Both the position numbers and the translations under genes were made by a program. From positions 76,375,186 through 76,439,185 of the forward strand of contig NC_068986.1 of assembly GCF_001194135.2 (NCBI RefSeq): a stretch of 64,000 nt of DNA, read 5' to 3'. The notes under the pieces are model-generated. The model saw nothing but the letters and a program-made list of their open reading frames with translations, was not told the DNA's origin and ran no database searches. The stretch comes from Octopus bimaculoides. Lineage: Eukaryota. This document shows, in pieces, positions 1 to 64,000 of the stretch; the first letter of the stretch is position 1; each line of letters opens with the position of its first letter.

Positions 1-576
1 CATTCTTATTGCGGCAAGCGAAAGCGAAATCGGGATAGCACCTGTGCCCAGCGTCGCCTTTCTGGCACTTGTGCCCGTGACATGTGTAAGGATTTTCGAG
101 CGAGATCGTTGCCAGTGCCCCTGGACTGGCTCTTTTGCGGTTGGCACATAAAATACACCATTTTGAGCGTGGCTGTTGCCAGTACCGCCTGACTGACCTT
201 CATGCAGGTGACACGTAAAAGCACCCACTACACTCTCTGAGTGGTTGGCATTAGGAAGGGCATCCAGCTGTAGAAACTCTGCCAAATCAGATNNNNNNNN
301 NNCCTGGATTGGCTCTTGTGCGGGTGGCACATAAAATACACCATTTTGAGCGTGGCTGTTGCCAGTACCGCCTGACTGACCTTCATGCAGGTGACACGTA
401 AAAGCACCCACTACACTCTCTGAGTGGTTGGCATTAGGAAGGGCATCCAGCTGTAGAAACTCTGCCAAATCAGATTGAGCCTGGTGTTGCCATCCGGTTT
501 CACCAGTCCTCAGTCAAATCGTCCAACCCATGCTAGCATGGAAAGCGGACGTTAAATGATGATGATGATGATGATG
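1..576 (+). mobile_element. SINE / RTE-type LINE 3' end (family A) with (GAT)n tail
   Basis: GGAAGGGCATCCAGCTGTAGAAA...CCAACCCATGCTAGCATGGAAAGCGGACGTTAAATGATGATG; the same tail recurs at 29672-29996, 32209-32622, 35875-36011 and 60954-61325 (-). The duplication around the 10-N gap at ~293-302 is probably artefactual. Confidence 0.8.
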
Positions 577-936
577 ATTGTGAAACATGAACTACGATAT
601 GCCTGACTACAAATAATATATTGCAAGAAGTAATTCCACATCTGGTAACAATCCGTGTAACATGTAGTGCAGACAGTGTAGCTTAATGCGAAAGGTATAA
701 TGTTATGTCTTCAACAGTTTCAAGATGTAGAGCCTTATATTTACATTAACCTGTGAGCATTTAAACCAGCCATATCTGGCCTAAATATTCTACACATTGT
801 ATGCTCAAACCAACCAGATCTGGCATTTCACACCTACCCTACAGTGTCATTCTAAAAAATAAACAATCACATCATCAAAATCTTAAAGTTATGAGATAGT
901 GCATGATTAATTAAAAATAACCATTTATCTTTAATC

Positions 937-1318
937 TTTTACTTGTTTCAGTCATTTTTCTGTGGCTATGTTGGGGCATTGCCTTGAAGGGTTCTAGTTG
1001 AACAAATTGACCTTAGGTCTTATGTTTTCAAGCCTAGTGCTTATTCTATGAGTCTCTTTTGCCAAACTGCTAAGTTACGGGGATGTAAACACACTGACAC
1101 TGGTTGTCAAGCAGTGGCGGAGGACAAACACAAAGACTTTTTCTCACACACACACACACATGATGAGCTTCTTTCAGTTTCCATCTACCAGATCCACTCA
1201 CAAGGCATTGGTCAGCCCGAGGCTATAGTAGAAGACGCTTTCCCAAGTTGCCACACAGTGGGACTGAACATGTAACCATGTGGTTGGGAAGCAAGCTTCT
1301 GATCTCACAGCCATGCAT
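937..1318 (-). mobile_element. tRNA-derived SINE (family C) with internal (CA/TG)n
   Basis: The reverse strand reads tRNA-like head (GGCTGTGAGATCAGAAGCTT...GTTCAGTCCC), microsatellite middle and the GACTGAAACAAGTAAAAGA-type tail; homologous to the well-preserved copy at 48711-49042. Confidence 0.75.
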
Positions 1319-2106
1319 GCGCTTATGCAATGTAAATAAGCATTACATTTGGTCGAGTAATCTGTAATAGAAAGTTGTCGATAGATTTTGAGTATCTTTC
1401 ACTGGACTATAGCTGTGGCCTAATTGTTGCAAAAGCAGAATTCATGCATAGTTGTAATTTTGTTGGTTAAAGTGATATTTATCAGAGGATTTGTTAATGG
1501 TAACATGCCTATTCTGTTCTGATATTATTATATTCAAATACATGTACAGAAAAGAAAGATAGTTTAGATTCCTGTTTTCAGTTGTGGTTTTAGAATTGTT
1601 TTGGGTAACCAGCCAGTTCTTAAAGATTTATTTTAAGATTTTCTACTGCGTTATTATTTATTTTTATGTTTTTAGCTGTATCTTTGATCATATTTCTGCT
1701 GTAGAGACAAGAGTTGTCTGCTTTTAGATTCTGATTGTGTTGCTCTGCAACTAAATATTTTCTTCAGTAACCTGATGAGATAGCACAGTCTTCATTAAAG
1801 AGAAAAGTTACTTCAGATAGCATCAGACTGAAATAGCTACTCCACAATAAAACAATGACTAAATGTGACAAAAACAATTGTGATCCTATTTTTGACATGG
1901 TGTACTTAATCATTAGCATGTTGCAAACAAATGTATGAATTGATCTGTTTTGCACTTGAAGTAAATCAATGGACTACTTGTAAATAAATATCTGTTGTTT
2001 GTAAAACCTTAAACTGCATGTTGTTTGCTTGCATGCTTCTTTTTTTTTATGTAATTTTTGTCTTATCTGCACACTTATCACATCTGCTCCATCGTCATTT
2101 CCAAAG

Positions 2107-2178
2107 ATGTTGAGAGCCAAGAGAGATGCGCTCCAGCAGCAAGTTGATCAACAGGCCAGCCGTAAGCAGAACATCCAA
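2107..2178 (+). CDS. SMG6: SMG6/EST1A internal exon (coiled-coil preceding the PIN domain): MLRAKRDALQQQVDQQASRKQNIQ
   Basis: AG-free pyrimidine tract, then CCAAAG|ATG; donor CAA|GTCAGT at 2179; phase 0-0. The peptide aligns with remembered human SMG6 LRAKKLALARKIAEQQRRQEKIQ and joins the next exon in frame. Confidence 0.8.
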
Positions 2179-3700
2179 GTCAGTAACAATTTTGTTTCCT
2201 TATTCAGATTGAATGTCTGCTAACCCACTTTCCTAAGTTGTTTTTTGTGTGAGCTTTGTTTCTATTCTGATGTCTTCAATGTTATTTGAGCTAAATAACT
2301 AATATTGTTTTTTTAATAACAGACGTTTTCCTTGTAATTTTTTTTCTAATGAACTTTACTTAATCACCATCTTCACCATCACTCTACCATCTTTCAGTTT
2401 GGTAAGTGTTTGTCAGAAAGTTGATATATAATACTTATTTGTGTATTGTATGTTTACAGCTTATTTCATCTAACAACAAAAGATTAAATCTTTTAAATAA
2501 AATTTCAAAGTCTATTTCATTGAAACTGTTCTGACATACCTTACATTTGTACATTTTCCCCATTCTTTAATATGCTTCCTTTCCAAAGTAGCTATATTGC
2601 TAACCATTACCAATGTTGTACACTAGCTACTAGAGCATATTGTATTGGACTTTTTTTTTTTTAAATAGTCATGTAAAAAATAGAAGTAAACAAACTAAAT
2701 TAACTGTAGCATCCAAGCAACACACTTAAAACTAACCTGGCTTTTTTACCTTACTAAATATATCCTGTGATATTGAATATCAGTTCTTATTTTCTTAATA
2801 ACTTTTGTCATCAGATTTCATGACTGTTAATGGTTCTTGTTATTTTACTTCTTTATTTTTTATTAATTATTCAACATGATGTAACAGTTGTAGGTGTTGC
2901 AGCTGTTGTTTAAAAGCAAAAAGTAAGCACTAACATTTTGCTCAGTTACTAATGTATGTAGTAAAATATGAAACGTTTATGATAAACACACCCATTCTTT
3001 GGACGGTTTAAGTTGCTTTGGTGGTATTTTTTTCACCAAATAATTGAACTACCAAGAAGGTTTATGAGTAGCACAATAATCTGTTTCTCATTAACCTAGG
3101 AACAGAAAATGAAATCGAAGGGAGTTATTGTGGAAGTTGTTGCACTTTAATGATCATAGTACATATAAGTTTGCAGGCTATGCAAAGTAGAGCTACTGAA
3201 GTGTTTTGTGAGTAGAAAGCAAAATTTCCTGTCAGAAACAGCCACATAAATGGTGTAAGGAATCTGAAGGAAGCCCCTTTATTTTGTCTTTCCACATAGT
3301 TAAATTGGTATGGAGCTGTATGAAAGATACGTATAACTTTCGCTAGTGGAAGCAAAACTCTTATCTAAAGGTTGATTCTTTGGGATGAATCATATGTGAT
3401 TGTTGGAAAAGGGCTAGAACGACAATGTTAAAATGTATTTGAAACAATGGACAACAGTTGAAATATCATAATGGATGGGTAAATAAGCATCCTTAAAGTG
3501 AAACAATGGTATCAAAGGTAAACAAAGGTATCAACAAATAGAAGAGAGGAAAGGGAACATCTCCTTTCAAGTAACTCAGAATAGGTAAAAGTAAGCTTGC
3601 CACAGTTTAATGCAGTTTAAATATGTAGATTAAGATAGTTTGGTATTCGATATTCATCGTGTACAGCGTCCTAGTCAACTGAATCACCATCGTAGGTGGA

Positions 3701-4195
3701 CAGCGAAAATAAATAGGCAAAATCCTTTCACTTTTATAAAAAGATTAAAGAAGTATGGAAGACCCTACATACAAAAAAAACTATGTCCATTTACGTCCAA
3801 TTACGGCAGGAGCTCTGGGCAAAATGTTATAGTGCATGACCATCGTTGGGACATAAGTAACATGTGTGTAAAGTTTGGTGAAAATCGGTTGAGAATTGTG
3901 GAAATGTAAGCTTTAGTCATTATACACACACATACTGTGATTTATATAGGTATACAGTGGAAATTAATAGACAAAATCCTTTCACTTTTATGAAAAGATT
4001 AAAAAAGTATGGAAAACCCTACATACAAAAAACCTGTCCATTTACGCTGGAGTTCTGGGCAAAATGTTACAGTGCATGACCATCTGCAGGACATAAGTAA
4101 TGTGTGCATAAAGTTTGGTGAAAATCGGTTGAGACTTGTGGAAATGTATGCGTTAATCATTATACACACACCTACTGCGATTTATATATACTAGA
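3701..4195 (-). mobile_element. Two tandem ~250-bp units of a Helitron/Helentron-type (DINE-1-like) non-autonomous element end
   Basis: Units 3701-3954 and 3955-4195 are clearly homologous. The minus strand begins TCTAGTATATATAAA, then a (TG)n stretch, then AACCGATTTTCACCAAACTT, the layout of DINE-1/Helitron-like 5' ends. Confidence 0.55.
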
Positions 4196-5341
4196 TTAGA
4201 TGTAGGTAATAATATATCCGCAATAAATGTATTTATTAAATTATTAATCTGTGTGTGTGTGTGTGTGCAGTACATGAATCATGGCTTTGTCTGAATATTC
4301 CTCATCTTATAATCTGCTCTGAAAATATTTTCTAGTAGCTTCATACTTGACTACTAGTTACAATGACAAAGCCACTGTGGTCGCTCATTTTGATTGAAAT
4401 AGCTGCCAAATCACATCTACTGTCTTTAACACTTTAACATTCAGATTACTCTGTCAAATGTAATGCTTATTTATTTACATTGTTTTGAGTTAACCATGCA
4501 CTATCTCATAGCTTTGGGAGTTCAATAATATGGTTGTTTATCTTTTGAATGGCATTGTAGGATAGGTGTGAGAGGCTGGATCTGGCTGGTTTGAATATAA
4601 AACAGAATATTTGGTCCAAATACAGCCTATTTGAATGGTAAAGGATTAAAAGGAAGAACACCTTGAGCAAAGTACTTCTAGATACACTGTGTCTCAAGAA
4701 GCAGAATGGTCATGGTTGGAATGTCTTTTCACCACAAGTCTCAATGTTCATATCTGGCATAGAGCTAAACACCAGTAAATCATTACAAAATTTTTTTATT
4801 AATTCAATTGGGAAGTTTTCTTAATGAAACCATTTCATCATTGTTACTACTCTTCAAAGCATGTACTTTTTCTACTAAATCTCATTTTCCCTCTCAGTGC
4901 AGATCCCATTCTTATTGAGATATAGTTGGATATTCAATATTTTAAGCATATATTTCAGATTAAAAGAAACAAACTTTTTTTTTAATCTCCCCACTGCTTC
5001 TTTTTAACCTCTTTTTTTAAAGGATTTGATTAACCAGTGATTGCCTGCTTGACCAACATTTTCAGAGTTGCTACACTCCTTTAACCATTAAAACATACGC
5101 ACATTCATTATATTGGCGTATGTGTACATTATAACCAATGGATTTGATCTGTTTTTGTTGTCTGCATTTTAATATTTATATCTAATTGCTTTGAAGTTGT
5201 GCTTAAAACTAATCGTTAATTGAATGATGACTGATGTGACTAACTTCTAACATAATGAACACAAATTGACTGCATGGAGTCTGATTACTTTACACAAAAT
5301 ATTTGGGTATTTTTCATATAAACAACTTTGCTTTCTGTGTA

Positions 5342-5385
<44 letters not shown>

Positions 5386-5863
5386 CACTACCTAAAACAC
5401 TATCTTAGATATATAAATTTATGTAGGTTTTTTTCATAAACAGAGCAAGAGGCCATCTCTAACAATTGTCTTTTGTTGGTATTTAGACAACAATGGCAAC
5501 AATGATAAACTGTGGAAAATTTTTCCTATTTTCTCTTGACTATAAATTAATGAATTGGGGTGGGCTTGGGTCTGTTGCTTTAATTACTCTTGTCTTTATT
5601 AGAAAAATCTGATTGTAATTTGCATATATAAGCATAATAGACCTTTATGCATATTATAATATACAATTATATGTGTATTATTACAGAAATTTATATCTGT
5701 TATGAATGTATTTATAGGTATATCATAATGTATATGTATATTATAATGTACATTTATATTTATACTATAATACATATTTGTATAACAATGTATATATAAA
5801 AAAAAATTTCAGAATGAGATAAAAATCCAAGGTTGTGAAAGATTTTAGAACATTTATAAATAA

Positions 5864-5912
5864 GTCTTACAGCTGTTTCTGGGATATTTTATATATCCCT
5901 TCATTGGAGACT
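5864..5912 (-). ncRNA. Decayed minimal type I hammerhead ribozyme (Penelope-like element remnant)
   Basis: Minus strand: AGTCT-CCAATGA-A-GGGATAT(ataaa)ATATCCC-A-GAAAC-AGCT-GTA-AGACT. Stems I and II pair and stem III is palindromic (ACAGCTGT), but the core CUGAUGA is mutated to CCAAUGA. Confidence 0.65.
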
Positions 5913-6330
5913 GTGTGAGAAAATGGTTAAGCAATAGTTAATTTAGATACGATAGGAAATAGAGAATGAAGTGGAGGAATGAAAATAGATGCGAGATATA
6001 TGCAGGGATATTGCATCTGTAGATCCATTATTTAGGCAGAATGGTATACACATGATTCCAGTACCTTACTCACAAAGTACTGGAATCTTTACTGGAGCTT
6101 AACTATAGTCTGTCCATAGCACTTACTCAGCATTACCTGACACCTTTCGGTCTTATTGACACACCATTACCTCTCATAACCTCTATAATGCAATGAATAT
6201 ATATTTGTGTACAGGTATAAAGCAGACTTTCCAGACACTGATGGTCCAAAACTTCATATAGACCGCACTAATTTATGAATGATCCACAGAGAAAATGCTG
6301 TGGATTGCTGGAGGTGTGTAGCATATGTGG

Positions 6331-6630
6331 AGGCACATGGCTTAGTGGGTAGGGTGTTGGACCCATGATCGTAAGACCCTGGTTTTGATTCCTGGACCAG
6401 GCGATGTGTTGTGTTCTTGAGCAAAACACTTCACTTCACATCACCCCATTCCTCTCAGTTGTAGAAATGTGTACCACTAGTGGAGGCATGTTGCCTAATG
6501 GTTAGGTTGTTGGATTCATGACCATAAGATTGTGGTTTCGATCCCTTGACTGGGCAATTCATTGTGTTCTTGAGCAAAACAGCTCATTTCACGTTGCTCC
6601 AGTCTAATCAGCTGTAGAAATGAGTTTAGC
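6331..6630 (+). mobile_element. Two adjacent tRNA-derived SINE heads (family D-like)
   Basis: GGAGGCACATGGCTTAGTGG...GATTCCTGGACCAGGCG...GTGTTCTTGAGCAAAACAC occurs twice (6331, ~6482), with A- and B-box-like motifs. Confidence 0.65.
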
Positions 6631-7263
6631 CTGTGGAGGGATGGGCTATGCCAAGCTTTCTCACCCTAGATATGCTGCATGGCTGCAGTGCCCCATCGAT
6701 CCCCAAAGGGTTAAAGGACTTGTCAATTTATGAGTAGGAATTCAAATTGCCACAGCCACCAGACTAATTTGTTGGTTGGCCCTGTTTCACAGTACCTTGC
6801 ATAGTACAATATTAACAAACTTGTATCAATTATATTAATTTACAGAAACCTATATTTCATGTAGCTATTTGAGTAAATCTAATATTTTTCTACCTTAATG
6901 GTGGCTACCTCTGGTTTGGAAACATCAGTAATCTGAAAAGGCTTATCGATGTTATTCCTGTAAATATTTATATGTACATTATAATATACATATATAATAT
7001 CGATATATTAGTTTCATATTTTGATACAAGGCCAGCAATTTCGGGGGTGGAATGAAGTCAACTACATCAACCCCAGTGCTTAATAGGTACTTATTTTATT
7101 GACCCTGGAAAGGTGAAAGGTAAAGCGAACCTTGGTAGGATTTGAACTCTGAATGTAATGGTGGATAATGTGGTTATATTAGCACTAGATATTGTTTAAG
7201 TTCGGCTAAATATAATCAATCTGGCTGCTTTTGAAGTGATATGTACATTGGTTAGTCAACTAA

Positions 7264-7311
<48 letters not shown>

Positions 7312-7497
7312 CATGCACATGCGCACACATGTCATTTAAAAAAAATATTTTGTGCTTATTCTGTTTGTTGTTTTTCTCTTAAGGTAGCCAAAGTTTTTCT
7401 AAATGTTTTTGTTGAAACAAATATTTAATATATTGACAATGTTTGGAGTTTTTGTTCTTTATTTTTCTGACAATAAAATAAATTGCAACTGTAAATT

Positions 7498-7975
7498 AAT
7501 AATAATAATAATTCTTTCTACTTTAGGCACAAGGCCTGAAATTTGGTGGGAGGGGACTAGTTGATTACATCAACCCCAGTGTTTCACTGGTACTTAATTT
7601 ATTGACCCCAAAAGGATGAAAGGCAAAGTTGACCTTGGCGGAATTTTGAACTCAGAATGTAGCAACAGGTGAACTATTGCTAAGCATTTCATCCTGCATG
7701 CTAACGATTCTGACAGCTCACCGCCTTAATAATGATAATACTCCTTTCTACTAAAGGCACAAAGCCCGCAATTTGGGGTAAGGGGACTGGTCGATTAAAT
7801 CAACCCTAGTGTTTTACTGGTACTTAATTTATGAAAGGCAAAGTTGACCTCGGCAGAATTTGAACTCGGAATGTAGTGACAGACGAAATGCCACTTAGCA
7901 CTTTGCCCGGTGTGCTAACAACTCTCCTAGCTCACCGCCTAAGTAACAACAACAACAATAATAATAATAATAATA
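7498..7975 (-). mobile_element. Two head-to-tail tRNA-derived SINEs (family B) with (ATT)n tails
   Basis: The minus strand reads GGCGGTGAGCT...TTCTGAGTTCAAA...GTCAACTTTGCCTTTCAT...TAAGTACCAG twice, each ending in an (ATT)n run. Confidence 0.75.
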
Positions 7976-9120
7976 GTTAGCATTTATAACTATTTGGTTA
8001 AGAAAGTTTAGTTTGCAGCTATTTGTCTTCAAGTTCAATCTCACTGCACAACACCTAGGACTGACCAGAGCATTGTGAGTGAAATCTAGCAGGTGTAAAC
8101 TGTGCAGAAACCTGTGGAATAATGTGTATGTAAGTGCATAGTGCTGTGGAAAAGCAGAACCAAGTATGTTGGATGAAAATGCTTAGTCTTTGTGGTATTT
8201 GGCTTCATCTCAGTTATGTCCTTTCAAATGCCTATTTGGCTATGCTTTTCATCATCCTCCAAGGCTGATAAAGTAAGTACCCAAGTACTGGTCAGTACAA
8301 TTAATTAAATGCCCCTTGAAGGTAGTGCTCCAGCATGGCAACAATCCAGTACACTATGTATTCCTTTCCTATATTATATTAGTACAGATTCCTTTATCAC
8401 AGGCATCTTTGTTAAAGCCAGGCACCTTGTCAATTGTGAAAGAATTGGTGGCTGGAAACTATGTATGTTTTCTATTATTTTGATAGGCAAAAGTTACAAT
8501 ATGACTCAAGGGTCGAGTGTTTCACGTATATCACTTAGCTGTGCATAAAACTTTTGGCCTTTGAGTCACTTTGTGATTTCTGCTGTTGAAAATAATGAAG
8601 TACATTTACTCATGTATTAAGTTCTATTTATCCAGTTCTACCAAATATAGAAGTGTGCATTTGTGTGTTTGTTTATATTTGTGCTGTGTAGAAGCTACAA
8701 ACTATGGTTGCTGGTGTTTCTGTCACTTCTCCTACCAACAAATCATTTCCTTGCTATACATGAAGAATAAATCCTTCATTTGTTTTTTTAATTATAATTG
8801 CTATAACAATATTGCCATCACAGTGAAAATCAGTGTCAGTTAGACTAGTGGGTGAAAGTGACAAAGAAGTGAATTTAAGTTTAAAATGGAGACAAGAAAA
8901 AGAATAGGATGTGATTGCAGTGAATGAGAGTTGGGAAGAGTAACATAGCAAGAGCTCTGTGTGTTGCACCAAGATGGCATTCAAAATGAAAATAAAAGCA
9001 ACTTTTATTTTTTTCTTATTAAACTATATCAGTATATCAAAATTGGAATTTTAAGGTTTTGCTATAATTTTAGATTGAACCAAAAGATTTTGTAAAGTCT
9101 TGGTTACATGTATTGATACA

Positions 9121-10394
9121 TCAGGTCATCCCATAAGTTCTGTCCGATTTTACCTTTTTTAAAATTGAATGAAATTTAATAGTATTTTAGAATGTCTAAT
9201 GGAATTAAAAATTATTTTTATGCATTTGTGTACATTTAAACTAATTAAATATTATTTTACAGAATAATAGAATTACAATTTCTTTGATTAAAACCCTTTC
9301 TAATATGGAAGTATCCAAAGAGCATTTAAGGCACAAAATGCTTTATGAGTACAAAAAAGGAAACTCTGCAGCCGAAGCGACTTGAAACATACATTCAGTT
9401 TATGGGTAAGAATGCTTGAATTAAAGAACTTGCAGAAGATGGTTTGCAAAATTCAGAAGTGGAGATTTTAGCCTTGAAGATGAAGATTGAACAGGACATC
9501 CATTTGAATTTGATGATAAGCTGCTTGAGGCATTACTTGAAGAAAATCCTGCATTATCAGTTAAAGAATNNNNNNNNNNNNNNNNNNNNNNNNNNNNNNN
9601 NNNNNNNNNNNNNNNNNNNNNNNNNNNNNNNNNNNNNNNNNNNNNNNNNNNNNNNNNNNNNNNNNNNNNNNNNNNNNNNNNNNNNNNNNNNNNNNNNNNN
9701 NNNNNNNNNNNNNNNNNNNNNNNNNNNNNNNNNNNNNNNNNNNNNNNNNNNNNNATAGACTTGTGGCTGGTGACGAAAAATGGATCTTCTATTGAAATGT
9801 TAAATGTTGTAAGCAGTCGCTTGGTAAAAGGGAAAAAGCTCAACCACAACCGAGAAGGGAACTTCTATCTGGTGGGATTGCAAAGGAGTAATTCACTTTG
9901 AATTGTTACCACCTAATGCAACAATCAATGCTCAAGTCTACTGTCAGCAATTAGAATGTTTGAACTAAGCTTAAGAAGAAAAAAACCCGCTTTAGTGAAT
10001 CAAAAAGTAGTGATGTTTCATCAGGACAATGTGTGACCCCACACTGCAAAGATCACATCACAGAAGATCGGGGAGCTTGGATGGGAAAAAATTCCTCATC
10101 CACCTTATTCTCCCGACCTTGCTCCTTCAGACTACCATTTGTTTTGTAGTTTACAGAATCATTTGGGGACATAACTTTTGCAAGCCAGGAGGAGGTCGAA
10201 ACTGAAATTTCAGAGCTCTTCTGTTTGAAACCAAAGAGTTTTACATTGATGGGATTAACAAGCTTGTAAATAGATGGAAGGAAGTCATAGATAATCAGGG
10301 AAAGTACATTGATGATTAAATTTCAATTAAATATAACATTTGATCACTTGTTTTCTTTATTCAAAATTCGGACAGAACTTATGGGATGACCTGA
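9121..10394 (+). mobile_element. Full-length defective mariner (DD34D) transposon
   Basis: ~30-bp TIRs TCAGGTCATCCCATAAGTTCTGTCCGA / TCGGACAGAACTTATGGGATGACCTGA; right TA TSD (left is CA). The transposase starts at ATG 9305 (MEVSKEHLRH...RRWFAKFRSGDFSLED) and has several in-frame stops. HQDN to SPDLAPSDYHLF spacing is exactly 34 residues. An N gap lies inside. Confidence 0.9.
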
Positions 10395-10866
10395 TATTTA
10401 TTGTGCAACCATTACATATAAGATGGTATTTATTTGTAGAAGTTGCCAGTTGTACCTCACCCCACCCCATCCCCTACTTTTCAACACCTCAACAGCTGTA
10501 TTAATTTTCTCCTTAAACACAGAACCAAAAGTTATATGTAAGGTTTAGTTCCCTTAAGAAAATTCTCTTCCTACTAATTATAGACACTCTCTATCTTCAT
10601 TCACCAAGCCAACAGTTGGCTTTGGATAAGACTTTTCTTTCTTGTACACATTGATAATGCTTTTTATTACAAAAAAAAAGGGCCTAGAATTCTAGAATTT
10701 CAATTTCAGTTATTTTTATTCACATATGTGAGAAAAACTACAAAATGCCAGAGCTAGTAAAAGATGACCATTAAAACCTGTATTCATAGTTCATACTATG
10801 TTATAATTTAATTAGGAAGGAATGCAATGGCCAAGTGCCAAAAATTGGTTCATGGACATCAAGTTT

Positions 10867-11667
10867 AATAATAATAATGAAGGTTTCAAAATTTGGCGCA
10901 ATGCCAGCAATTTTAAGTTAGAGGCTAAATTGATTACATCACCCCCATTGTTCCACTGGTACTTATTTTATCAACCCCAAAAGATAAAAGTTAAAGTTGA
11001 TCTCGACAGAATTTGAACTCAGAACATAAGGAGCTAGAAGAAATGTCACTAAGCATTTTGTCCTATTCAACAATGGTTCTGCCAGATAATGATAATTCTT
11101 TCTAATTTTGGCCATTACTGGACTAGTACTCGTTTAATCAACCCCAAAAGAATAAAAGGCAAAGTTAACCTTGGTGGGATTTGAAATAGTTCTTTGAAAT
11201 CATGATGATTATTATTATTATTATTATTTCTTTCTACAATAGGCACAAGGCCTGATTGATGGGAAAGGAATTAGTCAATTACATTGACCATAGTACTTGA
11301 CTGGTACTTATTTTATTGACCCCAAGAGGATGAAAGGCAAAGTTGATCCTTGCAGGATTTGAACTCAGAACATAAAGATGGACAAAATGCTTAGTGGCAT
11401 TTTTTTCCGACATGCTAATGATACTGCCACTTTGCCACCTTAAAAATAATAATCTTTTCTACTCTGGGCACAAGACCCAAAATTTTGGTGGGGAGGGATT
11501 TAGTTGATTGCGTCAACTCCTAATGCTTGACAATTACAAATTTCATCAACCCCAAAAAATGAAAGGCAAAGTCGACCTTGGCAGCATTTGAACTCAGAAC
11601 GTAAAGACAGATGAAATGCTGCTGAGCATTTTGTCTGGCATGTTAACGATTATGCTTGCTTACCACC

Positions 11668-11703
<36 letters not shown>

Positions 11704-11914
11704 GTTTCAAATTTTGGCACAAGGCCAACAAGTTTTGGGGAGGAGGCTAGTTGATTACATCGACCTTGGTGCTTAATTGGTACTTATTTTATCAACCTCA
11801 AAAGGATGGAAGGTAAAGTCCACATTGGCAGAATTTGAACTCAGGACATAAAGACAGATGAAATGCCACTGTGCATTTTGTTTGGCATGCTAATGATTCT
11901 GCCAGCATAGTGCC

Positions 11915-11950
<36 letters not shown>
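10867..11950 (-). mobile_element. Stack of five family-B SINE copies separated by (AAT)n/(TTA)n runs
   Basis: Repeated GTACTTATTTTATC/GACCCC...GAAAGGCAAAGT(C/T)GACCT...TTTGAACTCAG blocks at ~10878-11086, 11096-11190, 11228-11445, 11452-11670 and 11700-11915, all in the same orientation. Confidence 0.75.
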
Positions 11951-12089
11951 GGCTCACCATCCCTACAGGAAGTGCAAAAAATCTTGTTAACTGGAACAAC
12001 TCGTACTGAGAAGAGCATTATTGCTGTGAAAACAACATCCATTCATGAATTTATTTATTTATTAATTTTTTTTTAAATACATATTTTAC

Positions 12090-12949
12090 CTGTGAATTTG
12101 CGTGTGTAAACTGGGAATGCATACAATGAGCTTCTCTGCCCTAGGTGTATGGAAAACACTCGGTGAGAAATGGAAGAAAATTTGAAGGAAGAAAAAAAAA
12201 AGATAATAATAATAATAAAGAGGATGCAAAACAAAAAAAATACAATCTCTTAAAATTTGAAATTGCAAGAATTTGGAGTATGAAAACTGTAAAGGTCGTG
12301 CCTGTAATAATTGGTGTGTTATGGACTGTAAGTAAAGATATTGACAAATGGTTGAAGGAGATTGGAATAGAATGTCCTGTAGAGCTCCTACTAAAAGTTT
12401 GCCTCTTAGGGACAGTAAAAATTATCAGGAGGGTTTTAAGTATTTGAAAGACTATTGAAAGCTTGTGGATATCTAAGGTTATAGGTAATAATCTGTTGTT
12501 GTTGTTGGCACTCCGTCGCTTACGACGTCAAGGGTTCCAGTTGATCCGATCAACGGAACAGCCTGCTCGTGAAATTAACATGCAAGTGGTTGAGCACTCC
12601 ACAGACACGTGTACCCTTAACGTAGTTCTCGGGGATATTCAGCGTGACACAGTGTGACAAGGCTGACCCTTTGAATTACAGGCACAACAGAAAAAGGAAG
12701 TAAGAGTGAGAGAAAGTTGTGGTGAAAGAGTACAGCAGGGTTCGCCACCATCCCCTGCCGGAGCCTCGTGGAGCTTTAGGTGTTTTCACTCAATAAACAG
12801 TCACAACGCCCGGTCTGGGAATCGAAACCGCGATCCTATGATTGCAAGTCCGCTGCCCTAAACACTGGGCCATTGCGCCTCTACTAGGTAATAATCTACT
12901 ACCCACATAAATCCTGCTTGGAATAAGAACAAACCTGAGCCAAATCATC

Positions 12950-12988
<39 letters not shown>

Positions 12989-12990
12989 CA
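12090..12990 (+). mobile_element. 3' fragment of an R4/Dong-like (restriction-like endonuclease) non-LTR retrotransposon, interrupted by a SINE
   Basis: ORF 12145-12447 ends KYNLLKFEIARIWSMKTVKVVPVIIGVL...LLGTVKIIRRVLSI*, the typical C-terminus of RLE-clade elements. The 3' UTR continues after the SINE and ends in (AAT)n at ~12953-12988. Confidence 0.65.
12495..12884 (-). mobile_element. tRNA-derived SINE (family D) with (CAA)n tail and 13-bp TSD
   Basis: Minus-strand head GTAGAGGCGCAATGGCCCAGTG...GGTTTCGATTCCC; TSD TAGGTAATAATCT at 12482-12494 and 12885-12897. Confidence 0.9.
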
Positions 12991-13315
12991 AAATATAATA
13001 ATCAGTAATGTATAATTTTGTTGCTACCATTTCTTTAATAATCTTTTATTATTATTATTCCCAATCCAAATTTCTCACTTTTTTGATTTTTATGTATAAC
13101 CCATGCCTCACTGTCTTTCAGTTATTTTCATTTTTGTTTTTAGTTTGAGCTGCAGCTAAAGAAACAAACACATCTTCATTTTGAGTCTGAATTATGTATT
13201 TCATTGAAGCTAATCTTGAATTTTCAAATTTTGTGGTTAACCTGTCATTTTATTTTTTTCTTTCATTTTCATCTCCAATGTCAATGTCCTCATAATTAAA
13301 GTGTATTCATTTCAG

Positions 13316-13466
13316 GCTCTCTTACGCAAACAGAGAAACTGTTGTATTGAGATTGAAATCCAGCCAGTATACCTTATACCAGATACCAACTGCTTCATTG
13401 ATCATCTGCTTGGTTTACAGAAACTAATTTTCAGTGAAAATTACACTATCTCTGTTCCACTAATTG
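13316..13466 (+). CDS. SMG6: SMG6 exon, PIN domain N-terminal part (ALLRKQRNCCIEIEIQPVYLIPDTNCFIDHLLGLQKLIFSENYTISVPLI)
   Basis: Acceptor TTTCAG|GCT; donor ATTG|GTGAGT. Contains the PIN catalytic motif PDTN and matches remembered SMG6 ELEIRPLFLVPDTNGFIDHL. Confidence 0.95.
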
Positions 13467-14042
13467 GTGAGTATGTGCTGTACCGTTACAGCCAGTTGTT
13501 ACATAAATACTAGTTGTTTATTTACTGTAAAATTAAACAACCAATGAATTTGATTAAAAGTGCCTTCCCTTTCCTTCTGAAATCTGAAATTTAAAACATG
13601 AATGAAGATGAAATATATAGCTTAACAGCACAATTTAATTCGTTAGAGCACAAAACTAGTTTCGCTTTATGAATGTACTTGTTTGTTTTACATTTGTCCC
13701 GTGTTCATCATCATCAGTGTTTTACATTCACTTATCTATGCTGATATGGGTTGGACAATTTTTCTGAGGCAATGTTTTATGGCCACACAGCTTGCCTGTT
13801 GCTAGCTTTTTAATCACCTGTTTGAACATGCAAGGAACCCAGTGTACATGCAACATATTCTCTATACTGTAATTAAAGGTGATCTTTCAGTGAATTTGAT
13901 CTCTTGTAAAAGTGATCCTAACTAAATGGATTAGTCTTTAACATATGTAATGTTATAGTTTTTATGCTATTGTTTATAATGAGATATTTGCTGTACTGAT
14001 CTACCCTAACACTGCTAGAATGTTTTACTATTGGTCATAGGC

Positions 14043-14960
14043 ACTGGCGTGGCTGTGGTAAAAAGTGTGCTTCCCAACCACATGGTTCTGGGTTCAGTAC
14101 CAACTGCATGGCATGACACCTTGGGCAAGCATCCTCTACTATAGCCATAGGTCAACTAAAGCTTTGTGAGTGGATTTGGTAGACAGAAAATGAAAGAAGT
14201 CCATTGTGTGTGAATGTTTCATTTATAAATTTTTATGCACCATGTGCTCTGTTTTTGGCGCAAAACAAAACCAGTTGCACACTCAGAGACTAACATGAAC
14301 AGTCACGGATTTAAACTGGTGGTCCACACTGACGAGGCTCAGAGTTAAATACCCAAAAGCCGAAACCTGGTTTGTGGATATCCCTAATTGCATAATATTT
14401 TTATTTGTGCTGTTAAATGTTTTAATTCTTTCTGTTTCCCTCGCATACTGTTTTTCTCTGTTATATTGGTGCGCTACGGTGGATTAATTTAAGACTTAGC
14501 TCTTATTTCTAGCAGGTAGATGCTTATTAAGCATCATTACGCTTCGTGCAAATTTATAATTCATAGCTGTTTAAAGCTATTATANNNNNNNNNNNNNNNN
14601 NNNNNNNNNNNNNNNNNNNNNNNNNNNNNNNNNNNNNNNNNNNNNNNNNNNNNNNNNNNNNNNNNNNNNNNNNNNNNNNNNNNNNNNNNNNNNNNNNNNN
14701 NNNNNNNNNNNNNNNNNNNNNNNNNNNNNNNNNNNNNNNNNNNNNNNNNNNNNNNNNNNNNATATGTATATATACACACACAATGTGTGTGTATGTGTAT
14801 CTATCTTGACAACCAGTGTTGGGTTGTTAATGTCCCCATAACTTAGCAGTTCAGCAAAAGTGACCAATAGAATAAGTACCAGTCTTTAAAAAAAAGTACT
14901 GGAGTCAATTTATTTGTGACTAAACCTTCAGTCACAAGTGAAACAAGTGAAAAATAAAAG
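14043..14960 (+). mobile_element. Family-C SINE split by a nested Penelope-like insertion (~14211-14584) and an N gap
   Basis: The SINE head is at 14043-14210 (GGCGTGGCTGTGGTAAAAAG...GAAAGAAGTCC) and the remainder at 14761-14960 (CTTGACAACC...GAAACAAGTGAAAA). The unrelated CpG-bearing insert between them carries a hammerhead motif. Confidence 0.65.
14323..14378 (+). ncRNA. Minimal type I hammerhead ribozyme with intact catalytic core
   Basis: TCCACA (stem I) CTGACGA (core) GGCT-18nt loop-AGCC (stem II) GAAAC-CTG-GT-T (stem III and GUU cleavage triplet) TGTGGA (stem I). Predicted cut after 14372. Confidence 0.8.
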
Positions 14961-15136
14961 ATAAAAATAGGAGGCTCTTGACTTGCTACTATAATTGTTG
15001 TGTGTACTATTAATAATTTATGGATTCATCAATATGTTATACTTCCACTAAAACACTGAAGATGCACATCTTTAATGGTGTCTTGGCTGTGAATTCTTTC
15101 TTTTTCTTGAAGCAACATATAAATGTTCATTATTAA

Positions 15137-15281
15137 CCCTTTAGCACTTAAACTGGCCATAACTGGCCCAGACATTCTACCCATTTTATGTTCAAACTGG
15201 CCAGATCCAACCTCTCATACTTATCCTACAATATCATTGTGAAAATAAACAATCACATCATTGATTAATTCAAAACAAGGG
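15137..15281. mobile_element. piggyBac-like MITE
   Basis: TTAA|CCCTT...AAGGG|TTAA (TTAA at 15133-15136 and 15282-15285). Related decayed copies lie at ~748-930, ~4423-4680 and ~30289-30498. Confidence 0.7.
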
Positions 15282-15432
15282 TTAAGCATTATGATGTTTT
15301 ATTTTAAAATCTGTTTTCCCCTCGTTACTTAGAAAAGATAGTTGTGTTTGTGACTATGTTTGTTTGTTTGTTCACAGAAAAAGAAACCTATGTTACCAGC
15401 TGAAGTGGAAGTCTCCTTCAAACTTCTTTCCT

Positions 15433-15435
<3 letters not shown>

Positions 15436-15470
<35 letters not shown>

Positions 15471-15480
15471 CATCCATCCA
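15436..15480. repeat. (TCTA)n/(TCCA)n tetranucleotide microsatellite
   Basis: Direct reading of the sequence. Confidence 0.95.
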
Positions 15481-15794
15481 GTTAGTTGCACTGCATCACA
15501 CTTTGGGCAAGTGTCTTTTATTATAGCCCTGGGCTGGCCAAAACTTTGTGAGTATATTTGGTAGACACCAACGATGTTATCCAAGAGAAGGGCAAAGGCT
15601 GATAGAACTTGGCACCAGTGATGTCAGAACTCATTCCTACAGCTGAGTAAACTTGGGCAACATGAAATAAAATGTCTTTCTCAAGAACACAACACATAGC
15701 CCAGTCAAGGAATCAAACTCACTACTTCATGATTGCAAGCCTGATTGCTCTAACCACTAAGCCATGCACCTTCAAGTGTGTTTGTATATAAATA

Positions 15795-16661
15795 CAGGGT
15801 GCGATGGGTAAATTGTTGCCATTTTATGTTTTTAATTTTGCGCATTGTTTGTTTTTGATTTTGTCATCTACACAGTATAGTAGGGTCAGTTGAGCACTGT
15901 CTGTGAGAAAAACAGTACCATGATGCAATTCACTCTGCCAGAAATTTAGAAACAACATACTGTATTGCTTGGCATTCGCGCCAGAAGCTCCAATATGAAT
16001 ATTTCAGAGTGTTATGTACCGAGAGTGATAAAAATCAAACATCCAGTCAACATCATGGTGTTTGAAGTGATCACTAGTGATGGTGACGTTATGTCTCTGT
16101 TCTTCTTCCCCATGGCTTCAGACTCAACATAAGGCCTACTTCAAGTGCCTGGAGGAATTAGTGCTGCCCTGGGTCAAGAGGGTTTTCGCAGAAGGTGGAA
16201 AATGATGAACACTGCTCTGGGTCAAGACGGTGGCTTCTGAAAGACCCTATGTCTGGCAACAGGACTCTGCACCATGCCACACAAGAGAACCCAGTCATGA
16301 CTATCAGACAATTTTTGCAACCACATCACTCCTAACATTTGCCTACATAACTCCCCAGACTGCAACCCCCTTGATTATTATGTGTGGGGCGCAGTTGAGC
16401 AAGAGACCAACAAAACTCCTTGTAACACCAAAGATGAACTGAAGGCAAGGATTATGGTAGCATTCACCAACTTAAACAAGAGGCTGTCCAAAAGAGTTGC
16501 AGGAAATTTCGAAGTTGTCTGGTGGCCATGGTTGAACCCAATGGCAATTTTATTGAATATATTTACTCTTTAGCATTTCAAGATATTTTTATGTAATTTT
16601 GGTAAATACACCTGTTAAAATTTTTGCGTAATTTAGATGACAATATATTCACTGCACCGTG
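15795..16661 (+). mobile_element. Defective Tc1/mariner element, maT (DD37D)-like
   Basis: TA|CAGGGTGCG left end with a degraded right TIR (...GCACCGTG). Frameshifted transposase motifs VWQQDSAPCH, NSPDCNPLDYYVWGAVE and TKDELKARI. The two D codons are 107 nt apart, consistent with 37 codons minus 4 nt. Confidence 0.75.
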
Positions 16662-16761
16662 TGTATATATGTATATATGTATATGATAAATAATGATGAT
16701 TATAATGACAGTGTTATAATTGTGTGTGTCTCACCTTTTGTTTTCTTTATTTTCATTGCAG

Positions 16762-16973
16762 TAATTAATGAGTTGGATGGCTTAGTCCGTGGTAACTTAG
16801 AAGGACATTATGAATCAATTGAACACAGTGACATGGTGAAGGAAAATGCAAGGTTGGCCATGACATTTCTTGAGCAGCAATTTGAACAGAAAAACCCCCA
16901 TCTAAGAGCTCAAACAACTAAAGGCACCATGCTTCAAACAATTCTCTATCGTAGTGAAGCTACTGACACTAAG
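16762..16973 (+). CDS. SMG6: SMG6 exon, PIN domain middle (VINELDGLVRG...FLEQQFEQKNPHLRAQTTKGTMLQTILYRSEATDTK)
   Basis: Acceptor TTGCAG|TA (phase 1, completing Val); donor AAG|GTAAAT. INELDGL is the conserved PIN glutamate motif. Confidence 0.95.
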
Positions 16974-17862
16974 GTAAATTTCATTTTTGTATTTTGTAAC
17001 TAGTTTCACTTATTGGACTGTGGCCATGCTGGGGCACTACCTTCAAGGCTTTTTAGTTGATAGCATCAAACTCCACTACATATCTTATCATTCTATATTT
17101 TATTGAAGTAGTAAGAAGTTTGCTTCCCAACCATTTGGTTTGGGATTCAGTCCTACTGTGTGCACTTTATGCAAGTGTCTTCTACTATAACCCCAGGCTG
17201 ACAAAAGTCTTTATGGTCGAGAGAAAGAGGTGTGTGTGTGTGCATGTGTTTGTGTTATTGTTTCCTTGATTTGACTTGTGTGATAGTTGTAAACAAATGT
17301 CACTGTCATACAAGCAGTGTCTGTCATTTCCAATCTTCTGTGAAAACATGTCTGGTCATGAATGGAAACCGGTAATGGTTGGTGACAGAAAGTGCATCCA
17401 ACCATGGAAAAATCCACCTCAACAAATGCTACCTACCCTATACAAGCATGGAAAGGTAGATGTTAAAATGATGATGTGTGTGTGTCTGTATGATGGTCTC
17501 TCATTGATTTGCAGTTGGCCATTCCTATCAACTGGTTGACCTACTCATTGAATTATATACTACACACACATTAATATTTGTACACATATATGTGTATGTG
17601 TCTAAGTTTGGAGTGAGTGATGAGCTTCCACACAATTTCTATTTAATTTTACTCACATGGCATTGGTCAGCTTAAGAGTACAGTAGAAAATTCTTGACCA
17701 AGATGCCACATTTTTCTTTTTACAAAGCATCATTACAGTTTGTTAAATTATCTTTCATCTTTTTGTATCATTGTAAATGACTGAACTGAAATATAGGATG
17801 CCATATTGCTAAAGAAATTTAGTAAGGTTATTTGAAACACATTTCATTTTTTTTTCCTTCAG

Positions 17863-17944
17863 GGAAACAATGATGACCTAATTCTTACCTGTTGCCTTCA
17901 CTATTGCAAAGACACTACTAAAGATTTCATTCCAAAAGGGAAAG
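17863..17944 (+). CDS. SMG6: SMG6 exon (GNNDDLILTCCLHYCKDTTKDFIPKGK)
   Basis: Acceptor CCTTCAG|GGA; donor AAAG|GTTTGA. Nearly identical to remembered SMG6 GNNDDLILSCCLHYCKD and contains the catalytic Asp. Confidence 0.95.
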
Positions 17945-17968
17945 GTTTGAACAATTTTATATTTCTGT

Positions 17969-18016
<48 letters not shown>

Positions 18017-19853
18017 CTTAATAATACTAAAACTCTAGAGATGTTTGTGTGTACCTGAAATATCTCAGAGTTTGGTGCAGCCTTCCAGCGTGCAAGCCCA
18101 GTCAAACCGTCCAACCCATGCCAGCATGGACAATGGACATTAAATGATGATGATGATATGTATATATGTGACAGGCTTCTTTCAGTTTCTGCCTGCCAAG
18201 TGCACTCACAAGGTTTTGGTTGACATTTACCCTAGGTGCCAGACATTACAACTGAAACTGAAAACATGTTGCAGAGCAAACTTCTCAACCACACAGCCAC
18301 ACCTGCACCTATTAATATCCTATTTTATTTGTATATGTTTATATGCAAATATAATTTAATCTCTTCAACCTTTAAGTATTCTAAATATGACTGTCCAGTT
18401 AATGCAAGTGTTATATAGTATTTAGCTTTTCCAAACCAGTATTTTGGGTTCCCCTTGATATTCTGACTAAAACTTTATTGTTTTTGTGCAGAACTTCTAT
18501 GATTATATATAATTAATAATTATATTATTCATGATTTATCCATTTCTTTGGAGCCAGTAAAATAAATTAGTTTGGTGAATTGATCTCCTTCTTCTACACA
18601 ATCTGGATTAAGATGAAAGAAGTTATTCACAGCATGCAATCGACAAAAATCAGGTTAAAGATATGACATGGCATGAGCGTTGAATAAAATTCCCATTTGA
18701 CTTAGTCTCCATTTATTTTTTAGTTAGGATATGAAACTGTAATGTGTCTCAGTGGAAACATCTACTGGTGCACAGCCTATTGACCAGAGACAACTGTATG
18801 TACAACTATAATCATAGGATATTTTGTGAACATAATAAATAACCTAATGGCTACCTTATTGGCATCTGAGTAAAGGTAATAAGGTTCAATCTAATCAATA
18901 AGAGATTGATAATAGAAGAATGTATGTCACTATTCCCAATGTAAGGATGTTATGTGGTCAAAGAAAATCATCAACATCAAAGCAGGACCAACAAATTTTG
19001 ACCTTACATTGCATTCTCGATCTCATCTGTAAACTGTCCTAGCGTTCCTTAAAAGCATTGATAGTTTGTGTAACTTTTATAATTGTAGTAGTGAGAGTAA
19101 CAACTCACTTTTGATTTTTTTTTTTTTTCTTTTTTACATATGCACATGGTCAATAATTCTAGTTTCCTTTCAGTTGTGGGATCTCTTCTGTCTGGCAAGT
19201 AACGAAGCAATCTTACTAGTGCCACAAAAAAAAAAAAAAGAAAAAAAGTGCCCAGTACACTTTGTAAAGTGGTTGGCATTAGGAGGGCCATCCAACCATA
19301 GAAACCATGCCAAAACTGAAACACTGGAGCATGATGTAATCTTTCAACTCGTTGAATCCTCTCATATCATCCACCCTATGCCAGCATGGAAAACAGACGT
19401 AAAATAATGATGTTGATAATCTTACATTTAAAAATATCCTCGCAAATCAGTTCATTTCCATCACTGTCAGTGTGTATCTTTTACTAGTTTCAGCTAAAGG
19501 CTGGGGGTTATGCTGGAGCACCACCTTTGTATGCTAGCAAAAATTCAATAACAAATCATGACACAAAAGTTTGTTTAAAAGCCATCAACTGATCAAGGGT
19601 GTGCATTTATATTGAATTTGAAATTTTTTTTAGAAAAGGTTCAAGTCTCACTGAGAACACCTTAGTTGCTCACTTGTGGGTCACAATCTACCTGTTGCCA
19701 ACCCCTGATGCACATGATAGTGTACTGCCTAAATGAAATATGGTTTCTAATTCAGCATCTCAGTTTTGAAGTTGATTCCAGCTCTAAAATTACAAAACTA
19801 CCCGTGTACCTTGAAAACTGTTTCTTTTTTTTATATTGCTACTACTATTACTG

Positions 19854-20219
19854 TGGAGGCGCAATAGCCCAGTGGTTAGGGCAGCAGACTTGCGGTCATA
19901 GGATCGCAGTTTCGATTCTCAGACAGGGCGTTGTGAGTGTTTATTGAGCGAAAACACCTAAAGCTCCACGAGGCTCCGGTAGGGGCTGTACTCTTCCACC
20001 ACAACTTTCTCTCACTCTTACTTCCTGTTTCTGTTGTGCCTGTAATTCAAAGGGTCAGCCTTGTCACACTGTGTCACGCTGAATATCCCCAAGAACTACG
20101 TTAAGGGTACATGTGTCTGTGGAGTGCTCAGCCACTTGCGCGTTAATTTCACGAGCAGGCTGTTCCGTTGATCGGATCAACTGGAACCCTCGACGTCGTA
20201 AGCGACGAAGTGCCAACAA
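19854..20219 (+). mobile_element. tRNA-derived SINE (family D) with 13-bp TSD
   Basis: Same family as 12495-12884 but in the opposite orientation, with a ~16-bp internal deletion. TSD ACTACTATTACTG at 19841-19853 and 20220-20232. Confidence 0.9.
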
Positions 20220-20690
20220 ACTACTATTACTGCCACTACTACTGTCATAAAGAAGTATTATGTTGTATTGTGACAGTAAGTTGTGTAATTCGAATTGCCT
20301 TCAAACAATCATTAGTGTGTGTGTGTGCGATTACACATACATATCAATTGACATACAGACATACTTTATTTGATATGTGTGTGTGCACATGTGTATAAAC
20401 ATTTTAATATGAGGTTGGGTTAATATTGTATTGTGTGGAGGGGTGTCTCTATTTTTCTCTTTAGTCCTAGTTTTGTTCTGTCTCCATTATTACATTCTAA
20501 GTCACATTGTAAATATTGTCATTTATAAAGGATTTCACAAAAAAACAAAAAAAAATTAAATTTTACTTTTTAGTTTACATTTAAAATTAGAATTTATTGA
20601 ATTTAAAAAATGTTTATGACAAAGAAAGTTTTTCAATTGTTTTGTTTCTTTCATTAGCATTCCTTTTTTTTGTTTACTTTTGTTATTCAG

Positions 20691-20821
20691 ATGAGCCTAA
20701 CCGCATTTACCGTGATGTAGTCCTTCTCACCGATGATCGTAATTTACGTCTGAAAGCCCACACTTACAATGTTCCTGTGAAGGATGTTCCCAGCTTCCTC
20801 AAGTGGTGTAAAGTAACATGA
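20691..20821 (+). CDS. SMG6: SMG6 terminal coding exon (DEPNRIYRDVVLLTDDRNLRLKAHTYNVPVKDVPSFLKWCKVT*)
   Basis: Acceptor TATTCAG|AT (phase 1); VVLLTDDRNLR PIN motif; TGA stop at 20819-20821. Confidence 0.95.
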
Positions 20822-23800
20822 AATGTTCCTCTTCTGAAATCATTTCCTTGTTACCCTGTTTATCGAAGTGACGAGGTTCCTAATGCTTCAAGCTGAGCTG
20901 TGGTCCAAGCCAAACCCATGACAAAATGAGGAGACATAGAATAAAGACGAGGAGGAGAGAGTCAGTGCCAACAAACCCGTCACCCACTGGTTGTTGTATA
21001 AGCTCTATGACCAGACACTGACCACTACCAATGTCGGCTTCTATGCGAAGGCAGCTGAAAATGCCATACAAACGGTTTCTCCATCAAAGAACTGCATATT
21101 GGCCATTTAAGTTGACCATCTATTAATGAGATATTGTTAATTACAACAACTCATTTTCACTCTAAATCTAATTTGGTAAAATAGGTGCATTGATGAGGGA
21201 ATTTATTATTTTTTGTTTTTTTTTTATAATTATTTATTCATCTATTTTAAGAAATTTTACTTTTTTTTTTTTTCAGTTTTCCCCCCAAAATCTTCATTCA
21301 TTATCATTGTGAAGGAATTGCAGTTTCTCATTTTTATTTATTTTTAGAATAATTATTTCATTATTGCTTTCTAATTGTCATACAAAAAAAGATCTATAAT
21401 GCATTGATGTATTTGTGAGACTTTGGTTTATTTTAATTACTAGCATAAAGTAATTTATTAGGCTTCCTATTTAAGCCAATTTGGCAACTGTGGCAGTTTA
21501 TGTCATTGTCAAGAATGTACTCCGTAGACATATGGACCTATTGACACACCCTGGTTGTTAAGTTGCTGTGTGTTACAGTTTGTCACTTAATGGAATGACT
21601 TACCAGGCAGCATAATGAACCTCTGCATGTCCATGACCTGTTGACTTATGCCTTTGCACCAGTGGCTGTATTTGATGTATGCCTTGTCATCAAGTCATTT
21701 TATAAAACTATTGAAGGAATTTAAACCAAATGTCCTGCCCTAGAGAAAACAATCCCTAAGTATTATTAATCAAATAACAGATCTCTAAATTACTTATGCA
21801 CCAGATATACTATGACCAGTCTTGGCATTGGATTTGTCTTTTACACGTCAAAATCATAACAGAATGATCTGACAATATTAAGATTAATCTTTAAACAGTG
21901 AGTAATTATGAAATTCCTGTTAACCAATTAAGTAATATTTTACCAATGACAGGCTGATGAAATCTCAGGTATTCTCTTACCATTCTTTTAGTATTTCATA
22001 TGAAATACTTCTGTTAACAGCAAAAATGGTCAGGCGGCTTGACTTACAATCAGCTGTTCTCAGATGCAATCACACTTTTAAATCGTCTTCAATCACTTGT
22101 TCTAAATTTTATTTCTGATCTTCTGTGAATCATAATTTTGGATTTTAGTAGCATCTTTATTGCTCTACATCCAAAATCTAATACATCTGGTTGCATTAAA
22201 CCAAATATTGATTTATGGTAAATTCCAGTATTGCATTATAATGATAATAAAAACACAGTGGCTGTAGGGCTACAGTGCTAGACTACCAGTCACCAGTTCA
22301 ACAGATCAAATCCTGATACAGCTGTTATATTATCCTTTGTCACTAAACTAAAAAAACACGACACATGCTACTCCTATTTATGGTTGAAATTTAAGATTAG
22401 AAATGTCATTGAATTGTTTAAAAAGAAATTGAACAAAGTCATCCAATATTGCTAGCTGCATGGAAAGGACAGAAAAACGAATCCTTTAAAAAATTGTAAA
22501 ATTCACTTTATAATCATAATTTTAATTAATGGCACACCTCCACATAAATAATTGGAGGTGTACACTGAATTGTTTCTTCATTTCTCTTCCTAAACCACTC
22601 TTTCTTGAATGTTTAGCATTTTTTTATCTCTCACTGTTATAATATCCTGACACCCTCCATTGAAAACAAATAGTGACATCAATGATATTCTGTTTTTAAC
22701 CTTAAATATAAATCCTTTTTGAAACAAAGAAGAATTGGTTCTTTAGAACTGTGAGATTCTTTTTTTTTTTTAATTTCTCTTGTTAAACTCTTGGCAAATA
22801 TAAAGAATCAAAAACAAAAGCATTATATATATAATATATATTTCTCACCTGTCTACCCATGCCTACCTGGACAATGATAAGAACTATGAAATACTTTCAA
22901 AAATGTTTTCATTTTAATATGTACAGGAATGCTTGATAAAGAATATTTCTCAGCGATATGATTTAGAAATATTACCAAAGTTATGTAATAGTATTGCTGA
23001 GAAAAAAATCAAACCAATGCTTATTCAAGCTATCCTCTGAATGGACCCATTCTAATCCACTTTGGCTGCCACTGGTTCTCTTTGGGGTTTTTTGTAGTCT
23101 TTAGCCCAAATATTTTAACATTGTTAGCACTTGTAACAGGGTGAATGAAATCAAGAAAATAAATTAACTGTAAGATGTTGGTTATTAAGTGCAGTCTATC
23201 CAGTTACACAATTTGAACGTACGTTAATTCCGTTTGAAAGTATTCAATAATGAATGCACTGCATTCTCTTGTTTTTGTCATGTAGGTTCTTTATGTTTGC
23301 CAAACCTTCTTTTTTTACAACTGCCATTATGAGCTTCTGTTGTTTCAGTTTTATAAAATGTTAAAGTTTAATGGATTATTAAAAGAAAATATTATAATAA
23401 GAACATGTGTAAACAAAACAGAGAAAATAGGGCGAGAAGATGTTGAAGCTGAAGTAAATTATATTAGTATAATTAAAATGATCTCATCTACATGACATAG
23501 ATATGTAAGTTTATGTAACTTAATAAATGGTGCAGTGGCAGTAGGTTGATAGTAAAGGGAAATTGGTTTAATTTCCATGTTGCCCATAGTATTTCTTATT
23601 CAATCATGTTTGTTTACACATGTTCACGTTTAATATTTACAAATAAAAATCATTGAAAAATCTTGGCTCATTTACATATGCATTTTGAGGATAAAAATAT
23701 TTTAATATGACACTGTTGAAAATTAAAATATCTAATTTTAGATTATAATTTTGAAAAGAGAAAAAAATCCTTTTAATAAAAAGAACAAAACATTTTTCTA

Positions 23801-23878
23801 CAATTGGTGTGCCTGCCTTAAATCCAAAATTTATACAAACCTGACATTTATGTATAGGAATAAGCATACAAAATATTT

Positions 23879-23930
<52 letters not shown>

Positions 23931-26900
23931 AAATATTAGTTTATGGATCTTTATATATTCAAACACTGTTGCTGTAATTTGTCCAATTCCGATCTAATCT
24001 CAGGCTTTCCTATTTCTTTTATTTTCTTCTGTGTTCTTTTTGAGTTATCTGAAAATTGATAGACTTTAAAGCAAGGGAGGGGTGGGGATCAAAGAGAAAT
24101 GTTTATTATCATTTAAATGGGTTTGCTTATTTAAAACCTAAACAGCCAAAAGAAGACAGCAGACAAATACTATGTGACTCTGGTGTAGACCAGTTGCCAC
24201 TCAACGCACACTAATATGCTATACAGGGAACTACATGAAAAAGAAGAGATAGATCTATTTTCTAGTCTTATAATAATAATAATTTGTTTTTAAATAAATT
24301 TGTTAGGTTTGTCTTTAACAGAAATAGTTACATTTCAACACATCCAAAGAAGCTGTGTGAGATATAATCTTAACATATTGTTGATGGAATTTTTGTTGTT
24401 TTAAATTGATTTTCATTGTCAGTGATAGCATGTTGCCTTCATTTTTTATTGGCAATCTTCTCTTTCCTTGCTATATCTCAGGCATATTGCCTAAGTATCA
24501 TTATTATTTTTATTGTAATTATTATTGTTAGGGGTTAAAGTAAATGGATCCTCTGTGGTGTACTGGGCAGAAACAGAGCACCACACTAAATGGCTTACAT
24601 TATTTATTCTAATTCTCTATCTTCAATTTCAAATCTTGCCAGGGTCTATTGTTACCTGTGATCCTTCTGGAATTAACAGAATAATTACCATTCAAATATT
24701 GGGTAGATTTCACTTTTCCTCCCTCCAAAATTGTGGCCTTCTGCTAAAGTTGAAATAATTATCTTATATGACAATAGGCCCCTTACTCCCGATTCTTTTG
24801 TTCATTAATGCTACAGGCATTGTAATGTGTCCTTGATATAGAAACTTCTCTCCTATCCTTTATCATAGGTTAAAAAAAAAACAAAAAAACTTTGAAATCA
24901 AGAATTAATGTTTGTTCATCAATTTGTCTCAGATACTCAAATGTATTTTTGTTTCAGCTCTAAAATTCCATTCATGTTTAAGAAATCCTTAGTAACATTA
25001 AGCAGATGGCCATAGATGCCCTATGCTATGTAATCTGGTGCTTCACTGTTCTGTATTCAAATTCCATGTGGATTTCATCTTGCATTTCACCCATCTGGAA
25101 ATCAATAAAAACATTAACCTCTATGAACTCTCCAGTTATAAGCAAGATCACTTGTTCTACGATATCAAACCTATTACCTCACCATTCTATGTAATGGTAC
25201 GACTTTAACCAGAAGGAAGTACAATCAGTAAACACAGTATTATAACACAGCATATTCAGATAAGTAAATAACTTAGTACTAAACCATACTTTTCAATTTT
25301 CCTGCATCCTATTTTCATCACTCTCTTTATACAGTTTGAATAAAAAGATGTTCATCCATTTTCATCAATATTAAGTTGTAAAAACTTCATAGTTGTGGAT
25401 TGAGCTCTTGTTAATGGCTGTAGAAAATTCCAAGTCATTTATAGAAAATATATTTGGGTTTATTTAGTATGTGAGCAATTTTGAAAAATTACATCTTAGC
25501 CTTGTTAAATGGTGAATATTATTTTGATTTAAAAATCCCTGTCTCTATCATCTGTTGATCAAAGTAATTAGTGTGTGCATTCATTAAATTTTTCAACTGC
25601 TAGATTATTGAAAAATGTTTTCAATTGAGTCTGAGTTAATTGTTTCTAGATAACTTAGATAAATTTTATGTTTAAAATATTACTGTTTAGAACCTTTACT
25701 TAAAAAGATGCAACTTTTATGATTTTGAAAACTTTTTTTATATTTTTAATTAATACTGCTTTGTAATTGCTTCTTAAAGAAAGTTGATCAGTGACTTAGT
25801 GCCTAAAGTATAGTCACAAATTCCTAGTTCTTTTTATCACTAACTTTTATGTACAGTTTGTGTGAGCCTCAAAAATGTCTACCTCTATGTGTATGTGAGA
25901 GAGAGAGAGAGAGAGAGAGAGAAACAGACAGAGTGTGTGTGTGTGTGTCTTACATTTTTTTTTTTTTCTAATCCCCAAAGTATCTCCAACTTGTGGCCTG
26001 CAGACAATATATGCGTGTGGAGGTATATTTATGCTGTCCTTAAAATATTTATAATTGCAATAACATTGACATGTTGTTGCCTACATTTATACTCTATTCG
26101 GAGTATGTCTGCGATGTTAAACTTGGGTACCTTAGATGCTTTCAAAAGTACTCAGCATTTATTATTATTATTCTTTATTCCATATTTTAAATGTCCATTG
26201 AATTTTTTTCTTCTTCCTCATTTCATCAGTTTACTTACTTGTAAAATTCACTCAGAATTTGCATTTTTTAAAAGTAAGTTTATTAAATTCTGTATTGCTG
26301 TATGTTTGGCTATAACCCTCCTTTTAAACATTACCTAATTCTGAAAACACACACACACACACATATATATACAACCTGCTGTTGTAACAGAGTATTGATT
26401 CCAATAGGTTAAATAATGCTGTGAAAATTGAAACTTCTTGAGATATTTAATTTATTTAGTTATTGCAGTCTCTCGGAGGTGAAAGAAGCTGTTTTATTAT
26501 TGCTTTTTGGGCAGGGGGTAGGGCTTGTCTCATTTGTTGAAATAGAGGTTTGCAAATCAAGCCCCTAATTAAAAGGTGTAACAAAAGGTGTAATGCCAAA
26601 ATGCCTTTTTATCTATAACTGCCAAGTATTTTCTATTCAGAAGCTTGCTCGAATTAACTAGAGTTAATTTTTTATTCGCTTTCTATGAAAATTTGCTGTG
26701 CTATTGTATGTTGAAGCACTATCTTCTCTGACTCTTGCATACAGACACTTCAAGAATCCAATACTATGCCCCCCAGCCTTTAAATGTCATATAAGCCCAT
26801 ACTGTCCCTTCTGGTGAGTCTGTTGAACTGCCATTATCTCAAAGCACTAATTTACCAAACTGCCATGTTTTTATTTATTTAATATTTTGAGTTTTTTGGG

Positions 26901-27665
26901 GTCTTTTTTTTTCTTTAATGCCAAAATATAATTCCTTCCATAAATGTTTTTTTTTTCTTTTTGAAGCAAAAATTCTAACATGGCTATGATCTCTGTACTT
27001 ATGAAGAATTATTCATGCACACACACACACATGCACAAACAAACATACTCTTACATACACACATACACATGTGCATGTGTACAATGAAGTTGCTTGCATA
27101 TAAAGAAGGCAATTTGATAAATTGCCAACCTCAGTTAGAATTATTTACAATCAGAAGTTGATTGGAATTATATGCTAATTTCGTGTAATGCCATAAACAT
27201 GACAAAGATTTTTAAAAAATGGGTTTGCTTTTAAAACCCTTTTTAAAACTTGCTTCACAGATGATGATTGTTTCCATAGTTACTGTGTCATCACAGTAAT
27301 AGGTTAGTTTCTACAAACAATGGCATCATTATATAAGATAGGCATTTACTAACTTGATTCCTTACTAAAGAGCTGGTCTCTTTTATAATAATAATGATGA
27401 TGACGACTATCTACCAAGTTTTATTCCTTTCTACTCTTGTGCTATTGAACTATGAAATGATAATAGTGTGATTTTGATGAGTTAATTACTATAGGTTTAC
27501 ATTAATTAGCTTTTGATTTCTATTGATTGATTCCAGCTAGACTCAGACAATTCTTTGATATTTCTATCACACATTTCCCCCCCCCCCTTTATGAATTTAT
27601 ATATTTTTTTTTTAATTTGTGATTTGATTAAAAAAGTAATAAAAAAAATGTAATGTTTTCTTTTT
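20822..27665 (+). other. Probable long SMG6 3' UTR
   Basis: No recognisable SINE between the stop codon and ~27835, versus roughly one per kb elsewhere. U-rich, with several AATAAA; the last (27638-27643) is followed by a U-rich tract. The true end is not provable from DNA alone. Confidence 0.5.
23881..23928. repeat. (CA)n microsatellite
   Basis: Direct reading of the sequence. Confidence 0.95.
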
Positions 27666-29154
27666 CCTTTTCATTGTTTTTTTTTTTTATTAATATTTAA
27701 TTTCATTGTTTGTTGGAGAAAAATATATGAACTGCTGAGTTGGATATAATATCAAGGGAATGTTTGTATATCAGCAGCCCCTGAAGTAGAATTAAACACT
27801 GATTAAATGGCTCCTTGAATTTCAGAAAAGCACTAATCTGACATATCATCATTTAATGTCCACTTTTCCATGTTTGCTTGGGCTGAATGAAATTTGTTGA
27901 GGCAGATTTTCTATAGCTTCTTGTCTCTTCTTGTCAGCAACCCTCACCTGTTTCCAAGTGAAGTAATATTCCCCACAACCAAACATGTTAACACAGAAGA
28001 TTGGGAATGAAGGACCCCTTTGCATGACAGTGACATTTGTTTACAACTATTACATGAAACCAAGGCAGGGAAACAGTAACACACACACACATGTACATAC
28101 ACATGATATGTACATATATGCAGTGAGCTTCTTTTAGTTTTCATCTACCAAATCCACTCACAGGGCCCAGGGCTATAGTAGAAAACACTTGCCCAAGTTG
28201 CCACACAATGGGACTGAACTTGAGACCATGTGGTTGGCAAGCAATTCTTATATCACACAGATACGCTAGGCCTATATATTTATGTAATTAGAATATAGAG
28301 CATTGTTTAAGATATTTTGGTTGAATAAATAACCGGAATGTCTGTTAATTGCTTTTCACACTGTTTTATATTCTCTAATTATACATCTTGTTAGCTGAGG
28401 AATTGTAATACCCCCTTGTACCTTAATATATCCTGACATCTCATCACCACCACCATCTCTCCTTTTCCAGCTGGGGTAGCTATGAATCTCCTCTTCAGCA
28501 AAACACCTGTCCCTATCCCTAAATCATACTCTTGCCTCTCAACACCTGGTATAAGCCACCTCCCTCAATATTACACCCACCTCAGTCAAGGGTCTTGTTT
28601 TGAGAACAACTTAGTGACCTCACTACTGCCAGTGACATGAAAAAGTACCCAGTTTACTCTGCTAAGTGGTTTGGTTATAGGAAGGGCATCCCCAGCAGAT
28701 CCCATCTGACCTATGCAAGCATGAAAAAGTGGATGTTAAAACGATGATGATGATAGATTTTTAGCTCCTCATCCAATGTTTCTCCATATGTGAAGATGAA
28801 GAAATGAATTCTATGATTTGTCCCTCATGATCCTTCTCACCATGCAATATAGCTGATTAAAAAAAGTGGTGGTGGGGAGAAGAATCAGCCCCAGTACTTG
28901 GCTGGTACTTAATTTATCAAATCTGAAAGAATGAAAGGCAAAGTCAACGTCAGTGGGATTTGAACTCAGAATACAGAGTGTCACATCAATACTGCAAGTC
29001 ATTCTTACTGATGTTCTTTTAAGAATTCTGGTACTTAAGTGTTCAGCCTAGGAGCAATGGAATGCCTACAACAGGAATGTATTCACAACTAATGAAATGG
29101 CAATCTTAATACATTTATTTATTACACAGCAAAATTCAGAATAATGTTACCAAT

Positions 29155-29273
29155 ACAAAATTCAAGTTTTGTATTAGAAGTAGCTCAATAATCTAAGCAT
29201 TATCACATACTTCTGTATTTGATGATAACGTTTACATCACTGAGCTACTTCTAGCACAAAATTTGAATTTTGT
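29155..29273. repeat. Imperfect palindrome (MITE-like hairpin)
   Basis: Outer arms 29155-29187 and 29241-29273 match at 30/33. The inner region also pairs imperfectly around a TTCT loop. Confidence 0.75.
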
Positions 29274-29671
29274 TCTACTTAAGCAGCACTTTTTCACATC
29301 AACAAATAGATTTTATGCTATTTGTATATACTTTTAGGTAACTGTTGCAGACTCATTTCCGAAGTAGGCTGAGTACACAACACTGATGATGAGAAAAAAC
29401 TACCATATATTGTTCTCATTCATTTCTGGGGTGATTTTGTTTTGCCTAGCTTTGAAGTGTACTGAGTTTTTTGAATGTTATATGTCTTTAAAGGGACCTC
29501 CCTTAAACAAAACACTACAGCTACATGTATTTAACAACACATACAATAAGTATGTAATATTGATAATGCTACTAGTATTAACAATATTTATAGCTATTGT
29601 GGTAGTGCTTCATGTAGTATGTTTATTGGTGAGTGGTATCAAATATGAGTAATTTTCCACTGTCTATCTAC

Positions 29672-29996
29672 TTCGTGCCGGTGGCACATGAAAAGACATT
29701 CGAGCGAGATCATTGCCAGTGCCGCTGGACTGGCTCCTGTGCAGGTGGCACGTAGAATACGCCATTTCGAGCATGGCCATTGCCAGTACCGCCTGACTGG
29801 CCTTCGTGCCGGTGGCACATAAAAGCACCCACTACACTCTCGGAGTGGTTGGCGTTAGGAAGGGCATCCAGCTGTAGAAACTCTGCCAAATCAGATTGGA
29901 GCCTGATGTAGCCATCTGGTTCACCAGTCCTCAGTAAAATTGTCCAACCCATGCTAGCATGGAAAGCGGACGTTAAACGATGATGATGATGATGAG
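29672..29996 (+). mobile_element. Family-A SINE/RTE tail, well preserved
   Basis: Internal GTGCCGGTGGCAC subrepeats, GGAAGGGCATCCAGCTG and a (GAT)n tail; many CpGs retained. Confidence 0.8.
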
Positions 29997-32208
29997 TTTC
30001 TGTATAACTAATAGTATTTTTGTAGTATAACATAGTTCATTGTTGTAAGCAGCAGCACTATAAAACTGTTAAGTGGTTGCTTATCCTGTGATACAGTGTT
30101 CAAGTCTTTCAATAGTCTTGGAGAAAATAATGGGAAAATTTCTCTAATACATTCTTCACATGAAGACCGGGTCCTCCATCAACCCATTAGGGTTACAAAA
30201 CTAAGTATCACCCAATAATCCCAATTGAAGATTTCTACTAATATTTGCACTCATGGGTTTTGGATTGTGCAGTTAATATATTGAATCATTTAGCATTCAG
30301 AGTATTCTGTCAAATGTAATCCTTATTTATTCACATTATTTTGAATTAATCATCGCTTTGAGATTCCAGTGATGTGATTGCTTATTTTTAGAATGATATT
30401 GTAGGGTATGCACGTGAGGCTAGATATGGCCAGTTTGAACATAAAATGAATAAAACATTTGGGCCAGACATGGCTGGTTTAAATTCTAAAGGGTTCATAT
30501 GTGTAATAGAACCATAATAATAGGGAAAAAAGCAATAGTTTTGAGATTCCATTGAGTAATACCTTGAAATTAGGTAACAGGAATTTGCTCCTGGTGGGGA
30601 ATTTTAATGGCTGCAACTGGGAACACCGTCATATACTGAAATGTTGTGCAAGGCTGAAGAAATTGCAAGTTTCCTGAATTTCTGTTTTGTTGCTAAAATG
30701 GTAGAATCGAGACTAATTTATTTTGGTCTGTTTCAAAAATAAAGAATAAACGGTTATGAATATATTCTAGCCTTGGAGAGGAAACTGCACCCATTATAAT
30801 TTACAAGTTAGGCTGATTTGGGTTGAAAACTATGACAGTAGGAGAAAGAAAGAGGATGTCTTGATGGCAAATACTAAAGTATAATGATCCAGAGATAGCA
30901 TTAAAAAAATAGATGGATTATTGTGGTGGAAAAAGAAACTTGACCGAATTATGGTAGGTGTATCTTGCCTGGACCAAAAGTATCCAGGTTATTTAGCTAA
31001 GGGTAAAGAAGGAAGGTACACAGTTGTATCTTGCATAAAAAGAAACAGATAGGTATAACAATGCTCTTGTGGATATGAAAACACAAAAGTGTGAAGATGA
31101 ACAAGATCATTGGCAATAAGTGTGTCTTTAATGATCCCTATATAATAATAGCTGATATAAACGTTGGTTGATTCTTCAGTCATGTTTTACATTGTATAGA
31201 GAGAGTTAACATAAAGGGTGCAGGATGAGTGCACATACTAGGCTTTGTGGCAGACAATGAGTAAAATGCTACTCTCACACCCACTGAGAGAGAAAAAAAT
31301 CATAGAGATAGAGAAAGAGGAGGAGATATACAAACAAGAAATTTCATTTAAGATAATAAATATTTTACTGTTGAAAATTAGTTTTTATTTCATTATTTTT
31401 TTATAAGCACCAATAAATTTAATAAAAGTTACATTATACTTTATGTATATCATATTTCTGATATTACTCATGGTGGCAAAAGCATATTTACTATCATATG
31501 ACTGGTAACACTCTAGTATTGTATAATGCTAGGTGGAAGTGTTGGACAAAGATATTCAATGATGTCTAGAGAATATTATCCAGTTTCAGCTATATGATGG
31601 AACTCAGTAGCAGATACCTCATAGGAGACATTATATGAAGTAATTAAGGTTTTTATATCAAATCAAGTAAGATGTCTTGGAATCTGGAATTGTTATTTGT
31701 GGGTCTAGGAAACATTTTGAAAGGCCGAAAATAGTTTTAGCACAATTGGCAAAAACATTATGACGGGATTGTAACAAAAACATTTGTGTTGTGACTGCCA
31801 TCAATAAACACGAAGACAGGGAAAGCTGCAAGAGCTTGTTATTGCAATACAAATAAATACACAACACTGAAATGGTACAAGGATGTGTTATTTGAAAGTT
31901 GTTAATTAGGTGAATAGAGTAAGGAAATTATAGGCATCTCAAATTAATGAAGATACAGAATACAGTTAATTAGATGTGATTGAAATATATAGTAGGTCAT
32001 GGTACTATAAATAAGTAGATTTCTGATAAGACAACTTCTAAAAGTAATATTTAACAAGCCTAAATGACTCCAGCTTACTGTTACTGAAGGACTTTTGATA
32101 GGAATCCATTTTTTTTTTCATGTGGTTCATAGTGAATTGAAGCTATTTATATTAAATGACTAAAATCAGATTTAGGATAAAAAGCAAAAGCACTTCAAAT
32201 TAGGTTCA

Positions 32209-32622
32209 TGCTTTTTACATGCCACTGGCTCCCGTGCCAGTGGCATGTAAAAAGCACTATCCGAATGTGGCTGATGCCAGTACCCCTTGACTGGCCCCAT
32301 GCCGGTGGTATGTAAAAAGTACAATCCAAACGTGGCTGATGCCAGTACCCCCTGACTGGCTCCCGTGCCAGTGGCATGTAAAAAGCACTATTCAAACATG
32401 ATCGATGCCAGGCCCACTAGACTGGCTCCTGTGCTGGTGGCACATAAAAAACACCCACTACACTCTTGGAATGGTTGGTCTTAGGAAGGTCATCCAGCTG
32501 TAGAAATATTGCCATATCAGATTGGATCCTGGTGCAGCCACTGGTTCTCCAGACCTCAGTGAAACCGTCCAATCCATGCCAGCATGGAAAATGGATGTTA
32601 AACGATGATGATGATGATGATG
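32209..32622 (+). mobile_element. 5'-truncated family-A element with a fold-back 5' junction
   Basis: ~65-70 bp internal subrepeats and a (GAT)n tail; perfect 21-bp inverted repeat at the 5' end. Confidence 0.8.
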
Positions 32623-33047
32623 ATATATATATATATACATACACATGCACATAACATTATTGATCCCTTAGCTTTTAACACCAATCACCGACCATACTTA
32701 TTATTAATAGTAAATAATAGCATATTTTCATTAAATAGCTCAATAGTTTATGTCAATAAAAAATTTCTGGTAGCTTTTGTTTCCTATATGTTAATTTTTT
32801 TCTCTCCTCTATCCCTTACCTTTTAAATGATTGCAATGCATGAGCTATAAAGTTTGATCTTATTAAAGAACACACTAATACGTGTCTGTACCACTTTATT
32901 CCCTTCTACCACCCACCCTTTTCTACTACTGCTTCTATGAAGGATGTACATGTCTCCTTCCCCTCACAACTCATTACCAGCTCTCACTAGTGTATAAGTA
33001 TGATGTAGTGTGCACTTGATTACATATGTTTAAGTATAAGGGCACAA

Positions 33048-33097
<50 letters not shown>

Positions 33098-33479
33098 TTG
33101 GTAAATATGTGTATTTTATGTCAAATGTGTGCATATGTGAGTGTGTGTATATGCTCACATGTATATAAAATATAGGTTGAGTGCTTAAGTTCACACATAC
33201 ACTCAATGTTACCAGAAGCCACTTGTGCCCAGCTAGAAGCATTCACTTTTTCGTTGCCTCTTTCTGCTTCTCTCTTCATCTTTGCAGGTGTTTATCCTTA
33301 AATATTTAGTGGGATTGATGGAATTTATAGTTCATGTTGAGTAATAAGTACTTGTTTCATTGAATATGTGCAAGGACCTACTGCCTGTTTGCAATTGTTT
33401 TAAAAAATCATCTTTTCTCTAGATGCTGAAAAGAGTTATCCAACAATACTCCCACTCTTCCCGTCAAGTCTACAACCTC

Positions 33480-34500
33480 AGAACTGCTACAATGATAGGT
33501 AGGTCTACTAAGATTGTTGAAATGCAACAATAGAGACATGTAGATGTGTCCTATGTGCAAGGGGTAAGGTGGAGGGGAGCCTCAGTCAGACTCTTCATGG
33601 GCCAGGAACAAAGTAAAATATTTTTGTAATGGTAACAGTAATGGTATGGGTTATATATGCATACTCCTGACAGAGAAATGGGCAAATAAAGTCATTGAAG
33701 TAGTCAGAGTATTTGATAGTATTATCCAAAGCTAATCTTTGATAAGGCAACACAAACATTTTTCTCTGCATATGGTCCACAAGCTGGACTAGCAGATGAA
33801 CAGAAGGACTGTGTTCTATGAGGCCCTTTTGCAGGTTAGCTCAATGACAAATAACAATGGCCTTATTATCATTGCTTGTGAATTCAAAGTCATGTTGGGA
33901 AGCACTTCAATGGTGTACATAGAGGTTCTAGAACTGAGGAAAGAAGAAGGCTGCTGGAGTTCTGTGATGCAGATGATTTGTTGATCTGCAATACTGATTT
34001 CACCTGATCACCTATTATTCTGGTAATTTCACAGCCATATTGACTACATTCTCACTAGAAATAGGGACAGATAGATGCTTGTGAATGCAAATTCATTCCC
34101 TGGTGAAGCAAGTACAACCCAACATAAGTTAGTGGTTCAGATTTCAGGCTAGAAGGACTCAGAGACATAAGCCAGTTTGGGAAAGGAAGATACAAAAGAT
34201 TAAAGATCCATTGAATGGTTAGAAATTTAGAAAAGTAGTAATTGAAACATTTGATGAAAAAGAAGAGGAGATAAAGACATATAGCATAAAAGGCAACTGG
34301 AATTTCTTATGAGACAACCTGCTGAGGGCTACAGACCAAATCTGTGACTGGTGCAAAGTCCCAGCCAGATTGAGGGTGATGTGGTGGTAGAATAGTGACA
34401 TAGACAGCCATAACAATGAAAATTAGGATTGAAAAGACCAGAAAAATGGGAGCAGAAGAGAATTGTATCAGGAAGCTTGGTACAATGGTGCAACTCAACC
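33480..34500 (+). mobile_element. Degraded RTE-clade LINE, endonuclease region
   Basis: Interrupted translation GRSTKIVEM...RHVDV...VRWRGAS resembles the N-terminus of RTE AP endonucleases (GRSxEIVEMLxRRxVDICCxQExRWRG); many stops and frameshifts. Confidence 0.55.
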
Positions 34501-35389
34501 AAATGTAGAAGACACCATGCCCAAGGTGTCATACAGTAAGGTTAAACATGGAACCATGTGGATTCAATGCTAACTTCCTAAAAACAAAACTATGTATATG
34601 TTTACTTTTGGCTTATCAGATTTTTTAAGTTGGCCTTCTTAAACCCAACTAGATATACTCAAAAACTCTAAATGGCATTCAAAACTACTGACAGGTTAAA
34701 AACTGTGAACTTTGGTTTTTCCGTGTCATTGTTATAAAAATATTTATTTTACTTTAATCAAAACTCTTAGGTATCAAATAGGCCAAATTGATAGAGCATC
34801 CAACAAACTTCCTTGTGCTATTTGTTTTGGCTCTTTGCATTTTGAGTTTGAGATCAACATTGCCTTTATCCTTCTAGGTTTGATAAATCAAAGTACTGGT
34901 TCAGGTAGAATTGTTAAAGAGTTGGACAAAATATTTAGTGGGACTAGTACAGGAAAAGAAAAAAAGCAGAGAACAACATTGGAGGTAGGGTGAGAGTAGA
35001 AAATTATGACTGGAAATGATTGTTTCTAATTTGGGCACAAGGCCAGTAATTTTAGTAGGAGGGATTTAGTTGATTAAATCAACTCTAGTACTTGCTTGGT
35101 ACTTCATTTTATTAACTCCCACAAGACTGAAAGACAAAAGTGAGCTCAGAAGGAATTGAACCCAGAAAGTAAAGACTTAGAAGAAACACAGATATTTTGT
35201 CTGATGTTCTGAGTCTGCCAGCTTGCTGCTTTATTAAACTAGAAATAATGAACGAAAGATTCCTTTTAACACTACCATTACCAGTCAACTGTATTTGACT
35301 GACAAAAGTCACAGGCCATGACCTCCACCCACCTCTGATTAATCCATTAAAGAAAAATTATCATTGTCATCATCATTATTACAATCATA

Positions 35390-36324
35390 TAAGATGCATT
35401 CCAAAAGTTTGGAAGCTTTTTGGGGAGAAGCAGTTATAACTGTCCTAGATTATGGTAATTTTAATACATCATTACTAGACATCTAATAAACTGACCTGCC
35501 AACTTTTGTTATTTCAGGTAGAAGGAGATGGCTGTAACCACACTTTAAATACATCTTGCTAAACAGTGTTTGTCACAGCTGACTAGTTTGTAGAATGCAG
35601 TTGAGATGTGATGACCATTTGGAAGCTTGTTGTGCAATAAAATTTTTGTGTTAATCTGGGCAAAAATGCTTTAGAAGCTTATGAAATTCTCCAGACTGAA
35701 TTTGAACTAAACTGCATGAGTCATTTTCTGCTGGCACAAGAAACCAGATAAAGCAAATCCCCTGGGAAGCTTATGATGATCCCTTTTTTCGACAGCAAGG
35801 GTGTCATCTACATCCACTGGCCAGATGGTCAACAAAGAGAAGTTTGTGGAGGAAGTGGTTTTGCAGTAAAAGGCCAGAGCACCTGCACCAGTCCACAATT
35901 TCATCTTGGAGCCTGGTGTTGCCATCCGGTTTCACCAGTCCTCAGTCAAATCGTCCAACCCATGCTAGCATGGAAAGCGGACGTTAAACGATGATGATGA
36001 TGATGATGATGTAACCAACTACATGACAAAACTGTCCCTCGCCTTCCATACAGTCCAGACCCTGCTTCCTATAATTTTTGGTTGTTTCCCAAGCTGAGGG
36101 AGAACTTGAAGGTGAGTCATTTTGAAGACAGTGAGAAGATGAAGGATGCTGTGACAAGAGTCCTGGGTACCTTCCCTTTGAAGGATTTCCATGGAATTGG
36201 AGTGCTACAAAAAATGCATTGAAGTCAGAGCATCCTGCTTCGAAGGACATTAGAGTTTTGTACTTTTTTGAAATTAATAAATGTCTCTCGTGAAAAAGTC
36301 TCAAATCTTCTGGAATGCCACTTG
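35390..36324 (+). mobile_element. Internally deleted mariner relic with a nested family-A insertion (35875-36011)
   Basis: Degenerate TIRs TA|TAAGATGCATTCCAAAAG and CTTCTGGAATGCCACTTG|TA. Motifs MMIPFFDSKGVIYIHW, PYSPD and KKCIEV. Confidence 0.7.
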
Positions 36325-36833
36325 TAATTATTTTTGCTTTTAGTCATTGGGCTGTAACCATTCTGGGGTACCAACTTCTAAGGATTTAGTCCATCATGTC
36401 AACCCCAGTACTTCTTTGTAGACTAGTTTTAACTGAGTTTTGTACAAGAGTAGAAAGAAAAACGTACAAATGTTTTAATATCAAATGCAACATTTTACTT
36501 TCATTATATATAACAATCCAAGCCAGGGAACATTGAAATGGGATGCAGTATGGTCGATCTGAACTATTTTGGCAAATGAACTTATTGAATAAGTAATGAA
36601 TATCACTAGATGCTGAGTAGATGAACAGAGAACAAACTGTCAATGGCTAGGATCAACCAGTCCAGTTAGCAAACTATTGCTATCGTCTGTAGTCGTGGCA
36701 TATGCCGATGAGATATTTCAGCTAGTGAAAGACCAATGTGATTAAAACTCCAGCTATGCATTCATGCTGCATCATTTGACTGAGATATCAAGTATGGAAA
36801 AGTTGCATTGGTCCAGGCAAGCCACCCGACCAT

Positions 36834-36871
<38 letters not shown>

Positions 36872-37320
36872 TTTATGTCCTCAGAGAAAGGCACTACAGG
36901 TAAGTGAAGTACATGGTGAACTTGTAGAATAATTAAGAAGTAGGTCAAAATGCCTTGTGGTATTGATTGCTTTGGTTTTTTGTACTCTGAGTTCAAAACT
37001 ACCTGAAGCTAATTTTACTTAAGGGATGAATTGATAAAATTGTTAGAGTATCCAATGAAATACTTCCTAGTATTCGTCCTAGGTTTTTGTGTTTCAAGCT
37101 CTTTGATGGTAAATTTAATTCATTGCATGGTTTCATACCATCATTTGATCCTTGGCTTCTTTTATTGAAGTTTATTCTATCACAGTAATTTGGGCCAGGT
37201 TTCTGGTTTTAGGATAACTTCCTCCCTTCCACCCACAAGTACAGACAACAAAAAGAAAAGAAAAAGGATCATGGACACTGCCCTTTGCTCACCTTATCCT
37301 CAATGTGGGAAGTATTCCAG

Positions 37321-37775
37321 TGTAGTGGCGCCAAATTATAGCCACCATTGAGGAAGTACTATCTGCACATGCGCAAGGGACTTGCCTTTCTGGAAACCCC
37401 TCAAGTGCGCATGCGTAGTAAAACTAGTACTTAAAGAGTTTGTTTCACTTTCTAAGCCTCTTGAGCGCGATACCTTCGATGTGACAACACCTTGCTCCTC
37501 AACGAAGCACTCCTCACCACGATGCCATCGATGTGATAGCTACTTGCTCCTCTGGCATGCATCAAGGAAGCTCTTAACCTTCCAATACCAAATTACAACT
37601 TAATCAGCGGCTGCGAAGCTGAATGACACGGGATTTGTAAAACCAAGCATCATCGAAAAAAATAAAACTTATTTTTATTATGTTGTTAATTGTTCTACTG
37701 TTACTTCATACATAATTATGTTGAAAGGTGATAAAGAGAGACTAATGTCTCTATTGCAACTATCAACCTTTTACA
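37321..37775 (+). mobile_element. Solo LTR (Gypsy-like, 4-bp TSD)
   Basis: CCAG|TGTA...TACA|CCAG (TSD at 37317-37320 and 37776-37779); 455 bp; CpG-rich relative to the flanks; AATAAA at ~37662. Strand assigned from the poly(A) signal only. Confidence 0.75.
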
Positions 37776-38774
37776 CCAGTATAAAAAAAAAAAAAAACTC
37801 TGATCATTCATGAGGCTTGTGGCTGTTTAGAGATGAAGTGTTTTGTAACCTAGAAAAGCAAACCAATTTCAGGGATCAAGGATGAGGATTTTCTTACTGA
37901 ATTCAGCAGAATAAAGTGAGTGGATGGTAGTAACTACCATGCAGTAAAAAAGGGTTAAGTGAACAGAAAATAGATCTTCAACAGGTTACTGTTTGAAGAA
38001 GTAAAAGTAACTCTTCGTCAGGTATAGCATACAACTGTCCACTGATGATGTCCTCAGTGGATGAACAAATGCAACAATGAGTAGGTGGTTAGCCGTAAAA
38101 AATACACACAAAGGTAAGCTGCCTCAGCTTTGTTGTCAATTGGAATTAGGCTAGGGTGGAGATAGTAAGGCCTTGCATTTGTAATAGTGTTATAGTTTGA
38201 GTTGTGTAATGAGTAATTAAGATGTAATGTTGTTGTTATGTTGTGACTGTTGGTTAGCTGAAGGCCAGCTCTGATCTAGTAGACTTATTTTCAATGATGT
38301 TTTAGCCATCACTGGCTGGCTGCCTTTCATTCACATATAGTGTATCTAGGACTATATTATTTAATGTGTTCTACATGATTTTCACAACGTTCATGTAGAA
38401 TGCCCTTTGATGGGTCAAGAGGAAAGGAAGAAAGTAAATTCAAAGGGAAGACCTACAACCTTTATCCTATGCGTTATCCTAACAACCACATGATTGTAAA
38501 ACAAACTTCTCATCCACACAGCCATGCCTACAACCATTTCAGTAATAAAAATACTTCTACTACAAGTAATAATGATATATTGTAAATTCTTCTTATTATA
38601 CTTCTCTACATTTTAATTTATTTTCTATTTATTTTTCTTCAGATTTTAAATCATAGATTTTATTGAGTAAAACAGGAATTCGGTAAGGAATTTTGTTTAG
38701 TAAACATAAATTATACAAACTATATCTGAATTTTAGATATTTACATGAAAGAGTCAATATTAAAACTACTGTCA

Positions 38775-38975
38775 TGATGGTGGTATTGATGAAGATAATG
38801 ATGGTGGTGATGGTGGTGATGATGATGCTGACAATGATGAGAACGACAACGATAAGGTAAGTGATGATGATGATGATGATGATGATGACAATGACAATAA
38901 TATAATGGTGATAGTAGTAGTGCTGGTGGAGTTGATGGCGATGATGATGATTATGATGATGATGATCATCATGAA
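38775..38975. repeat. Imperfect (GAT/GGT)n low-complexity tract
   Basis: Direct reading; it explains the Ile/Ser-rich ORF 38772-39002. Confidence 0.9.
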
Positions 38976-39995
38976 GATTATAGCATTTAAGCCTATTCTC
39001 AAAAGAAATAGTCTAGAAAGAATTGCTTCATATATTAAAATACACCTAGTATTTTTTTTTTTTTAAAGACGGTACTTAAAATAATTGAAAAGATTGGTTG
39101 CTCCCACCACACACTTTCCAGATTAAAGTATATAAAAGATAAATTATTGGATTTGTTTTTTCTTTTTTAAATGAAAGAGCGGGTAGAAAATTGCTAGAAA
39201 TGGTATTTAAAAAAAAATAATATGATGTACACAGAAGGTAGGTAATAAACATATACTGTACTGAAAATATAATGCTAAAGTTGTTGACATTTTCTGTTTC
39301 TGTTTTGTAGATATAACTGACATTCTGTGTGATCTTGTCATGAAATCAAAACAGGGTGAATGTCCTTGAAACCTTATGACATAGTGAAGGGCAAAATCTA
39401 ATGCCTGTGAGGGTAGCATCAGTATATTATGTATATTGCAATTAATATAGGAGCATCCCTATGATAGTTAAAAGCTATGATAATTAACCTTATTAATTAA
39501 TGTTACAGATTATGTTGCTTGTTTTTTTTGTTTTGTTTTTTTTCTCTCCTCATTAGTCATTAATATCGGTTTTAAAATAATTATGAAATAAAAAAAAAAG
39601 TGTTACCTATAAATAAAATTTTCAGGCTGCATGGCTGTATGGATAGGCACAGGCATAGGTGTGTAGTAAGAAGTTTGCTTTCCATGTGCATGGTTTTGGG
39701 TTCAGTTCCACTGCATGGTGACTTGGGCAAGTGTTTTATAATAAAGCCCCAGGCTAATCAAAATCTTTGGAAAACAGACACTGAAAGAAGCTCATCATCA
39801 TCATCATCATCATTATTGTTTAACATCCGTTTTCCATGCTGGGCATGGGTTGGACGGTCTGAGAAGAGTTGGTCAGCTGTCCAGACTCCAATTGTCTGTT
39901 TTGGTATGGTTTCTACAGCTGGATGTCCTTCCTAATGCCAACCACTTTACAGAGTGTGCTGGGTACTTTTTATGTGCCACCAGCATGAGTGTACT

Positions 39996-40341
39996 TATGC
40001 AGTGCCGGCACAAGTGCATTTTATGTGGCACTGGCATGAATACATTTTACATGGCACTGGCATGAGTGGTGTGTGTGTATTTATCTCCTTGTATCTTAAT
40101 GGATCAGAAAAAGAGACTGATAGAATAAATACCAGACTTTAAAATAAATAGATACTGAGGCCAATTCATTCAATTAAAACCCTTTATTTTAAAGTCTGGT
40201 ACTTATTCTATCAGTTTCTTTTTCTGATCCATTAAGATACAAGGAGAAAAACACACACACACATACACACCACTCATGCCAGTGCAGTGTAAAATGCATT
40301 CATGCCGGTGCCACATAAAATACACGTGCCGGTACTGCATA
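39996..40341. repeat. Long inverted duplication (arms ~153 and ~159 bp, 34-nt spacer)
   Basis: 39996-40148 is the reverse complement of 40183-40341, apart from scattered, mostly transition mismatches and a microsatellite length difference. Confidence 0.9.
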
Positions 40342-40354
40342 TGCTTTTAAATAA

Positions 40355-40390
<36 letters not shown>

Positions 40391-40392
<2 letters not shown>

Positions 40393-40570
40393 CAGATCCA
40401 CAATGAGCAGAACTTACCTGTAGGTATTGGTAGTACAAATCAGAGGTGCAATCTGTGTGGGTGTTTTTTCAGAACATTGTCTGGTTTAAAAAGCCACATC
40501 ACACGCCATGAAAGGGCTAAGGTGTAGGTGCAGGAGGTGGTCAAACTCTGTGTAAGGAGTAGACAACCAC
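40391..40570 (+). mobile_element. 5'-truncated LINE 3' end encoding one C2H2 zinc finger, inserted in (TA)n
   Basis: Open frame 40396-40527 contains CNLCGCFFRTLSGLKSHITRH (C-x2-C-x3-F-x5-L-x2-H-x3-H), then a short tail. (TA)n lies on both sides. The LINE origin is inferred. Confidence 0.5.
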
Positions 40571-40699
40571 TATATATATATTTTTTTTTTTATAAACTTG
40601 TGTGTGTGTTTGTATATAAAAATTATTTTACATTAAGTAGCATTGGAAGCAGGGATCAAGAGGTCTCTTTAGACTTGTTGAGACTATGACAACCACTTT

Positions 40700-41560
40700 A
40701 GTGTTCATGCCATAATAAACATGTACCCAGTAGACTCTTCAAAATGGCTGAACACAAAAAAAAAGCATCCAGTTATAGAAACTTCGTCAAAAATTAAATA
40801 TAAGAATGAGATTTATATTGATCCTTCTAAGAGAGCAGTAATTTTGAATCGAAACGAACTTGCACTAATAATTCCTCATAACAGGACAATCCATTCGGAT
40901 AATCTGGAGGAAAACCTCCACAAAAAACCCGGATTACGCAGCTATGCTCAAAGCATAAAAAAATGCCCTCTCTTCTTTCTATAAACACAAAGACGGTAGT
41001 ATCTCCCTGTCTACTCTCACCTTCCTTTTCAAATGATACTTGACGAAATTGATGAAAACAGCCAGTTTGGAAAATGCCAATCTTCAAACCTCTCAGACGA
41101 GTTCACAAGTTTCTTCTGCCACAGCCACCAAGCAAAGTACTAATCTCCTTTCCCTTCTAAAAGAAGGTGGCTGGCCAATCTTCCTTACAGACTTGCTAAA
41201 TAGCCAGATTCGTCCTACGTCACTAATTGTTCGATGCAAGCCGACAGATTGCTAATGTGGACACTGAAAGATGTCTCGAACAACTGAATCCCGACTGTAG
41301 CACTGTTATGCCAAGGACTTTTGAAAATTGTCTATCATCTCCGACCTGAAAGTTCTCCAAAAGAGGCGACTCGGACTGTTCTTGTCGATGCCTTGATTAA
41401 ATCCTATGCTATCATCGCTCATATTCTCAAGTAGCTATCTACAGAAATCTAGAGTTGTTTACAGTCGTATCCAGCTGGTATACAGCGCGAGTGCCTGACA
41501 ATATTCTAGAGGCCAAAAGCCCAACCCCGGTCTCCGCTTGACATATGATCGCAGCTTGGT
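40700..41560 (+). mobile_element. Possible highly degraded CR1/L2-type reverse transcriptase fragment
   Basis: Only faint motif echoes (NKHVPS, SLLKEG..P, RPTSL, VLVD..KSY..I.H) across stops and frameshifts. Confidence 0.25.
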
Positions 41561-42250
41561 AAAGATGAGCTGCAGAAAAGACATGTCGCACGAAATAGTA
41601 ATCATAAGAGTGGCAATGAGACAGAATCGTTAGGGTATCGGAGAAGATATATTGCAGAGTTTGTTCCGGCTTCTTAAACTCTTAGTTCAAATCCCTCCAA
41701 AATCAACTATGCCTTTCGTTCTTCTCTGGATCAATAAAATAAAGTGCTAAAGTAGTGACTTGCCTTATCCCTAATCATTTCTGGCCAAGCTGGCACAGTC
41801 GTTAGAGCGTCGGAAAATGCTGCCTCTGAGGCCAACATTGCTTTTGGCAGTTCTTGCGTACCAGTCAAGTACAGAGGTCATGGACATTTGAGGGAGGGGT
41901 TGATATTGACTACACGTCCTCCTTCAGTATAAGTGTTTGCGCCTATATTAGAAACGATTGTTTTTTTATCTTTTGTAAAAAGCCGGAAGTCAAGATATGG
42001 AAACACAACAAACATGTTTTAGTTTTAAACTAATATAGTTTTATATTTCACTTTTTTTGCTTTCAATTAAAACAGCGTTTTCACATCTCAGTTTCTGTGA
42101 GAACATTCATCCCTGATTCATCAGTATATACCTATATGTGTATGCGTTAACAAAACACCAGCTTATTGGGCCACAAGTCCAACGCCATCCTGGAGTTAGA
42201 TGTTTGTACGTGTGTGTTTGACATATATACAGGCAGAAGTATATATCTGT

Positions 42251-42287
<37 letters not shown>

Positions 42288-42934
42288 TTAAGCAGGGGAA
42301 GTAACCGTACTTTGCACGTTTCACAAGCGTTTTATTTGTTTTCAGTTTCTCTTCTGTTTCTCTTTATTCCTCTCTCTTTCTCCCTCTCTTTTTTCCTTTC
42401 CGTCTCATCCTCTCTTATTTCTTTCTTTCAATTTTATCCTTCACACTTTTCTCTCTCTTCACTTTCCTAATCTTTTTTCATCTCGTAATATTTCGAATTT
42501 CGTTTTTGTCTCCCTAGACACAACATTTCGAATTTTTTTCCGATAAATTTTTCATCGTTTAATCATTTCATTCCTTTTCCCGTTTCTGTTTTCGCATGAT
42601 TCTTTCTACTTGTTTTAAATTCATTTGATTTCGTAGTTCCAAATCATTGTCACTAAAAGGTGAAGGTACTTCACCTTTCCCATGGTCAAACATTCTCTAC
42701 CAACCATATAAATTGGCGTTTTTAACCGCTCATTCTTCTCTGCCTCTACCTGTCTATTTATCTCTCTATCTCTCGCCTAATCTACCTTCACACATCTATT
42801 CTTCCTGTCTGTCTCTCCTCTCTTAATCTACCCTCACATTCTCTCTTTCATACTCTCACTCTCTCTTGTCCCATTCATCTACCCTCACTCTCCCTCTCTA
42901 ACTCTCACCCTCCCGTACTCTCTCTCTCTCTAAG

Positions 42935-42939
42935 TCAGT
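42935..42939 (+). promoter_or_regulatory. Candidate Initiator (TCAGT) / TSS
   Basis: TCAGT directly after a (CT)n tract, 32 nt before the ATG of the candidate first exon, within a CpG-retaining domain. Confidence 0.3.
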
Positions 42940-42970
42940 AGATCTCGATGCGTGAGTGAGGAGTGAGAGT

Positions 42971-43037
42971 ATGAGTCTGAAGCCAACAGACATGGACCTT
43001 CCAATTGATGAAATAGTACTCTACAGAGATGAACACG
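42971..43037 (+). CDS. Probable first coding exon of a PDZ-domain gene (SYNJ2BP/OMP25-like start): MSLKPTDMDLPIDEIVLYRDEH(G)
   Basis: ATG, 22 open codons plus 1 nt, then a strong donor CACG|GTAAGG. EIVLYRDEHG resembles the first PDZ strand EEINLTRGPSG|LGF of SYNJ2BP. The expected next exon (LGFxIxGG) was not found in this window. Confidence 0.5.
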
Positions 43038-46000
43038 GTAAGGCATAATACAATTACATCAAACGTCAAACTTAACTATTCCTATCACACAATCTACCTT
43101 TGCAGTCGTTTCCACACATTTTATTTACCATATATTTGTCTTCAGCTATCTCTAAACTTATTCCGAACTCAATATTTTTACCGTTATTCTTCAGATTCAT
43201 TCACGTTTGTTAATGACAAACATAAGAAGAATAAAATAATAATAATGATAACTTCTTTTTTCAAATGAAATACTTGTGTCCGATACTCATTTGAAATGTC
43301 CTGTAGATGACCTTTACGTACGTACATACATACATATATGCATATATAAAATTTCTGTTGATTCACCAAGCAATAAATGACAAAACTCAATACGTAAATG
43401 TAGAGTATATGTATATTTTTACATATAAACGTGTGTGTATATATAAATGTATATGCGTGTATAGATATGTGTATATACATGCATATATATTTGTATATAT
43501 ATATAGATATATGTGTGTGTGTATCAGTGTGATTCTTATTGTTGCTTTGATTCCTCAGTATTATATGAATACATTTCTTCCATCTACCCGTAATATTTCA
43601 ATATTGCTGCACCTCGCCCACGCATTAAAGCGTGTAATGCATATATATATACATATATATATATAACTACGAATTGGTCCTCTCCTCACTCGACTTGGTT
43701 TCCTCATGACTTTCTGATATTGCACATTTATTAAAAGAAATTTTCCTGAGATGCGTTTTTGAGTGTGTAGATTACAATTAAGTTGATATAGTTTAAGGAA
43801 ACAATTTGAAGGAGTTTCGGATCACCTCGCCTCTCACCTTTGATATTGCCAATTTACATAACTTTAGCATTTTTCACTTGTTTCAAATTTACATATTTGA
43901 AATATCAATATTACGCAATCTACGTCCTCGAAAACGTATTTCTTCAAAATGCCATTTAAGCAATAGCCGGAATGTGGGGTAGAATGATCCTAAACTCTTT
44001 AAAAATAAAATTTAATGGTAATCAAAATCATCGTAACCTATACCCCCCCTCCCAAAAAAAAAACATTTCTCTGCAAAATTTCATTTGTAAAAAAAAAAAC
44101 ATGCATTTTTCAGAAAGGTATGAGGAAACAAAGTCGATGTGGTACCGGAATGTAGTATAGCATCATCGAGATATAACGAGTTGTTGGATTGACTTCGTTG
44201 CTACTCTGAGTTTCACGTACCGCCACGTGTGATCCTTCAGGCTTCCAACGAATAAACTCTACCATACATACATACATACAAATAAATATATATATAATGT
44301 GCTGCATACATTTCAGCAGCAACACGTTTTTCTTCTCATTACACCCATCATACACTCCAATATGTAGCCCATTTCATGGTAAAAATTAGTCCCGATTTCT
44401 CGTCCCACAGTATTTCAAATTTTCTTTCTGTTAGCATTGTGTCTCCTTTTATGAACTCGAAAACTTTCATAGCCAAGGTTTAAAAATTCTACTTTGTTTT
44501 ATTTATAACAATAGTAGAGCAACACCGATCCATATATGTGTGTATATAGTCATGCCGTTGCTAAATGTGAAAATATCATAAACCTAATTGACCGTTTTAA
44601 AAAATAATCCCAGAAAATGAAACCGGAATACATACAAATCCTCAGATTCTTAAACTCTATGAAACTTGTCAATATAATATGCTTGCAGTCAGTCTATATA
44701 TTTATTTCTCGTATATTATTTACAATTTTCAATAGAGTCTGAAATTATAGCTATAATTATTTATACACTCGGTGCCAGAAATCTTCTATACTCATTCAAC
44801 ATGTCTTTATTTCTATAGATTTATTTCGTTCGTGGCTCTTGTTATTGTTTCGCCCTAGATCAGACCTAAAATGAGAAAATCTATGATCAAACACTTTTCG
44901 GCTATAAGCATTCCTTCTTTATATACACCGGGGTATACAGTATCCAATGTTTACTTCTTTATTTAACATAGTATGGTGTGATTTGAGGTAGATTCGGCTG
45001 CTATTTGTAACGAATTGAGCAACTTTGTTGAGGCACTGGCCGTCTGATTTTCTTTGTGTGTGTATACGATTATATTCATCCATGTTTTGTTGATTAAAAT
45101 TGTTTGATTCACTATTTCTGTTTTCTTTTTGACTTCTTTTTCGTCAGAGAATGATGGAGTCAGGTTATTTATGTTCGTCTTTCTTTGTGTCGTCGTGTTC
45201 CTGCCTAATTGTTGGAGTCTGATAATAGACAGACACTAGTAACCAGGGCGGTGCCCACATGGTCGCTCAATATACTAGAAATAGCCGCCAAATTCTCTTC
45301 AAATCACATTCTATCACCTAGATACAAAAACAGAAAAAAAAAAAGACGGGATGATCAAAATTGGGATGTTTTTGATCTTAGACCAGTTGATCATGGCTGA
45401 CCTTGGGCTAAACAGCAATATTTAAAAGACGATCTTTAAAACAAGCAACTATATGTGACCGAGAGTAATTTCACGTGTTTATTTGCCGGTTAATTCCACA
45501 AGTTTCACGTTGATCACTATGGTTGTTGATGTGGTCATTTTATAGACAAAACAAAAGAATTTATTACAAAAATAACATCTTATGCCATATATTTTACTAT
45601 AAATGAAGCAAATAGTTTTACACCTTAAATCCAAGATCAGTTTGTAAATAGCTGGGGGAAAGACACCGTTTTTGCATCGTTTCATTCGTATAAGTTGTCT
45701 TTGTAGTTGGCATTAATTAAATGCTAAGTAGAAAACACAATCTAGTAGTCTTGCTATGGCTTAATTTTTTTTTAATTTTTATCAAGATGGGTTAATTATA
45801 AACGCCTTCTCATCGTCTTTCCTTGTTGACTTCAAAAAATGGTTTTAAAAGGCTGACACTGAAAATATTTTCATCTATTTGGTATTAAAGTTCCAGTGCA
45901 AACAGTAAATATTATCCAAAGTATTTGGTCTTTCGTTAATTCGAGTAAAAGACCAACTTTTTGAAGGTTAGAAGACGTTATTGTCAGGCGAGTGGTTATT

Positions 46001-48120
46001 TCTGCTGCCATCTCACCTGTCTGCACTGCGGTCGCTCGACCTACTAGAAATAGTAGCTAAATTCCCTCATTATCACACCGTACAGTCTTTGTAAAGAATG
46101 GTATATTGGATAAATAATGTGAGAGCAGTCGCAATGTGCGTGGGCTAAACGTGGTGGACTTGGTGGGAACATCTTTGAGCATTGGCCTGTTCGATGAGGG
46201 TTGGCATGTCTCGAATGAACAAATGTTTACGCATTTTCTTATATTATCTGTTGAAGTATTGATAAATAACAGTTTATCATTTCTAATTGATACTTGTACC
46301 TAATGAACTCGACTCTCTAGCATAGCTATACTCTCTCTCTCTATCTCTCTCTCTCTCTCTCGCTCAGTTAATTTGGCCTGTTGAGATCACCTAATTGCTA
46401 CTCCCTCAGTTTAGAGAAAAATAAATACATCGTTAACTCCTTTCTATTTTCTCCGCTACACCTTTCTACAAAGGTGAAAATTGTCGTCAATTTTCTGTTA
46501 TTTAACGGTGATTTAAGGTAGATTGTTTTCCGCAAAGATTAGAAACTCGTCGACTATTTTTTCAGTAGATTTATTCGGCGTTTTTATTTGTTTGTTTCGT
46601 CTGTATGTCCTTCTTCAGAGGACAACCACGAGCCATCGACACCTTTCGGAGATGAGACTAAACAGTAGCTCAGGATTTTGGGGCAGTTACAAATATAATT
46701 AAAATGTTCTGTTGTTCTTGATTGTCCGGTTTTAAATTTGACTAGGCTTTGGTTGTTTCAAACGTAATGAAAAAGTATTGTTTTCTTTCCTAATTTTCAA
46801 TCGTAGATTTTTTTGTCATGCTGACACCCAAATTTAATCAGGAACTGTTTTTTTTAAATAGATTCCAGCCTGTAGAAGCTAAACTCTCTTAACTCTTCTG
46901 ACCTGGGTTTTGGGGTATACAAAATTCCTGCTTTTCCTGAACCTCAATTACGTAGATGACACAAGGGGGGAAATTAAAATTAATTTAAAAATTAACAAAA
47001 AACAGTTAATTTCACTTTTTCTATACTCGTATCAATCAAATAACCTCTATCATTAGATGAAGGTTATATATATACATATATATGAATTGTTGGTCGCTAT
47101 AGGAAAGGAACTAAATGATGGTTGTATATTTTCAAAAATATTGTATGTTCTCAGTTTCAATCAAGCCATCAGATACTTGATGCTGTGCGCAAAATGTATC
47201 TGTTGTTGCATCTCTTTTTTCTTTTTTACTTCTATGTTAAAATCGTTTAAGCCAAATTCGTAATCGAATTTTCGTTCCTCACTGATATTTTAAAATAATG
47301 TTTCTCTTGCTATCAGTAGTTATATGCATTTCCGATTGAGGCCGACAATCGATAGGTGGGTGACCTGAATTCCAACTGCTTCATCACTATTAGTCATTTC
47401 TTATCTTTCACACTTTCACTTCCAAATACATAAAAAACAGCTTCTCTTTTGAACTGGTTTTGAAACTGAAGTTTGACAGCTCTGTGTACCTGTATACCTG
47501 TGTTCAGTTATGATTTACTTACACACTGACAATTGCGATGATGGAATTTTACCTGATGGGGTAGCAGTGTCATCCAACAGCCATGCAGTAGACGACGTGC
47601 AGAACTTGTTAGGAAACGCAGTGTTGGAGAAATAATCAGAATTTGAGTAGCTGATAACTGAACATGCAGTTTAATATTGACTTAATGTTTATTTGATAAG
47701 GATCATTTGCATCCTTCAATGTCAACTTGATATTTAATCTCATGCCTCCTTCCACTTACTTTTAATAGCTGGAAATGAATTCCAATTCACTAAATAAAAG
47801 AAACAATCTTGTATTTCTTTAACATATTGATTTCTTAGTAGTAGTAACAATATATTTTGTGTAAAGGGCTGGTGTTAAAGAGTTAATATCCATGTTATTA
47901 CTGGTATGTATTTTATCAATCACACGGATGTTGTCAATATATTCTGTAAAATCATTTGCTGTGTGTTACACACTGATTTGTTCTGTTTGCATAAGGGTTG
48001 TCCTGAAAGTAATGCAAAAGTTGGAATAACTTTTTTTTTATCAAGTGATATCAGTAATTCAAATTGCACAAGTTGGTAGAGTGACTTTTCTGTATAAAAG
48101 ATACTACTCAACTCAATCTC

Positions 48121-48630
48121 TATCACAAATGATGCACTTATTTGCTCCATCCTTGAAACCAACTCTCAAATTTTCTCTGAAATAATTCAAGTGTGAACTG
48201 CTGTATCCACTTCTTTACAGCTGCTTTCACTTTATCTCTGTCATCAAATCTTTCCTTCCAAAGACTGTCCTTCATTTGACTGAACTGGTGAAAGTGGTAG
48301 AGCACCAGATTCAGATTATATGGTGAATGGGGAATCACTGACCTATCCTATTTGCCATTTGTGTGCTTTGTTGCCAATGTGTGTAATGCATTGTCATGGT
48401 GAATCCTGGTTTCTATTTTTTAAAACTTCTTCATCCATCTGTGCACATTGCTCTTGTCAATTGTGTAATATCCATAAACATTCTGTAGCCTTCAGTGGCG
48501 GTTGGACAGCCCGTACCCCTCCTTCATCAAGAATTCATTTCTTTGCATGGAACCTAACTTTTGTTTGCAATGAAGGAAAATAAGAAGAAGAGTTACTCTA
48601 CCAACATATTCAGTTTGAATGACCCATGTT
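48121..48630 (-). mobile_element. Mariner transposase relic
   Basis: Minus-strand translation HSPYNLNL...DDRDKVKAAVKKWI...QGWSKCI, a decayed HPPYSPDLAP...WxKCI C-terminus, joined to 5' sequence. Confidence 0.6.
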
Positions 48631-48710
48631 AGTTACCAAAAGTTATGCTCACTTCTGCAGTACTTTTGGGATAATTCTCATAAAATAAAAATAAAAAAAC
48701 TTTATCATTC

Positions 48711-49042
48711 GGGTTCAGTCCCACTGCATGGCACCTTGGGCAAGTGTCCTCTACTATAGCCTCGGGCCGACCAAGTGGATTGAGTGGATTTGGTAGACAG
48801 AAACTGAAAGAAGCCTGTCGTATATATGTATATATATATATGTGTGTGTCTGTGTTTGTCCCCCCGGCATCGCTTGACAACCGATGCTGGTGTCTTTGCG
48901 TCCCCGTAACTTAGCGGTTCGGCAAAAGAGATCGATAGAATAAGTACTAGGCTTACAAAGAATAAGTCCTGGGGTCAATTTGCTCGAATAAAGGTGGTGC
49001 TCCAGCATGGCCGCAGTCAAATGACTGAAACAAGTAAAAGAG
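48711..49042 (+). mobile_element. Young 5'-truncated family-C SINE
   Basis: GGGTTCAGTCCCACTGC...(TA)(TG)n...GACTGAAACAAGTAAAAGAG with most CpGs intact. Further copies at ~27835-28270 (-), 52858-53335 (-), 54160-54480 (+), 56660-56880 (-), 57270-57525 (-), 59580-59750 (-) and 62000-62230 (-). Confidence 0.85.
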
Positions 49043-51462
49043 TATTCATTCATCTTTTCTGTAAGAAACACTGATGACTGAAGTTATATAAGAAGCTATA
49101 TTATAATCTATATACTTTGATGTCACAACAACCAATTGTAAAAGATTGTATATTTATTAGGTTTTTCAAGAATAGAACATTATCTTGTCAGGTTGAAACA
49201 ATTGTCTTATAATTAGAGCAATTAGAAACTCTGTAGCTTCGTATATACTGACCATAGGCAGTGGTGTTGCCAAGATGTGGTACATGTGTGGATTAAAGCT
49301 GACCTGCATTCTTCATTAAATTTCTCCTTAATCAGCTGTATATATATATATATATATATATATGGGGAAAATAAAGTTTATCATTTTGTCAAATGTGTTC
49401 TACATTTTCACAATTTTATGCACAGCTAATTTCTGGTGATGTGGTTGAACTGCTATAGTTTGGTTAGATAAATGTTTGTAATAACGGTGCATAGTATACA
49501 GTGAATAGAGTAAAACCTGGAGGCCAAGGTAACTAGTGATGGTTACCTTGACAGCTACATGTTCATCAGGAGTGTTGGAAGAAGAATTTGATAAGTTCAG
49601 TTAGTGTTCATGTGACTGGAAGATAAATGTTGTTTTGATTTATAGGCATATATATGTGTATACTCCCACACACTCCTGGATCTATGTATGTGTCTGTACT
49701 ACTGTGTTTGTGAGTGCCTTCTATCAAAGAGGCTGTCTGTAAATGCATGGCAAGGCTGTGTGGTTAAGAAGTTTACTTCACAATTTCAGAGTTTTGAATT
49801 TGTCCTGACTTTATGGCACCTTGGGCGAGTGTTTACTATCAGAGCCATGGGTTGAGCAAACCTTTGCAAGTGAAACTTGGTCGACAGAAATTGTGTAAAA
49901 CTTGATAGAGATTTTGTTGACTGATTGCATGGATAATTTTATTATTTACTAGCTTGTAACCAAAGCAACACCACCACTTTTGTTCTTCCTCACTCCCAGA
50001 CAAAGGGCAAAGGTTCAAAATGTTAGTGTTCACTCTTTATAGTAGTTGTATTTACTGAACTCTCTTATTGATGTATATATGTCCACTGGTCATAATTGTG
50101 TTTACACGAGGTATGTTTATGAAAAATTTTAGATTTTATTTAGGTCATTATTCTGGGTTTTTTTTTTAATAACAATTCCCAATAGCACAGACTTTCTATA
50201 ATAAAAGTGCACTGAAATTGACTCATGAATGTAAGATGAGATGGTATCTCGATGCACAGGTGTAAAATGTTACATTTCATAATTTTGAAGGTTTTGAACT
50301 GACATAGATTTGGAAGAGACTACAAATAAGACAGTTTGAAAGGTAATACCTGTAAACAAATGAATTGACATGAAAGTTCAAGACTTTTTCATGTTATCAA
50401 CACTAACACATCTACAAATGTTAGTTTTAAGTATACATGCAATATACCTTAGATTCATAATCATGTTGTCCTCTAAATATCAAGGTCATTGTATGTCTCA
50501 CTATGTGTGTGTAATTTGGCAACAAGCTCTTGGTAAAGTTCATTAAAAGCATCAGATCACCCCCCCCACTCCCATATAGATTCATTAATTTCATACAGAC
50601 AATTTCTAAAAGTTAACTTTATAGTCATCAGTAATTAGCCTACATAGAAAACAAAATTTAAAGCTCTCAAAAATTTGATGTTGCATTTCTAATGTTTTTT
50701 TCATATTAATGGGGTTTGAACAGTTTTACAAATCATAATGTTTTCAAGAATTGTTGGAGTAACCGACTTGGTGGTTTTAATATATCTAATTCAGTCCTCC
50801 ATTCCTTGTCATTGGCTTTAAGTTCTAACATTAGCATCATCATCATCATCATTATTATCTTATGCCCCTTTTTTTTATCCCATGCTGACATGGGTTGGAC
50901 GGGTCTCACAGTGCCTCATCATTTACTATAGCCCTTTGCATCTGGCAAAAACCTGATACCTTTGCACAAGAGAGGCCATGTCTGACAAACTAAAAAGTCC
51001 CTGTCTTATCTATGTTAATTTGGCGTGGTCTTTTTTTTTTTTTGTATAGTTTTCACAGCAGGATGCTCTTCCTTTTATTAAACACATAGCATAGATTGAT
51101 AGATTGGATGCAATTTAATCAGACCACCACTAGAAAGTTTGATTGTCTCAATCAAGACTAAAGAGTCCCTTCCACTCTGTGTCTCTTCTGTTTAAGTAAA
51201 TTAAATGTCTAACTTTTTACTTAGCTTCTTGATATCCTCCTTTCTCCTTATCTTCCAAACCTCTTTACCTCATTCACTACTGTGTCATTTCTTATCTCTT
51301 GCACTGACACTGGTCAGTTGGTTACTTGTAGCAGTTTGTCTCTAAAGAGTGCTAATGTTCTTTTATGTTACCTTGATTGAAGTATCCATGACTTGTATGG
51401 AAGCAAACTCATAAAACAATTTACTAAGAAAACTGTAACAAGAATTGTTACGGCCATATCAC

Positions 51463-51583
51463 GCTTACGGCCATATCACGCTGAGAGCACCGGTTCTCGT
51501 CCGATCACCGAAGTTAAGCAACGTTGAGCCTAGTGAGTACTTAGATGGGTGACCGCTTGGAAAACCTAGGTGCTGTAAGCATT
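51463..51583 (+). rRNA. Full-length 5S rRNA sequence (probably a retroposed copy)
   Basis: GCTTACGGCCATATCACGCTGAGAGCACCGGTTCTCGTCCGATCACCGAAGTTAAGCAACG...GATGGGTGACCGCTTGG...GGTGCTGTAAGCATT. The ends pair (GCTTAC/GTAAGC), and box A and box C are recognisable. It is followed by A15 rather than an oligo-T terminator, and it is solitary, not in a tandem array. Confidence 0.9.
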
Positions 51584-51598
51584 AAAAAAAAAAAAAAA

Positions 51599-51750
51599 TC
51601 CAAGGTCGACTTTGCCTTTCATCCTTTCGGGGTCGATAAATTAAGTACCAGTTACGCACTGGGGTCAATGTAATCGACTTATTTCCTTTGTCTGTTCTTG
51701 TTTGTCCCCTCTATGTTTAGCCCCTTGTGGGCAATAAAGAAATAAGAAAA
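51599..51750 (+). mobile_element. Headless family-B SINE body fused to the 5S copy
   Basis: AGGTCGACTTTGCCTTTCATCC...AGCCCCTTGTGGGCAATAAAGAAATAAGAAA is collinear with the body and tail of the complete copy at 55144-55378. Confidence 0.85.
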
Positions 51751-53058
51751 TTTTGACTTCTACCTTTACTTGCTCACAAATAAGTACGAACATGGTTTTT
51801 ATCAAAGTTTGGGGTAAATTTGAGTGTCGACGTTTTTGTTTCAAACTGAAAGTTCTCCTTTTATTGTTTTGTTAATGGCAGTAGAGATTAGCTATCAAGT
51901 GTTATTTCTCTCTCTAATGTTACAAGAACTGACTTGAATACTATTAATATTTAATCATTTTACAAATGCCACTGATGAGAGAAAAGACAAATATAAGCCA
52001 CAATAGAGGCTCTGATTTCAAAGCTTTACTTAAGGGACTTTAATTTTGAATCATACATAATGATTTCATTCATGTTTTCTAAACATGTGATCTCAGCAAT
52101 TGTTGGTAATTAATTTAGCTTTTAACATTTTGAAGCTCCTTTGGCAAATAATTATGCTACTATACTAGGTACATATGTTCACATTTTCTTGAGCCCTGTT
52201 GTCATCTTTGATACCCAATTTCTCTTTTAAATGCTCTAGTTCTTTTCAGTGTATTCAGATCTGTTATGTGTAGAGCAGAATTGAACTTCAACTTTTCTTC
52301 TTTTTATCACATCTTTCTCTTCTGTCATCCTTTCCCACTTATCTACAATGGATATCAGCATTGAATGCTCCCCATTTTAATCAGGAGTGCTGTCAACTTT
52401 GGTACCAATGATTAATGCATGCCTTTTCCCTTACTGCAATTGTTATGTGTTCTTATGAATTTTGTTTTTGTCCTCTTAATGACTTAACGAGAGGAGGAAA
52501 GCAACATCCTTGACTATTCCAGGGCCTCTAAAACTGATGAGAGGAAGTAGAAGTTATCTTCAAATTTGGCCTCTATTCTTATAGTAGTATGGACTCTACT
52601 AAACTCATGCAAGAACCAGATGGTAGGGTTACACCAGCCAATGAATTAAATTTACTGCCTAGGGACAAGAACAGTCCTTATGACTGCTTTCCATGCAGTT
52701 TCACCCTAAGCTATAGTAGAAAACATTTTCCCAATTTACTACTCTTTGGGATCAAAACTGAAGCTACATTGTTGAGGTGAACTTCTAAAACACCTGTCTA
52801 TGTCTTCAGATCTACAGTGGTATTGAGTACTTATATTCTTCTGTTCCTTTTTGATACTCTTTACTCTTTTACTCTTTTACTTGTTTCAGCCATTTGACTG
52901 TGGCCATGCTGGAGCACCGCCTTTAGTCGAGCAAATCGACCCCAGGACTTATTCTTTGGAAGCCTAGTACTTATTCTATCGGTCTCTTTTGCCAAACCAC
53001 TAAGTTACAGGGACGTAAACACACCACCATCGGTTGTCAAGCGTTGGTGGGGGGACAA

Positions 53059-53099
<41 letters not shown>

Positions 53100-54317
53100 N
53101 NNNNNNNNNNNNNNNNNNNNNNNNNNNNNNNNNNNNNNNNNNNNNNNNNNNNNNNNNNNNNNNNNNNNNNNNNNNNNNNNNNNNNNNNNNNNNNNNNNNN
53201 NNNNNNNNNNNNNNNNNNNNNNNNNNNNNNNNNNNNNNNNNNNNNNNNNNNNNNNNNNNNNNNNNNNNNNNNNNNNNNNNNNNNNNNNNNNNNNNNNNNN
53301 NNNNNNNNNNNNNNNNNNCTTACCACACAGCCACTCCTTCTTTTTAATGATTCAAATTTTCAGATTAATTTTTACTTCTTTCACCATTATTAAAAAAAAC
53401 TCCATAATAGTTAATGTAAATTTTTCAATGTGGTTAGCTAACTGGAAAAACTAATGTTATGCAAGCATAAGTTTTATTCTCATCCTATCTAAAACAAGAA
53501 AGTTAATGAAAACAAAGAAATTCTCTTGTATGTTTCTCTTCATAGCTTTTGCATTATCAAATTCTTTCATCTGTTGTTGAAAAATAAACAGCCTATAATA
53601 AATTATTTGGAGGCAATTACCCATCATCACAACTCAGAACACATTCATACACAAGAGCAATTCTTGTAAGGAGAAACTGTCCAGAGTGTAAAATATGTAT
53701 TTTCTTCTTGTGAGTCCAAGTTGCCAATTTCTTCAATTGCAGCTATGTAATTTGTTTCCTTCCACCCATCTTTTCTCAGCAGAGGTTGTTACAAGTCATA
53801 TTCTTGAAGACAAAGCTGTTATAAACATTGTGTGCATTTCTTTCAACTCTCATCATCATAACCATTTTCTTTGCTTTTCCATGTTAGTGTGGGGTGGAAC
53901 TTGTTCTTAGTTGATGTTACTGCTTCCCTAGACAGGTCAAGGATATTTCATTTTTGTTATGATTTCTATGGTTGGATGCTCTTCCTAATGCCACTTTACA
54001 AAATGGATGTACTTTATTATGGCACCGCCCTATTGAAAGTATTTTGATCTCCAACTTACTATAATTCCGTTACTTCTGTACTGTTTACCCTTCATAACTC
54101 CATGTTCATAGTTGCTAAGTCTGATAATGCTATACATTTGTGTGTATGTGTGTGTATAGGTGAAGGCGTGGCAGTGTGGTAAGAAACTTGTTTCCCAACC
54201 ACTTAGTACTGGGTTCAGTCCCATTGTATGGCACCTTGGCAAGTGCTTCTACTATGCCTTGTGCTGACCAAAGCCTCGTGAGTGAATTTGGTAGATAGAA
54301 ACTGAAAGAAGCCCATC

Positions 54318-54366
<49 letters not shown>

Positions 54367-55143
54367 TGTGTGTGTGTGTTTGGTTGTCCCCTCTACCACT
54401 TGACAATCAGCATTGCTGTATTTATGTGCCTGTAACTTAGCGGCTTGGCAAAAAGAGACCAATAGAATAAATACCAGGCCATCTTTTTGTCTGATGAGAA
54501 AGAACACTGCTCTGGATCCTTTTCAGAGTCTCAAAGATTGATGGGAGGAAATCATTCTCAAACTGGAAACCTGGATTAAATGTGGCAACAGTGTTAACTT
54601 TACTAAAGGTGTACACTAGTCCTAACCAGGAGTACCTTCCTCTTCACTCTGAAACCTTATATTCTTCACTCATTTTCCATGTCTTTAGTTTGTTCACCAG
54701 CAATTTCAACTACTCCCTCTGGGCTTTCATATCTTCTGTCAATTGCTAATTCCTAAAAGTCTTGTTAACATGTAATAGTAAACATTGGGGAATATCTAGA
54801 GAGAGAAAAATGTGTGATGGAAGTCTCTAGAAAGTGCTGACTTGATATTGGATAACCTTGGTTGTTTGGTTGATGTGGAAGCAGTACTCTGTAAGGATAA
54901 ATAGGAATTGATTAATCATGAGGCAATTTAGTTGACATAGTAACGTTGTACATACATCATTTTATATATACATGCATGTCCTTGTATTTACATTATCAAA
55001 TGTGTCTATAGAAAATTATATACAATATGTTTTCATCATCATTTAGCATCTGTATTCCAAGCTGACATGGGCTGAACCTTTTGACAGGCTTTGACAATTT
55101 AAAAGACTGTGTCAAGCTCTAACGTCAGTTTTGGCATAGTTTC

Positions 55144-55378
55144 TTATTTCTTTATTACCCACAAGGGGCTAAGCATAGAGGGGATAAACAAGGACAGACA
55201 AACGGATTAAGTCAATTACATCGACCCCAGTGTGTAACTGGTACTTAATTTTTCGACCCTGAGAGGATGAAAGGCAAAGTTGACCTCAGTGGAATTTGAA
55301 CTCAGAACGTAACGGCAGATGAAATACCGTTAAGCATTTCGCCCAGCGTGCTAACGTTTCTGCCAGCTCGCTGCCTTT
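55144..55378 (-). mobile_element. Complete family-B tRNA-derived SINE with 18-bp TSD
   Basis: Minus strand: head GGCAGCGAGCTGGCAGAAACGTTAGC...GTTCAAATTCC, body, tail AATAAAGAAATAA. TSD CAGTTTTGGCATAGTTTC at 55126-55143 and 55389-55406. Confidence 0.9.
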
Positions 55379-58109
55379 GATCCTTCTGCAGTTTTGGCAT
55401 AGTTTCTGTGGATGGATGATCTTTCTAAATATTAGATATATTCAATCTTGGTGTGAAAATATAAATCAAAAGAGTGGACAAACCAAAAGAGCTTTGAAAG
55501 CTTAGAGAGTAAAGTATTTGCTCAACTAGTTTGCATTTCTTAACTGTTAAGAACAATATGTTATTAACTAAATAATGGATTCAGATTTTGGAATAAAGCC
55601 AGCAATATGAGGGGTGGGGTAAGTTAATTGCATTGACCCCAGTACTCAACTGGTAGATGAAAGGCAAAGTTGACCTTGGCAGAATTTGAACTCAGAATGT
55701 AAAGAGCCAGAACAAATGCCGCTAAATATTTTGTCTGATGCATTAACAGCTCTGTCACTTTGCCGCCTTTTGTCTACTAAATAATGTAATGTACTTACTA
55801 CTCAGTGTTCCTCTCCAGTCTAAACTTTACATCCAGTGGATTTATTGTCAACTCTAAAAAGATTAAGTGAGAACAATGAAATACTATCCGATATCTTGTT
55901 CACTGCCCTTGTTTCTGTGTCAAATGCATATCTTAACTAACTATTAAAGAGACCTTGTTTTAAATATATCTTTTATAGTAGCTATACATAGATACACAAA
56001 CATACTGACAGTCTTAATCCATTCAAAATATTTCTATATCCTTATTTAAACATTCACCATTCATTGCTATTGTTTCATCTATAAAGCTACTGTCAATTTT
56101 TCAGTGCTACAACAAAAGAAACCATTCTCTTATCAACTTGTTTTAACTATTACAAATATTTTCAGTTAAAACTACTCCATTTTTTTATTTTTTACAGTTA
56201 ACATTTAAATCTTTCGAGGTAGACGTAGGTCATTCTTGCTATTTGCTCAAGCTGGTTTAAAAAAGAGGACATTGTTTATATATATTTATACATGTGTACA
56301 TCTATTTACAATCAACATGCTTAAGTGGATTAAATACAGCATTCTGCCTTCATTAGAAAAAGTGTTAATATGTCAGAAGTGGTTTTTATGTAAGATACAC
56401 TAATCTGGTTGTTGTTTAACCAATTAAGCACTATTTCAGTGATAAACAAGCAAAGTACAAATGAATAGAAATCATACAGATGCTCTGTGACTATTTTGTT
56501 ATCATGTTGCTTAATTCCTTGTCGGTCCCGATCAAGCAGAAATTATGATCAAAATTATTCCAGCCACATCTTATTCAGGCATAGCATAGCTACAACCAAA
56601 TTATCAGTTGTGTTCAGGGATCACATAGAGTTTTGCTCATTGGTTCATGTATTTTCTTTTATCATGTACTTGTTTCAGTCATTTGGTTGCAGCCATGCTG
56701 GAGCACTGCCTTGAAGGGTTCTAGTTGAAGGAATCAACCCCAGTACTTATTTTTTTAAAAATCTGGTATTTATTCTGTTGATCTTTTTTTTGCCAAACTG
56801 CCAAGTTAGGAAGACATAAACTAACCAACACTGGTTGTCAAACAGTGGTGGATGACAAACACGGGGACACACACATACACATGCACATACGTATATGCAT
56901 ATACATATATGTGTGCACACACATCATCATCATTTAGCGTTTGCTTTCCATGATGGCATGGGTTAGACGGTTTGACTGAAACTGGTAAGCTGGAGGGCTA
57001 CACCAGCTTCCAGTCCAATTTGGTATGATTTCTATGGCTGGATGCCCTTCTTAACGCCAACCACTCCAAGAGTGCAATGGGTGCTTTTTACATGCCACTG
57101 GCACAGGTACCAGTTACATGACACTAGCATCGGCTATGACTATTTCACTTGGCTTGACAGGTCTTCTCAAGCATAGCATGTTGCCAGAGGTCTTGGTCAC
57201 TTATCATTGCCTCCGTGAGACCCAATGTTCAAAGAGACTTCTCAATATATATATCTATATATATATCTTTATCTTTTACTTGTTTCAGTCATTTGACTGC
57301 AGCCATGCTGGAGCACCGCCTTGAACGATTTTAGTCAAACAAATCAATCCCATGACTTATTTTTTTAAAGCCTTGTACTTATTCCATTGGTCTCCTTTGC
57401 CGAACTACTAAGTTATGAGGATGTACACAGCAACACTGGTTGTCAAATGGTGGTGGTGGTGGTGGGGGAAAACATAGACACAAAGAGACACACACATAGA
57501 TATATACATATATATATATATATATNNNNNNNNNNNNNNNNNNNNNNNNNNNNNNNNNNNNNNNNNNNNNNNNNNNNNNNNNNNNNNNNNNNNNNNNNNN
57601 NNNNNNNNNNNNNNNNNNNNNNNNNNNNNNNNNNNNNNNNNNNNNNNNNNNNNNNNNNNNNNNNNNNNNNNNNNNNNNNNNNNNNNNNNNNNNNNNNNNN
57701 NNNNNNNNNNNNNNNNNNNNNNNNNNNNNNNNNNNNNNNNNNNNNNNNNNNNNNNNNNNNNNNNNNNNNNNNNNNNNNNNNNNNNNNNNNNNNNNNNNNN
57801 NNNNNNNNNNNNNNNNNNNNNNNNNNNNNNNNNNNNNNNNNNNNNNNNNNNNNNNNNNNNNNNNNNNNNNNNATATATATTACAGTTACGTTGAAACAAG
57901 TGATACAAGAAAGTGCAGCATTCACGACTAAACATTTGTGGAGTAAATGATGAGCTAATTTGACTAAGCAACATACCATGCGTCCATTTGGAGTATTCCA
58001 AGCCCTAACCTGTCATGGAAAATTGGGGGTGGGTGGGGTATGTGGTTTTTGAATGCACCAAAAAGCTGTCAGTGGATATACTCTCCTTTGTGGCAGTCGG
58101 CACTGCATC

Positions 58110-59565
58110 TTACACGACCCATCATCTGAAGTTTTGACACCTCCTTTGGGTTTGTTGTCCTTTCTCACTCATAAAGTAAATTTGGAGGAACTGTGGTTGT
58201 TCATTTGTGAGTAACAGGGAACCAATGATGTGATAGCCTTGCCTTTGAACTTTGAACATCGACGTAAATCCATGTTCAATTATCTCCTTAGATGCACCAA
58301 ACGATGTCCTTTGAAATGCAGAATTGTACTGTGTGATATTGTTCAGGAAATCTTTTGACTGGATGGAAGTGCCTTCCAGAAATCCATAAGAGGTTGGGGA
58401 GGAGCTGGCAATGTTAACTTACCGCCTGAGCAGCACATCCCATTAGTTTCATCTGGAAATTTTAAAGCTTTGCACAAATGACAATTTTAGTTTAGCACAC
58501 CAGTTTGGACAAAATTATCATTTTTATAAGAATGGGATGGATCATATCTGAAAGCAGCTCCAGGAGTTGTGAAGAATGAATTTGTATGTAGTCNNNNNNN
58601 NNNCTGAAAGCAGCTCCAGGAGTTGTGAAGAATGAATTTGTATGTAGTCTGTTTCTGAGAGCTATTCTATTGGACCTCTGTGTAATCTGGCATACTAAAT
58701 GTTGTTTTAATGATTCAGCATTAAGTGCGCTGCAGCATGCCTTTGCTGATCTTGGAAAAGTCTCATCTGCCTTCTCTCTTGAGACTGCATGTGACTTGCT
58801 GCAGCATGCATTTGCTGATCTTGGGAAAGACTCATTTCCCTTCTCTCTTGAGATTCCATCTGATATGCTGCAGCATGCCTTTGTTGATCTTGAGAAGGTC
58901 TCATCTCGCTTCTGTCTTGAGACTCCATTTGACATGCTGCTGCATTTGTTTGCTGATCTTGAGAAAGTCTCATCTCTTTTCTCTCTTGAGACTCCATTTG
59001 ATGTGCTGCAGCATGCGTTTGGTGATCTTGAGAAAGTCTCATCTCCCTTCTCTCTTGAGACTCTCACGTTCAGTTCTCTACAATCTTCCTTGCTTTATAC
59101 TTATTTCTGGAGAGATTACGTCTTTTCTTTGGTGGCATATTTTTTTCAACATTGTGAACAAAAATTATGAACATAGAAAAAATTACACATTAATCTCTAT
59201 TTTTGTAAGCAGTTGTATATATGTAGTATGTCTTTATTTTTGCATGCAGTATAAATTAACCAAATAGAAGCACATGTATGAACTGTTAATTTTCTTTAGA
59301 AATAAGATGATCTTAGCATTATCACATTAGATTTAAAAATGAAACAATATTATATCACATTGTAATATAGATCTCATTCTTTCACTTTTGACATGTAATA
59401 CCAAACCAGTGCCTATGTTATGTTGTTTTAATCCAAATGAAAAAAACAATTACATGTTGACACTCTTGGGGTCTGATACTATTACCTAGTAAAATTTAAT
59501 TTGATTTGGTCAAGCCGTTTGAAAATGCAAAGACAGACAGATAAAGAATTTTATATATATATAGA
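58110..59565 (-). mobile_element. Helitron relic: 5' terminus plus N-terminal part of the Rep/helicase ORF
   Basis: The minus strand starts TCTATATATATAAAA...TCTGTCTGTC...AAACGGCTTGACCAAAT at 59565. Charged 23-aa repeats are followed by CKALKFPDETNGMCCSGGK, YNSAFQRTSFGA, FKVQ..GYHIIGSLL and FLQIYF, classic Helitron N-terminal motifs; frameshifted. Confidence 0.85.
58730..59065. repeat. 69-bp tandem repeat (~5 copies) inside the Helitron ORF
   Basis: CTGCAGCATGC anchors recur every 69 nt (58730, 58799, 58868, 58937, 59006); the unit translates on the minus strand as MRLSQDxQxHAAAxQMESQERxE. Confidence 0.95.
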
Positions 59566-59863
59566 AGATAGATAGATAGATGATGGGCTTCTTTCAGTTT
59601 CTATCTACCAAATAAACTCAGAAAGCCGTGGACAGTCTGGGGCTGTAGTAGCAGATAGTTGTCCAATGTCTCATACTATGGGACTGAACTCAGACCCATG
59701 TGGTTGGGAAACAAAGTTTTTACCATACAGCCACTCCTGCACCTATGTTGATAAATTTCATAAACAGTTAGATTGATGATGTCAGTAATGAACACTTTGA
59801 CTTCATGCTGTATCTCTACAGCAAGACAGCTTCACACAACACATACTTCTCCTAGTTATATAT

Positions 59864-60660
59864 AGGGTGGGTGAAAAGTAAGTAGGCATTAAGGATTGTT
59901 AATAAAATCCATATTTCTTTTACAAATTTATTGAAACAAATTGTACATGTTCTTTATTACATGGGAAAGTGAAAGTAAATCTTCATAATTCAACGTAAGC
60001 ACCAATGGCATCAACAAGTTTCTTCAAACAGCCAGGGATGGAATGAACAAACTTCTGAAGGATGTCATCTGGGATATCATTGAGAACCTCCTGAATCCAT
60101 ATCTCCAAGTCCTTCTGTGTGCAAGGTTTTGTCTTGTGCACCTCTTTTGTGTAACCCCACAAGTAAAAATCACATGGAGTGAGATCTGGACTTCTTGGAG
60201 TTCTGGACTTCTTGGAGTTCTGGACTTCTGGACCTCTGCAGTCACAGTCTTCAAGTTTTAGCTCCTGCACATAATGGGGTTTCCATGGACGAAAATTCAA
60301 TTCTTTATGCAACACCGTATGTATTGTGTGTTTTGTTAGTCCACTTTCATGAGGTGCTTGATGTGTTGATTTTTGCAGGCTGCAATTAAATATTTCCTGC
60401 ACTGTTGCCACATTCTCTGCTGATTGGGATGTGGTTGGATGACAACTTCTTCTTGCATTGTTCTCTGAGCCTGTAGTCATCAGCTTTGGATGACAACTTG
60501 TTATTGTCTCTGGATGTAGTGTTGTATGCTTACCTTTCCATGCATGCCACCATCTCTGAACCAAAACAATGGAATTCCACACTTTATAGTGTGCTGCTAT
60601 CTTAGCTCACTCCTGAACAGTCAAGCGACCGACCATCTGGAAAATAAGATATAAGAAAAT
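59864..60660 (-). mobile_element. Internally deleted Tc1/mariner transposon
   Basis: ORF 59983-60582 has HTH-region motifs (LHKELNFRPWKPHYVQEL) joined directly to PRSPDLTPCDFYLWGY; the catalytic middle is missing. One TIR-like end (TA|TAGGGTGGGTGAAAAGT) lies at ~59864. Confidence 0.75.
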
Positions 60661-60884
60661 AAGAAATCCTCATTAGTGTTTTCTATTTAAAAAGTGTTTT
60701 CGTCATGACTTCAGTGATACTAAAAATTCTGTAAAAATTAATGGACAACAAGAGGACATGCACAAGAAATGTATTAGTTTGATGCTTGGTGAAAAGAGTG
60801 AGTTTGATGTTTCAAGCATAGCTCTTAGTCAGAAAGGAGAAAAGAAAAAGAAATTGCCAACAGCATGTGTGTAATTACATTGTA

Positions 60885-60897
60885 TATATATATATAT

Positions 60898-60953
<56 letters not shown>
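60885..60953. repeat. (TA)n microsatellite
   Basis: Direct reading of the sequence. Confidence 0.95.
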
Positions 60954-60955
<2 letters not shown>

Positions 60956-62437
60956 TCATCATCATCATCATCGTCGTCGTCGTCGTTTAACGTCCACTTT
61001 CCATGCTAGCATGGGTTGCACGATTTGACTGAGGACTGGTGGACCAAGAGGCGACGCCAGGCTCCAATCTGATCTGGTAAGGTTTCTATAACTGGATGCC
61101 CTTCCTAACGCCAACCACTCCGAGAGTCTAGTGGGTGTTTTATGTGCCACCGGCATGAGGGCCAGTCAGGCGGTACTGGTGACGGCCAAGCTCGAAATGG
61201 TATATTTTACGTGCCACCTGTACAGGAGCCAGTCCATCGGCACTGGCAACAATCTCGCTCAAATGTCTTTTAACGTGCCACTGGTAACGATCAACGGCTA
61301 CGCTCGAAATGGTGTATTTTACGTGATATATATATATATATATATATATAGCAGAAAAGTTTTTCTGTTTAATTCAAACATTTCTCAGTTACAAAGTGCA
61401 ACAGTAATGATAAAAAATCAACCAGAGGTCCCTCATTGATTTAGTCTGGTCTAACTAAGTAATTTTATGATTATTGTTACAAAAATAAAAAGCTTTCCCC
61501 TCTTATATTTTTCTTTAGCAGACTTAGATTTTTTTCTCTAGTTTTACTTATTTTTCCATTGTTACATTTTCTTTCTCTTGCTATTTTTACTAATATTTAT
61601 TATTACAGCTGCTAACTTCTATAAATTTACAATGACCACTGCAGCTGCAACTTTCTCCCCTCCTGTGTGCACTATAATGATTTTGCCATTAAGTATCTGG
61701 AAATTCCTTTACTAAATTTTCCAAGATGTTTTGTTTTGAATCTCTTATGTGATTATTTGAAAGAACTATTCTGTTGTAAGGTGTATGTAAATACAAAGGA
61801 GATAATGACTCTTCTATGAATGTAAATACCCTGAGTTAATGGCGAGTCAGTAAATGTGGATTTGATCTTTATCACTCCACCTTACATTATCCTTTCTCCT
61901 TTCCAAATCTTGACAGTTGTAGGAATCAATGTAAAGAATGTATTTGCATTCTGAAGCTGTTTATTTATGTCTTGGAATTTTAAGTTCAACTTCTCTATCT
62001 TTTATCTTTTACTTGTTTCAGTTACTGGACTGCAGCCACACTCAGGCACTGCCTTGAAGTGTTTAGTTGAATGAACCGACCCCAGTACTTATTTTTAAAG
62101 TCTGGTACTTATTCTATCATTCTCTTTTGCCAAACTGCTAACGTACAGGGATGTAAATTAACCAACACCGGTTGCCAAGTGGTGGTAGAGGACAAACACA
62201 ACTCATACACATAGACACACCACACACATACCTTTGATCTTTTCCTCACACTGGGAGACTGTACCAACAAAGAATCTGTTATGTTGTTACTCAGCTTTTT
62301 GTACAACACATTTCACATTACCCATCTTCGTTTTGGAGTGGAAATCTTTTAGTTCCCTACATCATACATGTTAACACTGACTTACAGTAAACCCTAACTG
62401 ACACTCTTTATGCCCACATGTTTGCAGTCTGTTCTTA

Positions 62438-62630
62438 GACAAGTTCGCAGTCTGTTCTTGACAAAATTATAAGTATGGCATATCCAAAGTGCTAGATGTA
62501 GCATGACTTACAACCATTTTGATCTATGACAATCTCTCTATGACAAGTTTGCAGTCTGTTCTTAGACAAAATTAAAAGTATGGCATATCCAAACTGCTAG
62601 ATGTAGCATGACTTACAACCATTTTGATCT
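62438..62630. repeat. Direct tandem duplication of an ~88-bp segment
   Basis: 62438-62525 and 62542-62630 are near-identical (GACAAGTT.GCAGTCTGTTCTT...CCATTTTGATCT). A third 21-bp partial copy lies at 62420. Confidence 0.9.
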
Positions 62631-63729
62631 GCTGCTTCTGTGCTGTTGGTTTTTGTAAGTAGAATATTGTTAGCATGGATCCTTAATAGAGCAGCAAAAT
62701 AGCTAACTTTTCTCCTCGGCTGGTTTTCAAAGTTTCCTTCTCTTTCTAGTGACTGCAATTTTTTACTAAAGCTGCCAAGACACACTTTCCGCTACTGGTT
62801 GACTCTCTCTCTTTCTTTTTGTATGTTTTAAGCATCATATATGTTAATTACAAACTTAACGTTTGTTTTTCACCGTAGCTCCTCCCATGTTCACCATTCA
62901 CTGCATCCCCCCCCCTTCTGTCACTCATTCTTCTTTCACGCTCTTGCAAACTTTCCTACCCATTTGCCCTATATAATACTCTGTACCATTTCACTAATAT
63001 TCCCTTCCTTGTACCATGAGGGTATGTTCATTACCACCATCTGCTCTTTCCCTTTCTCTCCTCTCCAACTGGCATGACCATGTATCTCCTCTGCAGCCAA
63101 ACACCTTTTCCTGTCCCTGTAACATATACTTTAACTGCTCATCACCTGGCATAAAGCCACCTCCCTCATTACTACTTCCCCTCTCAGTTGAGGGGTCTTA
63201 GTCTTACAAGTTACTTCTGACTTTGCTGGTGCCATGTAAAATGTACTCAATACTCTCTGTAAAGTGACTGTCATTAGAAAGGGCATCCAGCCATTGAAAC
63301 CATTCCAAAGTAGACAGAGCTTGGTGCTGTCCTCTGGTTCACCAACTCCTGTCAAACCATTCAATTCATGTCAGCATTAAAAACAGACATTAAATGGTGA
63401 TAATGATGGTGGTGTTGGTGGCTCCTGCTGCTGCTCCTCCTCCTTATTCTCTCACTTTTTTTTTCTGTTTTGTCTCCCAGTAATTTATTCTTTAAAATTT
63501 AGAGATTTTGTGCACCAGTTTAATTACAATCTTGCTAAAAAAAGATTTTATATTTGAATGTCGTTAGGAGAACTGATCCCATATTTCATAGGAAGTCCTT
63601 CTTTTTTAGAAATAATACATTTCAAAATCTCCCAAAGAGATTTATGCAGTAGTGATACAATGAAGTAGTTGTATGCTGTCAACTTAATGTGACAGTCCAC
63701 TGAAGGGAATAATACTTGGTTAAACCTAG

Positions 63730-63994
63730 TGTTATATGGACTGTTAGATATGTAATTCGTCTGACGTTCCGTGTGTCATGTGGTTCGTCTGAGTTCATTG
63801 TTTCATTGTTGTTGTCTTGTGGGACTGTCGTAGTAAAAGGTCATTGATATATATATGGCGGACATGACTTTTGTTTATTCATAACGAACATTGGGTGAGT
63901 GCGTTCTTTGTATGTAATTGAACAATAAATGTAATAATTAAATTGTATAACTCGTTATGTTATCTCTGCGAGTCAGTCCGAGGGAAACATAACA
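63730..63994 (+). mobile_element. Solo LTR with 5-bp TSD (BEL/Pao- or Gypsy/Copia-type)
   Basis: CCTAG|TGTTAT...ATAACA|CCTAG (TSD at 63725-63729 and 63995-63999); 265 bp; AATAAA at ~63924; CpGs retained. Confidence 0.85.
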
Positions 63995-64000
63995 CCTAGG

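Follow-up and report, generated by a model that had tools for sequence, protein, structure and literature searches.

Exchange of the promoter-bearing head is a known route to a new SINE promoter, and at the octopus locus described here it takes an unusually clean form. In Helicoverpa armigera, HaSE3 carries a 5S head in place of the tRNA head of HaSE1, with which it has the body and a LINE-type tail in common (PMC3272025), and in the coelacanth CoeSINE5 has likewise a 5S head in place of the tRNA head of CoeSINE4 while body and tail are common to both (PMC5786205). A template switch from SINE RNA to 5S rRNA has been proposed for HaSE3 as well as for CoeSINE5 (PMC3272025, PMC5786205). For the DeuSINEs (AmnSINE1, SINE3; Nishihara et al. 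2006), two papers that summarise the earlier work describe how a tRNA-SINE received a 5S sequence at its 5' side, which then assumed the promoter role, and explain this by a SINE-to-5S template switch as well (PMC4824008, PMC4758252). The mammalian U6/LINE-1 and 5S/LINE-1 chimeras (Buzdin-type chimeras) arise when one LINE-mediated event fuses a small Pol III RNA to the 5' side of a retroelement that is itself 5'-truncated; in the human 5S/L1 chimeras the 5S is mostly in antisense and ends prematurely at nt 46 or 90 (bioRxiv 10.1101/2025.02.02.635956). The 5S-derived SINEs listed in a 2024 review all come from fish, insects, mammals or reptiles (PMC10946416).

In the 64-kb stretch of Octopus bimaculoides DNA that was analysed as a whole (the window), we found a 5S rRNA, TT, A15, a headless SINE body and a SINE tail following each other in this order (Table 1). 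A first-pass annotation had read 5S, A15 and then SINE body and tail from the letters, and this anatomy was borne out by Rfam for the head and by alignment to a complete reference SINE for the remainder. Like HaSE3 and CoeSINE5, the octopus chimera has a 5S head on the body and tail of a tRNA-headed SINE. It differs from these two in its host, which is a cephalopod, and in a 5S that is complete to the transcript 3' end (TT); a pure A15 joins this 5S to the SINE part. As in the DeuSINEs, 5S sequence stands 5' of the SINE part; however, part of the tRNA head is kept there and the body is a Deu domain, whereas the octopus chimera keeps at most a few box B bases and has a CORE-like body. Unlike the human 5S/L1 chimeras, the octopus 5S is in sense orientation and full length, as in U6/L1, and the architecture as a whole is that of a U6/LINE-1-type chimera, with a full-length sense small RNA 5' of a 5'-truncated retroelement whose 3' end is intact. 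The U6/LINE-1 and 5S/LINE-1 chimeras have target-site duplications (TSDs) of 7-20 bases and do not propagate, whereas no TSD was found for the octopus chimera, and its 3' partner is a SINE, with a tail through which it could propagate. By its label, the RepeatMasker class SINE/5S-Core-RTE combines the same modules, a 5S head and a CORE body. Alu elements consist of a left monomer, an A-rich linker and a right monomer, with a single Pol III promoter in the 5' unit. The octopus chimera would resemble them in keeping the A-tail of its 5' unit as an internal linker and in having one Pol III promoter, in the 5' unit, but its 5' unit is a whole 5S rRNA and not a SINE monomer, and its 3' unit is without a promoter of its own.

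Table 1. The chimera, its parts and related features (positions in the window)
Feature	Positions	Strand	Basis
5' TSD candidate TAAGAAAA of the first-pass annotation	51425-51432		Only shared 8-mer, not significant
Extra partial copy of the 5S 5' end (5S nt 3-17)	51448-51462	+	Sequence; Rfam puts 5S position 1 at 51463
5S rRNA, retro-copied head	51463-51581	+	Rfam RF00001, model positions 1-120
TT, left over from the U-tract that terminates the Pol III 5S transcript	51582-51583	+	Sequence
Pure A15 linker, interpreted as post-transcriptional oligo(A) tail of the 5S RNA	51584-51598	+	Sequence
5'-truncated SINE, CORE-like body and complete 3' tail ending ...GGGCAATAAAGAAATAAGAAA	51599-51749	+	Identity to 55145-55300 (-)
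First T4 run past the 5S start, in flanking DNA; possible Pol III terminator	51751-51754	+	Sequence
Complete reference SINE with tRNA-like head, same family	55145-55388	-	Alignment, flanking TSD

The full-length 5S rRNA of the head scored 105.9 bits with Rfam, against a gathering score of 38 (E = 3.2e-22), and it is the only one in the 64-kb window, where no second 5S-like match appeared even at E <= 1 and there is no array. Standard base pairs are present at 32 of the 34 consensus pairs, the broken ones being C51481/A51521 and C51540/A51561, and A51521 falls within the box A region. Between AAGUUAAGC and GGGUGACC..UG, none of the strongly conserved consensus positions has been lost. The internal control region, by Xenopus numbering, presumably spans about 51511-51560. 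Judged by its sequence, this 5S-derived 5' head would carry box A, IE and box C, the elements of the type 1 internal promoter that characterizes a SINE3 head. A gene-like score of this kind and a nearly intact fold might belong to a working dispersed 5S rRNA gene (orphon) with a SINE fragment downstream by chance. We regard such a gene as practically negligible here, however, given two broken consensus pairs, a partial duplication of the 5' end, a single copy within 64 kb, and no T4 run right after the 5S but only TT and then A15. The oligo-T terminator and the tandem array of functional 5S rRNA genes are both absent. TT and oligo(A) following the 5S where a terminator is missing demonstrate that the 5S part derives from RNA and not from a 5S gene, its 3' end being that of a post-transcriptionally tailed Pol III transcript.

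The absence of an oligo-T terminator after the 5S had been noticed in the first-pass annotation, and we agree with it. On the + strand, the first T4 run comes directly behind the SINE tail, 170 bases downstream of the 5S, and a Pol III transcript from the 5S start to this run is predicted to measure ~292 nt, in keeping with the ~290-nt read-through RNA suggested earlier. By its sequence the chimera was then called a potential new master element, but at least two base pairs of its 5S are broken, and one of the bases concerned is in the box A region. The same annotation let the complete 5S begin at 51448. A full 5S is indeed present, but the bases at 51448-51462 are an extra partial copy of its 5' end. 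Overlooked at that time was a 17-base direct repeat of the 5S 5' end, with the unit TTACGGCCATATCACGC present twice (51448-51464 and 51465-51481), and the GCT at the repeat junction is both 5S nt 18-20 and nt 1-3.

The SINE part has 151 bases, beginning at 51599/51600, and 133 of 147 aligned bases (90%) are identical to the minus strand of 55145-55300. Its start was placed by alignment with nine older family copies in the window and corresponds to CCAAGGTC, immediately downstream of the box-B-like GAGTTCAAATTC in the family consensus. Consequently the tRNA-like head with boxes A and B is absent, and the SINE part does start where that head ends, as had been proposed. The tail of the chimera reads ...TAGCCCCTTGTGGGYAATAAAGAAATA. 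The head-bearing reference SINE is found 3.6 kb from the chimera, between the two copies of a perfect 19-base TSD, CAGTTTTGGCATAGTTTCT (55126-55144 and 55389-55407), and the chimera shares body and tail with this bona fide SINE copy. A CORE-like domain occupies about 51603-51641 of the chimera. The CORE stretch AGGTCGACTTTGCCTTTCATCCTTTCGGGGTCGATAAAT has been retained in about 10 older copies in the window, and 36 of its 39 bases are identical in a SINE-like element of another animal (metagenome contigs, three found). CORE-SINEs are characterised by a central domain of about 60 bases that is conserved across animal phyla. In the literature the octopus SINEs OR1 and OR2 are assigned to CORE-SINEs (PMC4824008, PMC4758252), and tRNA-Core elements account for 31% of O. 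bimaculoides repeats (PMC8967140 Table S2). Because neither ARAGORN nor Rfam recognised the SINE heads of the window as tRNA, we call them tRNA-derived on the basis of box motifs and the literature. The two SINE families of the window have specific, non-poly(A) tails, (ATT)n or AATAAAGAAATA; neither a LINE bearing the tail of the chimera nor any poly(A) retrocopy with TSDs turned up in the window.

We think it probable that the 5S and SINE parts were already united as RNA or cDNA when they inserted, in one piece, and we infer that a template switch joined them. A LINE reverse transcriptase would have started, as it normally does, at the 3' tail of the RNA of a tRNA-type CORE-SINE of the octopus, copied the tail and the body, and left this template near the body/head border, beside the AAAT of box B. 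It would then have resumed on a 5S rRNA transcript with two remaining terminator U residues, entering it by the oligo(A) tail. Such an acceptor transcript would be an oligoadenylated surveillance intermediate; in yeast, oligoadenylated reads at the mature 5S 3' end have been documented (PMC3102002). Once the whole 5S was copied, a second jump may have occurred at the 5S 5' end via the 3-base GCT match, so that nt 17-3 were re-copied, and the extra copy of the 5S 5' end and the GCT microhomology fit such a second template jump. The product would be 5S - TT - A15 - SINE body - SINE tail, with a 5S (type 1) head where the tRNA (type 2) head had been. Although truncated at its 5' end, the SINE part is complete in its tail, which the LINE enzyme copies first. 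Since the SINE families here have specific non-poly(A) tails and poly(A) retrocopies were not seen in the window, a 5S riding on the SINE tail would need no LINE recognition of its own.

TSDs were searched up to 550 bases upstream using exact k-mers and gapped local alignments, with shuffles as controls. None around the whole element was significant, no flank match rose above the shuffled controls, and the search for a TSD pair around the 5S-A15 unit was also negative. The best flank match was the 8-mer TAAGAAAA, which the first-pass annotation had offered as a TSD candidate, with a local alignment score of 20 compared to 18.9 +/- 2.9 for the shuffles. Its 5' copy is separated from the element by 15 bases, CTGTAACAAGAATTG (51433-51447), a 15-mer unique in the window, and its 3' copy overlaps the SINE's own tail, as TAAGAAA also ends the reference SINE; we consequently abandoned this candidate. 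An alternative TSD abutting both ends, AAGAATTG versus AAGAAAATTTTG, needs two indels and is unpersuasive. The TSD flanking the whole element that is expected of SINE3 is thus missing. This lack of a convincing TSD, when the neighbouring family copy has a perfect one, speaks against insertion as one piece. The internal A15 speaks against it too, since an older 5S retropseudogene whose A-tail had received a SINE would show exactly such a run. To our knowledge, U6/LINE-1-type chimeras are usually without poly(A) between their parts, which also counts against the one-piece reading.

Two independent abutting insertions are the main alternative, and we find them rather unlikely. In a first variant, a poly(A)-tailed 5S retropseudogene made by an L1-type LINE was later joined by a 5'-truncated SINE, which inserted within the A-tail or at its end; in a second, a 5S-poly(A) retrocopy was primed at the box B AAAT of a resident SINE, whose head was lost by target-site deletion. 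An A15 behind a small RNA is the usual tail of an L1-type retropseudogene, and the deletion variant predicts that no TSD surrounds the whole element. O. vulgaris has LINEs of the types L1 (10.8 Mb) and L1-Tx1 (56 Mb, with 421 recent insertions), together with SINEs classed as 'U-L1' (PMC13282606), so that small RNAs might plausibly be mobilised in octopus in a poly(A)-dependent way. The sequences that flank just the SINE part, AAAAAAAT (51592-51599) and AAGAAAAT (51744-51751), match at 7 of 8 bases, but chance alone should give a match of this quality, the SINE tail being A-rich and the reference copy likewise ending in AAGAAA. However, both variants need two events within 0-1 base of each other and in the same orientation. 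With 11.7% of the genome made up of SINEs, or about one SINE every 2 kb (PMC13282606), we put the chance for any 5S retrocopy roughly at <1%, as long as A-tails are not strongly favoured as targets. The 5S-A15 unit without a TSD pair, the absence of any SINE head remnant upstream and the absence from the window of poly(A) retrocopies with TSDs also argue against two insertions.

Within the one-piece reading, we favour a daughter copy of a 5S-headed CORE-SINE family over a primary one-off event. The chimera is probably a copy of a 5S-headed SINE family that is already in automated octopus repeat catalogues, and such a copy would be transcribed from its 5S promoter and mobilised via the inherited tail. 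Among O. bimaculoides repeats, SINE/5S-Core-RTE represents 0.021% and SINE/5S 0.030% of copies (PMC8967140 Table S2), and of the five cephalopods compared only O. bimaculoides has SINE/5S-Core-RTE (PMC8967140). Four SINE/5S families, together 9.83 Mb, are known from O. vulgaris, one of them with recent insertions (PMC13282606), and the giant squid has about 24,000 5S-derived loci (PMC6962438). By their class labels, these published cephalopod tables favour a family catalogued by automated pipelines. For such sequence at 0.35% of a genome, about 225 bases are expected per 64 kb, which is consistent with one 300-base copy, and we did find only one copy of the chimera in the window. That the locus is the primary product of the head swap, or a nearly pristine early daughter with the mechanism preserved in its sequence, we consider decidedly unlikely. 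If it were so, an oligoadenylated 5S surveillance intermediate would have seeded a new SINE promoter, the extra 5' copy would record the second jump, and the element would be a present or recent Pol III-transcribed master and the founder of the first SINE3 lineage characterised in molluscs.

The gain or exchange of Pol III heads by SINEs has mostly been inferred from old and eroded family consensus sequences. At the octopus locus the joints are still visible: a 5S that is whole down to the 3' end of its transcript, an intact oligo(A) linker, the break between head and body, and a re-copied 5' end with microhomology. If a family were confirmed genome-wide, this would be a clean promoter replacement, from type 2 (tRNA) to type 1 (5S), and the described 5S-headed SINEs would be extended to cephalopods, with genomes about 12% SINE. 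If instead the chimera is a one-off or a nested insertion, it would be an ordinary by-product of LINE activity.

Because the assembly is gapped, with six N runs in the window, and because both partners are repeats, an assembly artefact or a later DNA-level rearrangement might have joined an unrelated 5S retrocopy and SINE. We hold this to be highly improbable. The gaps nearest to the chimera are at 14585-14761 and 53100-53318, the element itself is in uninterrupted sequence, and the 15-base homopolymer is shorter than usual assembly k-mers. Moreover, this reading would make coincidences of the shared orientation, the exact head/body junction and the transcript-type 3' end of the 5S. The junction pattern did not arise by chance in 100 shuffles (0 matches). 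It also had no hit in JGI metagenomes or in the GTDB genomes, which says little, as control patterns mark these collections as lacking the organism: they gave only the three contigs with the CORE-like SINE of another animal, none among viral contigs and, for the SINE tail, none in GTDB.

The chimera is located ~30.7 kb downstream of the SMG6 stop codon, and a search with the SMG6 C-terminus found no cephalopod protein. Three open reading frames of the window, among them one of 42 aa across the junction, had no exact protein match, and the junction frame gave no candidate by homology search. Elsewhere in the window, a Helitron called by eye at 58.1-58.5 kb was not confirmed by Pfam, and a mariner-like open reading frame has 71% identity to an O. 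bimaculoides protein.

The 5S-oligo(A)-SINE composite at 51448-51749 (+) is real and neatly preserved. The first-pass annotation had described it as a 5S rRNA followed by 15 A and a SINE body and tail lacking its head, and this was borne out by the Rfam match and by alignment to a complete, head-bearing copy of the same SINE ("family B") at 55145-55388 (-). The 5S part scored 105.9 bits against the Rfam model (gathering score 38, E = 3.2e-22), and a permissive scan across all 64 kb returned no second 5S-like sequence. Because two of its 34 consensus pairs are broken (C51481/A51521 and C51540/A51561, each of which an A to G change would mend), leaving 32 standard base pairs, this is a slightly decayed 5S copy rather than a pristine gene. 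The annotation had the complete 5S begin at 51448; the 5S is indeed whole, but its first base lies further downstream, after an additional, incomplete copy of its 5' end. The unit TTACGGCCATATCACGC is found twice in tandem (51448-51464 and 51465-51481), and the two repeats join on GCT, which is both nucleotides 1-3 and nucleotides 18-20 of the 5S.

Features of the composite and of the neighbouring gene (window positions)
Feature	Position	Strand	Remark
Second, partial copy of 5S 5' end	51448-51462	+	Tandem repeat with 5S start
Full-length 5S rRNA	51463-51581	+	Rfam 5S model positions 1-120
TT	51582-51583	+	Directly 3' of 5S
A15 run	51584-51598	+	3' of TT, then one T
SMG6/EST1A orthologue, last four coding exons	13352-13465, 16737-16958, 17863-17943, 20690-20815	+	C-terminal PIN domain

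From 51600 onward the composite is identical to the complete SINE at 133 of 147 bases, up to a common tail (...AATAAAGAAATAAGAAA) that ends at 51749. With its tRNA-like head and a perfect 19-base target-site duplication (TSD), the complete copy qualifies as a bona fide retroposon. When nine older relatives in the window were aligned as well, the SINE part of the composite was seen to start at CCAAGGTC, directly 3' of the box-B-like GAGTTCAAATTC, so that the SINE has lost its Pol III head but keeps body and tail intact. As had been noted earlier, the 5S lacks a terminator at its 3' side; in the + direction a T4 run is first reached at 51751-51754, one base past the SINE tail. Given that position, an RNA started at the 5S would be predicted to measure about 292 nt and to include the whole tail. 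A working 5S gene was ruled out, the terminator being missing.

Pol III transcripts end in one or two terminator U residues, whereas a copy of the gene would run into the T-run and spacer. The 5S here ends in one or two U residues left over from the terminator and added oligo(A), without T-run or spacer, and was therefore derived from RNA. In yeast, surveillance studies have reported reads with oligoadenylation at the mature 5S 3' end (PMC3102002). The composite also resembles the U6/LINE-1 template-switch chimeras (bioRxiv 10.1101/2025.02.02.635956), in which a full-length, sense small RNA lies on the 5' side and a retroelement, 5'-truncated with its 3' end complete, on the 3' side. Because the anatomy fits these chimeras and the 5S came from RNA, we favour a template switch and insertion in a single piece. 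In this scenario, copying by a LINE reverse transcriptase would have begun at the SINE tail and proceeded through the body; close to the AAAT of box B the enzyme would have changed template to the A-tail of a 5S transcript, read through the entire 5S and, at its 5' end, made one further jump via GCT microhomology.

The A15 run also resembles a retropseudogene tail, and two adjacent insertions are the serious alternative: either a 5S-poly(A) retropseudogene in whose A-tail a truncated SINE later landed, or a 5S retrocopy primed within a resident SINE whose head was lost. The octopus does have L1 and L1-Tx1 LINEs and a U-L1 SINE class (PMC13282606), and the element as a whole has no enclosing TSD. 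The TSD proposed earlier (TAAGAAAA) does not hold, since its upstream copy lies 15 bases off the element and the TAAGAAA in its downstream copy recurs as the tail of the other SINE; k-mer and gapped searches around the element, up to 550 bases upstream, gave nothing better than shuffled controls. Of the features of 5S-headed SINEs (SINE3), this locus has the 5S-derived head and lacks the TSD. However, two insertions would require two hits no more than one base apart in the same orientation, neither unit is fitted by a TSD pair, and the SINE head is absent upstream. Moreover, the tails of both SINE families in the window are specific and not poly(A), and a search of it for poly(A) retrocopies with TSDs found none, so that the 5S would have been inserted more economically by hitch-hiking on the SINE tail. 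The composite is thus probably a single retro-insertion. Mis-assembly joining 5S and SINE is unlikely, because the element lies within uninterrupted sequence.

Replacement of a tRNA head by 5S on an existing SINE is already known from HaSE3/HaSE1 in a moth (PMC3272025) and CoeSINE5/CoeSINE4 in the coelacanth (PMC5786205), and from the 5S and tRNA heads of the DeuSINEs (summarised in PMC4824008 and PMC4758252); each time the authors' explanation is that the template was switched from the SINE RNA to 5S rRNA. Compared with these, the octopus copy is unusually intact, with the whole 5S including its terminator remnant, has a pure oligo(A) linker, and comes from a cephalopod. In a 2024 review, the only groups listed as having 5S-derived SINEs are fish, insects, mammals and reptiles (PMC10946416).

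The published class tables tip the balance toward a family over a one-off event. In a comparative repeat study, SINE/5S-Core-RTE was found in O. bimaculoides only, at 0.021% of repeat copies; SINE/5S made up 0.030% there (PMC8967140 Table S2). The former label names a 5S head, a CORE body and an RTE tail, of which the head and body modules are present in the composite. In the curated annotation of O. vulgaris, 9.83 Mb are assigned to four SINE/5S families, of which one shows recent insertions (PMC13282606), and about 24,000 5S-derived loci are on record for the giant squid genome (PMC6962438). If SINE/5S makes up 0.35% of a genome, 64 kb should contain about 225 bases of it, which agrees with the single 300-base copy in this window. 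A chimera that arose only once would very rarely be met in a given window, a consideration whose weight would depend on how many windows were scanned. Judging from class labels, the composite probably represents a single member of a CORE-SINE family with 5S heads, present in automated octopus annotations yet undescribed.

A CORE-like stretch in the SINE body shares 36 of 39 bases with a SINE from an unrelated animal, found in metagenome contigs. The JGI contigs with this SINE-like element (Ga0126334_10062192, 1900-1960; Ga0126326_1014486, 3085-3145; Ga0126331_1020632) look like host DNA, and the SINE domain looks conserved across phyla. The octopus SINEs OR1 and OR2 have been assigned to the CORE-SINE superfamily (PMC4824008, PMC4758252), and tRNA-Core SINEs make up about 31% of O. 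bimaculoides repeat copies (PMC8967140 Table S2). Two pile-ups, at 7030-7960 (-) and 10910-11925 (-), consist of copies from an older CORE-SINE family of tRNA type whose tails are (ATT)n. In each, several copies, complete or truncated, follow one another head to tail over about 1 kb, as if elements had repeatedly inserted into the simple-repeat tails of others or the region had been amplified locally in tandem. In both "family B" insertions AGAAA directly follows the tail ...GAAATA (51745-51749; 55126-55144 / 55389-55407), in the complete copy as part of the perfect 19-base TSD, which suggests a target preference or microhomology priming between target and RNA 3' end.

The composite lies in transposon-rich intergenic DNA about 30.7 kb downstream of the gene for SMG6/EST1A, a nonsense-mediated decay factor, whose PIN domain was confirmed with Pfam. 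The closest database relative of the SMG6 exons is an oyster protein (60% identity), and the protein search returned no cephalopod relative of this C-terminal part. A mariner/Tc1-like transposase remnant at 59983-60606 (-), a 207-aa open stretch without Pfam match, is closest to O. bimaculoides XP_014768905.1 (71% identity); the mariner-like ORF itself occupies 59983-60582 (-). Two overlapping open stretches at 58125-58486 (-) resemble by eye the N-terminal region of a Helitron protein, a candidate for which the Pfam scan gave no match. A 69-base tandem repeat at 58729-59063 (4.9 copies, 85% matches) is open in several frames on both strands, giving spurious ORFs of 110-200 aa. A further repeat family, which contains a 66-base tandem unit, occurs at four sites (32224-32454, ~29700-30040, 57055-57320 and 61090-61440). 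At 40086-40245 a hairpin-like segment resembles plant microRNA precursor models on either strand, with scores far under their thresholds, and probably represents a short inverted-repeat transposon. Assembly gaps at 9570-9754, 14585-14761, 53100-53318 and 57526-57872, which vary in length and in several cases are flanked by TA/TATG-type microsatellites, are typical of a scaffolded short-read assembly.
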